64,000 nt of DNA from the NCBI GenBank assembly GCA_963729835.1, contig CAVSQF010000039.1, positions 295,486 to 359,485 of the forward strand, in the 5' to 3' direction. The stretch comes from an uncultured delta proteobacterium (GTDB taxonomy: Bacteria > Desulfobacterota > Binatia > HRBIN30). Below, piece after piece: positions 1 to 64,000 of the stretch; the first letter of the stretch is position 1; the number at the start of each line of letters is the position of its first letter. A model generated the notes under the pieces. It did no database searches and had not been told where the DNA came from. It worked only from the letters and a program-made list of their open reading frames with translations. The translations under genes were made by a program, and so were the position numbers.

Positions 1-1116
1 CGCGTCGATGACCCGATTCCCTACCGCGCCGGTGGCGTCGGTCCCGTCGATGGTGACGTCGTCGGCAGCCAACGCCGGCAACGCAGAATCGAGAGTGATG
101 CGCGTCGCGACGCCGTCCGGGAACGCGCTCGGATCAAATTGAATGAGCGCGGGCTTCGGTGCCGAATCCGTAGCCTGGAGCGCAGTCCGGAGGGTGTCGG
201 GTCCCGAACTCACGGTGGTGCGCACGTTCAGCACCGTTGCGAAGGCAGTGAAGCGCACTCGATTCGGGGTGCTGTTGGCGATCAGCAGCGACGGTTGATA
301 CTGGACCTGGCCGGTGCTCGGTGCAGTCACGCTGATGGAGTGCCACCATGAGCCGGGAGCCAGACCGGTGACGTCACCACAAGTGATGATCCCTGTGCCG
401 GCGCATTCCACGTTGATCGCATACGAGGTCGCAAGCGCGCTCGTCGAGCAGTCCGTCGTGGGCCGCTCGCCGCGAAACCCGACGGCGACGGGCGACACCC
501 CGGTCTGGTTGTCGATTTCAAAAACCAGCTCGGCAGCGGCGCTCGGGCACAGCTGCGGAGTGGGGGTCGCCGTGGGCGGCGCAGTCGCAGTCGGCGTGAT
601 CGTCGCCGGCGGGGAAAACGAAGCGGTAGCGGACGGCTCGATTACGGTGGCGGTTGCCGTGCCCGTAGGCGGGGCGGTCGTCGCCGTCAGAGAAGGCGAG
701 GGCGTGACGGACGGCTCGACGTCGGTTGCCGTGGCTGTGGCCGTGGGCGACGTGGTGCCCGTGGGCGACCCGGAAGGCGTGGGCGACGGGGACGCAGTGG
801 GCGTCGGGGAAGACGGAGGCGTTGGCAAAACCGCGGCGACGACATCCGCGGCTGATAATGTCATGTCATCATTGAGGTCGCAGGCTCCCGGTGTGCCTTC
901 GAACACCGCCGTAACCGCCGCTGCAACCGGGCAATCGCTGGCGAGCTGCGCCCGGCATCGGTCTGGCGGGACTGCTCGTGCCGGGACTTGACTAGAGGAC
1001 GACGCATTGGGGGCGCCCACTACCCTTGCCGCCAACGTTTGCGGGCGCCAGAGGAACATGCACCCCACCGTGACAAACCAAAGGAGCCGTGCGTTTGATG
1101 CGGGAAGGAAGCCCAT
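1..1116 (-). CDS. Secreted protein with dockerin-like motif, Pro/Thr linker and probable beta-helix region; runs off the left edge
   Basis: Not in the ORF track because its stop lies outside the window. Manual translation from ATG 1116: MGFLPASNARLLWFVTVGCMFLW (signal-like), then CDLNDDMTLSAADVVAAV (dockerin-like loop), a PT-rich linker, and VRTTVSSGPDTLRTAL (resembles the motif that precedes beta-helix repeats). The + strand ORF 314-991 is its antisense shadow. Confidence 0.7.
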   Translation of the reverse strand, partial: MGFLPASNARLLWFVTVGCMFLWRPQTLAARVVGAPNASSSSQVPARAVPPDRCRAQLASDCPVAAAVTAVFEGTPGACDLNDDMTLSAADVVAAVLPTPPSSPTPTASPSPTPSGSPTGTTSPTATATATDVEPSVTPSPSLTATTAPPTGTATATVIEPSATASFSPPATITPTATAPPTATPTPQLCPSAAAELVFEIDNQTGVSPVAVGFRGERPTTDCSTSALATSYAINVECAGTGIITCGDVTGLAPGSWWHSISVTAPSTGQVQYQPSLLIANSTPNRVRFTAFATVLNVRTTVSSGPDTLRTALQATDSAPKPALIQFDPSAFPDGVATRITLDSALPALAADDVTIDGTDATGAVGNRVIDA

Positions 1117-1139
1117 GCGTCAGGGCTTCCACCATAGAC

Positions 1140-2042
1140 TCAACGGTCTTGTAATTCGAGCAGGTCGGCGCGTCGCAGGATCTCGATGAACTTGACCGCA
1201 GCCGGTGCCAGATGCCGTCCCTTCTTGTGAACGATGCCGAGCGGCCGCAGCAAGGTCTGGTCTGCCAGGTGGACGACCTTCAATGTTCCGTGTTCGAGCT
1301 CGTGCTGAACCGACGCGAGCGGGACAATCGCCATGCCCTGCCCGATCTCGGCGGCGCGTTTGATCGTCTCGATGTTGTCGTACTCACCGGCGTAGCGCAC
1401 AGTCAGATTGTGATCTTTGAAGAACTGGTCCGTGGCCTTGCGGGTCGAGATGTCGCGCTCATAGCCGACGAACACCTCCCCATCGAGGCACTCTGGCGAA
1501 ACCTTCTGCAACGCCGCAAAGACATGCTTGGGCGAGCAGACGATGACTAACTCGTCCTCGCGGAACGGGAGTACGTTGATCTGTGGATGCTTCGCAGGAT
1601 AGGCAACGATCCCCAAGTCCGTGCGCCCGGCGATCACGTCATCGTAGATTTTGTTCGGGCGCGCATACTCGACGTGGATGTTCACCTGCGGAAACTCGCG
1701 CAAGTACTCTTTCATGTAGGGCGGCAGTTCGTGCAGGCCGACGCTGTAGACGATCGCGACCCGCAACGAGCCGCTGACTACGTTTGCGGCATCCTGCAGC
1801 TGCGTGTCGATTTCGTGATACTTTTCCAAGATTTCCCGGCTGGCGCGATAGAGGATTTCCCCAGCCGGAGTGACCTTGGCGCCAGAGCGCCCGCGCTCGA
1901 GTAGCTTGCAATGGTATTTTGATTCGAGCGTGCGCAGCTGCTGGCTGACAGCGGACTGCGTAATGAAATTCTGCGAAGCCGCCGCCGAAAAACTGCCGGT
2001 TTCTACAACATCACAAAATACCTTGAGTGTCTCGATATGCAC
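1140..2042 (-). CDS. LysR family transcriptional regulator
   Basis: N-terminal HTH LKVFCDVVETGSFSAAASQNFITQSAVSQQLRTLE; 300 aa with LysR substrate-binding domain. Confidence 0.95.
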   Translation of the reverse strand: MHIETLKVFCDVVETGSFSAAASQNFITQSAVSQQLRTLESKYHCKLLERGRSGAKVTPAGEILYRASREILEKYHEIDTQLQDAANVVSGSLRVAIVYSVGLHELPPYMKEYLREFPQVNIHVEYARPNKIYDDVIAGRTDLGIVAYPAKHPQINVLPFREDELVIVCSPKHVFAALQKVSPECLDGEVFVGYERDISTRKATDQFFKDHNLTVRYAGEYDNIETIKRAAEIGQGMAIVPLASVQHELEHGTLKVVHLADQTLLRPLGIVHKKGRHLAPAAVKFIEILRRADLLELQDR

Positions 2043-2183
2043 GCGAGACTAGTTAGCAAAACTGATTGCAAAGTCAAGGCATCCGAATGCATTCTAATGT
2101 TGGTCTTCGAGGGGGGAGGCGTTTGGGAGGTGCCGTAGCCGCCGCATCCTTCTCCGCCCTGGCGGGCTAGTATTCTCTCCGGC

Positions 2184-2516
2184 TCAGTGATGCGGCACGC
2201 AACAGATGAACCGTAGGCCGTCGAGGCCGGCAACGAACTGATGTTCCTCGTGGGGCGCGAGGAACACGGAGTCTCCGGCGTGCAATGTGCGCTCACCATC
2301 CTTGCCGCGCACCATGCCGGTGCCGCCGAGAATGTACACTTCGTGTTCCCACTCGTGGGCATGGTAGGGCGTGTGGCCGTCGGGATCGAGCCGGAACACG
2401 CGCATGGCAAAGTGCGGCGCGCCCTCTCTCTCGGTGATCAGCGGGCGCATTTCCACGCCCTTCGCTTCGCCGCCATACGCAACCGGTTCGACTTGTTCCT
2501 GGTTCCGGACCAGCAT
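2184..2516 (-). CDS. Cupin domain protein
   Basis: Cupin motifs GHTPYHAHEWEHEVYILGG and GDSVFLAPHEEHQF. Confidence 0.9.
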   Translation of the reverse strand: MLVRNQEQVEPVAYGGEAKGVEMRPLITEREGAPHFAMRVFRLDPDGHTPYHAHEWEHEVYILGGTGMVRGKDGERTLHAGDSVFLAPHEEHQFVAGLDGLRFICCVPHH

Positions 2517-2760
2517 TGGTTACACCTCCGTGCGTGAACGATGATGAAACTATACCATACGGTACGGGTGGACACAGGTGTGCGACCAATGCGCGAGTCT
2601 TCTCGTTTCAGATCAACGCCCTCACCCAGATTTCCGCGCGCAACTTGCTTTTTCGCAGTGACCACATTTGTTGTCGCACGCCCGTAGACACAGCGGCGCG
2701 CCGCCGCTACTTTCCCGAGCCGGCGAATCATGCCATGGTACAGGGCCTCGATTCTGACGA

Positions 2761-2833
2761 GAGCCGTTAGCTCAGGCGGCAGAGCATCTGCCTTTTAAGC
2801 AGAGGGTCGCTGGTTCGAATCCAGCACGGCTCA
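2761..2833 (+). tRNA. tRNA-Lys (anticodon TTT)
   Basis: Acceptor stem GAGCCGT/ACGGCTC, D arm TAGCTCAG, anticodon arm TCTGC-CTTTTAA-GCAGA, T loop GGTTCGAATCC; no encoded CCA. Confidence 0.95.
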
Positions 2834-3996
2834 CTTTTTCCCCCTGGAATTTCAATCACTTCGGCACTACCACTTGCAGCGACCTTCGCGGGCGCCTCGC
2901 TGGTGTCAGTAGTGGTGTCAGTTGGCGCCTCTGTTTTGGGTCGGTTGAGCTTCTGTACGGCGTCGAGCTTGTGCGCCGGCGACAGGTGCGCATAGCGCAG
3001 GGTCATGGCCAGCGTCTTGTGGCCCATGAGTTCCTGAATCGTCCTGATGTCCGCCCCTGCCATGGCCAGCCGGCTGGCAAACGTGTGGCGCAGGTCATGC
3101 CAGCGGAAGTCTGTGATTCCCGCACTCTTGATTGCCGGCGAGAAGACCCGGTGCATGTAGTTCTTGGCGTCCAGGTGGGTGCTGCCTGTTTCACTGGGGA
3201 AGACCCACTCGGAGCGCAGGCGGCTCGGGAGCGCGGCGAGCAAGGCTCGCAGGTCGTCGTTCATCGGGATGGTGTAGTCCTCACCGGACTTGGACTTGCA
3301 TGCGCGAACGGTGCCCGTGTCAAAGTTCACGTCAGCCCACTTGAGCCGAAACTGATTGCCCTGGCGAAACCCGGTCAGAAACGCGAAAGCGACCTTCGGC
3401 CATTCCGTCTCACCGATCGCCTTGCGCAGTTTCGTTTCTTCGTCGTCGGTGAGGTAGCGGATGCGCTGATTGTTCTCCTTCACGAAGAGCTTGCTCAGAA
3501 CGGGGTTGGTGTCTGCCATACCGTCTTCGATCGCGACGTTGAAAACGCACCGGAGGAACGTGAGTTCCCGGTTCACACTTGCATCCGAGAGCTGTTTGCC
3601 GCGTAAGCGTGCGGCGCACCGCTCGACATCGCCGGGGAGGATGGCCCGCAGCGTTCGCTCACCAAGCGCCGTCTTCCAGTTACGCCCGTACCGCGCCCAG
3701 TTGACGAAGTTCTTCATCCGCCCTTTCTTGCGCGCCAGATAGTCGTCAATCATGTCCGCAAGCAGGACCTCCTTGCGGCGGATGCGCTCCGGGAAGAATC
3801 GCCGCTCTTGAATCTCGTTCTTGCGCTTCTGGTAGACCTTGAGCGCGAGCGCTTTCGGTCCGATCTTCTCCCGATGCTTGCGGCCGTTCTCGTCGAAGTA
3901 GCAGACCCACCAGATAGCTGAACCCGCCGGCCGCTCGAAAACGCCGCGCGTGTGCCGTTTAGCGCTTTGCTTGGGGCTTTCTTCGTTGTCGTTCAT
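2767..3996 (-). CDS. int: Tyrosine recombinase/phage integrase whose C-terminus runs through attL into the tRNA gene
   Basis: Catalytic set intact: TGFRQGN (R), KSG (K), WHDLRH (HxxR), LMGHK (H), TLRYAH (Y). N-terminal arm-binding-like WWVCYFDENGRKHREK. Probable start ATG 3996; stop TAA at 2767-2769 lies antisense inside the tRNA. Confidence 0.95.
   Translation of the reverse strand: MNDNEESPKQSAKRHTRGVFERPAGSAIWWVCYFDENGRKHREKIGPKALALKVYQKRKNEIQERRFFPERIRRKEVLLADMIDDYLARKKGRMKNFVNWARYGRNWKTALGERTLRAILPGDVERCAARLRGKQLSDASVNRELTFLRCVFNVAIEDGMADTNPVLSKLFVKENNQRIRYLTDDEETKLRKAIGETEWPKVAFAFLTGFRQGNQFRLKWADVNFDTGTVRACKSKSGEDYTIPMNDDLRALLAALPSRLRSEWVFPSETGSTHLDAKNYMHRVFSPAIKSAGITDFRWHDLRHTFASRLAMAGADIRTIQELMGHKTLAMTLRYAHLSPAHKLDAVQKLNRPKTEAPTDTTTDTSEAPAKVAASGSAEVIEIPGGKSEPCWIRTSDPLLKRQMLCRLS
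2792..2837 (+). repeat. attL core (46 bp, tRNA-Lys 3' half)
   Basis: CTTTTAAGCAGAGGGTCGCTGGTTCGAATCCAGCACGGCTCACTTT; identical to 11825-11870 and one mismatch from 15078-15123. Confidence 0.95.
2902..2927 (+). promoter_or_regulatory. Putative integrase arm-type binding sites (left arm)
   Basis: GGTGTCAGTAGTGGTGTCAGTTGGCG (two GGTGTCAGT units); exact 26-bp copy at 11686-11711 near attR. Confidence 0.75.
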
Positions 3997-4186
3997 GTCC
4001 GCTCTCCTCGAACAGCTCACACACCGGCACGCCCAGGGCCTTGGCGATCGCCGCGAGCGTTGCTCCCCGAACGTCCGTGCTCTTCCGTTCCGCGCGGGCA
4101 ATCGCCATGCGATGAATGCCGCTCAGCTCGGCAACCTCGGTGAGGCTCATCCCGCGCGCCTTCCGGGCTCGCTTGATGCTTTCCAT
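3959..4186 (-). CDS. XRE family HTH transcriptional regulator
   Basis: MESIKRARKARGMSLTEVAELSGIHRMAIARAERKSTDVRGATLAAIAKALGV; directly upstream of and overlapping int. Confidence 0.9.
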   Translation of the reverse strand: MESIKRARKARGMSLTEVAELSGIHRMAIARAERKSTDVRGATLAAIAKALGVPVCELFEESGHERQRRKPQAKR

Positions 4187-4198
4187 GTCACAAAGCTT

Positions 4199-4225
4199 AG
4201 TAACGCATGCACTACTGATTGTCAA
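4199..4225 (-). promoter_or_regulatory. Putative xre-int promoter with an operator palindrome
   Basis: Minus-strand TTGACA (4220-4225), 17 bp spacer, then TACTAA. Imperfect palindrome AGTA-nn-GCATGC-nn-TACT (4199-4216) overlaps the spacer and -10. Confidence 0.5.
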
Positions 4226-4292
4226 GCTTGGCACCGTGTGCCTTGCACCGTGTGACGCCGAGCGCCTAGAATGCCGCGTGAAGGTGAGCGGC

Positions 4293-4517
4293 ATGCAGAT
4301 CGGCATCGAGTTTCGTCTTCCGGCGCGGATTCGGAAGAAAGGCAAGTGGTACGTCTCATCGTGTCAGCCGCTCGATGTCCATTCCCAAGGTCACACCAAG
4401 GCAGAGGCCCGCCGGAATCTCGCTGATGCGCTGGTGTTCTTTTTGGAAAGCTGCGTTCGTCGGCAAACGCTCGGGGATGTTTTGCCCACGTCGGGATTTT
4501 GTGTGAATGCCCATTGA
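4293..4517 (+). CDS. HicB-like antitoxin domain protein
   Basis: KKGKWYVSSCQPLDVHSQGHTKAEARRNLADALVFFLESC fits the HicB partial RNase H fold signature (SQGxTxxEAxxNLxxA). Confidence 0.8.
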   Translation: MQIGIEFRLPARIRKKGKWYVSSCQPLDVHSQGHTKAEARRNLADALVFFLESCVRRQTLGDVLPTSGFCVNAH

Positions 4518-4827
4518 CCGCACGCTGCTCGAAAGAGCCTATCGCCGGCCGCAAGAGTAAGAAGCGATCCCTGCTATACCGCCGTACTCGTACCGCGTAT
4601 TCTGGTCGCCCGAAGACCGCGAGTTTGTCGCGACGTGCGTCGACGTTCCAGGCTTGTCCGGTCTGGCGCCGACTGAAGCCGGGGCGATCGACGAGTTGAA
4701 GGTGGCCATTGGCGGGTGGCTGGAACACCTCTCCGAGCAAGGGACACAGTGGCCTGAGCCGAACCCCACTGCGTTCACGGACGCCGACACGGTCACGCAT
4801 CCTACCGCCGAAGCCCGTCACGGCTGA
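4507..4827 (+). pseudogene. Second HicB-like antitoxin, interrupted by an in-frame TAA at 4558-4560
   Basis: Not in the ORF track. Manual translation after the stop: PPYSYRVFWSPEDREFVATCVDVPGLSGLAPTEAGAIDELKVAIGGWLEHLSEQGTQWPEP, a typical HicB pattern. The only in-frame ATG (4507) precedes the stop. Confidence 0.75.
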
Positions 4828-5033
4828 CCCGGGCCCGCCACGGACCGCAGCGCCGGCCGTTCCGAGTCGGCAATCAGCTTCTCAATCGTGCTGAGCTTGA
4901 AGCGCAGCGCGCGGCCAAAGAGCTTCACCACGGGGATGCGCCGCTCATAGGCCCACTGGTAGAGCGTGCACGGCCTGAGCCCGAGCATCCCCGCTGCTTC
5001 GTTCACGTCGAGCAGGCGTTCTTCCATGCTCAT
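4818..5033 (-). CDS. Excisionase-like (MerR-type HTH) DNA-binding protein
   Basis: LLDVNEAAGMLGLRPCTLYQWAYERRIPVVKLFGRALRF. Confidence 0.85.
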   Translation of the reverse strand: MSMEERLLDVNEAAGMLGLRPCTLYQWAYERRIPVVKLFGRALRFKLSTIEKLIADSERPALRSVAGPGQP

Positions 5034-5058
5034 TGGCGAGTGCCTTTGCGCTTGGCGT

Positions 5059-5418
5059 TCATGCGGCCTCTGGCCCCGGTTCGGTGTCAGGTGCGGTCTT
5101 GGTATGCACTGGCGCCCGTTCGGTGCTCAAACTCGCGTCTACACGGGCTCTACGGCGCAAAAACGCCGGGTTCTGACGGGTGCCCGGCTTGCGGTTGAGC
5201 CCCCACCGGAAATTCGCCAACGGCATGCGGTACTCGCGGCCGTGCAGCTCGCCCGTCCGGCGCCGGCTCTCGCACACCGGCTTGAGTCCCAGCTTGAGCA
5301 GCCGCCGCAGCACCACCGGACTGGCTGACCAAAGGACAACGGTCTTGTCCTCTTCGTCCCAGCGGATCACGGTTTCCCGCTCGGCGGCCGTCAGGCCCTT
5401 CGGCAACTCAACGGTCAT
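5059..5418 (-). CDS. Hypothetical mobile-element protein
   Basis: Overlaps the upstream replication gene by 4 bp; LTAAERETVIRWDEEDKTVVLWSAS resembles small phage/ICE proteins. Confidence 0.6.
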   Translation of the reverse strand: MTVELPKGLTAAERETVIRWDEEDKTVVLWSASPVVLRRLLKLGLKPVCESRRRTGELHGREYRMPLANFRWGLNRKPGTRQNPAFLRRRARVDASLSTERAPVHTKTAPDTEPGPEAA

Positions 5419-6596
5419 GCAGCACTCTCAGTCATCGCGCCACGCAATGTGCGCAACGCGATCAGACACGCTGCGAGTTTGCGCGCGTTCTCGTTCTGCA
5501 CCGTGACGAGAAGCCACGTCACGACATGCGGAAGCGGATCACTCATCACGAGCCGCGCCCCGCGCCGACGGCGACACAGGGAGTCGATGACGTCAGCAAA
5601 CCGTTCGCGATCGTGTGCGTGTTCGCGCTGTTGTCTCTGCATTCGATCGAACGTCAGCACTGGCTCCTGCCCACTTTTTCGCCAGCCGGCTGGTTCACGC
5701 ACGACGTAATCCTTGAGCTTGCCGTTGAGCAGGCGCGTCACTGCACTGCGATCGCAGCCAAGCTGCCGTGCCAGGCCCGCGGCGGTCACCGCGCGGTCTG
5801 TTGCCAGTACCCGCCAGACCCTGCGTGCGGTGAGCCCGAGTCCACCTCGACGCCACGCATCAGCTGTCACCGTGTTGCAAGACGACACATTAAAACTCAC
5901 CTCGGGTGAGGACCTGATGTTGCAAACTTGCTCATTAAGGCTCGCTAGAGGGGCTTCATTAGTGTGTCGATTTTGCAACACGGACATGGGACGCCTGAGA
6001 TGCCAGAGACTGGACTTCGTTTTCAGTTCGTTGCCTGACTTGATGATGTTGTAGCTGCCGCGCCGCAGTGGCTTGAGCCAGCCGCGGCGACGCAGGCGTG
6101 CGGCTGCGCTAGCGACCGTGCGAAAACTCTCGATTCCTGCCCGCTCGGCGACCTGCCGGAGTGATGCTTCGAATTCGACGCGCCCGCACAGAAAGGCAAC
6201 GCTGTAGAGCCCGTGCAGGACTGCGAGGTCTGTACTCGCAGACCGCCCGCGCCACGGCACGCTGAGAGATAGCTCGTAGAGCTGATTGATGTGTGCCCGG
6301 CAGCCGTCGAAAATCTCCCGACTCGCGGCACCCGCGCCGTTCCCGGCGGGCTTGCGTGCGATGTTCTTGACGATGCGCTCGACATCTCTCGACGGCAGCG
6401 GCGGTACACAGCACGTTCTGTTGATCTCATGCAGAACCGCGCCCAGGGTGGCCGCGTCGTGACCTTCCCAGCGCAAGCGACCAGCGACTTTGACAAGCGT
6501 CACGTGTCGCAGCGCCGCGATCGGACTTTCAGCGTCGCGAAAGCGCGTGATGAGTGCGGCGATATCACTGCGAGTCGCGCTCATCGCCACCACCAC
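5415..6596 (-). CDS. Replication protein with primase C-terminal (PriCT-1-like) domain and C-terminal HTH
   Basis: LHEINRTCCVPPLPSRDVERIVKNIAR (PriCT-like); LRQVAERAGI and AGLARQLGCDRSAVTRLL HTH-like segments; follows alpA as in PICI-like elements. Confidence 0.65.
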   Translation of the reverse strand: MVVAMSATRSDIAALITRFRDAESPIAALRHVTLVKVAGRLRWEGHDAATLGAVLHEINRTCCVPPLPSRDVERIVKNIARKPAGNGAGAASREIFDGCRAHINQLYELSLSVPWRGRSASTDLAVLHGLYSVAFLCGRVEFEASLRQVAERAGIESFRTVASAAARLRRRGWLKPLRRGSYNIIKSGNELKTKSSLWHLRRPMSVLQNRHTNEAPLASLNEQVCNIRSSPEVSFNVSSCNTVTADAWRRGGLGLTARRVWRVLATDRAVTAAGLARQLGCDRSAVTRLLNGKLKDYVVREPAGWRKSGQEPVLTFDRMQRQQREHAHDRERFADVIDSLCRRRRGARLVMSDPLPHVVTWLLVTVQNENARKLAACLIALRTLRGAMTESAA

Positions 6597-6756
6597 CCCT
6601 CATCCACGCCTCGATGTCTGCCGCGCTCCACCGCACCGCGCGAGCTGACACCCGCCGCCGTGCGGGAAAGCGCCCAGCGCGTTCGAGCCGGTCGATTGTG
6701 CCGCGAGAAATTCCTGTCCGCTCTTCGACTTGTCGAAGGTTCAGTAAAGTGTCCAT
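6565..6756 (-). CDS. alpA: AlpA family phage regulatory protein
   Basis: MDTLLNLRQVEERTGISRGTIDRLERAGRFPARRRVSARAVRWSAADIEAWM. Confidence 0.9.
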   Translation of the reverse strand: MDTLLNLRQVEERTGISRGTIDRLERAGRFPARRRVSARAVRWSAADIEAWMRGGGGDERDSQ

Positions 6757-6803
6757 GCGCGCGTAGTTTGGCACACGCGCATGAGCAGTAGCCGGCTTAC
6801 TGC

Positions 6804-7505
6804 TCAGCCTTCCCAGGGTTTTCTTGCCGCCTTCAGATAGCCGCGGAAGGTGTCGTAGGTGATGCTGCGCTCACGGCCGGTACGGTCCTCCACCTCAACG
6901 AGTTTGTTACCGTCCCGGTAGATTTCAAACGTGTGACCATTCACGTGAATGGCCATGGGTCGGTCCTTGGGCTGCTTCAGCTCAGGGATTGATTTCCAGG
7001 CTTCGGCGACGGTGAGCGTCGGACTGGCCTTCACCAGATCGCACACCCGCTGCCAGATACCTGGCAAGCGCTTTGGGGCGCGTCCACCTTTGCTCGGGAA
7101 CTCCAGTTCTCGTTGCTCCAATCGCCTACGCACGTGGGCATCGCTCTCAAGCTGAAGTTCCAGGTATTTGCGCAGTCGTCGCGCACCCGGCGTTCTGTCA
7201 TGTGACAACTTCTCAACGTGTTCGGCGATCTGTCGTTTCAGTTCGGTGATCTTCTGACGTGGGTCGGGCTGCAGGGGGACTTCTGCAGCATCGATGACAC
7301 TCCGTATGTAGCGGCGCGAGCGCCGCGCCTCGGTTGACGTGTCACCTTCCAGTTCGTTGAGTCGGTCCACCAACCTGCGGCGCTGCTCGGGATCTCTTGC
7401 CCTGTCAATGTCCGCGTGAAACTCGTCCCAGGCCCCTTGAAGGTCAGCCCATGCCTCCTCCGTTGGCGTGTTGTGCCAAACCTCTATCGGGTGCCGATCG
7501 GACAT
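6804..7505 (-). CDS. Hypothetical protein (coiled-coil, basic C-terminus)
   Basis: 233-aa ORF with GGAGG RBS before ATG 7505, protein-like composition, co-oriented with alpA. Confidence 0.7.
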   Translation of the reverse strand: MSDRHPIEVWHNTPTEEAWADLQGAWDEFHADIDRARDPEQRRRLVDRLNELEGDTSTEARRSRRYIRSVIDAAEVPLQPDPRQKITELKRQIAEHVEKLSHDRTPGARRLRKYLELQLESDAHVRRRLEQRELEFPSKGGRAPKRLPGIWQRVCDLVKASPTLTVAEAWKSIPELKQPKDRPMAIHVNGHTFEIYRDGNKLVEVEDRTGRERSITYDTFRGYLKAARKPWEG

Positions 7506-7791
7506 TGCACCTCCACGAAGTGCCCACGGGAAGGAAAGCGCCGCGGCGGCCCGCCGTGGAAACGGGTGTTCGGTGATCGGCCTAGCTGCGGTGCATGTCG
7601 GCGCTCACGCTACCGCAACGCGGCCACTCAACGCAAACCACGCGCCGCGTTGATTGAGCGATCGTTTAGCACATCACCCCTGCGCATGTCGCGCTCGCAA
7701 GAAACATCCCATCCGCAAATTGGGCTCACAAAGCCACCACCTACGGCACGGGCGGAGACTGTCGATGCTGGCCCAGTTCGCGGCGCCCACT

Positions 7792-8010
7792 TCACGGACT
7801 AAATGCCGTGCACATTCCGGTGCTTCCGTTACACGAGGCATTCCAGATCACTGTGCAGCCCACTGCACAAGCCCCGTTGCGGACCGGGCCGCACGCTGAA
7901 GTGGTGCACTGGCAACAGTCGTTCGCCCTGGGGGCTGAGTCGGTGTGGCTGTCGGCGTAGGGGATGGAGTCGGGGTCTCTGTCGGGGTCACCGTTGGTGA
8001 GAAACGGGTA
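7792..8010 (-). pseudogene. Fragment of a PT-linker plus Cys-rich surface protein
   Basis: One frame gives [24 protein letters not shown], and a shifted frame continues ANDCCQCTTSACGPVRNGACAVGCTVIWNASCNGSTGMC; no credible N-terminus. Confidence 0.55.
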
Positions 8011-8123
8011 TGCTTGGACGATAGCACTATCAATCCGCTGACAGATCACCTGGTACGCATCCTCTTTGCCGGTCCGCTTGCCGTAAAGTTTTCGGCTTCG
8101 TAAGCGGAGCATTGATGCCGCAG

Positions 8124-11100
8124 TTAGCTTCGGTGAAGGACTGGCCGTGGCGCTAGGCGACGGCGCAGTCGGTGCAACACGGCGGCCGCGACAAGGAGCC
8201 AGGCCGCACTTGGTTCCGACGACCCCGGCGTGAGCCTGCAGCCTCCCCCTCCACCACTTTTTGGAGGGACCGGCATTGGCGTCTGCGTCGGGGCCAGGAG
8301 CGTCGGCGTAGCGGCTAGTTGCACAACAATATGGCCAGGAGAAAGTGGGCTTACCTTCAGTGTTGTCGGCTGCTGATTCTCGGGTTGCCCCACGACCTGG
8401 ACATTGTCGGGATTGAGCGCGATGTCACCCGCCGCCATCGGGGCGATACCCAAGTCGAGCGCTAAGACCGAACCACTGCCAGCCGGGATAGTCTGGGTAC
8501 CTAGTAGACTGATGAGCCCAACATTCATGGTTCCATTCGTTTGTTGCTGGAATTGGGGCGACAGTGTTGCAGCGCGTCCGATGGCCTGGGCATTCTTCAA
8601 CGTCAGAGCGCTAGGTACAGACGGAGACAAGGCCACTTGGATGCCGAGCACGTCTGCTTGATTGTCGAGCCCCACTTCCACGATAACATCCGTTCCCGAG
8701 CGAGCCTGGGTGCTGGGGAATGTCACGGTAGCAGTGGCGGTACCGGGAACGACGGCGGTGCAGTCTTGTGGGCACGCCGGGAGGCTCCAGAGGATCACGT
8801 CGGCGATCGCCAGGCAGTCAACAAACGACACCGGGGCATCCCCACAGGTCATGTGGGACACGGTACACTGCCACGACGGCGGGTTATTGCGCCCGATGCT
8901 GCAATCGATGCAAGTGGAAAGGTCAACGGCGTTCGTCGCGCCATCCCCATTGGCGTCGCCTCTGCATGCGCAATGCAACCAACCGTCCTGCGTTGTCACA
9001 GTAAGTGCCGTTCCAACCTGGGGAACAATGGTCGTCGTGGTCGGGTCCAGTTGCAGCTTCGTTTCGTGGCCGGGGCTACATTCGGGTGGCGCATCGTCAA
9101 CGTACAGCGTTGCGATCTGGCCCTTTCCTGGAGCGATGCCGCCGGAGCCCATCAACACCACACCAATCTTGCCCCCGAACGAGCTGGCGTTGCACGTGAG
9201 CCTGGTCACGCGCGAGGAAGGCGAGGTGTCGACAGCACAGGGCTGTTCGGTGCTCAGGCTGATTTCGTTTGGCACGTTCGTCAGGGTAAAACTCATGGTG
9301 CTGACGATGACGTCGTTAGTCAGCAAGATTGGAATTGCAGCCCGCTCACCAGCCGGGAAGAGAACGGCATCGCCAATGCCCAGTACTGCAGATCTCGGCA
9401 TCAGCGTCCAGGTCGGCGTGGGCGTGGGCGTGCTGGTGGGTAGCCGCGTTTGAGTCGGCGTGGCAGTGAAGGGCGGCGTCCATGTGTGTATCGCTGTCGT
9501 TGTTGGTTTGGGGGTCGGACCGCCGATCACAACTGCCCCGCTCTCGCCAACGACCCCGGAGATAGCGCCACCATTCGGATCGCTCATCCCAAGGCCGCTG
9601 ATGGCCACAACCGACGTGCCGCTGGCAGTTGCCGCGATGTTGACGTTGCAGGTGTAGAGCACCGACCCATCAACGATCGCGTCCGTGTTGTCGAGTGCCA
9701 GGACGAGCGCCTTCACGGCATTGCAGGCGCTGCCGCTGCAGCCCGGCGGCTGCAGCGCGAAACTGGTCCCACCCTTGTCGATGGCCGGGTTGACGGTGCA
9801 GTCGGGTTTGCCCTTCGCATTGAGATTCAGCGTAACGTTGGTATTGTCAAACGTGAGGGTGTTTGCTGTGCCGGCCACTTGAGCGCCGCCGGAGAACAAG
9901 GTCACGCCCAGCGGCGCCACCTGCTGCCCCGGACTGGCGTTGACGATATCGACAATGAGCGCGGGTCCTGGAGGCGTCGGGCGCGGCGTCGGCTGCCCTG
10001 TGGTCGGTGTCGCTGTGGCTTCCGCCGTCGTCGGGGTCGGACCGCCGATCACAACTGCCCCGTTCTCGCCAACTACACCGGAGATGGCGCCACCATTCGG
10101 GTCGCTCATCCCAAGGCCGCTGACGGTCACGGTCGACGTGCCGCTGGCAGTCGCCGCGATGTTGACGTTGCAGGTGTAGAGCACCGACCCATCAACGATC
10201 GCGTCCGTGTTGTCGAGTGCCAGGACCAGCGCCTTCACGGCATTGCAGGCGCTGCCGCTGCAGCCCGGCGGCTGCAGCGCGAAACTGGTCCCACCCTTGT
10301 CGATGGCCGGGTTGACGGTGCAGTCGGGTTTGCCCTTCGCATTGAGATTCAGCGTAACGTTGGTATTGTCAAACGTGAGGGTGTTTGCTGTGCCGGCCAC
10401 TTGAGCGCCGCCGGAGAACAAGGTCACGCCCAGCGGCGCCACCTGCTGCCCCGGACTGGCGTTGACGATATCGACAATGAGCGCCGGCCCTGACGGCGTC
10501 CGGCGCGGCGTAGCCGTGGGCGGCATTGGGCTGATCACAACTGCCCCGCTCTCGCCAACGACCCCGGAGATAGCGCCACCATTCGGATCGCTCATCCCAA
10601 GGCCGCTGATGGCCACAACCGACGTGCCGCTAGCCGTTGCCGCCACATTGACGTTGCAGGTGTAGAGGACCGACCCGTCCGGAATCGCGTCCGTGTTGTC
10701 GAGTGCCAGGACCAGCGCCTTCACGGCATTGCAGGCGCTGCCGCTGCAACCCGGCGGCTGCAGCGCGAAACTGGTCCCGCCCTTGTCGATGGCCGGGTTG
10801 ACGGTGCAGTCGGGTTTGCCCTTCGCATTGAGATTCAGCGTGACCTTGGTATTGTCAAAGGTAAGGGTGTTCTGTGTGCCGGCGACTTGCGCACCGTTCG
10901 AACTCAGCGTGACGCTGATCTGCACCTGAGAGCCCGGAGCCGCACTCGCCACATTGCTGACTGTCAGTGACTGCGCCTGCGCCACCGCCACACCGAAGCT
11001 GAGCGCTCCCGCGATGACCACAGCGGTGACCAAAGGGGCGATCGCCGCTCTACGACTTGCTCGACTCCGGAAACAGATCCCGAATCGGAATACCAAACGC

Positions 11101-11297
11101 CTTCGCGGTGTCCGCGATGACCCGCAGTGTCGGATTGCGCTCGCCACGTTCGATCCCTCCAACGTAAGTCCAATGGCGGTCCATGCGCTCGGCAAGCTGT
11201 TCCTGACTCCAGCCCCGAGCCTTGCGCAGGGACCGCACGCGTTCTCCGAACGTCTTCTGGACCGGTCGCACGGTCCAGAGGACTCCCCCAGACGCAC
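8124..11297 (-). CDS. Large secreted scaffoldin-like protein: about five cohesin-like domains, one dockerin-like loop, GlyGly-Cys/TM/Arg C-terminal sorting signal
   Basis: Signal peptide ending AVAQA (true start probably near 11040-11100). Three near-identical ~145-aa beta-rich repeats (VTLSSNGAQVAGTQNTLTFD...GSVLYTCNVNV) and two more divergent cohesin-like domains, PT linkers, CRGDANGDGATNAVDL, and C-terminal SGGGGGCRL...AAWLLVAAAVLHRLRRR. Confidence 0.8.
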   Translation of the reverse strand: MRLGESSGPCDRSRRRSENACGPCARLGAGVRNSLPSAWTAIGLTLEGSNVASAIRHCGSSRTPRRRLVFRFGICFRSRASRRAAIAPLVTAVVIAGALSFGVAVAQAQSLTVSNVASAAPGSQVQISVTLSSNGAQVAGTQNTLTFDNTKVTLNLNAKGKPDCTVNPAIDKGGTSFALQPPGCSGSACNAVKALVLALDNTDAIPDGSVLYTCNVNVAATASGTSVVAISGLGMSDPNGGAISGVVGESGAVVISPMPPTATPRRTPSGPALIVDIVNASPGQQVAPLGVTLFSGGAQVAGTANTLTFDNTNVTLNLNAKGKPDCTVNPAIDKGGTSFALQPPGCSGSACNAVKALVLALDNTDAIVDGSVLYTCNVNIAATASGTSTVTVSGLGMSDPNGGAISGVVGENGAVVIGGPTPTTAEATATPTTGQPTPRPTPPGPALIVDIVNASPGQQVAPLGVTLFSGGAQVAGTANTLTFDNTNVTLNLNAKGKPDCTVNPAIDKGGTSFALQPPGCSGSACNAVKALVLALDNTDAIVDGSVLYTCNVNIAATASGTSVVAISGLGMSDPNGGAISGVVGESGAVVIGGPTPKPTTTAIHTWTPPFTATPTQTRLPTSTPTPTPTWTLMPRSAVLGIGDAVLFPAGERAAIPILLTNDVIVSTMSFTLTNVPNEISLSTEQPCAVDTSPSSRVTRLTCNASSFGGKIGVVLMGSGGIAPGKGQIATLYVDDAPPECSPGHETKLQLDPTTTTIVPQVGTALTVTTQDGWLHCACRGDANGDGATNAVDLSTCIDCSIGRNNPPSWQCTVSHMTCGDAPVSFVDCLAIADVILWSLPACPQDCTAVVPGTATATVTFPSTQARSGTDVIVEVGLDNQADVLGIQVALSPSVPSALTLKNAQAIGRAATLSPQFQQQTNGTMNVGLISLLGTQTIPAGSGSVLALDLGIAPMAAGDIALNPDNVQVVGQPENQQPTTLKVSPLSPGHIVVQLAATPTLLAPTQTPMPVPPKSGGGGGCRLTPGSSEPSAAWLLVAAAVLHRLRRRLAPRPVLHRS
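9513..10920. repeat. Three near-identical intragenic DNA repeats encoding the cohesin-like domains
   Basis: GATCACAACTGCCCC recurs at about 9525, 10047 and 10533 (spacings 522 and 486 bp) with long identical stretches between copies. Confidence 0.9.
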
Positions 11298-11301
11298 CCA
11301 C
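11050..11301 (-). CDS. XRE HTH regulator resembling restriction-modification controller (C) proteins
   Basis: FGERVRSLRKARGWSQEQLAERMDRHWTYVGGIERGERNPTLRVIADTAKAFGIPIRDLF; start probably the GTG near 11271. Confidence 0.85.
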   Translation of the reverse strand: MGASGGVLWTVRPVQKTFGERVRSLRKARGWSQEQLAERMDRHWTYVGGIERGERNPTLRVIADTAKAFGIPIRDLFPESSKS

Positions 11302-11303
11302 TC

Positions 11304-11322
11304 CGTCTAGAGACTATGAGTA
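11304..11322 (-). promoter_or_regulatory. C-box-like operator upstream of the C-like regulator
   Basis: Minus strand TACT-CAT-AGTC-TCTA-GACG resembles the C-box arrangement GACT-N3-AGTC-N4-GACT; second half degenerate. Confidence 0.55.
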
Positions 11323-11685
11323 TTACTTCACCGGCCGGCCAAAGTGCAAACCGCCGGCACTGCTGCCCCATATCACAACCACCGGGAGGTTGAACACCCG
11401 CTATTTCAAGCGCAAGCACGTGAGCACCGGATTCAGTCCGTTCGCGCATCCTGGGGCATTCTCGCCGCCATGGCACACAACGCGTTTCTCCTCTCACCCG
11501 TTCCCTGCGATTGGATCGGCACCCGGCCCGAGTCGGCGCCGACGACGCCATGCGGCGACCCGACGCTCGACGGGCACGTCCCCCCCCAGCGGGTCGGGCG
11601 CTGCACTGTGCCCGTGACTGTGCCCACGACAGTCCAGACAGTGCACCTGAGCGCATTTTGTGCGTCATGCTCGGAGCGGAGGCGC

Positions 11686-11711
11686 GGTGTCAGTAGTGGT
11701 GTCAGTTGGCG
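11686..11711 (+). promoter_or_regulatory. Putative integrase arm-type binding sites (right arm)
   Basis: Exact 26-bp copy of 2902-2927, about 115 bp inside attR. Confidence 0.75.
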
Positions 11712-11824
11712 ATCGAAAATGACCGCAATTGGTCGAAAGAGGTCGAAGGATCGCACCGCGATATATCCAGCAAACACGCGGAAACCCGCGTCAGTCCTGC
11801 TTTTCCTCATCATCCTTGGGCGGT

Positions 11825-11870
11825 CTTTTAAGCAGAGGGTCGCTGGTTCGAATCCAGCACGGCTCACTTT
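11825..11870 (+). repeat. attR of element 1 / attL of element 2 (tRNA-Lys 3' fragment)
   Basis: 46-bp exact copy of 2792-2837; lacks the tRNA 5' half. Confidence 0.95.
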
Positions 11871-11886
11871 CCTTTTCGCGTACTTA

Positions 11887-12793
11887 GAGCCTATCCCAAA
11901 ACATCAAGCTGTGATATATAATGCCGACCGGTTTGTCTCCGGTGAGGAGGGTGTGGGGTGGAGAAGACAGGGGGAGTGGTCGAGAGGTTTCGGCTCCCGG
12001 AGCAGATGTGGCTAGTGTTGGAGGGGCTACTGCCCAAAGGCCGGCGGCGCAATCGGCGCAAGGGGGGACGGCCGCCGCTGGATCGGCGGCGCGTGGCGGA
12101 CGCCATCTATTATGTGCTGCGCACGGGCATCCAGTGGAAGGCGTTGCCGCGGGAGTTGGGGGCCGGCAGCAGCGTGCATCGCTACTTCCAGCAGTGGCAG
12201 CGGGCGGGCGTGTTCGAGCGCCTGTGGGCGAGCGGGTTGGTGGAGTACGACGCGCGCAAACACCTGCAGTGGACCTGGCAGAGCATGGATGGCGCGATGG
12301 TGAAGGCCCCCCTCGGTGGGGGAAAAAACCGGCCCCAATCCCACGGACCGCGCCAAAGGCGGCACCAAACGCTCGGTGCTCGTCGATGGCGCCGGGGTGC
12401 CCATCGGCCTGGTGATTGATGGGGCCAACGTCCACGACAAGTGGCTGCTGGCACCGACCTTGGCCAGCATCCCGATCGACCGGCCGGCCCCGTGCCCGGG
12501 CGCGCCCCAACACCTGTGTCTCGACAAGGGATACGACTACCGGGACATCCGTGAATTGGTAGCGCTCAACCACTACATCGCTCACATCAAGGCGCGGGGT
12601 GAAGAGGTCGTGCTCAAGAAGACACGGGGCTTCAAGGCCCGGCGGTGGGTGGTGGAACGTACGCATTCTTGGTTCAACCGATTTCGCCGGATCCTGATTC
12701 GATGGGAAAAGAAGCCCCAGAACTATCTCGCAATGTTACACCTCGCCTGTGCCTACCTGGCGTATCGGGTAGCGGGGGTTTTGGGATAGGCTC
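11887..12793 (+). mobile_element. IS5 family insertion sequence (IS427/IS1031-like), 907 bp
   Basis: Perfect 16-bp terminal IRs GAGCCTATCCCAAAAC (11887-11902) and GTTTTGGGATAGGCTC (12778-12793); flanking TA duplication (11885-11886, 12794-12795). Confidence 0.92.
11958..12789 (+). CDS. IS5 family transposase, two ORFs joined by a probable programmed -1 frameshift
   Basis: OrfA IYYVLRTGIQWKALP...SVHRYFQQW...SMDG; OrfB GTKRSVLVDG...LCLDKGYD...RWVVERTHSWFNRFRR; slippery GGGGGAAAAAAC at about 12318-12329. Confidence 0.9.
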
Positions 12794-12795
12794 TA

Positions 12796-12989
12796 AGCCG
12801 TGACGTTGCGCGCGACGGGGCCGATTTGACAGCCAAATTGACAGCCACCGGGTTAGAAACGCGCATGGGCTCAAGGGCAGCAAGCTTCGCAACGTTCTGC
12901 GGCACCAGATCCCATTTCACCGCACGGTTGAGGGCGCGACTCAACACAGCGCGCAGGTACTGCACGGACGGCGGCGGAACGCTTTGCAT
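12796..12989 (-). pseudogene. Internally deleted tyrosine integrase remnant of element 2
   Basis: VQYLRAVLSRALNRAVKWDLVPQNVAK (core-binding domain) joined directly to C-terminal NPVAVNLAVK; catalytic domain missing; tandem TTGACAGCCA repeats at about 12826-12847 look like arm sites. Confidence 0.7.
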
Positions 12990-13124
12990 TTGATGAAGGT
13001 CTGCACGTGCTGCGGCGCCAGCTTCGCCAGCAGAATCTTGCCAAGTGCCGGGCCTGGGCTTTGCGTCTGGAAGCCGACCGCCGGATCGGATCTGGTCCCT
13101 TGGGCTGCCATGGATGGAATATGT

Positions 13125-14849
13125 TCAGGAAAGGTGACAAATTAAATACAGGACGGGCGATCTCCGGCAGTTACTACGCGTGCTCACTTTATCGCCCGTA
13201 GGCATGTGGGTGGTCACCGAGACTGGATTCAGAGGAACCTGCAGCCCGGTGTCAGCGCTTGCCATTCTGATGCGCCGTACAAAGAAGTTGTAGCGCAGCG
13301 GACCCCTTAGGACGAACAGTGCAAAGGTATTGCCACTGCTGCACCTAATCGCACCTAGCACCGAGCGGCAACCGCTCAGCGGCATGCTCACGCCAAAAGA
13401 GCTGGGGTCGTGTACCTCGACAACGACACTGTCCGCAAGCAACGCACTGGTCAGATCGGCCCCGATGTCCTCGCGCACTTGAAAACGCAGCCACGCCATA
13501 CCGATGTGCGTGCGCGACGTTAAATTGCTGCGCAGGATTGCCCACGTCAATCGGAGCGGGGGGATCGTTGCCGTCGGGGTCGCGGTTAGCGTGTTCGTTG
13601 GCGTTGCCGTCGGGGTCTTCGTCGGCGTCGGCGTCGGCGTGTCGGTCGGCGTCTTCGTGTTGGTTGGCGTCTCGGTCGGGGTCGCAGTCGGGGTGTCGGT
13701 GGGCGTTTCTGTTGGCGTGGCCGTCGGCGTGCTGGTCGGTGTTTGAGTCGGCGTTGCCGTCGGGGTCGCGGTTAGCGTGTTCGTTGGCGTTGCCGTCGGG
13801 GTCTTCGTCGGCGTCGGCGTCGGCGTGTCGGTCGGCGTCTTCGTGTTGGTTGGCGTCTCGGTCGGGGTCGCAGTCGGGGTGTCGGTGGGCGTTTTTGTCG
13901 GCGTGGCCGTCGGCGTGCTGGTCGGTGTTTGAGTCGGCGTTGCCGTCGGGGTACTCGTCGGCGTTCGCGTTCCGGTTGGTGAGCTGGTAGGCGTCGCCGT
14001 CGGCGTGTTGGTTGGGGTTGCCGTCGAAGTGCTCGTCGGCGTGGGCGTCGCCGTCGGCGTGCTGGTGGGCGTCGCCGTCGGCGTGTTGGTTGGGGTTGCC
14101 GTCGGCGTTTGGGTGGGAGTCAGCGTGGGAGCGGGCAGGAACAGTTTGGTGCTTCCCTGCGCACCCGCGGTGGCACAGGTGCCGCTGGCAGAACACGCCT
14201 CAAGATCGTCGGGCCCGGTTGCCCCACGGGTAAAGAAGGCGCCGTTACCGGAAACTGGTTGAGTCGCGGTGGAGTTTATTGTTGCCAAGTCCTGACTGCC
14301 CCCAGCCGGAATCGACACGCCCCCGGGGCACATGGCGATCAGCACCGTATTGCCGGTAACGTCGGCGGGATCCAACGCGCACGAACACACGCCTGCTGCC
14401 AAATTGGAGCAGCCCGTAAACGTCAAAATTCCGACCAACGGCTGGGCGCAGGCGCTGTCGGTGCACACCAGTTTGACGCGCACCCCGGTGCCCTGGGAAC
14501 CCGTCGGCGCGCACACCGTATTGGGGCTGACGGTGCAGTCGCTCCCCTGACTACAGGTCTGTGCCGAGCAACTGACGGCCGCCGTCGACGTGCAACACGT
14601 GCCTTTGCTGGTCAGCGTCACCGCAACCGGAGCGGTGCCATCAGAGCCCGTATTGGCTGATGTGTTTTTGATGCGGATGATCTCTTGCACCGAGCTCCCG
14701 GGGCTCAGTATGGAGCTATTAAGGAACACCGATATTGATCCGCTGGCTTGAACGGCATCCGCTCGGCGGCCCAGCAATCCGAGGCCGATCACAAGCGCGA
14801 TCCGCATACTCCATCGGACCATAAAAGACACGCGCGTCTGTCTATCCAT
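13125..14849 (-). CDS. Secreted protein with Cys-rich N-terminal domain, long Pro/Thr linker and C-terminal beta domain
   Basis: Signal-like [18 protein letters not shown]; about 190-aa TPTATPT linker. Confidence 0.8.
13566..13951. repeat. 186-bp tandem duplication in the PT linker
   Basis: 62-aa unit [15 protein letters not shown]...TNTLTA repeated twice, nearly identical in DNA. Confidence 0.85.
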
Positions 14850-15077
14850 TAAAATGCCCCCCCAGAAGCCTGCGGAAGTCAGTTCTTGGCCAGTTCCGCA
14901 ATGCCACTTCCCCCGCGTGCATACCTGGACAGGAAGTATCGCACGCTGCAAGGACTGAGTCCAGACGCCGAGGTAACGGACACAGGGGCCGATTCTGAGG
15001 CACGTGCCAGCACGGTGGGCATTGAATTTCAGACGATATATCACGCCACGATGCAGTGCAGACGGCGCCCGACTGAT

Positions 15078-15123
15078 CTTTTAGGCAGAGGGTCGCTGGT
15101 TCGAATCCAGCACGGCTCACTTT
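15078..15123 (+). repeat. attR of element 2 (third tRNA-Lys 3' fragment)
   Basis: 46-bp copy with one mismatch (TTTTAGG vs TTTTAAG). Confidence 0.92.
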
Positions 15124-15193
15124 GTTTCGCTCAGTGGGTCAAACAACTTCGGGGTGAATGGGCTGTCTGGCACAGCGGCCGTTGCCTGCAGTG

Positions 15194-17188
15194 TCAGTGA
15201 CAGTTGAGATTCGCGGCGTTCCCGTCGCAACGCGGGCGCACGCTGCCGGGCGGGTTCCACTCGACCGCCGCGCACTCCGTCGGGTTGCCGACGACCACCA
15301 CCGCGCGCACTTGGTGGACGTCGGGCAGGGTGACGCTGCCGCGGCGCCCGCGCACGACCCAGTGGAGCAAGCCAGTAGTGCGGGCCGAGAGATCCTGAAT
15401 TACGAGGTAGGTGATTCCGCCGTGACTGCCGCCGGCGTCGGTATAGGCCCACCGCGTCCCGGCGCGATTCACCCTCCACCCCGGCACGCCGCGACCGGCG
15501 GCGCCGCCCGGGATGACGACGTCGAGGCCGCCAGGGCCGGTGACGCCATCGATCACGATGCGTACGCCGTTGACCAGCGGCTCCACGCCCTGCCAGGGCT
15601 TGGGAATCACCGCCCCACCGGCAAGCTGCAGCGAGAACGGACTTGATCGCAGTCGCATCGACGGCTTCTGTATGCTGATGCCGCTGTCGCACGCCGGCAC
15701 GTTGCTGCACTGGCAGTTGCGACATATCTGGCCGCTGCCGCAATCGGTGTCCTTCTCGCACTGCTCGTTGCCGCACACGATCCCGTCACCGCACACCGGC
15801 GGCGCCATGGCGCAGATGCAGTTCAGGCAGGCCGTGCACGGATCGGCGCACGACAGCCCGGGCTCGCCGCACTGCTCGCCCAGATCGACGACACCGTTGC
15901 CGCAATTCGCGAGCTGGCTCTCGTAGGCGCCGACGTCGTAGCCCGTCCCGACCGGCCGCGGGTTGTCGTCGAGGTCGTTGGCAGGCGCGTCGGTAGCGGT
16001 CCCGGCATCGATGGCCGGGCTGCCCGCCTTGAGATGAAAGTCCGTGCCGGGGACGAGGAAAAGGTCCGCCGGCGTGGCGATGAACGAGTGGGTGTCGTAG
16101 CCGAGGCCTTGCCACGTGGGCAGGTCGATCACCGTATCGCCCTGGTCGATGCTGAAGCGGCTCATGACGCTGTTGTAGTCGGTGACGAACCCGGAGCGGC
16201 TGGAGGCGTCGATGCTGATCACGCCGTGCCATGAGTGCTCGTTGTACAGGATGTTGTTGAGGACCGTGTTACCGGTGGAGCCGGTGTTGATGTTCACGCA
16301 CCAGCGGCCGTCAGCGGCGTTGAGGATGGTGTTGTTGACGACCAGGTTGCCGGTGGCGCCGGTGGCGCCGTCGATCTGGTACAGGCTGATTCCACTGGCA
16401 TGGTTGTCGTAGAGGAGGTTGTTTTGGATGACGCTGTTGACCACGCCGTCCATGTTGATGCCCGAGCCGCCGCCGGCACCGTTACCGTAGACGGTGTTGC
16501 GCTCGACGAGAGCGTTGGCGATGAGGCCGGTGCCGCCCTGGCTGAGGTCGCCGTTCATGTGGATGCCGGCAGCGTAGTTGTCGTGCACGAGGTTGCCGCG
16601 GATCACCGGCCGCACGCAGGCGTTGGAGACGTAGATGCCATGTTGCTGCTGCGAGTGGTGGGCTTCGTTGAACTCGATGTGGAAGTCATCGGCAAAGCCG
16701 CTGAAGATGCCCCACGTGCCATTGTAGCCGGTGTGGCAGTTACGCACGGTGACGAACTGCGACAGGGCGGTGCGGATGCCGGCGCGCGTGCGGTTGTTGA
16801 CGATGAAGCCGTCGATGACGACGTAGGCCGCGCCCTCGACGTTGATGCCGTCGGGCGTGCTGCCATTGTCGGCCGTGATCTGCACCGCTGAGCCGTCGGC
16901 GACGAAGGTGATGGGGTTGCCCGATGAGCCGGAGCGGCTGAGGTAGAAACCCTGATAGTTGCCGTTCTCGACGTGCACCGTATCGCCGGGGTTGACCACA
17001 TTCGCCGCATGGCCGAGCGTGGCCCAAGCCGTGGGCAGCGACAGGCCGTTGGCGCCGTCATCACCGCCGTTGGCCACGAAGTAATCAGTGGCCGCTGCCC
17101 GGCCGGCGACCAGCACAATCAAGGTCGCAATCACCCACCACCGCACGCGATGAGTTCTGTCAGTGGCTCGGGGTGTGGACAGACACAT
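15194..17188 (-). CDS. Secreted right-handed parallel beta-helix (pectate lyase-like) protein with Cys-rich repeats
   Basis: TDYFVANGGDDGANGLS...PGDTVHV, Asn/Gly beta-helix repeats, DFHLKAGSPAIDAG...YDVGAYE, CGNGVVDLGEQC repeats. Confidence 0.85.
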   Translation of the reverse strand: MCLSTPRATDRTHRVRWWVIATLIVLVAGRAAATDYFVANGGDDGANGLSLPTAWATLGHAANVVNPGDTVHVENGNYQGFYLSRSGSSGNPITFVADGSAVQITADNGSTPDGINVEGAAYVVIDGFIVNNRTRAGIRTALSQFVTVRNCHTGYNGTWGIFSGFADDFHIEFNEAHHSQQQHGIYVSNACVRPVIRGNLVHDNYAAGIHMNGDLSQGGTGLIANALVERNTVYGNGAGGGSGINMDGVVNSVIQNNLLYDNHASGISLYQIDGATGATGNLVVNNTILNAADGRWCVNINTGSTGNTVLNNILYNEHSWHGVISIDASSRSGFVTDYNSVMSRFSIDQGDTVIDLPTWQGLGYDTHSFIATPADLFLVPGTDFHLKAGSPAIDAGTATDAPANDLDDNPRPVGTGYDVGAYESQLANCGNGVVDLGEQCGEPGLSCADPCTACLNCICAMAPPVCGDGIVCGNEQCEKDTDCGSGQICRNCQCSNVPACDSGISIQKPSMRLRSSPFSLQLAGGAVIPKPWQGVEPLVNGVRIVIDGVTGPGGLDVVIPGGAAGRGVPGWRVNRAGTRWAYTDAGGSHGGITYLVIQDLSARTTGLLHWVVRGRRGSVTLPDVHQVRAVVVVGNPTECAAVEWNPPGSVRPRCDGNAANLNCH

Positions 17189-17263
17189 AACTAAGAATGA
17201 GGCTCTTCCTCTCGGAGCTACTTTCCGCCGCCAAGAGTGATGGCAATCTTCCTACGACCGCCG

Positions 17264-18745
17264 TCAAGGCATGTAGCCCAGCGATCTGAGAATCTCCTGG
17301 TCGCGGTCGGTCAATACCGCGTGTTGTGCGGTGGCCGTGCGAACGCCGAAGGTTTCCGACCATGCACCCAGTGCCGATTCCAGCAGGCCTATGGCCGAGG
17401 GATGCGCTGGGTACAGGTTCTTGGTTTCCTCCGGGTCTTTGGCCAGGTTATACAACTCGAACTGGTCGCCACCGCTCCGGCCTGGTGTCCAGATGAGCTT
17501 CCAGTTGCCTAAGAACACCGCACGAAAGCGTCCGGCAATATCGAGCCGAACGCGCCGGGGTACCATCTGTGGGAAGTAAGCCTTCCCGCATTCCGCGAAC
17601 ACCGGACGCAACGGCAGCGGCTTACCCAGCAGTGCTGGGAGCAACGATCGCCCTTCAATCTCGTAGCTAAGAAGATGGGGACGCGGCAGATCGAGCACCT
17701 CCGTTAGCGTCGGCATCACATCTACCAGCGAGACCCGCGCATCGACCACACGGCTGGCCCGCAGCAGATCACCTTTCGGGAAGATGAATGCCAGCGGGAC
17801 GTGCAGCGCGCCGTCATAAACGTAGTCGCCGTGAGCATAGAAATAGTTGTGCTCGCCCAGGCTTTCGCCGTGATCAGCAGTAAAGACAATCAGCCAGTCG
17901 TCGCCGAAGCGCACGCGCAGTCCTCTAATCAAGCGTGCAATCTGATCGTCGGTGTGGCGAATGTCCGCGGCATACAGCCTGCGGATATGCGCATTGACCC
18001 TGTCGGGCAGATGATTCTGAAACACCGCCCGTTCCCTCCCAAGGTCGGCAGGAAATTCATCGTTGCCCGGTAAGACATTCAGTTCACCGAAATGCGAATT
18101 GAGTTCACCGAAATGCAACTTGTAGGGCCCGTCGTAGTCGGGATCGAACTGCACCGCCAGCTCCGGCGGCGGATAATACGGCATGTGCGGATCCATGTAA
18201 TGCGCCCACACGAAGAGCGGCTCTTCGGGACCGTAGGCCTTCAGGCGCCGGAAGACAGCGTCAGTCGTCTCGACCGCGTCGCGAGGATAATCGGCGATAT
18301 CAAAGACGTCGAACCCCCTGTCCAGGTTGCGCTCTCGCAAGACGCTGTTCGATACCACGGCAACCGTGGTGTACCCCTTGCGTTGTGCGAACACTGCCGC
18401 CGGCACCAGTTGCTGTGGCAGTTGCTGGAACAGCGTGCGGACCTGTGTCGTATGCGGGTAGCAGCCGGTCAGCAGACTGCTGAGCGCCGGAGTCGTCCTT
18501 GCCATAGGCGTGATCGCACGCGTGAAGCGCGCTCCTTGCGCCATCAAGGAGTCTAGAAACGGCGTCGTGGGCCGGTCGTAGCCGTACGCGCTCATGTAGT
18601 CCGCACGCAAGGTGTCCACGGTCAACAGGAGCACGTGCCGGCGCGTTTTCGGTGGCCCGCTGAGGACCAATTTCGGATACCCCACAAAGAGGCACTCCAC
18701 GACGAGGATTGCCGTCAGAAACCACAGACGCTTACGAGACTTCAT
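17264..18745 (-). CDS. Sulfatase/alkaline-phosphatase superfamily protein with N-terminal membrane anchor
   Basis: VLLLTVDTLRAD, HYMDPHMPY, FTADHGESLGEH, ELYNLAKDPEETKNL. Confidence 0.9.
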   Translation of the reverse strand: MKSRKRLWFLTAILVVECLFVGYPKLVLSGPPKTRRHVLLLTVDTLRADYMSAYGYDRPTTPFLDSLMAQGARFTRAITPMARTTPALSSLLTGCYPHTTQVRTLFQQLPQQLVPAAVFAQRKGYTTVAVVSNSVLRERNLDRGFDVFDIADYPRDAVETTDAVFRRLKAYGPEEPLFVWAHYMDPHMPYYPPPELAVQFDPDYDGPYKLHFGELNSHFGELNVLPGNDEFPADLGRERAVFQNHLPDRVNAHIRRLYAADIRHTDDQIARLIRGLRVRFGDDWLIVFTADHGESLGEHNYFYAHGDYVYDGALHVPLAFIFPKGDLLRASRVVDARVSLVDVMPTLTEVLDLPRPHLLSYEIEGRSLLPALLGKPLPLRPVFAECGKAYFPQMVPRRVRLDIAGRFRAVFLGNWKLIWTPGRSGGDQFELYNLAKDPEETKNLYPAHPSAIGLLESALGAWSETFGVRTATAQHAVLTDRDQEILRSLGYMP

Positions 18746-19084
18746 CTCTCTCCTTGCGTGCTTGCCCCTGCCTCCACGTGAAAGTGAATCGACCAGCGAT
18801 CGGGATGATGGATGTTGCTATTTGTTGCCTTTGACAAATGTCCGTTCCAACCATCTTGCGAGTGCTGCAAACATGGTGCCGCATGGCGCCAAGGATGCAC
18901 GCGCATCGCCGCCGCACCGGGTACCGTCGCACCGGTGCGTCAATTGATTGACAACGCGCAGTCCGTGGACACAAACAGCTAACGTTCGCGCACATCCACC
19001 TGCAATGCGCACCTACAGCGCATGCAACCTAGTATCGCGTTACCGTCGAAGCGTGAGCTCAACGGGTAAGGGCCCGCAGCGTCA

Positions 19085-20239
19085 CTACGCAGTGACACTG
19101 CCGTCCAGTCGCTGAACGATGTCGCGCAAGAAGGCGGCAGCGGGGGCGCCGTCCACGATGCGATGATCGAAGGTCAGGCTCAACGTCATCATCGAACGGA
19201 TAGCGATCTGGCCGTCGTGTACCGCCGGTTTCTGGACAATCCTTCCAACACCGAGAATGGCCACCTGCGGTTGATGGATGATCGGTGTGAAAGCATCGAC
19301 GTCGTACATGCCGAGATTTGTGATGGTGAAGTTCCCGCCGCTCACCTCGTCGACGCCCAGGGTCCCAGCACGCGCTTTATCGGCCAGGTGGCGCGACTCC
19401 TCTGCGATCTGCGGCAACGATTTCCGGTCTGCCTGCGAGATCACGGGCACGATGAGGCCTTCGTCGAGGGTCACGGCGATTCCGATGTTGATGTCATGGT
19501 GCTGTTGAATCGTGTCTCCCTCCGATGTCACCCGCAGGCGGGGATGTTCCCGCAGCGCACCCGCAACTGCCTCGATGATCAGATCGGTAAACGTCAGTGC
19601 GAACTGTGCTTTCAGGTGCGCGCGCCGTTTGACGAGCGGCGTGACATCGGCTTCCGTTGTAATCGTGAGCTGCGCGGCCGACTGCAAACTCTTCCACATG
19701 CGCTCGGCGATTGCCTTGCGCATACCGCGCAGCGGTTCCGCCGTTCGCGCTGGCGCCGCCGCGAGTGCGGCTTCGACGTCTTCGCGCGTGATCCGCCCGC
19801 CGGGCCCGCTGCCACGAATCGCGGCCAGGTCGATCGCAAGCTCCTTTGCCAACTTCCTTGCCGCCGGCGTGGCGACGATCCGGTCTGCAGCCGGTGCCCC
19901 GACCTCCCGCTGTGGAGGCACGGGCTGTATAACCGCATGCGCGATTCCACGCGCCGCCGCACGCGAGGCATAGCGGGCAGCAACGGCCGCCGGATCTTCT
20001 CCTTCCACGGCGATCACGGCAACCACCTGGGCGCACGGAACGGTCGCTTCAGCTGGGTAGAGGAGCTTCGCCACATAACCGCCCGTGGGCGCCTCGACCT
20101 CGTACAGAACTTTTTCGGTTTCCACCTCGAACAGCGGCTGTCCCGCCTCGATGCGCTCGCCTTCCGCCTTGAACCACCGCTGGATCGTGCCTTCCTGCAT
20201 GGTCAGGCCAAACTTCGGCATGACGACCTCTACGGCCAT
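19085..20239 (-). CDS. Dihydrolipoamide acyltransferase (E2) of a 2-oxoacid/acetoin dehydrogenase
   Basis: Lipoyl domain EVETEKV, E3-binding ATPAARKLA...GSGPGGRIT, catalytic DHRIVDG. Confidence 0.95.
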   Translation of the reverse strand: MAVEVVMPKFGLTMQEGTIQRWFKAEGERIEAGQPLFEVETEKVLYEVEAPTGGYVAKLLYPAEATVPCAQVVAVIAVEGEDPAAVAARYASRAAARGIAHAVIQPVPPQREVGAPAADRIVATPAARKLAKELAIDLAAIRGSGPGGRITREDVEAALAAAPARTAEPLRGMRKAIAERMWKSLQSAAQLTITTEADVTPLVKRRAHLKAQFALTFTDLIIEAVAGALREHPRLRVTSEGDTIQQHHDINIGIAVTLDEGLIVPVISQADRKSLPQIAEESRHLADKARAGTLGVDEVSGGNFTITNLGMYDVDAFTPIIHQPQVAILGVGRIVQKPAVHDGQIAIRSMMTLSLTFDHRIVDGAPAAAFLRDIVQRLDGSVTA

Positions 20240-20254
20240 GAGGCTATCCTCGGA

Positions 20255-20395
20255 ACGTGAGGCATGAAACGTGAAACGTGATCCACAATCCGTGATGCGT
20301 GACAAGAAGTCGAACCGACTTGCGACCGATCATAGCTGAAAGCTCATCCGGCATGCTGTTGTTTCCTATCACGTTTCACGTTTTACGTTTTACGC
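20255..20395. repeat. Intergenic heptamer arrays in inverted orientation
   Basis: (TGAAACG)n-like tract at about 20255-20300 facing a (CGTTTCA/CGTTTTA)n tract at about 20368-20395. Confidence 0.65.
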
Positions 20396-21358
20396 CAGCA
20401 CCTCACGCACCGCCGCCTTGATCTTGTTCTCGTCGGGCAGTACGTAGCTTTCCAACGGCGGGCTGAACGGGATCGGGACATCGAGGGCGGTGACGCGCTT
20501 GATGGGGGCGTTCAGATAATCAAAGCCCGCATCGACGATGATCGCCGCCAGATCGCCGGCCGCGCCGCCGCGCAAGTGGCCTTCGTCGACGATCACCACC
20601 CGGCCGGTCTTGGCCACGGAGGCAAGCATACCGTCCTTATCCAGCGGCACCAGCGTCCGCGGGTCCCACACTTCGACACTGATATTGTCCTTCTCCAATT
20701 CCTCGGCGACGTTCAGTGCCTGCGTCACCATCGCGCCGATGGCGACGATGGTGACGTCGGTTCCGGCACGCTTCACTGCCCCCTGGCCGAGCGGCAGCAC
20801 GAAATCCCCGTCCGGAACTTCACCCTGGGTGAACCCGAGACGGCCGTGCTCGAAGACGATCACCGGGTTGTCGTCGCGGATGGCCGCCTTCAACAGGCCC
20901 TTCATCTCCGCTGCCCCCGAGGGAATCGCGATTTTCAGCCCCGGGGCGGCGAGGAACTGCGAGTAGACAACCTCGGAATGCTGCGCCGCCGCAGAGCCCA
21001 TGGCACCGTACACGCACCGAAACGTCAGCGGCAGGCGGGCCTGTCCACCGGAGATGTAGCGCAGCTTCGCTGCCTGATTGCACACCTGGTCGAAGCAGCA
21101 GTAGAAAAAGGGGGCGAACTCGATTTCGACGACGGGGCGCATGCCAGCCATCGCCGCGCCGATCCCGGCGCCGGCGAAGCCGGCTTCGGAGATCGGGGTG
21201 TTGCGCACGCGTGCCGGCCCGAACTGGTCGACCAAACCGCGCGTGGCGCCGAAGGCGCCGATCCTGACGTCCTCACCCATGATGAACACGGTGGGGTCGC
21301 GCTCCATCTCCTCAGCCAATGCCTGCCTGATCGCTTCAATGAATCCAATTTGGGACAT
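20390..21358 (-). CDS. Pyruvate/acetoin dehydrogenase E1 beta subunit
   Basis: FIMGEDV, RVRNTPISEAGFAG, DPRTLVPLD; start MSQIGFIEAI. Confidence 0.95.
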   Translation of the reverse strand: MSQIGFIEAIRQALAEEMERDPTVFIMGEDVRIGAFGATRGLVDQFGPARVRNTPISEAGFAGAGIGAAMAGMRPVVEIEFAPFFYCCFDQVCNQAAKLRYISGGQARLPLTFRCVYGAMGSAAAQHSEVVYSQFLAAPGLKIAIPSGAAEMKGLLKAAIRDDNPVIVFEHGRLGFTQGEVPDGDFVLPLGQGAVKRAGTDVTIVAIGAMVTQALNVAEELEKDNISVEVWDPRTLVPLDKDGMLASVAKTGRVVIVDEGHLRGGAAGDLAAIIVDAGFDYLNAPIKRVTALDVPIPFSPPLESYVLPDENKIKAAVREVLA

Positions 21359-21402
21359 TGCTCCCTCCCCTCGACAGCCAACAGCCAGCAGAGCAGCGTG
21401 CG

Positions 21403-22383
21403 CTACGTCGCGAACACGTCGACGAGCGCTTCCGCAGGTTCCGGCAGCGGGCTCGACTGGGCGAACGCTACGGACTCGTCGATCTCGCGCTGTACCTCGT
21501 CGGCGATGCGTGTCAGCTCCGGCTCCTCGATGAACCCCGTGGCCAAGAGCTTGCGTCCGAAGAGCGCGATGGGGCACTGCTGTTTCGCGGATTCGAGCTC
21601 GTCGGCCGGGCGGTACTCACCGACGAACGCTTGCTCGCCGACGACGTGGCCTTCCCAGCGATACGTCTTGGCCTCGATCAACGTCGGTCCCTCGCCCGCC
21701 CGGGCGCGCGCCACGGCGGCACGCGTCGTCTCGTACACCGCGAGCACATCGTTGCCGTCCACGATGACACCCGGCATGCCGTACCCTGGCGCGCGGATGG
21801 CGATGTCCTGCACTGCGGTGGACTCCGATGTCGGTGTAAACTCGGCGTAACAGTTGTTTTGACAGACATAGATGATGGGCAGCTTCCACAGACCGGCGAG
21901 GTTCAGGGACTCATGGAACGTGCCCTCGTTCGAGGCGCCGTCTCCGAAGAACGCGACGGCAACCGCATCGTTGCCATGAAAGCTCGACGCCAAAGCGGCG
22001 CCGGTGGCGATGGGAATGCCGCCACCGACGATCCCGTTTGCGCCCAGGATGCCCAGGTCGTAACTCACGATGTGCATCGAGCCCCCCTTGCCTTTGCAGT
22101 ATCCGGTGCGCCTGCCGAGCAACTCTGCCATCATCGGCTTGAGCGCGCCACCCTTGGCGAGCATGTGGCCGTGCCCGCGATGCGTCGTGGTGATGTAATC
22201 TCTCTTGTGCAACGCCGCGCACACCCCGGTCGGCACCGCTTCCTCGCCGATCGAGACGTGCACGAAGCCGGGGATCTGCCCCTGGAAAAAGAGGCCGCGG
22301 ATGGTTTCTTCAAAGCGCCTGATAGTAACCATCATACGGTACAGGCCGAGCAAATGTTCCTTCGGGATGTCTGCGGTATCCAT
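21403..22383 (-). CDS. Pyruvate/acetoin dehydrogenase E1 alpha subunit (TPP-dependent)
   Basis: THRGHGH, GKGGSMH, GDGASNEGTFHESLN, TYRWEGH. Confidence 0.95.
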   Translation of the reverse strand: MDTADIPKEHLLGLYRMMVTIRRFEETIRGLFFQGQIPGFVHVSIGEEAVPTGVCAALHKRDYITTTHRGHGHMLAKGGALKPMMAELLGRRTGYCKGKGGSMHIVSYDLGILGANGIVGGGIPIATGAALASSFHGNDAVAVAFFGDGASNEGTFHESLNLAGLWKLPIIYVCQNNCYAEFTPTSESTAVQDIAIRAPGYGMPGVIVDGNDVLAVYETTRAAVARARAGEGPTLIEAKTYRWEGHVVGEQAFVGEYRPADELESAKQQCPIALFGRKLLATGFIEEPELTRIADEVQREIDESVAFAQSSPLPEPAEALVDVFAT

Positions 22384-22578
22384 CGCTCCACTCCTGTTTT
22401 GCAGTACCGGCGGTAAACGATACCACCCTCCCCCTCGCTTGCGCCAGACCGAGGGGACGATTACTTTCACAAGGGTCGTCAGCTCTCAGCAATCAGCCAG
22501 GCGCTTCGTCGCGCAGTTCAACCGCCGACGGATCGCTGACGGCCGAGTGCTGATCGCTTCGTAAAGGAATCCAGATAG

Positions 22579-22983
22579 ATGAAACCAAAGGTCGTCAAGT
22601 CTGAAGCGGAGTGGGACCGGTTGCTCACGCCCGAGCAGGTGGCCGTCTGTCGCCAAAAAGGCACGGAGCGGGCGTTCACGGGTAAGTACTGGGATCATCA
22701 CGAACGCGGCATTTACCGCTGCGTCGGATGCAACACGGAGCTGTTCAGCTCCGAAACCAAGTTCGATTCCGGCACCGGCTGGCCGAGTTTTTGGGCGCCA
22801 CTCTCTGAGGAAAACATCCAGACCGAGGAAGATCACAGCTTGTCGATGCGACGCACCGAAGTCGTGTGCGCCGTCTGTGGCGCGCACCTCGGCCACGTTT
22901 TCGCTGACGGGCCGCCGCCGACGGGTCTCCGCTACTGCCTGAATTCCGCGGCCCTCAATTTCCAGCCCGAGCAGTCCGCCTGA
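22579..22983 (+). CDS. msrB: Peptide-methionine (R)-S-oxide reductase
   Basis: [40 protein letters not shown]. Confidence 0.97.
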
Positions 22984-22997
22984 TCGGTTCCTCTCGC

Positions 22998-25604
22998 TTA
23001 CTGGCAGAGCGCCGTGACGTTCCCCTTGATCGTCGCGTCCGGCGGAATAGACGGGTTCAGGACACGAAAGCTAGCCGGCACCGCTGGCAGCCCGAGCAGT
23101 ACCCGGCTGATATAAACGATGTCGGTGGCCACATCCACTTGCCCATTGCCGTCCACGTCGAGCTGCATGCCGAGCGCAACGACGGCCGCCGCGATCGTAC
23201 TGTCAGAGATGATCGACGGGTCGAGCGTGCGGAAGCTTGTCGGCACAGGCGGCAGACCGAGCAATTGACGGGCGATGTAAACGAGGTCGGTTGCAACATC
23301 GGCGACGCCATTGCGATCGACATCGAGCCCACACGGCCCAGCGGTGTTGGTCGGCGACATGGTCGGCGTGATCGTCGGTGTAGCGGTTGGCCCCACCGGG
23401 GTGGTCGTGGGGGTGGTCGTCACTGTTCGTGTCGGGGTAATGGTCGGCGACGGCGACAGTGTGTTCGTCGGCGTCTTCGACGGCGTCCGCGTCGGCGTTC
23501 CGGTCGCCGTCGCAGTAAAGGTTCTCGTCGCCGTGTTCGTGGGGGTAATTGACGGGGTCGGCGTCACCGTCGGGGTCGGCGTAGGCGGGCAAGGTGAGAT
23601 GACCGTGTTCAGGCATCCAAGGGTCGGGTCGCAGGTATCCAACGTGCACGGGTTTTGATCATCGCAGCTTTCGATCTGACAAAAGTTCGAGCACCCGTTG
23701 CAGTTCGTGGGCGTAACGGGCGTGGCGGGGGGATTGGCGCAGGAGGTCTCCGTAGTCGTCCCGTTACCGCAGAACTCGCAGGTTTCCGGGAACTCGATAA
23801 TCCCGTCGCCGCAGACCGGGCAGGGAAACAGGCACGAGGTCTGGGAGGAACTCGTACAGGTATCGAAGGCGGTATCCGCCGCCGCCGGGACTATTGTGTC
23901 GCTGATGCTCGGCACCTTACGGCTGGGATGTTCGGTGGTGTTGCTTCCGTCAGTCCCCAAGGAAACGCCGCTGAACGTCGCATCGACCACTCCCTGGACG
24001 GTGAGTTGCTCGTGGGCCGTCAGCGTATTGGTGCCCCCCACTGGGGCGTTGGCAACGAGCTTGCCCGTGGACGTGACGGTGACGTTGCACCCCTCCAGGT
24101 CGGTGTCGCCAGCCTGACCGCAGCTCGTATCGCAGCCGCCCCCGCTCACATCGACGATGCTCGTGACCAACATCGTCCCGAAGCCACCGTCACCCGCTGT
24201 GACGTCAATCTCGCCCCCAAAGCTCCCGGGCTCCGAGGCGCTCGCGTCAAATCCACCCGCCGGGCCGCCGCCGATCGTCACGTCCGAGGCGACGTCGACC
24301 AAAATGTTCCCGCCGCTGCCGCCCCCGGTGGCGTCGAGCAACCCATTGTTGGTGAAGGCCAGCTCGGAACTGCAGTTGAGGAATCCCCCCGATCCTTGAC
24401 TCCCTAAGGCAGACACGTGGAGACCAACCGCATTCTGAATCGTGGTCGGACCGGCATCGGCGGTCAGGTCGATCTCGCCACCGTTGCCGTCGATATCCCC
24501 GTACGCCTGAATGTCTTGTGGCCCAATCGACAACGTTCCATACACTGCCTCGAGGCTGATGGTTCCTCCATCGCCGCCGCCGCTGCCGTTGGCCTGCAGC
24601 ACCCCCAGCACCTGCGCACTCGTTCCCGCCGTGACCGATATCTGACCACCTTCGCCGTATTGCCCAGTGAGGGCGCTCGCGCTCGCCGTTGCGGTTGCAA
24701 TGTTGGTCAGGCCACCGGAGTTTGTGTTCAAGGTCCCACCGGTGCTGCCGCTGACATCGAGCGGACGCGAGCTGATCGATGCGACATTGATCGCACCGTC
24801 CGCATTCAGATCGATCTCGCCGCCGCCGTTCGGCGCGAGCGAGCCGCCCGCCGCGGACACGTTACTGGTCGACATCGTGGTGATATCGCCGCCGGCGTCG
24901 ATCTCGATATAGCCGCCGTCCGAGCTGAGCAAGAGGCCGTTCGCCAAGAGGTAGCCCGCAATCGTCACCGAGCCTCCCGCCGTCAGCTGGATCGTGCCGC
25001 CTTGTCCATAGCCACCGACATCGATTTTTCCGATCAACGCTCCTGACAGGTTGATGTTGATATCGCCCGTCGTCTGGATGGTGATCGCACCTCCTGCATT
25101 GTTGAGTGTCGGCGTCGCCGTCGGGCTGGAAACGGGCGTTGGAGTAAAAGTGGCCGTGGGGGTAAAGGTGCCGGTCGGCGGCGGAGTCGGCGCGGTCGCA
25201 GTTGGCGTTGCCGTGGGGGGAGGGGTAACTGAAGGGCTTGTCGCAGTTGGGGTCGGGGTTGCTTGGGTTCCTTGCCCGATAATCCAGCCGCCGGCGTTGA
25301 TCGTGAGCGTTCCCGCCAAGAGTGTCACATTGTTCGAGAAGATGTTGAGCTGCGCGTTCCTGAGGATGGTGACGGCGCGCGTGCCGAAGTCGAGCGTGCA
25401 GCCGTCGGGGACATTGAAATCCAGGCCGATATTACATGCCCCCGTGCCGCTGGGGCAGTCGGCGCTATCCTGCGTCACGATGTCCGCCGCCGTGCACGCG
25501 GTCAAGCTCACGCCGTGTGCGCCGCGCGCCGCAGCCACCTGGACGATGGCAAGCACCACGAGCACGCCGCGCGCGAGGCGCAGCTGTCTCAATGGGGTGG
25601 GCAT
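22998..25604 (-). CDS. Large secreted Gly-rich beta-solenoid protein with Cys-rich repeats, PT linkers and a C-terminal duplicated dockerin-like domain
   Basis: Signal ending AHG; GGxIxLxA repeats; CGDGIIEFPETCE and CDDQNPCTLDTCDP; twin LDVDRNGVADVATDLVYIARQLLGL / LDVDGNGQVDVATDIVYISRVLLGL. Confidence 0.85.
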   Translation of the reverse strand: MPTPLRQLRLARGVLVVLAIVQVAAARGAHGVSLTACTAADIVTQDSADCPSGTGACNIGLDFNVPDGCTLDFGTRAVTILRNAQLNIFSNNVTLLAGTLTINAGGWIIGQGTQATPTPTATSPSVTPPPTATPTATAPTPPPTGTFTPTATFTPTPVSSPTATPTLNNAGGAITIQTTGDININLSGALIGKIDVGGYGQGGTIQLTAGGSVTIAGYLLANGLLLSSDGGYIEIDAGGDITTMSTSNVSAAGGSLAPNGGGEIDLNADGAINVASISSRPLDVSGSTGGTLNTNSGGLTNIATATASASALTGQYGEGGQISVTAGTSAQVLGVLQANGSGGGDGGTISLEAVYGTLSIGPQDIQAYGDIDGNGGEIDLTADAGPTTIQNAVGLHVSALGSQGSGGFLNCSSELAFTNNGLLDATGGGSGGNILVDVASDVTIGGGPAGGFDASASEPGSFGGEIDVTAGDGGFGTMLVTSIVDVSGGGCDTSCGQAGDTDLEGCNVTVTSTGKLVANAPVGGTNTLTAHEQLTVQGVVDATFSGVSLGTDGSNTTEHPSRKVPSISDTIVPAAADTAFDTCTSSSQTSCLFPCPVCGDGIIEFPETCEFCGNGTTTETSCANPPATPVTPTNCNGCSNFCQIESCDDQNPCTLDTCDPTLGCLNTVISPCPPTPTPTVTPTPSITPTNTATRTFTATATGTPTRTPSKTPTNTLSPSPTITPTRTVTTTPTTTPVGPTATPTITPTMSPTNTAGPCGLDVDRNGVADVATDLVYIARQLLGLPPVPTSFRTLDPSIISDSTIAAAVVALGMQLDVDGNGQVDVATDIVYISRVLLGLPAVPASFRVLNPSIPPDATIKGNVTALCQ

Positions 25605-25620
25605 TTTGGTTCTCCGCGCC

Positions 25621-26577
25621 TCACGGCCGGCACTCGCGGCCGCTGATCTTGCACTGCGCCGCCGGGCGTCGCCGTCGCGTGCCGCGGTTGGCCCTCCCCG
25701 CATTCCCGCCGCCATCGCGGTTGCGTTGCCCCCGTAACGCGATGCCGTTGTTGCCATTGCCGGTGGCCTGGTTCTCCGTGAGCGACGAATCGTTCGCCGT
25801 CCCGCTCAGCCCGTCACCCTTGTTGCTCTGCACCCGGCAGCCCGTGATGGTCGCGTGGCTGACGTTGAGGCGGATGCCCTCCTTGCCGTCTTCCGCCACA
25901 GCTTCCACCAAGCTGTGCCCGCGGCCCATGATATGAAAACCGGCGGCGCCGCTCCCCACGGCCGTGTTCCCCGCTCCCGACAACCCTACCGTGCCGTTCT
26001 GGCCGCTCACCGTATAGCCGCACTGCCGACTATTGACGGCCCGCGTGTTGGTGACCCGAAACCCGTTGCCTCCCAAGGAAAAACCGTGCCGCCCAGAGTC
26101 CCGTACTTCGGTGGCCTGTACCCGGTAGCCACCGGCCTCGATGCGGATGCCGTCTTGCTTGCTCTTGACGACGTTGAGGTGCTCGATCAGCGCCACCGAC
26201 CGCGCGCCGCGCGCCACAATCCCATCGCGAAACCCCTCAATCGTGCCGGCGCCACCGGCGCTGCTGATCAGGTGTGCTCCCCCGGGGCCGCCATCAAGAA
26301 TCAGCACCCCCACCCCATGCCCACTGCCGTGCACCGTCGTCCCCGCCAGGTCAATGGTCACCGCATGCGGGCTGTCGAGGGCCCGCACGATCAGGCCGTC
26401 CCCCGGGCATACCTCACGGGTGACCGGATCGTCGCTCAGCCGCACGTCACCGGTGACCGTATCGCCGCAGGCGCACGGGATGTCCTGCCCGGCCACGTCA
26501 TCGCCACAGAGTTTGGCCCGGGCAACGGTGGGCAACAGTACCGAGACTACTAGAACAACAAGCAAGCGCTGGTGCAT
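25621..26577 (-). CDS. Secreted right-handed beta-helix repeat protein
   Basis: Signal peptide, CACGDTV, repeated N-x-x-x-G-I/F motifs. Confidence 0.8.
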   Translation of the reverse strand: MHQRLLVVLVVSVLLPTVARAKLCGDDVAGQDIPCACGDTVTGDVRLSDDPVTREVCPGDGLIVRALDSPHAVTIDLAGTTVHGSGHGVGVLILDGGPGGAHLISSAGGAGTIEGFRDGIVARGARSVALIEHLNVVKSKQDGIRIEAGGYRVQATEVRDSGRHGFSLGGNGFRVTNTRAVNSRQCGYTVSGQNGTVGLSGAGNTAVGSGAAGFHIMGRGHSLVEAVAEDGKEGIRLNVSHATITGCRVQSNKGDGLSGTANDSSLTENQATGNGNNGIALRGQRNRDGGGNAGRANRGTRRRRPAAQCKISGRECRP

Positions 26578-26895
26578 ATGGGTGATTCCCTTCGGTGTGG
26601 TCGTTCTGGATCGTGCTGCTTTCCACCCGTGCCGCGGCGCCGTCAGCGTCGGTGCACCTCGGCCTTCTCACGCGCGGCCCGCACCCACTCGTCCCTGCGG
26701 CTGGCAAACAGAGCACCCAGTCGATCCATTCATTGTGGCCGGTGACTACAAACACCGAACCGGTGGTGTTTGTCAAGGCGTTTCACCGGAAACAAATGGC
26801 GCAAGCCGAGGAAACAATCAACACCGCTGGCAGCACTGGGGGATGCTGCCAGCGGCGGGCTTTGGGTAGTTGCGCGGCGCGTTACCCCGTGGGGC

Positions 26896-28359
26896 TCACG
26901 CACTCCACGACGTGCGACGCAGCGCCACGAGGCCGAGGGCGAACAAAGCAGCTACGAGTCCAGCCATCCCCCATGGCGTGAGCGCAGGTGCCGCTGCCGC
27001 GGCGCGAACGAGAACCGGGGCACCACAGAGTGTGTGCTGTGCATCGAACGCGAAGATGCTCTCACCGAGTCCCAGCGCTGGAACGGTGATCGCAAAGAAG
27101 CCAGCACTGTTGGTCCCACCAGTCCCGAGCGCGGTGGTGCAGGTTGTGGCGGTGCAGGTTGACCACTCCCCCGCGCATATCTCGAGTTGACCGTTGGGGA
27201 CGTTCGATGCGCCCTGTCCGGAAACCGTGGTCGACCCCGCAGTCGCGCCGCCGGTAATCACGGGCGGCGCGGGCGTCCTTGTCGCGGTGGCCGTAGCGGT
27301 GTTGGTGATGGTGGGTGTGTTCGTCGGCGTTCTGGTCAGTGTGGCGGTCGGGGTGGCGGTTGGGGTATTGGTCGGCGTCTTGGTCGAGGTATTCGTCGGC
27401 GGACTGGTCGGCGTCTTGGTCGGGGTGGCGGTCGGGGTATTGGTGTTGATCGGCGTGTTGGTCGGCGTATTCGTCGGCGGGCTGGTCGGCGTGATGGTCG
27501 GGGTATTGGTGATGGTCGGGGTGTTGGTGATGGTCGGGGAGTCGGTCGGGGAGTCGGTCGGCGTGTCGGTCGGGGTGTCGGTCGGGGTGTCGGTCGGGGT
27601 CGGTGGACCGACGATCGTCAACTGCCCAGGGGTCGTTACAACCGGACATACGCTTCCCGTATAGGCTGAGCAGTCGGCATTAGTCGAGCAAGCTGTGTTC
27701 GTAGGGGCAGGCGGAGTGCAGGCGTTCACAACGATCGGCCCTTTCGAGGCCTGATTGACCGTGACGGTGAGGGGGAAAACATCCCCGGCGGCAGTAGGAT
27801 TGACGTTGAACTGCCACTTCGCAATGTCCCCGGTGCCAGCAGGAACTGCAGATTCACAATAGTCGGTGGAGCCTCCGACGGAGCTCTGGCAGAACAAATC
27901 ACTGTCGCAGGGCGTGGTCTCATCGCTGTTACAGGTAAAGGGGCTGGCGTCGGTGAGATCGATCAATGCAAAGATGACATTGCCCGTTGTGTTGCAGGTG
28001 CTTCCCGCAAAGGCTGAGCAATCGGTATTGATGCTGCACGCGGTGTTCACAGGGGCGGGGGAAGTGCACGTGCCACAGGGAACAATTTGTTGCGGGCTAA
28101 AATGGCTTCGGCCGAGCTTCAGCAGCTTCTGGTTATTGATCATGCCGCAAAGGCTGGGATCGAACGACACGGTGAATTTGAGGACGTTCATTGCCAGCGC
28201 CGTAGTGGCCGAGAAAGTCACCGCGGCCGAGGTATCTCCTGCGTGCGCGGTCACAACCTGAGCGGTCATCGCAATCTGGGCCCCGGCGACGCCTGCGCCC
28301 GTGAAGACGGAAAACAGAGCAGCCACTATTGCCACCACACCACGAACCTGTTTCCTCAT
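26896..28359 (-). CDS. Surface protein with cohesin-like N-terminal domain, PT linker, Ig-like domain and IPTL-CTERM-like sorting signal
   Basis: Signal ...AGAQ; KFTVSFDP...[15 protein letters not shown] (cohesin-like, with Cys-rich inserts); C-terminus [26 protein letters not shown]. Confidence 0.75.
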
Positions 28360-28644
28360 TGACGATCCCTCCTTAACCCTCTCCGTCCATCACGTGACGT
28401 TTGCCGGTTGAGTGTGCCACGCTCCGCATACACTAACAAAAACTCAGGCTGTTGTGTACCACGATTTCTCCCCAGCCTGCAAGCACTGTCAATTTAAAAC
28501 CTCAACCCGGACTGCCCCGGAGCATAACACTGTCCCGGTGGCAAAGGCGCTGGATTTCTTGCGACTTTCTGCCTTTCCTACTCCATCCCGCCAAAGATGC
28601 GATGCACCCAGATGCTCCTCCAAGCAAACACGGCTCACGCGTCG

Positions 28645-30186
28645 CTAAGGGAAACTCCCCGCCGGCGCGAGCCGGTTTGGTGCGAGTCGTTGCAGCTCCG
28701 GCCATACGGGCGAACCCGCGCGCGCATACACCAGCGCAACGGAGCTGCGAAACACGATGTGCCAGTCCGGCAGCGTGCCGATCAGACACGGTGATCCAAC
28801 CGGCACCAAAGCAGCGTCCGTCGGATACGCATCCACAAGCCGACGCCAGCCTGCCATGCCGCTGAAAAAGTTGAAATTGTCGGTGACGACCGCTTCGGGA
28901 AACAGGGTTGCGAAACGTCCATCGAGCGATACTTGGGCGTGCGGCGCGAGGAACCAGAGAACGTATTCGCCCCAGTCGAGCGGGACGGCGAGGTTGAACG
29001 GTGCGCCAACCGTCACTGACGGAACCGTCACCGACGGAACCGTCACCGACGGAACCTGCTGCAACGCCCGCACCGCCTCAACGGGGTAGTCGGCGGGCGC
29101 GTAGACGATCTGCAAGCCATCGCGACGCCAGCGCGACGCCGTAAATCCAAGCTGCACGGTGGCGAGTGCCAGCATGCCCGCAGCAATGACACGGCGAGAC
29201 ACGCCATGCAGCTGGAACGCCGCGCGCCCCCTCAGCCACCGGCCGGCGTGATCGAGCTGCGCGGCTAACGGCGCCGCGGCACACAACGCGAACACTGGCG
29301 TGTGCCGCGCATGACGGAGCGCCAGCCAGGCGCTCGCCACCACCACGATCAGCTGCCACCCATGCTCACGCGCCCGGCGCGTGAAGGGAACCGTCGCTGC
29401 AAACAGGAGCAGCATCGCAAAAAACGCAAATTGCGACGGTGAAACGGCGGCCGGCTGCCATTCACTGATCGGATGCGCCCGCGTCAGCTCATGCCACACG
29501 TAGGTCAACAGGCGCAATCCGTACGGGTTCAACACGGTCACGCCAGCGGCACCGAGCAGGGCAAACAGGGGCCCGACGGCAACCGTACGCAGCCGTATCA
29601 TCTCGGACGCGGCGAACAGGCCGAGAATCACCAGTCCCAGGACAAAGCCCCCGTGCAGGTTTGTCCAGAGTACGAACAACAACGGCACGAACCACAGGCT
29701 ATGCCGTCGGCCTCGCTGGTAGTAATCGAGCACCGTCAAGATGAGTGCGATGCCACAATAGGTGAAGATCTGCGGCCGCACCGCGAACCCGCGCGCCAGG
29801 ACGGCGATGCTCAGCAAGCCGGTCAAGCCCCAGGCCGACACGGACTGGCTGCGCGCGCGCATGCCGCCGAATAGGAGCAAGAACGTGGCGGCGGCCAGCG
29901 TGAACTTGAACAGCAAGAGTCCCGGAGAGGCCGCCGCCTCGTACACGGCTGCCAGGATCACCTGCGAGAGCCATTCGTGGTTCACCCAGGGCTGCCCGAC
30001 CGCGGTGTACGTGTGCGTCGCGACCCGCGGGATCAGCCCCGCAGCCACCATCTCACGCCCGAACAGTATGTGGCCCCAGAGATCGTTGTCAGCTTCGTTG
30101 ATGGTGAAGAAATAGAGGGCGCTGCTGGCCAGCAGCAGTGCCCACACGGCGCGTTCGCTACGGCTCGCAGTCGGCGCGGTGCCCAC
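28645..30186 (-). CDS. Polytopic membrane protein, putative GT-C-type glycosyltransferase
   Basis: Many TM helices; first loop EADNDLWGH...WVNHEWL, RPQIFT, LWTNLHGGF, late DWGEY...SLDGR. Confidence 0.6.
   Translation of the reverse strand: MGTAPTASRSERAVWALLLASSALYFFTINEADNDLWGHILFGREMVAAGLIPRVATHTYTAVGQPWVNHEWLSQVILAAVYEAAASPGLLLFKFTLAAATFLLLFGGMRARSQSVSAWGLTGLLSIAVLARGFAVRPQIFTYCGIALILTVLDYYQRGRRHSLWFVPLLFVLWTNLHGGFVLGLVILGLFAASEMIRLRTVAVGPLFALLGAAGVTVLNPYGLRLLTYVWHELTRAHPISEWQPAAVSPSQFAFFAMLLLFAATVPFTRRAREHGWQLIVVVASAWLALRHARHTPVFALCAAAPLAAQLDHAGRWLRGRAAFQLHGVSRRVIAAGMLALATVQLGFTASRWRRDGLQIVYAPADYPVEAVRALQQVPSVTVPSVTVPSVTVGAPFNLAVPLDWGEYVLWFLAPHAQVSLDGRFATLFPEAVVTDNFNFFSGMAGWRRLVDAYPTDAALVPVGSPCLIGTLPDWHIVFRSSVALVYARAGSPVWPELQRLAPNRLAPAGSFP
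29008..29052. repeat. 3 x 15-bp in-frame tandem repeat (VPSVT)
   Basis: AACCGTCAC(T/C)GACGG three times. Confidence 0.85.
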
Positions 30187-30192
30187 CGAAGC

Positions 30193-31203
30193 CTACTCAA
30201 CGCTCGGCAGCCACATCGCCGGCGGCCAAAGATACATGAACTGCGGCATCGTCCGACCCAGTCCGCCCAGGTCGATATTCAGCAAGTTGATCTGCGCCGG
30301 TCCGACCGGTGCGCGCGAGTAAATGTTTTCGGCAAACTCATCCGGACGCCGATATAGCACCACGCGTGCTTGCGTGAGTCCGGCACGGCGGGTGGCGGCG
30401 TCGATGGTGTCCTGCAGATACCCGATACGATCGACGAGCTGTGCCTGCACGGCCTGGTCCGCCGTGAGTATGCGGCCGTCGGCAATCGTCTGCAAAGTCT
30501 CTGGCGTCATGGCTGGGCGGCGCTCGCGGACAATGCTCAGGAAGCGCTCGTGCATCTGCGCGAGGATCGTCTGCAGCATCTGGGCTTCTTCCCGAGTCAT
30601 TTCGCGGAGCGGCGAGCCCATGTCCTTGCGCTGCCCCGCCTTCAGCGTCTGGTCCTTGACGCCGAGCTTCTCCAGCAGGCCGGTGAGGTTCAGGCCGTAC
30701 ATGACCACGCCGACGCTGCCGGTCACCGTCGTTGGACTGGCGACGATTTCATCGGCTGCCAGGGCGACGTAGTAGCCGCCCGAGGTGGCCATATCGAGGA
30801 GCTGGGCGACGAGGGGTACATGGCGGTGCCGTTTAAACTCCATCAGTTGGTGATACACGACATCACTTGCAGTAACTGAGCCGCCGGGGCTGTTGATGCG
30901 CAGCACCACGGCCCGGATGCGATCGTCCTGCGCCGCCCTCTGCAGCTCCTCCTGCACCCGGGCTGTCGTGCTGTCGCGCCGCTTGATCCCGAAGGCCCCT
31001 TCTTCCTCCTGGCTGCCGATGACCCTCGATATGTCGATCAGCAGCACTTTGGCACGGCCCTCGCCGGACACCACATGCTCCTCCAACCCCTCAGGCGCGC
31101 TGGCGAATGGGTTGAAGTTCCCTGTCAAGAACACGCATCCGGGCAACAACCACAGCAAGACACCAGCGACGTGGCACCAGCGAAGGAGACGCATGACCGG
31201 CAT
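30193..31203 (-). CDS. sppA: Signal peptide peptidase SppA (S49), lipoprotein type
   Basis: Lipobox LLPGC, LRINSPGGSVTASD, ATSGGYYVA, TGSVGV. Confidence 0.93.
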   Translation of the reverse strand: MPVMRLLRWCHVAGVLLWLLPGCVFLTGNFNPFASAPEGLEEHVVSGEGRAKVLLIDISRVIGSQEEEGAFGIKRRDSTTARVQEELQRAAQDDRIRAVVLRINSPGGSVTASDVVYHQLMEFKRHRHVPLVAQLLDMATSGGYYVALAADEIVASPTTVTGSVGVVMYGLNLTGLLEKLGVKDQTLKAGQRKDMGSPLREMTREEAQMLQTILAQMHERFLSIVRERRPAMTPETLQTIADGRILTADQAVQAQLVDRIGYLQDTIDAATRRAGLTQARVVLYRRPDEFAENIYSRAPVGPAQINLLNIDLGGLGRTMPQFMYLWPPAMWLPSVE

Positions 31204-31232
31204 GAGAGACCCTTTCCGACTGGAGTGAACGG

Positions 31233-31748
31233 TCATCCCCTGCGCGTGAGTCCCCAGACGCCTCGCAACGCAGGATAGGTCAAGGCAAACCACAGCCCGA
31301 GCGGTGCGACCACGAACGCTGTCAGCCCCAAGAACACCCCCAACGTGTTCTTCACCGCGTTTGGCTGATCGAGGAGCATGGGATATGCAAGCACCACGGT
31401 CGCATCGAGGAGGAAGTACAAGATGGCACCAATTGCGGTGCGGCTGACCCATTGGCGCGTGCCGAACCCGGGGGTTGCGAGCAGCAACGACACCAAGAAA
31501 ACAAGCCCGATCGAGAGTGCCGGCAGCTGGATCAGCATGGCGATCTCACGGTCGCCGGATCGAAACACCGCGTCGTCCGCGGAGCCTGGCCGGTCGTAAT
31601 CCAGCCACCAGCCATTGACCAGCGGGCTCGCCATCTGCACCGTGGCGAGCACCGCGGTCCGATAGCCATGCGCAAATCCGGTCGCCGACCACGCCACCAG
31701 CAGCAGGGCGAACGCCACGAGGAACTTCGCTGCGAATCGCCACTTCAC
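31233..31748 (-). CDS. Exosortase-associated membrane protein
   Basis: GTG start overlaps the exosortase stop; hydrophobic multi-TM protein MKWRFAAKFLVAFALLLVAWS. Confidence 0.65.
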   Translation of the reverse strand: MKWRFAAKFLVAFALLLVAWSATGFAHGYRTAVLATVQMASPLVNGWWLDYDRPGSADDAVFRSGDREIAMLIQLPALSIGLVFLVSLLLATPGFGTRQWVSRTAIGAILYFLLDATVVLAYPMLLDQPNAVKNTLGVFLGLTAFVVAPLGLWFALTYPALRGVWGLTRRG

Positions 31749-32227
31749 CCGCGCACCCACTCGACCCAACTCATGGCGTACACCGTCACCAGCATCAAGA
31801 AGGCGCCCTGCCAGACGTATTCGTGGAAATACGTGAACAGACCGGGGTAGAACTCCACGACTCTGACGAGCGTCACGATACGAATCACATTCACCAGCGT
31901 CAGCCCCACCACCCCAATGACGATGCCAATGGCCTTGGCGCTGATCCGTGCCGGGTAAGCGGCGATGAAGCTGGCCAGCACGAAAAGCACGAATACTCCC
32001 GTACACTCGTGGTTGATGTTCATGCTCAGGGTGCCGACGGTAATGGTATTCCCATTGACCACCTCGGCGGCACTGCCGAGACATTGCGCGATCCACGTCG
32101 CCGCGCCGGCCAGCCCCACCTCCGCCATGTGCAGATGATTCTGCAGCGCCGTCGCCGCGCTGAGCACGCTGAAGCCCAACAGCAGAACGAAAAAGCTCGC
32201 GGTGAAGCGGACCAGCGGTGACCTCAT
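31745..32227 (-). CDS. xrtH: Exosortase/archaeosortase family protein, exosortase H-like
   Basis: Catalytic Cys-Arg-His pattern: INHECTG, VNVIRI, FHEYVWQ; about 160 aa. Confidence 0.8.
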   Translation of the reverse strand: MRSPLVRFTASFFVLLLGFSVLSAATALQNHLHMAEVGLAGAATWIAQCLGSAAEVVNGNTITVGTLSMNINHECTGVFVLFVLASFIAAYPARISAKAIGIVIGVVGLTLVNVIRIVTLVRVVEFYPGLFTYFHEYVWQGAFLMLVTVYAMSWVEWVRG

Positions 32228-32329
32228 GGCGGCAAGATAGAACAACGGAAGTCCACAGTCGACAGCTCACGGCCGAGAGCCCCGTCGGCCCAGGCGAAGG
32301 CAGGAGCAGCCTTGCACCTCTAGACACCG

Positions 32330-34212
32330 TTACCCGTCAACTGTCCTTCTGAACTGTTCATCGTGGAGTTGCCGGTACACGCCGTTGCGCGCCAGCAGCT
32401 CATGGTGGCGGCCAATCTCGCAAATCTCCCCCGCTTCGATGACCACGATGCGATCGGCGTTCATCACCGTCGAGAGGCGATGCGCGATGATGAACGTTGT
32501 GCGGCCGTGCATGAGCCGCCGCAGCGCATCGTGGATGAGGTTCTCCGACTCGGAATCCAAAGCCGCAGTGGCCTCGTCGAGAATGAGAATTGGCGGGTCC
32601 TTCAAAAACGTGCGCGCAATCGCTACCCGCTGGCGCTGGCCGCCCGATAGGCGCAAGCCCCGTTCCCCGACCAGCGTGAGGTAGCCTTCCGGAAGTTGGC
32701 CGATGAAATCATGGGCGTTGGCAGCACGCGCTGCCCGCAACACCTCCGGTTCCGTCGCGGCCGGCTTGCCGTAGAGCAGATTCTCTTGCAGGGTCCCGCT
32801 GAACAAGACGGGTCCTGCGGCACGATGCCGATCTGATCGCGCAAGGACGCTAACGTCGCCTCGCGGACGTCGATCCCGTCGATCAACAGCGCCCCTTCGC
32901 TCACGTCGTAGAAGCGCGGGATGAGCGAGACCAGCGTCGACTTGCCCGCCCCGCTCCGGCCGACGATGGCAATGGTCTCGCCAGGCGCCACGTCGAGGTC
33001 GATGTCGCGCAGTACCGGATGGCCGTTGCGGCGCGTCGCGTACGAGAAGCTCACCCCCCGGAAGGTGATACGCCCGGCGGCGCGCACCAGGTGGCGCGCG
33101 TTGCGGGCCTCGCGCACTTCCGGGCGGATATCGAAAAACTCGAAGATGCGGTCAATCGCCGCCAGGGAGTTGCTGACGACGACGCTCAGCTCGCTGAACC
33201 GCTGCAAGGGCAAATACAGGCTCCCGAGGTAAGCATAGAACGCGACCATGGTGCCCACGCTCAACGTGCCGCGCAGGATCATCGCGCTGGCAACCCACAC
33301 GACGACCAGGGGGGCGATGCTGGTGAGCAGCGTCGTGCCCGCCTGACTTGCGGACGACAGCGCCACGTTGCGGAGGGTGAGATCCAGCAAGGTCTGACTG
33401 CTGCTGTAAAACCGCCGCGCCTCATCTGCCTCCCGTCCGAAAGCTTTGACCACTGCCGCCGCGGCGATCTTCTCCTGCAACTCGCCGGAGAAATCCTCGA
33501 TCATCTCCTGCACCGACTGGCTGGCAGCTTTGATGCGGGGGCTGAAGTAGCGGATCAGCGCCACATAAAATGGGATGACCATCAGGGCGACCCACGCCAG
33601 GCGGTGCTCGAGCACGAACAGAATCCAGACGACGAACCCCAACGCCGCGCCGTCCATCCAGACATTTGTCAGCGCTGAGCCCACGAAGTTCTGCGCCAGC
33701 TGAATGTCGTTGACGAAGCGTGCCACGATCGCCCCCGACCGGCGTTCATCGAAGAACGAATGCGACATCCCCTGGATGTGCTGGTAGAGCGCGTAGCGCA
33801 GGTCGAAGATCAGTCGATGCCCCGCCTGCCCGGCCCAGTAGCTGCGGCAGAAGCTGCCGAACCCGAGCAGGCCGTAGAGCCCCAGCATCGTGAGGCCGAC
33901 AACCAGCAAGCGTCCGCTGGCTCCGGAACCGAGCCAGGGCGCCAGCTCCAACGCGCCGGCGCACCAGCGCTCGACGACGCGGTTGGTGGTCTCGCCGACC
34001 GCCGCGGGGTCGCGCGCCAGCACCACGTCAGCGAGGTACTTGAGCGCCAACGGAAACGCCAGCGGGATGACGAACTTCAGGATGCCACTGGCCGCAGCCC
34101 CGGCGATGTACCAGCGGTGTGGCACGACATAGCGCAGGAACCGCAGCAACGAGGATCGCCCGGAAACCAAACGGCGCTGCGGAGCCGCTGCAGCCACCTC
34201 AGCATTGGTCAT
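32330..34212 (-). CDS. ABC transporter permease/ATP-binding protein (MsbA-like), frameshifted near 32810
   Basis: TM domain, [15 protein letters not shown], then second frame [27 protein letters not shown]. Confidence 0.9.
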
Positions 34213-34294
34213 GTACAAGGGTCTGATAGCAAGGATCGAACGCACTGACCAGACGATCGGACGATCACTGTTGTAGCTGCGCCAAAAACGCCGC

Positions 34295-35134
34295 ATGGTT
34301 GGGACAACGCGATCGATCTCAGCTATAGTGACCGCCGTGCGTTGGGGTTGCGGCCTTCTGTTGTTGCTTGCCGCTTGCACCTCCACCTGGGCGCGGCGGC
34401 AAGAGTCGATGGCGTCACACGAAGGGCGCGGCGAGTACGCCGCCGCGGCAGCGGATGCCCGTTGGCTCGTTGACCACGGTTTCGAGGCGGCCCCCGAGTC
34501 GGAGCGCAGCGCCGAGGCCGAGGCGGCGCGGTCTCTGGACCTAGCCCGGTTGGCGGCAAAAGCGGGCAATGTGCCGGTGGCCGTCGAGGCGTTGCGCGAC
34601 GCGCTGGCCGCAGATCCGCATCAGGCTGCTGCCGTGCGTGCCGAATTGGCCGCGCTGCCGGTCGGACCGGCGGAACGGTCGCGGTTGAACCAGGAGTTCG
34701 CCTGGAACATCGCGGCGCTGGCTCCCGCCGGCAGCGGCGCGCTGCCCGACGAACCGGCAGCGGCGCGCTGCTGGTCGTACCGGGTGCGTGAGATCCGTAT
34801 CCGCCGCAGCATTACGGTCGGCGGCCCCACGCAGAAGGAACGGCAGGTGACCTACGATGCACGGTCTTGGCGCTTTGATAGCGCGTCCTCAATGTGGAGT
34901 CCGGAAAGCGACTGGGTCGAGGACGCCGGGGCCGAGATCGAGCTGGCGAATGGTCCGGAGCAGCCACGCTACCGGGCAATCGTCGCGGCGCCACATCAGT
35001 TCATCGCACTCGAAGACGTCCCGCCGTGCCACCGCGCCGGCTGGCGCGGGCCCTACGAAACTAACGGGACTGTGTTTACTGCTGCCGAGCTGCCTGGCAC
35101 GTCGCCAGCGGGCTCGAAAAATCGATCGCGGTGA
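34295..35134 (+). CDS. Hypothetical lipoprotein
   Basis: LLLLLAAC lipobox; TPR-like helical N-terminal half. Confidence 0.65.
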   Translation: MVGTTRSISAIVTAVRWGCGLLLLLAACTSTWARRQESMASHEGRGEYAAAAADARWLVDHGFEAAPESERSAEAEAARSLDLARLAAKAGNVPVAVEALRDALAADPHQAAAVRAELAALPVGPAERSRLNQEFAWNIAALAPAGSGALPDEPAAARCWSYRVREIRIRRSITVGGPTQKERQVTYDARSWRFDSASSMWSPESDWVEDAGAEIELANGPEQPRYRAIVAAPHQFIALEDVPPCHRAGWRGPYETNGTVFTAAELPGTSPAGSKNRSR

Positions 35135-35296
35135 GATTTTTTCGTTGCTACAAAATTCCCGCGGCGCTATATTTACTATACAGTCTCTGATCCCGAGTGC
35201 GGGGTTGCAGGAAATTCTTGGAGGTAGGGACGTGGGGTCGGGCGCCGGCGTCCTGTGGAGTCGGCCCTGATGCTCACTCTTCAGGGATTGGTATGC

Positions 35297-35770
35297 ATGA
35301 ACCGTCAGTACAAGCATCAACAGGCTCGCAGCGCCATTACCGGGCAGCTGCAGCGTATGGGTTTCGACGTCAAAGAGGTCTCGCGTAGCGGGCAGTATGA
35401 CATGCTCGTGAATGGCAAGCTGCGTGTCGCCTTGCGGGTGGCGTTTCCTGGACGCTACGCGCACACGGTGACCGTCAACGGCAAGCGCTACGCCTACGAT
35501 TACCGCAGTTGGAATTTCAACTTCCATCGTCACGGACGCTGGGAACAGAAGTACTGCGACGTATTTGTCTGCGTGGCCAAACATCGCCGTGCAGCGGATG
35601 AAGTCTTCGTCATTCCATCGAGCGCGATCAGTGGTCCAACCTTCAGCTTGCATGGAGCCGGCAAACCCTACCGCGGCCGTTATGCGGATTTTCGCAACCG
35701 GTGGGGCCTTTTCGCTCAGCTCCCGCAGGCGGGACACCCCTCGGCAGAAGACCAGTCGCAGGTAGCCTAG
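35297..35770 (+). CDS. Hypothetical protein, possible degenerate PD-(D/E)XK nuclease fold
   Basis: LQRMGFDV...YDMLVNGKLRVALRVA...CDVFVCV...VFVIP follows the PD-(D/E)XK layout. Confidence 0.55.
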   Translation: MNRQYKHQQARSAITGQLQRMGFDVKEVSRSGQYDMLVNGKLRVALRVAFPGRYAHTVTVNGKRYAYDYRSWNFNFHRHGRWEQKYCDVFVCVAKHRRAADEVFVIPSSAISGPTFSLHGAGKPYRGRYADFRNRWGLFAQLPQAGHPSAEDQSQVA

Positions 35771-35883
35771 CAAGCCATCGCACCAGGGTACCGAGGGGTC
35801 CGCGGAGCTACTCCCTCGTGCAGCCCGCAACCTCTCTGGTGTCCGCCAGACGCCACGGCGGCGGGCGACCTCGAGGTCCGTCG

Positions 35884-36369
35884 CTACTCGCGATAATTGA
35901 TGAATTGCAGCGGCAGCCCGAAGTCCTCCGCTTTCAGCAGCTGTATGACCGCCTGCAGGTCATCGCGTTTCTTGCCGCTGATGCGCACCTGGTCTCCTTG
36001 CACTTGGCTCTGGACCTTGAGCTTGGCGTCCTTCACGTGCTTCACGATGCTCCGCGCCTTGTCGGCGTCAATGCCCTGTTGCACGGTGATCGTTTGCTTG
36101 GCCAAGCCACCCGCAGCGGGCTGGATGTCGCCGTAGACCAACGCCTTGAGTGAGATACCGCGGCGGACGAGTTTGGACTGCAAGACATCAACAACCGCCT
36201 TCACCTTGAAGTCGTCATCCGAGACGATCTGCAGGCTATCCTCCTCGACGCGAATCTCGGTCTTCGTGCCCTTGAAATCGTAGCGCTGGCTGACTTCCTT
36301 GCGTGTCTGGTTCACGGCGTTATCGACCTCTTGCCGGTCTACCTGTGAGACAACGTCGAACGACGGCAT
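35884..36369 (-). CDS. yajQ: YajQ family nucleotide/c-di-GMP-binding protein
   Basis: [19 protein letters not shown]...RYDFKG...GKKRDDLQ...[10 protein letters not shown]. Confidence 0.97.
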
Positions 36370-36382
36370 AATGACTCCTTCG

Positions 36383-36491
36383 CCTATGGCGTATGGCATA
36401 TGGCGAATGCATTCGGCCACTCACCGTCAGCGCAATGGCGTATCGGCCATAGGCCATAAGCCATACGCTATATGCCACAGCCACAAGCCAC
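36383..36491. repeat. Intergenic heptamer arrays in inverted orientation
   Basis: (TATGGCN)n at about 36385-36405 facing (NGCCATA)n at about 36445-36490. Confidence 0.7.
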
Positions 36492-37153
36492 TACTGCCCC
36501 ACGGGTGCGGTAATCACGTCGACGCCAGGTGGCGGCTGAAACACGAATCGATCATCGTTGATGCCGCGATTGCGTTCAATGTGATCGAACTGCAGCCGTG
36601 TGACGTTCCCTAACGGGTCGTGCACTTCGGCGCCACGGATGTCGAAATTGTCGCGCTCCACGGTCAGACGCAAGTGCCCCACCGCCTCACTGTGCCGCCG
36701 CGGCACCAGGTTCAGGTACAGGTATTTCTTGTCGGCGCTCTCGCCCGCCAAGCTGGCGTCGAAGTCATCCGCGATGCGCCCGACCCCGGTGAGAAACGAG
36801 ATCGGGGTCACCGAACGGAACGCCGCGTCGAACGGTGTCCGCAGGACTTGTTGTTCCTTGGGTTGATACAGCCACAGTGTGGTGCCATCGGCGACGATCA
36901 CTTGCGGATCGCCGCCGTCGAGCTCCCAGCGCATTTTCCCAGGCTTCTTGAACATCACCGTGCCGCGGGCAGTCGTTGTTTTTCCGAGGCTGGCGATGGT
37001 CATTTCCTGCGTCACGTCCGCAGTGAGATCGCGCGTGGCGTCGTAGCGCACTTGCACGTTGCGGACGATGTCCTTCACGCCCAAGCCGCGGGCGCCGCAG
37101 AGCAGCACGGCGAGTGCCAGGAGGAGAATCCGAAGGCCGTTCTTCTCAGTCAT
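36491..37153 (-). CDS. lolA: Outer membrane lipoprotein carrier LolA
   Basis: FKKPGKMRWE, IVADGTTLWLY, FQPPPGVDVI; downstream of ftsK. Confidence 0.9.
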   Translation of the reverse strand: MTEKNGLRILLLALAVLLCGARGLGVKDIVRNVQVRYDATRDLTADVTQEMTIASLGKTTTARGTVMFKKPGKMRWELDGGDPQVIVADGTTLWLYQPKEQQVLRTPFDAAFRSVTPISFLTGVGRIADDFDASLAGESADKKYLYLNLVPRRHSEAVGHLRLTVERDNFDIRGAEVHDPLGNVTRLQFDHIERNRGINDDRFVFQPPPGVDVITAPVGQ

Positions 37154-37244
37154 CAGTCACATGTCCTCCGCAGCCGCCTAGCGTCCAGCGGTCGAAGGGC
37201 ACCCAACGGGGAGCGGTCCCGCCGGATTGACGCCGGGCGCAGCC

Positions 37245-39450
37245 CTAATCCTCCTCGATAGGCGGCGCCAAGACCTCACGTTGGCGGCCGCCCTCGCTGG
37301 TGCTGACAACGCCTTCGCGCTCCATCCGTTCAACCATGCGGGCGGCGCGGTTGTAGCCGACGCGCAGCCGGCGCTGCACCCAGGAGATCGACGCCTGGCG
37401 GGTCTCGGTCACCATGCGCACCGCTTGGTCGTACATGACGTCGTCGTAATCGTCATCAGTGCCGACGCCGTTCTCATCAGCATCGTTGCTTTCGAGCAGA
37501 TCGAGGGCGTATTGCGGCGCGGCCTGACGCTTGGCGAAAGCGGTCACCCTGCGGATCTCCGCTTCGGAGACGAAGGCCCCGTGCAACCGCTGCACCCGAG
37601 CGGTGCCGGGCGGCAGATACAGCATGTCGCCATCGCCGAGCAACCGCTCCGCCCCGATACAGTCCAAGATCGTGCGCGAATCGACGCGGGCCGTCACTTG
37701 GAAAGAAACCCGTGCCGGGAAATTCGCCTTGATTAGACCGGTGATGACATCCACCGACGGCCGCTGCGTCGCCAGGATCAGGTGAATGCCGGCGGCGCGC
37801 GCCTTCTGTGCCAAGCGCGTGATCGACTCCTCGACATCGCGGCCCACGGTCATCATCAGATCCGCCAGCTCGTCGATGATGATCACGATCTTCGGCAAGT
37901 GCTCGTGATGGATCTGCTCCGCAGGTTGCGCAGGTGCCGCAGCCGTCTCGCCATCGCCGAGTGCATCGGTCAGCTCGATGACGTCGTATTCGGCCTCACA
38001 CTGCAGTACGTGATTGTAACTGTCGATATTGCGGACGCCTTTCTCTTTGAGCTGGCGGTAGCGCTGATCCATTTGTTCGGTCAGGTTTTTCAGCACCGGT
38101 CACCGCTGTCTTTGGATCGGTGACGACGGGCACCAGCAGGTGCGGCAGGCCTTCGTAGAGTGACAGCTCGAGCATCTTGAGATCGATCATGACGAAGCGC
38201 ACGTCGCGCGGCGACGATTTGTACAAGATGCTCATGATCATGGCATTCAGCGACACCGACTTCCCGGTGCCGGTGGCGCCGGCAATGAGCAGGTGCGGCA
38301 TGCGGGCGAGGTCGGCAACCAGCGGGCTGCCGACGCTGTCCTTGCCCAACGCAATCGACAGCATCGACGCCGACTCGACAAACGGCTGGCTCTCGATGAT
38401 TTCCTTCAGAAACACCTGTTCGCGTTTTGGATTGGCGACCTCGATACCGACCACAGCCTTCCCCGGCACCGGCGCGAGGATGCGCACGCTGACGGCGCGC
38501 AAGGCCATCGCCAGATCGTCCTGCAACGTGGCGATCCGGTTCACCTTCACCCCGGGGGCGGGTTCGATCTCGAAGGTCGTGATCACCGGGCCCGGCCGCA
38601 CGGCAACGACCTTCCCCTCAATGCCGAAGTTGGCCAGCTTGTTTTCGAGGATCTCCGAGCTCTTGCGCAGCGCTTCTTGATCGAAGCGCAGCACGCTGTG
38701 GCGCGGCGTGTCCAGCAGGCTCAGCGATGGAGTCTGGTAGCTGTCACCGCCGAAAAACGGCAGCATCCCTTGGACGGGACGGGGGACCTTGTGTTCAGGG
38801 ACGATCGCGGCCTCGTCACCCAGCACGATGATTGGGCTGGAATCGTCCGCGGGGGCCGGCTCGCGTCTGCGGTTGACGACCGTCCGTCGCCCCGCGGATT
38901 TCTCACGCCACTCGCTGGCGACCGTGCGGATTCGCGCCACGGCCCCAGTGGTTCTCGTCCGGAGTGAGGAGCCCGTCGTGAACATCAAGGTGAGCAGAAA
39001 CAGGACGCCGGCAACCACGTACGCCCCCAAGGAGCCGCACGCCTCGTGCAGCATACTGCCCAGGAACCCACCGAGCCAGCCGCCGGCGTGCACCACGTCG
39101 TTGTGGTGCAGGAGCAAGCCCATCATGACGGCCACACTCAGCACTAACAGCACAGCAGCGAGGGCGCGCGCCGCCGTGATCTCGTGCAGCCGGGATTGAA
39201 ACAGGCGGGTTGCGAGGCCCGCAAACAGCGCCGGCAGCAGGTACACCGCCAGCCCGAAGGTTTGCAGCAGCACGCTCGACAGCCCGTAGCCGACGGGTCC
39301 GCCGAGGTTTCCTCTGAGATCGCCTGGTTGAAAGGACAGGAAGCTCAGCAGGGCAAAGACCGCCGCTGCCAGGGACACGACACCCGCAACTTCGTTGAGA
39401 AGCTGCGAGGTCTCCCCTTCCTCCGACTCGCCGCACCACCGCTCCGTTGC
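37245..39450 (-). CDS. ftsK: DNA translocase FtsK, frameshifted near 38097; start approximate
   Basis: 4TM N-terminal domain, PHLLIAGATGTGKS, IIIDELADLM, ATQRPSVDVITG, gamma domain SWVQRRLRVGYNRAAR. Confidence 0.93.
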
Positions 39451-39458
39451 GCCCCACG

Positions 39459-41128
39459 CTACATCTCCATGACGAACGGCACGATCACCGGCCGCCGCTC
39501 CAACGTTTTCGCAAAGTACCGTTTCAAGGCCTTGCGGACCTCTTCCTTCACTTCCAGTGAGTCGGTGCGCGACTCCAAGGTGATCTGCTGCAATGCCTCG
39601 AGGCACGACCCCCTTGGCGCGCTGCAGGTAGTCTTGGCCGCCTTCTTCGATGAAGCCCCGGGAGATGAGGTCCGGCCCGGCAATGACCTCGCCACTGTGC
39701 TGGTCCAACGCCAGGATCGCGACCACGAGACCGTCCGATGAGAGATGGCGCCGGTCGCGCAGCACCACGTCCTCGACGTCGCCGATGCCCTTGCCGTCGA
39801 CGAACACCCGCCCCGCCTGGATCGGCTCGGCGAGCCGCGCGCCGCTCGCAGCGATCTCCAGGACATCCCCATCCTCGAGGCAGAAACGTGGAGTCCGGCG
39901 ACATGCCGACAGAGAGCGCCAGGTCGCGATGGCACACCAGATGGCGGTACTCGCCGTGCACCGGAACGAAGTAGCGTGGGTGCACGACGCGCAGCATCAG
40001 CTTGAGCTCCTCCTGGCTGGCGTGGCCCGACACGTGCACGTCGGCGCTGCCGGCGTGATGGACGCGCGCCCCACGCCGGTACATGTGGTTGATCATGCCG
40101 CTGATCGATTTCTCGTTGCCGGGGATGATGCGCGAGGAGAGAATGACGGCATCGTCCGGCTGCATCTGGACCTGCGAGTGATCCCCCACCGCGATGCGAA
40201 TGAGCGCCGAGAGCGGCTCGCCTTGGCTGCCGGTGGTGAGCAAGGTCATGCGGCCGGGGTCCAGCGTCTTCAGCTCGCTGATGTCCGCAAACAACGATGG
40301 CGGGAACTGCAGGTAGCCCAGCCCCGAGGCGATCTTGATGCTGGTGTTGAGGCTGCGGCCGACGGTGATCACGCGGCGCCCGTAGCGCTGCGACAGCTCC
40401 AGCACCTGCGCCAAGCGGTGGACGTGCGAGGAGAAGGTGGAGAAGAAGATCTTTCCCTGGGTCGAACTGAAGATGCGATCGAGGTCGCCGTACACCGCGC
40501 GCTCCGAGGGCGTGTAGCCTTCGCGTTCCGCGTTGGTCGAATCCGACAGCAGGAGTAAGACGCCGCGTGCGGCGTACGCTGCCAGGCAGTGGAGGTCGGA
40601 GGCCACGCCGCCAATCGGCGTCTGGTCGAACTTGAAGTCGCCGGTATGGATGACCGTCCCCACCGGTGTGGTGATGGCAAGTGCCACCGCGTCGACGATC
40701 GAGTGGGTCATGTGGACCGCTTCGATGCCGAACGGCCCCATCTGCCATGGCCGCCGCGGCCGGAAGACTTCGAGCCGCGTGTGCTCGATCAAGTTGTGCT
40801 CGCGCAGCTTCTCCGTGATGAGACCGGCGGCCATCGGTGTGGCGAAAACGGGCGCGTGGATCTCGCGCAGGAGGTAGGGCAACGCCCCGATGTGGTCCTC
40901 GTGCCCGTGCGTCACCACGAACCCCAGGAAGCGCTCCCCGAGGCGCTGCAAGTAATTCAAATCGGGAATGACCAGATCGATCCCGAGCATGTGCAGCTCG
41001 GGGAACATCAGGCCGCAATCGATGGCAATCGCGGCATCGCCGTATTCGAGCAGCAAACAGTTCAGGCCGATCTCACCCAGTCCCCCGAAAGGAATGACGC
41101 GCAACGCGCCGCTGCCGTTAGCGCCCAC
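39459..41128 (-). CDS. rnj: Ribonuclease J, frameshifts near 39880 and 39600
   Basis: GGLGEIGLN, THGHEDHIG, HTGDFK, HVSGHAS, VHGEYRH; C-terminus RRPVIVPFVMEM is spread over three frames. Confidence 0.93.
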
Positions 41129-41297
41129 GCTGACGCCTCACATTCTGTCTGTGCCGAGCGGCCAAACCGAGAATGGAATTGCTGCGATCACAGCCCACGA
41201 GCCCCAACCTCTTCAACACCACAACGCGGATGATAGCCCTCGACGGTCCATCGAGTCAACGTAACGGGGAGGGGCAACGGCGTCGCCGGTTCGCGGC

Positions 41298-41399
41298 ATG
41301 CCCACTCCGCGTGAACGAAAGCCCGGTCGACTGAAAGAGCGCACTCGCATCGGCAAGGACTTCGACGCGCCGCTGCCGACTGGCCGGATGAACCCGTAA
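41298..41399 (+). pseudogene. Antitoxin C-terminal remnant (Phd/DUF2281-like)
   Basis: RERKPGRLKERTRIGKDFDAPLP matches the RxPGxLKG...DFDAPLP tail typical of these antitoxins; no partner toxin. Confidence 0.5.
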
Positions 41400-41484
41400 C
41401 CCCAGGCAGGTGCGCGGTGCCGCCCGATGTGCTAGACGCAAAAAGGGATGGGGGCGAACACCCTGGAGTCCAGGGGGAGCGGCC

Positions 41485-43026
41485 TCAACTCATTCGTTGC
41501 CATGAACGGCGCAGGTTTTTGGCTTTCTGGTACACGTGCAGCATCAAGTCTACAGTTGACGGCGCCTTGTTCCTCACCTTCTTCGTCAGCTCCAGCATGA
41601 ACGTCCCACGCCACACCAGCCGGCGCACCATGGCGGCGGCGGCCGGATCGTGGGGTCCGGCTTCTATCAACGCGTCGATCGTGGGGCTCGTTCGCATCGG
41701 GAGAATGTATTTGATCAGGCCGCGCCAGTACTCCGGCGTGTAGTAGGCATCGGGGCGGGTAGCTCTGTACACCGAGCCGTACGCGTCGGCGGCGAACCGG
41801 TCAAGGAGCCCGTCCCGGACGACGCGATCGTAGAAGGGGGTGCCCGGAAACGGCGTCATCGAGTACGCCAGGAGCCGGAACGGCCGCGGCAGCCGATTGA
41901 GGGTCCGCGCCACCTCCCTCAAATCCTCCTCCGTCTCGTATACACAGTCCAGAATGACATCGACCATGTAGAGGATGTTCAGCTCCGTCATTGTCTGGCA
42001 AACCTTCACGAAGTTCTCCGCGGTTTCGTTCCGATTGTAGTACTCCCGGTTCAGCCGATCCGACCCCTGCAGGCCGATGGACACGTAGGAAAGCCCCGCC
42101 TCCTTCAGGATCATCAGACGTTCGCGCGTCGCGAAGCGCGGCATGATTCTGATGATCAGCGGCCAGTTGAATTCGGCCTTCGCCCGCGCGCAGAACTCCT
42201 TCAGCCACTGGTCCGATCCCATGAAGAACGAGTCGTCCATGACGTTGATTCCCTTGGTGAACGGGAGCACCGTCTTCGCATAGCGGAGCTCAGCGAGCGA
42301 GTACTCGACCGAGGTCCTTCGGACCCGCTGGCGGTTGTCGTTGCAGCAGTACGAGCATCGGTAAGGACAGCCCCGTGCCGTGGTCAGGTAGTAGAACTTG
42401 CCTCTCGCCGTCACGAGATCTCGATACAAGTCGAGCGTGATGTTCTTGAGCGTTCCGTCGTAGTCGATCAGGAACCACGTGTTCAGCTCGTAGTCCGGAA
42501 ACGGCAGCGAGTCGAGCGGAAGCGCCGCCTCCTTCAGGATAGGGTTCCGCTGGATCTCGCCGTCTCGCCGGTAGACCAAGCCACCGATGGTGGAGACGTC
42601 CTTCCCTTGAAGCAGTTCGACCAGCGCAAGCTCGCCGGGTCCGGCGACAACGTAATCGACGCCGTCGCTGAGGGTCTCCTCCGGCCGCAGCGTCGGATGG
42701 ATTCCCCCCACGATGATCTTCCCCGTCCACTTGTTAGCGCGCAGGAATGACACCGCCGCGTGAAACTGCCGCAGGTCGTTCGTCATCAAGGAAAAGCCGG
42801 CCCACTCCGTGTGTGTGTCCACCAGCGACTGAAGAAGGTTCTTCAGCTGCGGTTCCGTCAATTCCGTCAATTTGTCGACGCGAGCGTTCGAGAACGACCC
42901 GCGAGATCGCTTCACGATGTGCAGCAGTTGCGTCGATATCCCTTTCGACTTGGCGTAGGCGGCCAGGTAGCGCACGGTGATGCCGCCGATCGCTTCGGCA
43001 AAGGTGACGAGGGTCAGCGTAGCCAT
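41485..43026 (-). CDS. B12-binding radical SAM protein
   Basis: VGGIHPT (cobalamin-binding), RGCPYRCSYC (CxxxCxxC). Confidence 0.92.
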   Translation of the reverse strand: MATLTLVTFAEAIGGITVRYLAAYAKSKGISTQLLHIVKRSRGSFSNARVDKLTELTEPQLKNLLQSLVDTHTEWAGFSLMTNDLRQFHAAVSFLRANKWTGKIIVGGIHPTLRPEETLSDGVDYVVAGPGELALVELLQGKDVSTIGGLVYRRDGEIQRNPILKEAALPLDSLPFPDYELNTWFLIDYDGTLKNITLDLYRDLVTARGKFYYLTTARGCPYRCSYCCNDNRQRVRRTSVEYSLAELRYAKTVLPFTKGINVMDDSFFMGSDQWLKEFCARAKAEFNWPLIIRIMPRFATRERLMILKEAGLSYVSIGLQGSDRLNREYYNRNETAENFVKVCQTMTELNILYMVDVILDCVYETEEDLREVARTLNRLPRPFRLLAYSMTPFPGTPFYDRVVRDGLLDRFAADAYGSVYRATRPDAYYTPEYWRGLIKYILPMRTSPTIDALIEAGPHDPAAAAMVRRLVWRGTFMLELTKKVRNKAPSTVDLMLHVYQKAKNLRRSWQRMS

Positions 43027-43353
43027 TCAAATTTCCTATTCATCGAACGTTCCCACACGCCTCTCGAAAATCCAAAAATTTTCAGCGTAGCCCCCGTATA
43101 CGTCGCAGATAAACGGACAGTCAAGCGTTTTTGCAAGGCCGGCGGGCCAGGCCTATCAGCCTTGCCGAGAACGCCCGGGCAATCGAGTCGTACAACGCCA
43201 CCGCGGCGCGCGACGGGATTTTCAGCGATCGATTTTGTTTTCCATTTTCCCCGTACCCGCGGCGGCCGCGCGCGCCAGTCCGAAACGGGTTTCCCCAAAG
43301 AGGGTAGCGGGCTCGCCGCTAAAGGGCTAACCTCCGGCGCGAGGTCCAAGAGT

Positions 43354-44229
43354 ATGCAGCCCACTTCGACGGTGCGCACGGACATGCCCGAAAACGCGGG
43401 CGCTTTCACGGACGGCTTCTTCCGGAGATTCACGCTGCGGCCGCACGCGCTCAAGCTCGAGGACGGCATCCGCAAGACCTACCAGTTTCCGACCTTGTAC
43501 GCCGACGTGGGGTGCGCGATCGGGATCTTTTTCTGCGACTACGACGCGGCCCAGGCGCTGATGCCGCATCCGGCGATCGTTCCGGTACGGATGCCTTTGC
43601 GCCGCTCGCTGGTGATTTTTTCCTGCTACGAGTACCGGCAGGTCCACGAGGTGTGGCCCTACAACGAGATCGCCATGACGATCCCCGTGATGGCCAATGC
43701 CCGCTTCCGCCCGCCGGTCGTGCCCATGATCCTGAGCTCGCTGTTCGGGCGCTTTGGCTACCATGTGTTCCATATGCCGGTCACCTCGCGCGAAAACCAG
43801 CTGCGCGGTAACCGGCTCTGGGGACTGCCCAAGGTCACCGAGCGCGTGGATATCGAAAGACAAGGCTCCGATTGCATGACCACGGCGTTTGAGCCGGACG
43901 GGACGCCGTATTTTACCCTGCGGGTGCCGACTGAGGGCGGGAAGCGGACGCGGTTTGACGTGAGCGGGCACCTCTATTCGCGACTGGGCTCGCGGATTCT
44001 CAAATCCCCGACCTGGTTCCAGGGCGAGTTCAGCGTGATCAAGCATCCACAAGGCCTCTGGAAACCCCGAATCACCCCGGAGCGTGAGTATTTGAAACTC
44101 GGTGCGGGGCCGGGGGCGGAAAAGCTCCGGCAGCTCGGGATCGAACCCGAGCCGTTCCAGTTGCGCTACACGCCGAGCATGAGCGCCGCCTTCGACCTGC
44201 CTCTCGATGGCTTTCAGATCGAGAGGTAA
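43354..44229 (+). CDS. Acetoacetate decarboxylase family protein
   Basis: YEYRQV, PYNEIAM, GNRLWGLPK (Schiff-base Lys motif). Confidence 0.8.
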   Translation: MQPTSTVRTDMPENAGAFTDGFFRRFTLRPHALKLEDGIRKTYQFPTLYADVGCAIGIFFCDYDAAQALMPHPAIVPVRMPLRRSLVIFSCYEYRQVHEVWPYNEIAMTIPVMANARFRPPVVPMILSSLFGRFGYHVFHMPVTSRENQLRGNRLWGLPKVTERVDIERQGSDCMTTAFEPDGTPYFTLRVPTEGGKRTRFDVSGHLYSRLGSRILKSPTWFQGEFSVIKHPQGLWKPRITPEREYLKLGAGPGAEKLRQLGIEPEPFQLRYTPSMSAAFDLPLDGFQIER

Positions 44230-44232
44230 CCC

Positions 44233-45273
44233 ATGAAAGAGAATCCGAATATCGTGGTTTTCGGTGCGGGGGCGGTGGGGTCGACCTTGGGCGGCTGGCT
44301 CAGCTCCGTTCACCCGAACGTCTGGCTGATCGATCTGCCGCCGGTCGTGGAGGCACTCCAACGCCGCGGACTGACCCTGTATCAGGGCACACCCGAGGAG
44401 CGTTCATCGGCCGCTCAGCTGCGCGTGGATGTGAAAGCGGCGAGTAGTCTGCGCGAAATCCCGGCTCCTGATCTCGTGATCATCGCGGTCAAGACCTACA
44501 GCCTCGAGAAAGTTGCGCGCGTGATCCGCGATGCGCTGGGCGATGGGCCCCTGATCGTGGCGGTGCAGAACGGCGTGGATAATCAGACGATCCTGCCGAA
44601 GTATTTTTCGCGCGTGCTTTACGGGATCATAGCCTACAACTGCTGGCTCGATGAGCCGGGGGTTGCCGGGTTCCAGAAGCGGGGGCCCGTCGTGCTCGGG
44701 ACCCCGGACGGCCGGTTCCAGGCCGAAGCGCACTCGGTCGCCGGATTGCTCACCCGCGCCGTCGAGACGGTGGTGACGGAGCACTTCGGGGATGCGGTGT
44801 ACTCGAAGATGGTCATCAACCTGACCAATTCCCTGCAGGCGCTCATCGGCCATCCACTGAGGCCAGTTTCCGACGAAAAGATCTTCCAGCGGATACTGAC
44901 CCGTCTGACCTACGAAGGCACGACCATCGTCCGTGCGGCCGGCTATCGCGAGTGCCGGCTGGGCGGGATGCCGTCGTGGCGTCTGATGTGGGCGGCCGCG
45001 CACCTGCCGCAGTGGCTGACCCGCGGCGCTTTCCGCCGCAACGTGAAGAAGATGGTGATCAGCAGCATGGCGCAGGACGTGGTCCAGCGCGGCAGTGCCG
45101 AGAGCGAGATCGAGACCTTGAACGGCCGCCTCATCGCGCTGGCCGATGCCCACGGGCTCGCGGTGCCCGTCAATCGCGCGATCTACCGCCTTTGCCGGGA
45201 GCGCTTCGGCAAACCCGGGTTTCAACCGCTGGCAATCGAGGAGGTGTGGGCGGAGGTCCAGCGGCAGGGCTAA
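44233..45273 (+). CDS. Ketopantoate reductase family protein
   Basis: VFGAGAVG, IAVKTY, VQNGV, SSMAQD, EIETLNG. Confidence 0.88.
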   Translation: MKENPNIVVFGAGAVGSTLGGWLSSVHPNVWLIDLPPVVEALQRRGLTLYQGTPEERSSAAQLRVDVKAASSLREIPAPDLVIIAVKTYSLEKVARVIRDALGDGPLIVAVQNGVDNQTILPKYFSRVLYGIIAYNCWLDEPGVAGFQKRGPVVLGTPDGRFQAEAHSVAGLLTRAVETVVTEHFGDAVYSKMVINLTNSLQALIGHPLRPVSDEKIFQRILTRLTYEGTTIVRAAGYRECRLGGMPSWRLMWAAAHLPQWLTRGAFRRNVKKMVISSMAQDVVQRGSAESEIETLNGRLIALADAHGLAVPVNRAIYRLCRERFGKPGFQPLAIEEVWAEVQRQG

Positions 45274-45325
45274 AGCGCAGTGGGCGCTGACTTGCTGATC
45301 ATCGGTCGGACCTGATAAATGGGGT

Positions 45326-45904
45326 ATGATGACACAAGCGGTAACCGTTGAGACGCGCTACACGGTGGAGCGCTACTTCGAGTTGGTCGGTGCTGGCGTG
45401 CTGCGCCCCGACGATCGGGTGGAGCTGCTGGAGGGGGTGATCGTTGCGATGTCTCCACAGAACCCGCCACACGCTTCGGCGATAACTCGAGCGTCCCGAG
45501 TACTCGATCGCGTGGTCGGGGATCGGGCCGTCGTCCGCGTCCAAATGCCGCTGATCATCGGCACCTATTCTGTTCCGGAACCGGACGTCGCCGTCGTACC
45601 GGGAACGGACGCTGACTACGACGGCGCGCACCCAACCACGGCGCTACTCATCGTCGAGGTGGCTGACACTTCGCTCTTGCAGGACCGCCTCACGAAAGCA
45701 GCGGTGTACGCCGCCGCCGGCATTCCCGAGTACTGGCTCATGAACCTGCGTGGCGATTGCATCGAGGTGTTCCGGGCACCCGATCCCAAGACGGCCCGCT
45801 ACGCCGAAACGCGCACCCTGCGACGCGGCGAGCAGATCGATCTGATCGCGTTCCCCGACGCGAGGGTGAATCTCGACGATCTGCTCCCCGGCCAGCAACG
45901 GTAG
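45326..45904 (+). CDS. Uma2 family endonuclease
   Basis: RVELLEG, PEPDVAV, LIVEVADTS, YAAAGIPEYW. Confidence 0.93.
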   Translation: MMTQAVTVETRYTVERYFELVGAGVLRPDDRVELLEGVIVAMSPQNPPHASAITRASRVLDRVVGDRAVVRVQMPLIIGTYSVPEPDVAVVPGTDADYDGAHPTTALLIVEVADTSLLQDRLTKAAVYAAAGIPEYWLMNLRGDCIEVFRAPDPKTARYAETRTLRRGEQIDLIAFPDARVNLDDLLPGQQR

Positions 45905-46149
45905 CTGCAAGCCCGCACGGGAATTCAGTGTCTTGCGGCGGTCCGACCCCGAGATTGCACAGGCCTTGGTGATTCATGGATCTCACTCCCAATGAACTCG
46001 CGTTACCGGGCGAACATCCGCACGGCCTCGGCAACGCCAGACCACCGCAGCACGCTTAGAGTCCGGCGGCAAAACCAACTCGCCTTCGAGGTCCAACGCA
46101 CCGCTCCGGAACGTGACTCTCATGTGGTTGAGCGGGTTCAGCAATGGCA

Positions 46150-46347
46150 TCAGCCCGTCACGGCGTACTCAAGCGACCGCGGGTTCTCTATTTGCTTCGA
46201 AGCGTCCAAGATTTCCAGGCCGACAACATTGCCGTGCTTGTCGTAATCGAGGATCACTCCCGGCTTATCTTCGTCGCTCTCCTCAATGGGTACGTTGCTG
46301 AAAACGATCCGCAGGACGTCCACTGCCGGGTCGTAGGTTACCTTCAT
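46150..46347 (-). CDS. DUF2283 family protein (putative antitoxin)
   Basis: MKVTYDPAVDVLRI...GVILDYDKHGNVVGLEILDAS. Confidence 0.9.
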   Translation of the reverse strand: MKVTYDPAVDVLRIVFSNVPIEESDEDKPGVILDYDKHGNVVGLEILDASKQIENPRSLEYAVTG

Positions 46348-46609
46348 GTCTTCCTCCAATACTTACCGATCTTGCTGGCCCGATAGGTCGTCACCACGGT
46401 TGCCGGGTCGGCGCTCTCATCAACAATCACCCGGACGAGGAAAATCTTACCATGAAATCCACCTGCGACTGGTAAGCTTTTCGCCCGCGCCGTTCCAGCA
46501 CAGTCTGTTGCGGCTGTTGGAGAACAGCATCGAGCACCTCGCGCGGAATCCCACGGCGCGCTGCTTCCTGCTGCGCGTGGTCCGAAATGTGGAACTGCCG
46601 GTCCGCCAT
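46344..46609 (-). CDS. DUF4258 family putative RelE-like toxin, frameshifted near 46455
   Basis: ISDHAQQEAARRGI...KAYQSQVDF, then shifted frame GKIFLVRVIVDESADPATVVTTYRASKIGKYW. Confidence 0.8.
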
Positions 46610-46961
46610 TACTTTCACTGTCCAACGCAGCTTGCAGTAATAGATCGCTTCCTTCGTTGCTCTCGCCGCTACGCATGCGCTCCGAGTGGCCGCAAGTCAA
46701 ATGTCGGCGCCGCGATCACGCGCCGTCCCCTGTGCTGGTGGTGCGGTACATCGAGTTTCGGCCAACGGCCGGGAAAATATTCAAGCGGACAGCACAGCCA
46801 TCAAAAGACGCCGTGCCAGGCATGACCGCCCCACGCACGTGTGCTACATGCAGCTGCAATGAGGCAGTGGCGGTTGCAAGCGCCCATCTTTCAGCAACGA
46901 GAGTGGTTCTGTTGGCGACCTCGCAGCATCAGGGAGGGCATGCGGGGTACGGCGCTGTCGA

Positions 46962-47843
46962 ATGTCTGAAGCGACGCCGGAACAGCTCGGTGGCCTGCAG
47001 CAGCAGGTGGAATCTCAGGCACCGGACGCGGCGCATTCTCTTCGCGTGCTGTCGTGGAATGTACACGGGCTGCCGTTCCAGTCGTCTACGATGACGCGTC
47101 TGCAACGGATCGGCGGGAAGATCCGAGAGTTGCGCCCCGACGTGGTACTCCTGCAGGAGGTGTGGTTCGGAATGTATGCGCGCGCCCTTCGCCGCGCGCT
47201 CCAGGCAGAGTACGAGGCGGTCTCCGCAGCGCGCCGGATCACTCGCTGGCCGCGGGGTGGCTTGCTTGCGTTCATCCGCCGCCGCAGCGGATGGGTGGCA
47301 GTGGACTGGACGTTCGTTCGCTACGAGGCGCGGGCGCCGTGGTACCACATCGCCGAAGGAGACGGGATTGCGGGCAAGGGGGCGTTGGCGGTCGAGTTGC
47401 GTCGTGGCCGCCAGAGCCTTACGGTGGTGGATACTCACCTCCAGGCGCAGTACCCACACTGGGGGCGTCGCTACCCGCGCCAGCGACAGGCCCAGTTACA
47501 ACAGCTCAACCGGTTCTTGGATCGCAGTTTCGCGGCCGCCGCTGTGTTGATCGCGGGCGACTTCAATACCAGTACCAGCGACGACCCATGTGCATCGGCA
47601 CTGGCTCCGGTCGGGCGTGACCTCACTGTGGAAGAGCGAAACAGCTGTCGGCGCGGCACGCACTTTGACACCGCCAGCGGGCACAACGAGTGGATCGACT
47701 ACGTCATGGTCCGCAATGTCAACGTGCACGCCGAGGTCGAGCGGATCGAGAACACCGGTGCCGACCGCCCGTACTCGGACCACGACGGCATCTTGGTCCG
47801 GTTGACGTACGACGGCGGGCAACTGCAGCGCGGCACGCTGTGA
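46962..47843 (+). CDS. Endonuclease/exonuclease/phosphatase (EEP) family protein
   Basis: VLSWNV, LQEVW, THLQA, AGDFN, IDYV, YSDHDG. Confidence 0.9.
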   Translation: MSEATPEQLGGLQQQVESQAPDAAHSLRVLSWNVHGLPFQSSTMTRLQRIGGKIRELRPDVVLLQEVWFGMYARALRRALQAEYEAVSAARRITRWPRGGLLAFIRRRSGWVAVDWTFVRYEARAPWYHIAEGDGIAGKGALAVELRRGRQSLTVVDTHLQAQYPHWGRRYPRQRQAQLQQLNRFLDRSFAAAAVLIAGDFNTSTSDDPCASALAPVGRDLTVEERNSCRRGTHFDTASGHNEWIDYVMVRNVNVHAEVERIENTGADRPYSDHDGILVRLTYDGGQLQRGTL

Positions 47844-48041
47844 AGGACGGCGTCACGTTACGGTTGCAGCCGTCAGCCTAATCGGGTATGTGTACTTTCA
47901 GTTACACCGGCAGGTTCGGCAAACGGTTTCGTCAGGCTGCGAGCCTCACCAGGCTTGCAGGCTGGTTCTTAGGCACAGTACCACCGCCCTTTGACATGCA
48001 GCGCCCCCGGTTGACGAGTCTAAGCAAAGGAGGGAACGCTC

Positions 48042-48242
48042 ATGGCACAAGGGACCGTGAAATGGTTCAACCCTGAAAAAGGGTTCGGCTTCATCCGGCA
48101 AGAGAACGGCGAAGATGTCTTCGTCCACTACTCTTCGATCGCCGGCGATGGCTTCAAGAGTCTTGAAGAGGGCCAGCGGGTGCAATTCGATGTCACCCCA
48201 GGCCGCAAGGGACCACAAGCAAGCAACGTCAGCAAGGTCTGA
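48042..48242 (+). CDS. csp: Cold-shock protein
   Basis: [15 protein letters not shown]...DVFVHYS...KGPQASNV. Confidence 0.97.
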
Positions 48243-48264
48243 GTAAACCGACCTTGTTTGATTG

Positions 48265-48307
48265 CAGAACGCCCTGCCGGGTTAACCCGGCGGGGCGTTC
48301 TGGTTTG
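48265..48307 (+). terminator. Putative intrinsic terminator after csp
   Basis: Long hairpin CAGAACGCCCTGCCGGG-TTAA-CCCGGCGGGGCGTTCTG; weak U tract. Confidence 0.6.
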
Positions 48308-48673
48308 CGGCGACGGCCGAGATCTCGCGGACTCAGATTTCCGGATGCTGGCGAAGCGGTCCCCATGCGGCCGTCTTTCTTCACGCCTCATCATCGCAGT
48401 GGAGATTGCACCCGAGGTGAAGAATCTGAACTGGGGCACCGGACGAATGGCCGTGATCCGTTACGAACGCCCCACGAATGAAGTGATCCAACGGGGACGC
48501 AATTTGTCTGAGTGGCCTCTCACGGTCCATCCGCTCTCTCAGCTCGTCAAGTTTGCGATACATTTGGGCGCCGCGCGCAGCGCCTTGTCTTTGGCGCGAA
48601 GCTGGCGGCACGGGTAGTCGCGGTACTCGTCGATGACGTGACCGAGAGCGAGGATCGGGTGCAGGGTCACGAT

Positions 48674-48876
48674 TCAGAAACTCAAGGTGAACTGATTCAT
48701 GTACCCGACATAGATCAGCACGCCGTGCTGCAAGATGTCCCTGCCGATCAGGCACTGGATGTGTTGCCCAGCCAGCGGCGCCTCGATCGCCACAGCGTTG
48801 TGAACCATCACGCCATTGGGAAACCCCACGTCGACACGGCCACCAGATTAGCAACCTGACCCGTAAAGGAGGGCAT
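48674..48876 (-). pseudogene. Retropepsin-like aspartyl protease remnant with internal deletion
   Basis: MPSFTGQVANL joins out of frame to ...HIQCLIGRDILQHGVLIYVG...FTLSF; the DTG motif is absent. Confidence 0.65.
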
Positions 48877-48878
48877 GG

Positions 48879-49119
48879 CTACAGGCAGATCTGGAAGGAG
48901 GTGAAGTGTAACGGAACTTCGACCTCGACGATTTCCTTGACGAGAAAACGGCGTGTTCCCGAACTCTTCGTAGCCACGTTTCAAGGCGTCGTCCCGACTC
49001 GTGAACACGTCGACGACCCGGTCACCTTTGACGAGCGCGAACCTTCCCTTAGCTCGTCCCAATAGTTCTTGGCGATGAACCTCGTACGTCTTGAGTTCCT
49101 GATCGAGGACGTTGATCAT
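48879..49119 (-). CDS. DUF5678-like small protein, frameshifted near 48945
   Basis: LDQELKTYEVHRQELLGRAKGRFALVKGDRVVDVFTSRDDALKRGYEEFGNTPF, then shifted LVKEIVEVE. Confidence 0.7.
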
Positions 49120-49223
49120 TGTTCTCCTCCCGAATTCACTTGCAGTGTTTTGCAGGCCACCTCGAACGTCAAGTGACGCCGCCGTTTCTCCCTTCGTTCG
49201 AGCCGACGACCGCGAGCACTTTC

Positions 49224-49670
49224 TCACGGTCGGGCATACAGCACCTTTCCTTCTCTGGCGGCTGCGCGCTCGATCGTCCCCGGAATCTCTTTACGCCAGG
49301 CGAAGTCTTCCGGCGTCGTCACGACGATATCCTTAGGAATTCGAAACTCATGCAGGGCGCGGCGGATCTCGATCCGCACGTCACGCTTGGATCCGCAAAC
49401 GGACATCACGACGAGCAGGTCCACGTCGCTGTCGGGCCCGGCTGTCCCGCGCGCGTGCGAGCCGAAGAGAATAATCTTCTCCGGGTGGAAATGCTCGACG
49501 ATGCGGCGCACCATCTCGGCGATTTTGTCCTGCGCTGTGCGGGCGATGGGAGCGCTTTCAGGTGTCAAGCCATCGAGCGACCGATCACCATTGGCGATGC
49601 GTTGGAGGAAGTCAGCCGGGAGTAGGCCGCCTTCACTTCGAACGGTGGTGAAGAGGTCGCGGGAAGGCAT
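49224..49670 (-). CDS. Minimal nucleotidyltransferase (MNT) with a foreign ~40-aa N-terminal extension
   Basis: KIILFGSHARG...DSDVDLLVV; overlapped by a truncated HEPN-like start (MPDREKVLAVV at 49237). Confidence 0.85.
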   Translation of the reverse strand: MPSRDLFTTVRSEGGLLPADFLQRIANGDRSLDGLTPESAPIARTAQDKIAEMVRRIVEHFHPEKIILFGSHARGTAGPDSDVDLLVVMSVCGSKRDVRIEIRRALHEFRIPKDIVVTTPEDFAWRKEIPGTIERAAAREGKVLYARP

Positions 49671-49715
49671 GCGCTTGGCGAATGGCGCGCAGCGAACGGC
49701 GTGGTAGGGAGACGC

Positions 49716-50021
49716 TCAGCGCGCGGAGCGGCGCGGTTGGGCTTTGCGTCGTGGGGAAGGAGCAGCATCTTGCATGAGTCGCTGGCGCATCTCATGGCTG
49801 GAGATCCCCCCTTCCGCCTTGTGCCGGCGCCGTGCGCGTTCAATAAGCGCCAGAAATCGGGGGTGCGTGCTCAACGTGACCGTTTCCTGATCGGCGTTCT
49901 CAATAGGCATCAGCGCAGCAACGGGGCGTCCGCGTTGGGTCACGATCACCGGTTCTCTGCGGACCTTGCGGGCGTAGTCTGCCAACGGCGCGGTTGCCTG
50001 TGCCATGTCCAGAGTTTTCAT
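49716..50021 (-). CDS. Phd/YefM family antitoxin
   Basis: EPVIVTQRGRPVAALMP; coupled to the upstream toxin. Confidence 0.88.
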   Translation of the reverse strand: MKTLDMAQATAPLADYARKVRREPVIVTQRGRPVAALMPIENADQETVTLSTHPRFLALIERARRRHKAEGGISSHEMRQRLMQDAAPSPRRKAQPRRSAR

Positions 50022-50317
50022 AGCTCAATTACCTCTCCTCCGATGCGCAGCTGGTTGCGTCTCTTGATTCCGACGGCACGAACCTCCACCAGTTTCATCG
50101 GCTCTTCTTCGACATCGTAATACACACGTAAGCTGCCGATGCGCAGCTCCCAAGGCGCCAACGGGTTCGGCCGCATCGGCTTTCGATTCTTCGTTTCGAC
50201 GGTCGGTTCATGCCCCAACTGCTCGTCCACAGTATCCAGCACAATTGCGCACTGTCGGGCTGTCAGCGCCTTAAGGTGGTCCTCCGCATCTGGCGAATAC
50301 TCGATCCGGTATGCCAA
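50018..50317 (-). CDS. RelE/ParE family toxin
   Basis: YRIEYSPDAEDHL...WELRIGSLRVYYDV...AVGIK. Confidence 0.9.
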   Translation of the reverse strand: MAYRIEYSPDAEDHLKALTARQCAIVLDTVDEQLGHEPTVETKNRKPMRPNPLAPWELRIGSLRVYYDVEEEPMKLVEVRAVGIKRRNQLRIGGEVIEL

Positions 50318-50701
50318 GCCACACCTCCGAGACGCTACACTCTACACCCCGTTCCCCACACGCACCATTCGCCGCTCCCTCGTCACACCGGCAAGTAGAC
50401 ATAGATCCCGAGCACATCGACGGGAAGCCGGGCTTCGACCCGATAGCTCACACCTTTGATTCCAGCTGCGGCGTGCACCCGGCGATGCGCACCGAGTCTG
50501 AAGACCTGCATCCTTGTCCAACGAGTTATGCGCTGTCAGGACCGGTGGCGTCAAGGGCGACGGGTACACAGGGAGCGTTCTGTGAGCGCTGAGAGGAACG
50601 GCATTGTGTGCCGTTCGGTCCATCCGCGTCAAGAAGGCCGGAGGCAAGGTGCTGGCCGCAAGCAGTTGACTCCCGCCCACCCGCCCGCAACGATAAGGGT
50701 C

Positions 50702-51826
50702 ATGGCAACTTTCGTGGTCATCGCAGACCCGCACGTCACCGTGCCAAATCCGGATACGGGCTGGACCGTGCCACCGATCGCCAGTGAGCCGACGATGTAT
50801 GCGCAGAGCGTCGAGCTGCTGCAAGCGGCCATCGATGAGATCAATGCCGTGCCCGACCTGGACTTCGTGCTGGTTGCCGGCGATCTGACGAAGGATTCCG
50901 AACCGTACAATCATGTGCGTGTGCGCGAGCTGCTCAGCCGCTTTCGCAAGCCGGTGTACTGCGTCTCCGGGAACCACGATCAGCCCCGACCGGCACGGCT
51001 GCGCCCGCCGGCCTACCTCGATCCGGACGTGCGTCCCGCGTGTGCGCAAGACATTCCCCAACTGTACGGCGATTTTGGATTCACCAACACGCAGCGAGCG
51101 GCCTACAGCTGCGATCCAACGCCGGACGTGCACCTCGTCGGCTTGTGCTCGCCGAAGCTGGATGAAGACCGCGGGTATATCGCCCCCGAAGTGTTGGCGT
51201 GGCTCGACGAGGATCTGTCCCGCCAACGGGACCACGAGCGCGAAACCGTGGCGCTGCTCCATCACAGCATCGTTGACCATGTGCCCAACGAGTCCGTGAG
51301 CCCGACGCTGTCGTGGTTCCACGTCGAGAATGCCGCGGCGCTGAAGGCGATCCTCCGCAAGCACGGCGTGTGCCTCACCTTCACGGGCCACTTGCACATG
51401 CAAGATGTGAAGGAGGAAGCGGGGCTCTACAACATCGTCACCGCGTCGCTGGCTGCCTTTCCGCATGCCTATCGCATCATGCGCCTGCGTGACGGCGTCC
51501 TCGATGTGCGCAGCCATCGCCTGCGCGCCATTCCGTCGCACCCCGACCTGCAGCTCTTTTCGAAGCAGTACGCCACCGAGGTATTTGTCGAAATCCTCAG
51601 CGACCTGCTGGCGGCACCGCCGTTCAACTACGCGCCCGTGCGTGCCGAGGAAGCGGCCCACAAGCTGCGCGACTGGTGGCCGGCCATCGCCGACGGCGAC
51701 GGACAGTTCGCGTACACCGCCGAGTATCTCGGCGATCCGGCGCTCGCGGCGTACGTCAACGCCTTCAGTGATCGCCCACCGGCGGACAACGATCTGGTGA
51801 TCGAGCTGCCGCGGCGCGCCGGCTGA
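50702..51826 (+). CDS. Calcineurin-like metallophosphoesterase
   Basis: IADPH, AGDLT, GNHD, LHH, GHLH. Confidence 0.92.
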   Translation: MATFVVIADPHVTVPNPDTGWTVPPIASEPTMYAQSVELLQAAIDEINAVPDLDFVLVAGDLTKDSEPYNHVRVRELLSRFRKPVYCVSGNHDQPRPARLRPPAYLDPDVRPACAQDIPQLYGDFGFTNTQRAAYSCDPTPDVHLVGLCSPKLDEDRGYIAPEVLAWLDEDLSRQRDHERETVALLHHSIVDHVPNESVSPTLSWFHVENAAALKAILRKHGVCLTFTGHLHMQDVKEEAGLYNIVTASLAAFPHAYRIMRLRDGVLDVRSHRLRAIPSHPDLQLFSKQYATEVFVEILSDLLAAPPFNYAPVRAEEAAHKLRDWWPAIADGDGQFAYTAEYLGDPALAAYVNAFSDRPPADNDLVIELPRRAG

Positions 51827-51844
51827 CCGGCCGGCCACCACCCT

Positions 51845-52363
51845 ATGGCTGCGGCGAAGTTGCTGGCCGGGCTCTGCGCGTTGCTGCTGGGCCGTCGCGT
51901 TTTCTGGTTGTTCGTCGGCATTGGCGGCTTTGTGTTGGGCGCTGAGATCGCGACTCGGCTGTTCCGCGAACAACCTCAGTTCGTGGTTCTGCTGGGCGCG
52001 GTGGCAGGTGGGGTCATTGGCGCGGTCCTGGCGCAGCGGATGCAACAGCTGATGATCGGCGTCGCCGGCTTCGTCGCAGGCAGTTACATCGGGGCTGAGC
52101 TGCTCCTTGACGCGATGCCGTATCCGGGCCGGATGATCTGGTTCGCATTGTTCATCGGCGGCCTCTGCGGCGCGCTGCTGGCGCTGACGATCTTTGACTG
52201 GACGATCATCGTCCTTTCGTCCGTGGTTGGGGCACGGTTGATCGTCGACGCACTCGGGCCCACCCTGCCCGCCACGCCGTTGAGCTTCGTGGGCCTTGCC
52301 GCGCTGGGCATTGCGATCCAGGCCAGCATGCGGCCACGCCGGCGCCGCGCCCCACGGTTCTGA
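51845..52363 (+). CDS. DUF4203-like membrane protein
   Basis: Six or seven hydrophobic helices, GRRVFWLFVGIGGFVLG. Confidence 0.75.
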   Translation: MAAAKLLAGLCALLLGRRVFWLFVGIGGFVLGAEIATRLFREQPQFVVLLGAVAGGVIGAVLAQRMQQLMIGVAGFVAGSYIGAELLLDAMPYPGRMIWFALFIGGLCGALLALTIFDWTIIVLSSVVGARLIVDALGPTLPATPLSFVGLAALGIAIQASMRPRRRRAPRF

Positions 52364-52438
52364 GCCTCAGTGGGCCGCGCAGCGCTACGTCAAAGTCGCT
52401 GACAGAGCCTCATACGGGTATGGGGTGCCATGCTGACC

Positions 52439-52555
52439 GCCGGGGAATCGAATTCCCCGGCTGAGTCGCCCAAAGTCGGCTCGAAGCCGACTGCGTTTCG
52501 GAGTCCACTTCAGTGGACTTGGTCTCGACTCAGCCAGGGAATTCATTCCCTGGCT
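52439..52555. repeat. REP/REPIN-like nested palindromic element
   Basis: Terminal palindromes GCCGGGGAATCGAATTCCCCGGC and AGCCAGGGAATTCATTCCCTGGCT, GCTGAGTCG/CGACTCAGC stem, two internal hairpins. Confidence 0.75.
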
Positions 52556-52653
52556 GTGCAGGCGTGCCGAGGCCTCCCCTCCGTGAACGCCGGAGATCTC
52601 ATCTTGTGGAAAGGCGGGCGCTGCATTAAGACGAGTCGCAGTCGAGGAGGCCT

Positions 52654-53061
52654 ATGCTGCGCAAGATCCATCATGTCGGAATCGCCGTCCGAAACTTGGA
52701 GGAGGCGTACGCTTTCTACCGCGATACCTTGGGGCTTCCGGTACACAAGATGGCCGTGGTGGAAGATCAAGGCGTCAAGGCGGCGTTGCTGACGATCGGC
52801 CAAAGCGAAATCGAGCTGCTCGAGCCGATCAATGCGAACGCCGGGATGGCGAAGTTCCTCGAACGGCACGGCGAAGGCCTGCACCATATCTGCTTCGAGA
52901 CCGATGATGTCGCCGCCGAGCTGGCCAGCGCCAAGGCGAAGGGCATCGCGGTCATCGATCACCAGCCACGCCCGGGCCTGGCTGGCATGATTTGCTTCCT
53001 CCACCCCCGTGCGCACCACGGCGTGCTGGTAGAGTATGCGCAACCGGTTGAAGAACAGTGA
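52654..53061 (+). CDS. mce: Methylmalonyl-CoA epimerase
   Basis: IHHVGIAV, EDQGV, IELLEP, GLHHICF, FLHP...GVLVE. Confidence 0.9.
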   Translation: MLRKIHHVGIAVRNLEEAYAFYRDTLGLPVHKMAVVEDQGVKAALLTIGQSEIELLEPINANAGMAKFLERHGEGLHHICFETDDVAAELASAKAKGIAVIDHQPRPGLAGMICFLHPRAHHGVLVEYAQPVEEQ

Positions 53062-53108
53062 TCAGGAGTCAGTGATCAGTGAAGAGTGAGCGGTAAGCAG
53101 AGGACTGC

Positions 53109-53510
53109 ATGGGTTTCGCGAAGAAGATCGATCACGTGGCGATCGCCGTGAAGGACCTCGATGCGGCGGTGCAGACCTTCACCACCAACCTCGGGTTTCC
53201 GGTCGAGCGTGTCGGTGAGGTGCCGCGGCTCGGCATCCGCAGCGCGTGGCTCACGATCGGCGATGCGGCGCTGGAGCTGTTCCAGCCGCTGAGCGCGGGC
53301 AATCCGGCCGCGCAGTTCATCGCCGAGCGCGGCGAAGGCATGTACGTCCTCGCCCTCGAGGTGGGCAGCATGGCGGCCGCCGTCGGGAGGTTGGCGCAGC
53401 AGGGCATCGCGGTCGCCGTCCAGCAGCTTGACGACGGGACGAAGGTGGCGTTCCTCAGCCCGAAGGTCACGCATGGTGTAACGCTGCAACTGATCGAGCA
53501 TCCCACCTAA
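53109..53510 (+). CDS. VOC family protein, methylmalonyl-CoA epimerase paralog
   Basis: IDHVAIAV, LELFQP, GEGMY, FLSPKVTHGVTLQL. Confidence 0.85.
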   Translation: MGFAKKIDHVAIAVKDLDAAVQTFTTNLGFPVERVGEVPRLGIRSAWLTIGDAALELFQPLSAGNPAAQFIAERGEGMYVLALEVGSMAAAVGRLAQQGIAVAVQQLDDGTKVAFLSPKVTHGVTLQLIEHPT

Positions 53511-53536
53511 AAAGCTTTCCATGAGGACCAATCGGC

Positions 53537-55265
53537 ATGAAGCGCTTCGAAATGCGGGTAGATCCGCTGACCCAGGAAATATATTACGAGGTACCGTTCA
53601 GAGGGTATGCTCTCATGCAGGACCCGCTGCTGAACAAAGGACACGCCTTTCCGTATGCAGAGCGGCGCGAGTTCAACCTCTCAGGGCTTATGACCGAGTC
53701 TGTCGGTACCCTCGAGGAACAAGTATCGCGGGCGTACGAAATCTATCAGATGAAGTCGGCGGACCTGGAACGCTACGTCACACTCATCGGACTGCTGGAT
53801 CGTAACGAAACCAACTTCTACGCACTGCTCGCCGCACATCTGGAAGAGATGCTGCCGGTCATCTACACGCCGACTGTGGGAGAGGCCTGCTTGAAGCTCT
53901 CTCACATCATCCGGCGCTATCGAGGGATCTATGTCACGCCGCGAAACGTCAATTCGATCGAACGCATTCTGGAAAGCGTCGGATTGCCGAACATCTCGCT
54001 CATGGTGGTAACGGACGGGGAACGCATACTCGGCTTCGGAGATCTGGGCGCCGATGGGATGGGAATTCCGATCGGCAAGATCGCTCTTTATGTGGCAAGC
54101 GCCGGAATCCATCCCGCTTCAACACTGCCGGTGTGCATCGATGTGGGAACCAACAACGAGCGTCTGCTCTCAGATCCCCTGTACATGGGAGTGCGCGAGA
54201 GCCGTCTGGAGGACGATGCATATTACGAAGTCATCGAGCGATTTGTACAGGGAGTCCAGCGGGTCTTTCCGCGTGCCTTGATTCAATGGGAGGATTTCGG
54301 CAAACAGCATGCCTTCACGCTTCTGGAGCGGTACTCGAACCGCGTCCCGAGCTTTGACGACGACATCCAGGGAACGGGAGCGACAGCCGCGGCGGCCATG
54401 CGCACCGCCGTCCAAATCAAAGGGCGTCCCTTATCCGAGGAGCGGATCGCCATTCTCGGCTTCGGGCAGGCTGGCAGCGGCGTGGCCAATGCCCTCTCGA
54501 CGATGATGCAGAGTGAAAAGGCCTGGAGGCGCAGGAGGCGAGAAGAGAGGATCTATGCCGTAGACCTGCCCGGCCTTTTGCTCGACGACATGAAGGTCGA
54601 ACACTATCAAGCGCGATTTCTGCAGCCGCGGGCGGCAATGGCCGGCTGGCCTGTGCCCAAATCAGCGGCCGCCCAATCTCGCAGAAGTAGTGCGCCATGC
54701 GAAGATAACCACCCTGATCGGTTTGTCGGCCCTGCCCAAAGCGTTCGACAGGCCGCTGCTTGAAGACCTGGCTGGAAACACCGAGCGTCCTGTCGTCCTT
54801 TGTCTCTCGAACCCGACCTCGCGTTCGGAGGCAACGCCCGCGGAAGTGATGGACGCAACCGGCGGGCGTGCATTGGTTGCAACGGGAAGCCCTTTCCCGG
54901 CTTACACCGCCGCCGGTGGGCGTCAGATTCAATTCTCGCAATGCAATAACCTGTACGTCTTTCCCGGAGTAGGGCTGGGGGCACTTGTAAGCCAGGTTAC
55001 GCGCATCACTCACCGGATGTTTGATGCAGCAAGCCGCGCCATATCAGACATGGTGTCGGCGGAAGAACGCTCGCGGGGACAATTGCTGCCTCCCTTGAAG
55101 GATGTTCGCAAGGTAGCCTTTACCGTGGCCCTGGCGGTCGCCAGGCAAGCCCGGGATGACGGACTCGGCATGATCGCCACGGATGAACGGCTGGCCGACC
55201 TGCTTCAAAAGGCGATGTGGACGCCGCAGTATTATCCATATCGTCATGCCCGGCCGCATGTATGA
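53537..55265 (+). CDS. NAD-dependent malic enzyme, frameshifted near 54520-54670
   Basis: PLLNKG, IYTPTVG, VTDGERILG, QWEDF, DDIQGT; second frame LSNPT, ATGSPF, QCNNLYVFPG. Confidence 0.93.
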
Positions 55266-55353
55266 TGGGACGTTCCCTCTTTCCCTAGTCCGTCCAAATT
55301 TGACGACCGCCACCCAACCGTGGTACGCTCCGGTAGTAACAAGGTTATAACCG

Positions 55354-55719
55354 ATGCCCATCAATCCCCGCAACAGCGCGCTCGTCACCGTCTCGGTTCC
55401 TCTGCCGATCGCCCGACAAATCGAGCGCACCCGCAAGCGCGAACACCGCAGCCGCTCTGAACTCGTGCGTGAGGCCTTGCGCGTCTACTTCGCCCGCGCC
55501 GCCGCGTTCCCCGTTGTTCCCCCGACCCCGGCCGAGCTCCGCGCTCTGAAACGGGCTCGCCGCGAATTTCTCGCCGGTCAAACCATCACCCTCGATGAGT
55601 ATGAACATACCCGCGCTCTGGACGGTACGCCTCGGCAAAACGGCCGCGAAGCAGCTCGACCGCTTCCCCGGACACGACAGCGGCGCAATCCGCGCCGCCC
55701 TCAAGGTGCTCGCACGTGA
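55354..55719 (+). CDS. Ribbon-helix-helix (CopG) antitoxin
   Basis: VTVSVP...RSRSELVREALRVY; overlaps the downstream toxin. Confidence 0.82.
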   Translation: MPINPRNSALVTVSVPLPIARQIERTRKREHRSRSELVREALRVYFARAAAFPVVPPTPAELRALKRARREFLAGQTITLDEYEHTRALDGTPRQNGREAARPLPRTRQRRNPRRPQGART

Positions 55720-55882
55720 CCCCTTCGCCCACCCCAAAGCCGAACGGCTCCACGAGCACGGCTTTGACTGGCGCCTACGCGTCCGAGATTACCGCGTCCT
55801 CTACGACCTCGACCCTTTGGAGCGCCTCATTCTCGTCGGCGACATCGCCCGGCGCACGACGACGACCTACAAGCGGCGCTAG
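55595..55882 (+). CDS. RelE/ParE family toxin
   Basis: WTVRLGKTAAKQL...WRLRVRDYRVLY...IARRTTTTY. Confidence 0.88.
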   Translation: MSMNIPALWTVRLGKTAAKQLDRFPGHDSGAIRAALKVLARDPFAHPKAERLHEHGFDWRLRVRDYRVLYDLDPLERLILVGDIARRTTTTYKRR

Positions 55883-55884
55883 CG

Positions 55885-57490
55885 TCAGGCTTGTTGTTCC
55901 GTGCTGAGTCGCTGCTCCGCCAGAATGCGGAGCGGAAAGGGTTCGGCCGCCTCGAGGTCCTCTCGGCCGGGGAAAAACTTCTGCAGCCCAGCCAGCTCGA
56001 CGTTGATGTCCGCCGACAGTCCCGTTTCGATCAGCTTGCGGGCAATGCGGACGTACTCGTCGTGCACCATGCGCACATGCCTCTCTGCAGTTCTGTCCGC
56101 CTCCAAGACGTTCTTGAACTCGAAATACTCCCGAGCTTTGCTTGGATCCTTCAGGATCAGCACGGGGCGCTTGCTGTCGTCCTCCTCCAGCCGGCCGCGG
56201 ATGGTGGACTCGAAGTGCATGGGTGTGAGGTCGTCGTGCTCCAGGTTCCACCAGCGCTCGTACGGTTGGTGCCGAAAGAAGTCCACGCGGTCGTCGTCCG
56301 TCACGGAAATCGCGAAGATGCATCCGGGGTACTCTGCCCCGGAAGCTTGGTAGTCCTCGTACACGATACGGCCGCACGCATGGTTCTTGTCGTTGCTGGC
56401 TACGGGCGGTTCCTCGCGCGAGGCGGGAGATGGCTTGTCGGGGGTCGATGGCTCCACCGTTGCGGGCGCGCGCGTCTCTGGTGCAACGGACTTTGCTGAC
56501 TGCGCCTCTGTCACTACGAGTTCGCCCGGCGAAGCGGAGTCGGGCCGCTGGCCGTGTGCGACGGGGAACCTGACGCTGACAGTGGTTCCCTCACCGGCCT
56601 CGCTTTCAATCGAGAGGGTGGCTCCAAACTCCGCGATGGTCTGTCTCACGAAGACGAATCCGAGGGAGTGCAGCTCTCCATCGAGCGTGTCCTTATCCCG
56701 CAAGACCTGTTCGATTTTGGTGGGCGACATGCCCACGCCGTTGTCGTGCACGCGAAGAGCGACGATGTCCCGTTCCACCGTGTCGCTGATCTGGATGAGG
56801 CCAGGGCTCCGGCCCGCGAGCGCATCGACGGAGTTCATGACCATATTGAATAACATGCGTCGGAAGCGATAGCGGTTGCCGCCCACGAGGGCCGGGTCGA
56901 GCCGGCCGAGTTGCAGGTCTACCGCCGCGTCGCCCGCCCTCCGTGACGTAGCTGCGGATGACCTCACGAGTGAACTCCTCGACCTCGCCCCCGAGGTCGA
57001 ACTCCTCGTATATGCCTTTGCTGCGCTGTTCTTCGAGGAAGTGCTCGATGCGTTGCGAGACGCCGCCGATCCAGTGGATGCAATTCTTGTAGTGCTTGTG
57101 CGACCGTGCGGAGCGGGAGTCCGGCGGCAGGAAGGACAGGACGTTGTCAGCACGACCCCAGAGCGGGTTCAGGATCAGTGCGCAAGTGCCGCGGATCGTC
57201 TCGATGTAGTCCTTGCCGGTCCGGAGGATGGTGCGGTCGGGTGAGAAGTTCTTCACCGCATTCGAGTACTCTTGGAATGACTTTCGCAGAGTCACCGCCT
57301 TCGTCTTCAAGACTTGCAAGTCATGGCTGTGCAGGATCTGCGCCTGCTCCATGCTGTAGATCTCGAGGTCGGTGTTGAGGGTGACGTGGAAGTGAATCAC
57401 CTCGTTGATGAACCGCTCCACGCGCAGGTCGTGGATGAGGAACTTGATCTCGGCGACTTCCTTCTTGGTCCCTTCTTTGTAGTCCGCCAT
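55885..57490 (-). CDS. Atypical histidine-kinase-like ATPase protein, frameshifted near 56940
   Basis: N box LFNMVMNSVDAL, G1 HDNGVGM, SEAGEGTTVSVRFP; candidate H-box LIHDLR at the N-terminus; unrecognised C-terminal domain. Confidence 0.75.
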
Positions 57491-57837
57491 CGCTTCCACC
57501 GAAAGTTTCAGACCTTTAGCTCACTTCACTCGCGATCCGGACACCGCGTAGAGATGGTTGTGCCGGCCCATCCACGATTCAGAAACGGCCGATGAAGCCA
57601 GGCCTACGAGATGGCATGAATCTCGCGCCATGTGAGTAATCGAGAAAATCGACAGTCTCGACCGGTGAGCGACACCCCGGCGCCCCCACGCAGCACACAC
57701 GGAGAGTCATCGAAATCACATACAGTGGCCAACAATGTGTCTGGAATGGCGACTACGGGCGGCGCGCACGCTTGGCGTTTCTTAGTCAACGAGAAACGTG
57801 CTACAGGAGGGCGCTGAAATGTACGGAGGTGCAGCCA

Positions 57838-59530
57838 TGAAGCGGTCCGAAACTCGGCTCTTGACTGTGATGTTGGACGTCTGGACATCGACGGCGCTCC
57901 TGTCTGCCCTGCTCTTGGTCGCCAGCACGCACACAGCTGGCGCGGCTGGCGCGGAGTTCACGGCCCTCACCGCCACGATGACGGTTCCGCGGTCCGGTCA
58001 CACAGCGACCTCGCTCCTCAATAATGGCCAGGTTTTCTTGGCCGGCGGGGATAATCTCTTTCCTGGCAAAGGTACGACGTACAACACCGCGGAGCTGTAT
58101 GACTCTGTGGCCAATACCTTCACGGCCCTCACCGCCACAATGACGACTGCTCGTGAAGGTCACACGGCGACCCTGCTCGCCAATGGCCAGGTTTTCTTGG
58201 CCGGCGGGTTCAATGATAACTCCGATTGTCTCGACACAGCGGAAGTGTACAACCCTGTGGCCAATACCTTCACCGCACTTACTGCCACCATGACGTCAGC
58301 TCGTTGTGGTCCCACCGCGACGCTTCTCCTCAACGGCAAGGTCCTGATTGCCGGCGGGGATTTTGATGGAGTCACTTACAACACTGCGGAGCTGTATGAC
58401 TCTGTGGCCAATACCTTCACGGCCCTCACCGCCACAATGACGACCCCTCGTACTATGCACACGGCGACCCTGCTCCCCAATGGCCGGGTCCTCTTGATCG
58501 GCGGGGGTAATGCCAGACACACCACTCAGTTCGACACTGCGGAGCTGTATGACCCTGTGGCCAATACCTTCACGGCCCTCACCGCCACAATGACGACTGC
58601 TCGTGAAGGTCACACGGCGACCCTGCTCGCCAATGGCCAGGTCCTCTTGACCGGCGGGTTTAACGGCACTGAATCTAGTCCCATTCTCAACACTGCGGAG
58701 CTGTACGACCCTGTGGCCAATACCTTCACGGCCCTCACCGCCACAATGACGTCTGCTCGTGCTGTCCACACGGCGGCCCTGCTCGCCAATGGCCAGGTCC
58801 TCTTGACCGGCGGGGATGAGAGTATCAGCGGCCCCGCTCTCAACACCGCAGAGCTGTATACGTCCGGTCCAGCCAACACACCGACGCAAACGGCCACCAA
58901 GACGCCAACCAGTACCCAGACACCTACTGAAACCCCGAGTGGTACGTCGACGAACACGGCCACCAGCACGGCGACCCCGACGCCGACGTTTACCAGACTT
59001 GGACCAGCACCCCACTGTCCACCAGCACACCGACAGCCCTGCCAGGCAGTGTCCTTACCAGTCCTATCACTGCAACCGACACCTGTATTCCGGTCTCTGA
59101 CACCTCGATCTTCTCGCCCGCGGGCGGAGACGCTCTGATCGGTACCGAGTCGATCTCCTACACAGGTCTCGGCACGTCATGCAGCGGCGCTTCGGCCGCC
59201 AGAACCAGTGCAGGGACTGCGGCAACGGCCGGAGCCCTCACGGGGGTGACGCGCAATCTCAACGGTCAGGGAGGCGCGCACGCCGCGGGGACCACCGTGA
59301 CCCCGACCGTACCACCCACGGTAACTCCAACCGCAACACCCTCGGCGTGCGTCGGCGACTGCAACGGCAGCGGCGACGTCACGGTCAGCGAGCTCATCAC
59401 GATGGTGAACATCGCCCTCGGCAACGCCGACATTTCGATGTGCATGGCTGGCGACGCCAACGGCGACGGAGCTATCGAGATCAACGAGATCATCACGGCC
59501 GTGAACAATGCGCTGAACGGGTGCTCTTAG
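57838..59530 (+). CDS. Secreted kelch-repeat (beta-propeller) protein with PT linker and C-terminal dockerin-like domain, frameshifted near 58994
   Basis: Six repeats of TAREGHTATLLANGQVLLTGG...TAELYDPVANTFTALTATM. A one-base shift gives a continuous frame to CVGDCNGSGDVTVSELITMVNIALG...AGDANGDGAIEINEIITAVNNALNGC. Confidence 0.85.
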
Positions 59531-59919
59531 CCTTGTCCGCTCGGCTTCGCGCACCTCACTCGTGGGCCGCTTCCGCCTGTCGCTTGACAGCGTATGATAA
59601 CGAAGAGGGTTTGATCCGCTGTCCGGCCCAACGAGCGCATCGAACGAGGCAGCGGGCGTGCGGCCGGACGGCGGATAAACGCCGTTGAACCTGAACCGCG
59701 TAGTACGAGCGATGCTCTCTATGGGGTTTCTATCGCAGGGAGCGTGTGAGCAGCCGATGATACAGCGGCACAACGGGCCCGGTGTTTGGGGGCGGGGAAG
59801 GTGGCGGCAGCGCGGCAAGGGCGCCGGGGCCGTGCTGAACGGGTGCGGAGGCGCAGAGGGGCGTCCCACCGGCGTGGTGGTTCGACAGCTTGCGAGCAGC
59901 GGGGAGAAGACAGCTTGGC

Positions 59920-60447
59920 TCACGAAGTGTCGTACTGCTGTGGGGCGAGGATTTCGACGACGCGCATCGGGGCGCCGCCCTCGCTGTGAAGCGATCGCGC
60001 CGCGACCGGATCAGCCGCGAACCTGCCTACGGGTGGCGCCTCAGTTCCGACGGCAAGACACGTCGAGCACGGTTTGAAATCCCAATAGTGAGCGTGCGCC
60101 CGGATGACGAACTCGGTCTCCACGTCGGGATCGCGTGCGTAGAGGCACTTCCCCGAGGCCGCCACTTCGTGCGCCAGCACGATAGAGGCGTCATTGAGCG
60201 ATACGAGATCGATCGGCACGCGGGCCGTGGCGGCGACATCAGCCCTTAGACGCATCAGCTCTCCCGCGGAGAGCGCCGGGTCGGTGAGGATGGCGAGGTC
60301 CACGTCACGCACGAGATCGCGCGCCGGATCTGCCGCCGAGCCGAAGAGGTACACCAGCTTGACGCGCGCGTCGCACGCCAGCTCCTGGGCCGCACGATGC
60401 GCGCCCTGGCGCGCCCCTTCAGCAGCCAGATGTCGGGAGAGCTTCAT
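59920..60447 (-). CDS. MntA-like nucleotidyltransferase; C-terminus probably disrupted after YWDFKP
   Basis: LVYLFGSAA...RDVDLAIL...IDLVSLNDAS...GKCLY; no HEPN partner downstream. Confidence 0.8.
   Translation of the reverse strand: MKLSRHLAAEGARQGAHRAAQELACDARVKLVYLFGSAADPARDLVRDVDLAILTDPALSAGELMRLRADVAATARVPIDLVSLNDASIVLAHEVAASGKCLYARDPDVETEFVIRAHAHYWDFKPCSTCLAVGTEAPPVGRFAADPVAARSLHSEGGAPMRVVEILAPQQYDTS
59930..60065 (+). pseudogene. Serine recombinase (resolvase) C-terminal remnant
   Basis: AALAVKRSRRDRISREPAYGWRLSSDGKT resembles the helix-E/PYG segment of serine recombinases. Confidence 0.4.
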
Positions 60448-60518
60448 GCGCTGGGAACTCTACCACAAAGGCGGAACCCCCGAAGCCCGGCAGGACAACG
60501 ATGGACAGGGGCCGGCCC

Positions 60519-61757
60519 TCAACTGCCGAATTTCTGCTTGACGACCGCGAAGGCCTCGTCGGCGACGGCGAGGGATTGCTTGACGTCCTCCTCGGTGTGG
60601 GCGCAGGAGACAAACCAGTTGTGATGCGGGTGGAAGATGACGCCACGCTTGGCGCTCTCCGCGCTGAAGAGCTGCTTGCGCAGAAAATTGACCTCGTTGC
60701 CGAAGCGCATGAACGGGATCGTGTACGGGCCGCTCATGACGATCTCGAAGCCGTGCGCCTTGCCGCGCTCGATCAAACCGTCCCACAGCAACTTGCCGAT
60801 GCGCATCATGTATTCGACGCCATTGAGCCGCTTCAGCTCATTGATGGTCGCGATGGCGGCGGCCATCGGCTCCATGCTACTGAAGAACGTGCCGGTGAAC
60901 AGTACTTCCGCGGCCATTTTTTTCAAGGAGTTCTTGCCGACCGCTGCGGAAATCGGATAGGTGTTGGCGATCGCTTTCGAGAAGCAAACCATGTCCGGGT
61001 CGTAGTTGAAGTACGCGTGCGAGCCGGCGAGGCTGAGCCGGAACGCAGCGCGCACGTCGTCGGAGATGATGACGATGCCTTCCTGCCGGCAGATTCTCTG
61101 GATGGTCTCCCACCAGCCGGGAGCGGGAAGCTGCTGGTCGGCATAGACGACGTGATTGTACGGCGTCATGATGACGCAAGCGATCTGGCCTTTATATTGC
61201 TCGACGAGCCGCGTGAACGAATCGAGGTTGTTCCAATCGAAGCAGTGGACGTGGGTGCGGTCTTCCTCGATGAGGCCGCCGTGGCTGGGCGTGCACCACG
61301 CCTGCGCGCCGTGGTAGGCGCCGTTCACCATGAGGACCTTCTTGCGACCGGTGTACTCGCGGGCGACGCGCGTGCACCAAGTTGTGACATCCGCCCCGTT
61401 CTTGCCGTACACGCACCAGTCCGCGCCCTTGATCGTCTGCACCAGCGTTTCCGCAAACAGGACGCTGATCGTGCTGGGATGGCTCATACCGTCCCCGTTT
61501 TCTTTCATCGCGGCGACAGCGGCGTCGACCACCGGGTTCTTGTAGCCGAGGATCATCGGGCCGAAGCCGCACATCCAGTCGATGTATTCGTTGCCGTCCG
61601 GGTCCCAGTAACGGCAGCCCTCGCCTCGTTCGGCAAAGTACGGATACGAGCCGGGGACGGTGAATGCCGGGTGTTTGTGTCCGATGATTCCGCCCGGAAT
61701 CACCTTGCACGCCCGCGCGAACCATTCGAGTGATTTGTCCAGTTTGAAAGATCCCAT
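60519..61757 (-). CDS. Class III PLP-dependent aminotransferase (GSA aminomutase-like)
   Basis: DGNEYIDW, AYHG, ISDDVRAAFR, FSKAIAN, GTF. Confidence 0.9.
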   Translation of the reverse strand: MGSFKLDKSLEWFARACKVIPGGIIGHKHPAFTVPGSYPYFAERGEGCRYWDPDGNEYIDWMCGFGPMILGYKNPVVDAAVAAMKENGDGMSHPSTISVLFAETLVQTIKGADWCVYGKNGADVTTWCTRVAREYTGRKKVLMVNGAYHGAQAWCTPSHGGLIEEDRTHVHCFDWNNLDSFTRLVEQYKGQIACVIMTPYNHVVYADQQLPAPGWWETIQRICRQEGIVIISDDVRAAFRLSLAGSHAYFNYDPDMVCFSKAIANTYPISAAVGKNSLKKMAAEVLFTGTFFSSMEPMAAAIATINELKRLNGVEYMMRIGKLLWDGLIERGKAHGFEIVMSGPYTIPFMRFGNEVNFLRKQLFSAESAKRGVIFHPHHNWFVSCAHTEEDVKQSLAVADEAFAVVKQKFGS

Positions 61758-61788
61758 GCAGAGCCTCCGCGAACTTGTTCGTGTAAAA

Positions 61789-62560
61789 TTACACCTCGAC
61801 GTATTTCTCTATCCGTTCGAGCACGACCGCCATGCTCTCAGCCATCCCGATCATCCCGTGCAGTTGAATCCGGCACAGACCCAGGGCCTCCAGAAAGTCC
61901 ACCTTCCCGGTCAGCATGTCGTAGGTGAGGTCGATGCCCTGTATTTGCATGGACACCATCGGATTCTCGGCCGGGCCTTTCGCCGGCGTGATCGTACCGT
62001 TCTGTTTCGTGATGTGCACCGCCGGCCCGTCGGGCAGGACGCGGATTTCCATCACGCCGTTCACCGTCTTCCGCACGATATCGGTGACTTTCGGGTCGTG
62101 CTCGCCGACCGCCTTCAGCGCATACGCCGCGACCTGGAGCTGCAGCCGCGTGTGGAACTCGAAAAGCTTCCGGTCCTGGAGCAGCGCTGCGGTCGGCTTC
62201 AGGTACTTCTCCATGATTGCTGTCAGCTTGTTGAACTTCCGAATACTGCCCAAGCGCCAGATGCCCCTCCAGATCACGGGCAGCACAAAGCCCTTCTTCT
62301 CGAACATCTTGTTCAGCGGTGGCCGGGCTCGGGAACCACATCGCGACCGACGGCCGCGCCACCGTTTCCAGCTTCGCCTCGCATTTGCCGTCCTGGAAAG
62401 TCAGGCAAACTGCCGGACCGCCGGAAACATGCATCTGAATCGAGCAGTCCCAGCCCTGCACCAGCTGCTGCGCCTCGCTGTCGAACGCTACGATCTCCTC
62501 GAGCTGTGGCAGCACGGCGTTGAGGAAAATATACGACTTGATGAGCTCTCTGTTGTCCAT
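61789..62560 (-). CDS. Protein with SCP2-like sterol/lipid-binding domains, frameshifted near 62315
   Basis: Two similar segments (GGPAVCLTFQDG / DGPAVHITKQNG); C-terminal GKVDFLEALGLCRIQLHG is SCP2-like. Confidence 0.6.
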
Positions 62561-62712
62561 CGCAGCACTCCTCGGGAAACCTATACGGCTGAGCGCAAGC
62601 ACGTGCGTCAAGCACTTGTATGCGGGTCAATGCGATTCGGCAGTCGAGCCCGCCGAAAAGATTCACCTCGCCAGCGGACTCGTGCTATGCTGCAGCACGT
62701 GGATGGTTCGTG

Positions 62713-63108
62713 ATGCAATCCGAATTTCACATGCGCTCGCACCGCAAGTACGAGATGCTCGACATCACGCGGCAGGTGGCCGAGGTCGTCGGCAAGGCGG
62801 GACTCGCTGAGGCCATCTGTTCCGTGTACGTCACGCACGCCACCGCCGCGATCGTGATCAACGAGAACGACGATCCGAACGTCTGCGAGGACGTGCTCGA
62901 GGCGCTCACCAAGCTCATCCCCGAAGGCATCTGGCGGCACGACCGCGTCGACAACAATGCCGCCGCACACATCAAGTCGGCGATCCTCGGACCTGGGGAA
63001 ACGATTCCGGTGCGCAACGGCAAGCTGGTGCTCGGGACCTGGCAGACCATCATGCTCGTCGAGCTCGACGGCCCGCGTGATCGCCGCATCGTGGTGACGG
63101 TGCGGTAG
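62713..63108 (+). CDS. yjbQ: YjbQ family protein (secondary thiamine-phosphate synthase)
   Basis: HATAAIVINENDDP, NAAAHIKS, LGTWQ, ELDGPR. Confidence 0.93.
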   Translation: MQSEFHMRSHRKYEMLDITRQVAEVVGKAGLAEAICSVYVTHATAAIVINENDDPNVCEDVLEALTKLIPEGIWRHDRVDNNAAAHIKSAILGPGETIPVRNGKLVLGTWQTIMLVELDGPRDRRIVVTVR

Positions 63109-63218
63109 AGGGCCGGTGGCCTTCCCAACACGGCCGCGTGACGCCCGGGTGGCAATTCGCTTTCCTTTCTGCGTCCGACCGGCTAGCGATATGAATCGGT
63201 TGTGGGGGTGCACTCACT

Positions 63219-64000
63219 GATGGGTATGTTGTTCCGCCGAGCGATTGCACCAGCGGCGGCGGTGCAACCGGCGGCGGCGGACGTCGCGCCAGCTGAACGT
63301 GCTGACGCCGCCTTCAGCATCGAGCCCTACACACCGCCGTGGTGGCTGCCGAACGGACACCTGATGTCACTGTGGGCTTACTACATCAGGCGGCCGATGC
63401 CGGCGTACCGCCGCGAGCGGCTAGCGACGCATGACGACGATTTCCTCGACATCGACTGCATCGACGGCAAGCCGGGGCAGCCGCTGGTTGTCGTCTGCCA
63501 TGGGCTCGAAGGCTCCTCGAGCTCCCGGCTACGTGCGCGCCCTGATGCGCGCCGTCGGAGAGCGCGGCTGGCACGGGGTGGCGCTCAACTATCGCGGCTG
63601 CAGCGGCGAGGACAACCATCGCCTGTATGCCTACCACTCGGGGTGGACGGTCGATCTCGACTTCGTGGTCCGTGTTTTTGCGGCGCGCGATCCGCAGCGG
63701 CCGATTGTCCTCGCCGGGTACAGCCTAGGTGCGGGCATTACCGCCAACTGGCTGGGACGGCGCGCCACCGAAGTCCCCAAGCAGGTACGGGCGGCGTTCC
63801 TGTGTAGTGTGCCTTTCTTTCTGACGCCGTGCAGCGCGCGGCTGGAAAGCGGGTTCAGCCGCGTCTACCAGCGGAATTTCGTGCGCAGCCTCCGGCGCAA
63901 GGCCCTCCTGAAGGCGGCGCATCACCCCGACGCGTTCGACCGCCGCGCCGTCAAGCGGGCCCGCACGTTGCGCCAGTTCGACGCGGCGTATACCTGCCCG
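63219..64000 (+). CDS. YheT-like alpha/beta hydrolase, frameshifted near 63525; runs off the right edge
   Basis: PWWLPNGHL, DDDFLDID, HGLEGSS; shifted frame NYRGCSGE...AYHSG...GYSLG. Confidence 0.88.

Follow-up and report, generated by a model that had tools for sequence, protein, structure and literature searches.

Myxococcus phage Mx8 integrates at a tRNA-Asp gene, and in the published figure 112 C-terminal residues of its integrase are reportedly replaced by 13. On integration, the Mx8 int gene acquires a different 3′ end and the enzyme a different specificity, according to a passage of PMC6070905, and a statement in PMC4383910 has the integrases of both Mx8 and SSV extending across attP, such that the two precedents named in the first-pass annotation of the present locus are real ones. 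In the SSV-type 'suicidal' archaeal integrases, the att site lies inside the integrase gene (as a passage of PMC8371274 describes). The att-dependent tag named there for mycobacteriophages is likewise genuine; PMC4557955 describes it for phage BPs, in which attP lies in the repressor ORF and not in int, and the viral form of the protein carries an ssrA-like degradation tag. Our full-text literature search found no description of the integrase family reported here, with only a statement in the Islander paper and an archaeal review bearing on it.

In the window (the whole stretch of DNA analyzed, 64,000 nt), a ~9-kb island is inserted in tRNA-Lys(TTT) and bounded by direct repeats that a repeat search found to be exact over 46 nt, extending from tRNA position 32, where the anticodon loop starts, to 3 nt beyond the tRNA 3′ end (Table 1). 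One end of the island holds an intact tRNA and the opposite end a displaced 3′ tRNA fragment, the two being identical from the anticodon loop onward, as in the 'A' class of anticodon-loop crossover sites defined in a passage of PMC4383910. The element is a small integrative island that carries int and two small HTH genes alongside its cargo; related islands span 5.3–12.6 kb and conserve only int and the small HTH genes. We also noted an additional (third) copy of the core at 15078–15123, with 1 mismatch.

Table 1. Features of the island and its attachment sites (window coordinates).
Feature	Position	Strand	Basis and remarks
tRNA-Lys (anticodon TTT)	2761–2834	+	ARAGORN; integration target, regenerated at attL
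int, integrated (attL) form, 409 aa	2767–3996	−	ATG at 3996, TAA at 2767–2769 inside the tRNA
attL copy of 46-bp core	2792–2837		Repeat search
Predicted P-arm arm-type site	2902–2927		Repeat search; tandem 9-bp repeat inside the int ORF
HTH_3 (XRE-type) gene	3959–4186	−	38-nt overlap with int start; kept in 7/12 related islands
HTH_17 protein, 71 aa	4818–5033	−	Candidate excisionase/directionality factor; kept in 10/12 related islands
Variable cargo	5034–11685	−	Differs between islands
PriCT_1/wHTH protein, 393 aa	5415–6596	−	Cargo
233-aa ORF	6804–7505	−	Cargo
1057-aa ORF bearing repeats	8124–11297	−	Cargo
Predicted P′-arm arm-type site	11686–11711		Repeat search; exact second 26-nt copy, 113 nt from the core
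Short GC-rich stem-loop	11776–11791	−	Directly 3′ of the circle-form stop; also in L169; MFE folds and P′-arm alignment; putative function
Circle-form int, last 11 codons and stop	11791–11824	−	With 2 nt of the core, encodes RPPKDDEEKQD and the stop
attR copy of 46-bp core	11825–11870		Repeat search

The int and tRNA genes are convergent and overlap by 68 nt. In the integrated form, the int frame is stop-free up to the core and ends antisense within the tRNA as SEPCWIRTSDPLLKRQMLCRLS before the stop; the core at attL translates on the minus strand as (K)SEPCWIRTSDPLLK(R), and the final eight residues, RQMLCRLS, come from the antisense 5′ half of the tRNA. Minus-strand translation and ARAGORN thus bear out the first-pass annotation, which had the frame running without a stop before attL, through the core and into tRNA-Lys antisense. 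Joining the attR-side DNA to the core in silico gave a circle-form int ending in KRPPKDDEEKQD before its stop, and reproduced the excised-form end proposed earlier (PPKDDEEKQD, with the stop read as TCA at 11791–11793). Because integration separates 11791–11824 from the gene, these end codons are cut off from int in the prophage, while residues 1–401, with every catalytic residue, are unchanged. By this in-silico joining, the int ORF contains the attP core, int is complete only across attP, and integration exchanges the C-terminus. We consider it highly probable that attP overlaps the int 3′ end and that the circle-form enzyme has an acidic end.

Three public DNA runs (as Logan contigs) match the DNA, with word shares of 0.25, 0.20, and 0.00, while no matching RNA run was present among those listed. 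The contigs of the three DNA runs, short and low-depth pieces within 1500–16000, contained no attP or attB joint; there was no joint from 2838 to 11824 or 11870, and the joints listed fall in PT-rich repeats. Nor was an empty attB identified: in four family members, the loci retrieved around the ortholog of the right-flank gene contain no tRNA. IMG/VR yielded no excised phage-like form, since the relatives among its viral contigs all show ≤43% identity, and a metagenome scan recovered no extra attR because close relatives lie on short contigs or have int at the contig start.

The protein is a tyrosine recombinase, carrying both the catalytic R-K-H-R-H-Y set and the integrase fold. The match to PF00589 (Phage_integrase; E = 1.9e-29) ends at residue 341, with the end of the catalytic domain near 341–350, and R211, K236, H300, R303, H326, and Y335 are invariant across 42 sequences. 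Foldseek returned Tn1549 Int and lambda Int (E about 1e-13), including full-length lambda Int (1z1b; E = 3.5e-13 over 356 aligned columns), for a predicted model whose N-terminus comprises beta strands at 29–46 and a helix. On this model, the integrase is of the lambda type, with a predicted arm-binding N-domain. Residues 356–409 have a pLDDT <50 in the model, and the ~55-residue C-terminal tail is accordingly predicted to be disordered.

Among 49 non-redundant related loci (≥44% identity), 40 had an antisense tRNA within 600 nt, and in 37/40 of these the int frame showed no stop between the catalytic RY.H and the tRNA 3′ end, compared to 7/40 and 5/40 for the other two frames (Fisher p = 5e-17, for related loci that are not independent). 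In the best 120 of roughly 4,900 homologs (54–100% identity), a tail of ≥55 aa followed RY.H in 115 and an antisense-T-arm-like peptide was present in 106. The read-through, judged from these frames, exceeds chance, and most homologs read through the core rather than stopping before it. Four loci were set aside: L014, with a 15-nt att match (E = 0.001) and the tail 'RL', was treated as spurious; L017 and L166 have in-frame stops ahead of the core; and L144 (35% identity; tail ANPDISHTPTETSSTDDKKPK) has a different layout, with int entering the 5′ half of a same-strand tRNA.

attR could be located in 11 of 41 non-redundant loci (≥44% identity) and in L113 (37%), giving 12 elements, in all of which the circle-form ORF ends in-frame 5–20 codons past the core. 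The tails read RPPKDDEEKQD, SGVKDDDEKQD, PIQDDEEKPD, SEVKDDEPPSE, SGIPGDDDEPENS, SASDDDDETLV, SADEDDDETLV, RLKDDPFDKD, SQTEPTDENGD, PDPDE, NKTPEE, and SLPEGSTTDDDQQGRTEKTN. Asp and Glu make up 54/130 residues (41.5%) in these circle-form tails, compared to 34/633 and 20/355 (about 5.5%) in the other frames and 10/119 (8%) in the integrated-form (attL) tails (p = 1e-26 and 1e-9), although these statistics overstate independence because the 12 elements are related to one another and comprise about five distinct tail types. Two tails are only weakly acidic (L191, 2/6; L182, 3/5), and the att match is short in L175 (17 nt) and L186 (19 nt). The elements occupy at least seven tRNAs (Lys-TTT, Met-CAT, Arg-TCG, Arg-ACG, Arg-TCT, Val-TAC, and Cys-GCA), and related tails differ mainly at third codon positions (e.g., GAT GAT GAG vs. 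GAC GAC GAC). Given that the architecture and the 5–20-residue acidic end persist across other tRNAs, the circle-form C-terminus is, on this codon-level evidence, translated and under selection, and the acidic attP tail can be regarded as conserved (12/12). The integrated-form tails, by comparison, are set by the tRNA and are not conserved. Natural gene calls with a circle-type end also exist (P0019, P0022, P0051, P0055, P0099, and P0122), and P0051, tail included, shows 87% identity to the circle form joined in silico for L175. Among 20 classified natural gene calls that leave the tRNA sequence at the crossover, the end was short and acidic in five and non-acidic, with varied length, in 15.

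Like lambda Int, the integrase combines a full-length fold that includes the N-terminal arm-binding part with repeated, predicted arm-type sites in both attP arms. The 26-nt site reads ACTGACACC N3 ACTGACACC on the int strand. A tandem 9-bp repeat common to both arms was found in 11/12 elements for the P arm, ~80–90 nt ahead of the core and still within the ORF, and in 11/12 for the P′ arm, ~115–130 nt past the core; the 9-bp motif covaries between elements (ACTGACACC, ACTGCCACC, ACCGGCACC, and AACCGGGAG). In the window, the P-arm repeat encodes TDTTTDT; such sites would serve as codons too (TDTTTDT, TGTTTGT, and TATTTAT), a dual coding that would place constraints on the protein tail as well as on the DNA sites. 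As with lambda sib (mentioned in PMC2951348), integration changes what is 3′ of int; in lambda, however, attP lies outside the int ORF and the mRNA 3′ region alone is affected, whereas here the ORF itself extends through the P arm and the core into the P′ arm.

The closest parallel is the IntP/IntX pair of Mx8, in which the attP core also lies within the int coding sequence and integration creates a new 3′ end and a prophage isoform. In our own reading of the Mx8 Int record, there is a stretch resembling an antisense T-arm (...STGLEPV...), followed by a long C-terminal segment (about 110 residues) where the elements here have 5–20 acidic residues; Mx8 is, moreover, a 49.5-kb phage, unlike the 5–13 kb islands. 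Homology to Mx8 Int was not detected (BLASTP E = 0.14 and 1.4, at 21% identity across the recombinase fold), Mx8 was absent among the 25 phage matches listed, and the Mx8 biochemistry may therefore not transfer. Integration of SSV-type elements splits the gene into two parts thought to be inactive, whereas here the catalytic domain stays intact and the extreme C-terminus alone changes, which rules out a suicidal integrase of that type. Phage BPs shares the position of attP inside an ORF, such that integration changes a protein C-terminus (in BPs, with a change in behavior); in BPs, however, the protein is the repressor and its prophage form is 33 residues shorter, whereas here it is Int, with an acidic circle-form end. 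The integration-dependent immunity of BPs is ruled out for this island, given that the core lies in int, the HTH_3 gene is intact and distant from the core, and the circle-form tails end in D, E, V, S, or N and are not ssrA-like.

We favor, at a probability of roughly 60%, an explanation that joins an attP-spanning int, a selected acidic tail, and functionally different isoforms. Read across the in-silico junction, the int ORF of the excised circle crosses the P arm, the 46-bp core (antisense tRNA-Lys), and about 30 nt of the P′ arm, where it ends in the conserved acidic KDDEEKQD. When the element inserts into tRNA-Lys, at its anticodon loop, int is cut there, and the prophage copy makes the isoform with the RQMLCRLS end, read from the antisense 5′ half of the tRNA. 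Through this tail swap, the isoforms may come to differ in function. By analogy with IntP/IntX of Mx8, the acidic-tailed circle form may be the integration-proficient enzyme and the prophage form may be altered, for instance being poorer at attP × attB, yet excising with the HTH_17 protein, which would bias the element towards the integrated state. The first-pass annotation had proposed a stable circle form and an integrated form that may be degraded or less active, which would lock the element in place. We put forward this asymmetry, with an integration-proficient circle form, tentatively and at slightly less than even odds; given that the tail is predicted to be disordered and that its prophage version is an arbitrary product of whichever tRNA is targeted, any end may be acceptable to the enzyme.

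In a rival reading, attP sits on the int 3′ end for compaction only, with equally good isoforms and an acidic end of at most small general benefit (solubility or less non-specific DNA binding). The predicted disorder of the tail would suit it, as would islands this tiny (5.3–12.6 kb) with just int and the small HTH genes conserved, and a family that has spread over many tRNA targets even though its prophage tails are arbitrary tRNA-derived peptides. A neutral end, however, would not remain short and 41.5% acidic in 12/12 elements while third positions change, and we consider compaction alone unlikely. Regulation at the RNA level is a quite improbable account of the locus: integration would remove the int stop and the 3′ stem-loop and direct the int transcript into an active tRNA gene in antisense orientation, leaving a prophage int mRNA that is unstable or collides with tRNA transcription, in a mirror image of lambda sib retroregulation. 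The GC-rich stem-loop right after the circle-form stop (in the window and L169), the downstream P′ arm conserved as DNA, and the 68-nt convergent overlap of int and tRNA are consistent with it, but the stem-loop lacks a T run and is not evident in every element, and the codon-level conservation of the acidic peptide is left unexplained. Such regulation is compatible with the favored explanation and does not exclude it.

The read-through itself could, in principle, be an artefact, either a frame left open by chance in GC-rich sequence or a mistake in the assembly, with the real Int ending shortly past the catalytic tyrosine. At a GC content of about 60%, long ORFs commonly arise by chance, and the public read coverage of 2838–2960 is too thin for a base check. 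Against this, the int frame is open in 37/40 related loci (vs. 7/40 and 5/40), the long tail is present in 115/120 best homologs, and the frame joins the conserved acidic end correctly across the core in 12/12 elements. The open-frame counts and the tails effectively refute an artefact, and we regard it as hardly credible.

An int gene that reads across attP is already known from Mx8; in the frames compared here, it is the rule in a large family. Hitherto treated as an Mx8/SSV curiosity, it appears as the design that a large clade conserves, with members among Binatia, Myxococcales-like, Nitrospirota, and other MAGs, together with a conserved acidic micro-tail that exists in the excised form only. 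The deposited integrase proteins of the family would mostly carry false, tRNA-derived C-termini, and island finders need to permit an overlap of int and tDNA. A 10-residue swap without surrounding phage biology would also offer a simple system for asking whether recombination can rewrite its own recombinase and set directionality. The strongest form of this idea, which we think somewhat unlikely, would make the acidic tail a recombination-encoded directionality switch shared by as many as several thousand related integrases of uncultured phyla, in which only the circle encodes an integration-competent enzyme and the tail-swapped isoform either cannot re-integrate or cannot let a second copy in, and depends on its HTH_17 partner for excision. 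The need to translate the core would, in turn, limit target switching to tRNA segments and frames that are stop-free in antisense. Both stop-free antisense frames of tRNA-Met are in use among the elements; the third frame contains a TGA.

The ~9-kb island in the window is bounded by an exact 46-nt direct repeat (the core), which starts at the first anticodon-loop base of tRNA-Lys(TTT) and ends 3 nt beyond the tRNA 3' end. Judged by its sequence, this layout is the signature of an island that entered a tRNA gene at its anticodon loop, an insertion class defined in the Islander paper (PMC4383910). The island's integrase, int, matches Pfam PF00589 (E = 1.9e-29; domain end at residue 341), and R211, K236, H300, R303, H326 and Y335 are invariant in 42 homologs. 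The frame extends ~55 residues past the last catalytic-domain helix, reading TDTTTDT and, after it, the core (SEPCWIRTSDPLLK), and terminates as RQMLCRLS* inside the tRNA (the integrated form). Leftwards from the attR copy of the core, on the minus strand and as across attP in the excised island (the circle form), the frame goes on as RPPKDDEEKQD. The first-pass annotation had described both the frame running into the tRNA and this alternative end with its stop, and upon recomputation was right in every coordinate.

Coordinates of the island, its integrase gene and neighbouring features in the window
Feature	Position	Strand	Remarks
tRNA-Lys(TTT)	2761-2834	+	ARAGORN; sole tRNA found in the window
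Core, exact 46-nt direct repeat	2792-2837 (attL), 11825-11870 (attR)		repeat search
int ORF, integrated form	ATG 3996 to TAA 2767-2769	-	409-aa tyrosine recombinase (translation); 12/12 islands
A-E-V-(V/I)-(E/D)-L-P motif	2864-2884		
Arm-type repeats, exact 26-nt copies	2902-2927, 11686-11711		
HTH_3 protein	3959-4186		gene overlapping int start; 7/12 islands
HTH_17 protein	4818-5033		71 aa, candidate excisionase; 10/12 islands
Cargo ORF, 1057 aa	8124-11297	-	
Repeat copies in cargo ORF	9511-9810, 10033-10332, 10519-10818		
Three TTCGA(C/T) motifs	11712-11750		
GC-rich stem-loop	11776-11791		3' of circle-form stop; present in window and locus L169
Circle-form stop of int	11791-11793	-	TCA
IS4/IS5-family transposase	11958-12789		frameshifted
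PT-rich ORF, 639 aa	13125-15044		
Third core copy	15078-15123		one mismatch

A protein search returned 4,882 homologs at E <= 0.001 out of 7,998 scored candidates. Among the best 120 of the 4,882 (54-100% identity), 115 carry at least 55 residues past the catalytic RY.H motif, and 106 carry a peptide that resembles an antisense T-arm in translation, with several tRNAs represented; an early stop occurs in five (P0017, P0053, P0084, P0095, and P0101). Loci at the DNA level were pooled from genome contigs, metagenome contigs, and 35 regions out of 401 same-class genomes, 35 of which contain a homolog at E <= 1e-60. At >=44% identity this set contained 49 non-redundant loci, and in 40 of these an antisense tRNA lies <=600 nt from RY.H. 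No stop interrupts the int frame between RY.H and the tRNA 3' end in 37/40 loci (all but L197, L193, and L164), compared to 7/40 and 5/40 for the remaining two frames (Fisher p = 5e-17, calculated on kin loci that are not independent). Most homologs thus read through rather than stopping before the core, a point the first-pass annotation had raised as a check on its reading, and the read-through is selected rather than due to chance. Given that distant relatives at 32-41% identity (L022, L026, L027, L028, L043, and L062) have the int stop 4-64 nt ahead of the repeat, the spanning layout characterizes a single clade and does not extend to every relative.

For the circle-form ends, a second copy of the ORF 3' end (attR) was sought in the DNA upstream of int, and the ORF was then read across the junction by script. 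This copy was located in 11 of 41 non-redundant loci (>=44% identity), plus L113 at 37%; most of the remaining loci had too little upstream DNA. All 12 elements with attR end in frame with 5-20 residues rich in Asp/Glu, which account for 54/130 residues (41.5%), compared to 34/633 (5.4%) and 20/355 (5.6%) in the second and third frames of the same DNA and 10/119 (8.4%) in the integrated-form tails (enrichment p = 1e-26 and 1e-9). The targets of these elements are Lys-TTT, Met-CAT (five elements), Arg-TCG, Arg-ACG, Arg-TCT, Val-TAC, and Cys-GCA, and the acidic attP tail, which the same annotation had known from one element, is conserved across all 12 with their differing tRNAs. Between related tails, most differences fall in the third codon position, a pattern suggesting that selection acts on the peptide and not on a DNA motif. 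What is conserved is the composition, with ~five tail types among the 12 elements, and two tails are only weakly acidic (L191, NKTPEE; L182, PDPDE).

Natural gene calls also end past the core. Among the 120 best homologs and 13 further proteins, tails matching ten tRNA-derived motifs were sorted; 78 stay in antisense tRNA sequence, and the other 20 depart from it. Short acidic ends are present in five of these 20 (P0019, P0022, P0051, P0099, and P0122), with P0055 an additional case outside the ten motif groups. P0051 shares 87% identity over its length with the in-silico circle form of locus L175, tail included (SAIPDDEEEPTNV vs. SGIPGDDDEPENS), which validates the L175 join despite an att match of just 17 nt. 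The other 15 endings, non-acidic and varied in length, may reflect islands in tandem array or sites that have decayed, like the third core copy in the window, and count against a simple picture.

A 9-bp repeat, in tandem at a period of 12 bp, is located ~80-90 nt ahead of the core within the ORF (the P arm) and again ~115-130 nt past the core (the P' arm), in 11/12 elements for each arm, and its motif covaries between elements (ACTGACACC, ACTGCCACC, ACCGGCACC, AACCGGGAG). The AlphaFold model of int (mean pLDDT 78) displays an N-terminal beta-sheet and helix, and Foldseek aligned 356 columns with full-length lambda Int (1z1b, E = 3.5e-13), also matching Tn1549 Int. Given the paired arm repeats and this fold match, int is a lambda-type integrase, predicted to bind both arm and core sites. 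Residues 356-409 have pLDDT < 50, and this putatively disordered C-terminal tail takes its codons from the element's P arm, its core, and the first part of its P' arm.

The DNA separating the circle-form stop from the P' arm repeats contains three TTCGA(C/T) motifs ~10-20 nt apart, with position kept across most of 11 aligned P' arms; they may be sites for the HTH_17 protein, the HTH_3 protein, or a host bending factor. The peptide motif A-E-V-(V/I)-(E/D)-L-P occurs nine codons ahead of the tRNA 3' end in 14/31 listed tails and is displaced or varied in a few further tails. Its Leu codons vary widely (CTG, CTT, TTA, CTA, TTG, CTC), and the motif could act either as a short peptide with a function of its own within the disordered tail or as a DNA site close to the core.

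Sequence and comparison show that the whole int gene exists in the circle only, with integration replacing its selected acidic end by residues that the tRNA sets, and we infer by analogy with Myxococcus phage Mx8 that the exchange alters the enzyme. A compatible alternative is an effect at the RNA level, in which int would lose its stop and the stem-loop behind it, and its transcription would converge with that of the tRNA gene. A purely neutral overlap of int and attP is less likely, given the conservation of the far-side tail, short and Asp/Glu-rich in 12/12 elements. The principle of an integrase reading across attP is already known; in Mx8, as described in a review (PMC6070905), attP lies within int, and integration makes a new 3' end and alters the specificity of the prophage enzyme. 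Both integrases carry attP in int, but Mx8 Int is not detectably homologous to that of the window, indicating convergence on one design. A full-text literature search found no published description of the clade scale, of arm sites as codons, or of the acidic micro-tail. Apparently new are the extent of the design, which runs through an entire clade of small islands from uncultured lineages, the arm-type sites doubling as codons, and a conserved acidic micro-tail encodable by the excised form only.

The 12 islands span 5.3-12.6 kb, and only three genes (int and those of the two HTH proteins) recur among them, the remainder being cargo. IMG/VR contained no close relative, and neither did phage records, with all 510 matches below 60% identity (28-32% for the 25 listed of the 510); the best genome matches are Candidatus Binatia MAGs. 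The 1057-aa cargo ORF contains three ~300-nt repeat copies (93-100% identical; spacing 522 and 486 nt) together with Pro/Thr-rich linkers, and has no Pfam family above threshold, and a similar PT-rich ORF sits in the neighbouring remnant island.

This remnant comprises the 3.2 kb between core copies 2 and 3, with the frameshifted transposase and the 639-aa ORF. No integrase was found in 11871-15123, and the DNA adjoining the third core copy encodes no acidic tail in the int frame; the region looks like what remains of a second, tandem island. On one Binatia MAG contig (L009 / L172+L184), two islands of the int family face each other, with one int antisense into tRNA-Arg(ACG) and, ~450 nt off, an opposite-strand int antisense into tRNA-Met. 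Antisense tRNA-Met is read in two frames by different elements (...DLGIM/RPSL and ...PRDYE/TLALA; e.g., L169 versus L173, L009 minus strand, and L014), and the third frame, from the core sequence, has a TGA in the anticodon loop. As the core must be translated, usable tRNA/frame combinations may be limited. In distant relatives (35-40% identity; Omnitrophota/Planctomycetota loci, e.g., L026, L029, L042), a same-strand tRNA follows int, which usually stops a few nt ahead of it, and in L144 the ORF enters the sense 5' half of a tRNA, with a 95-nt repeat taking in the ORF end; this layout is a reversed island orientation.
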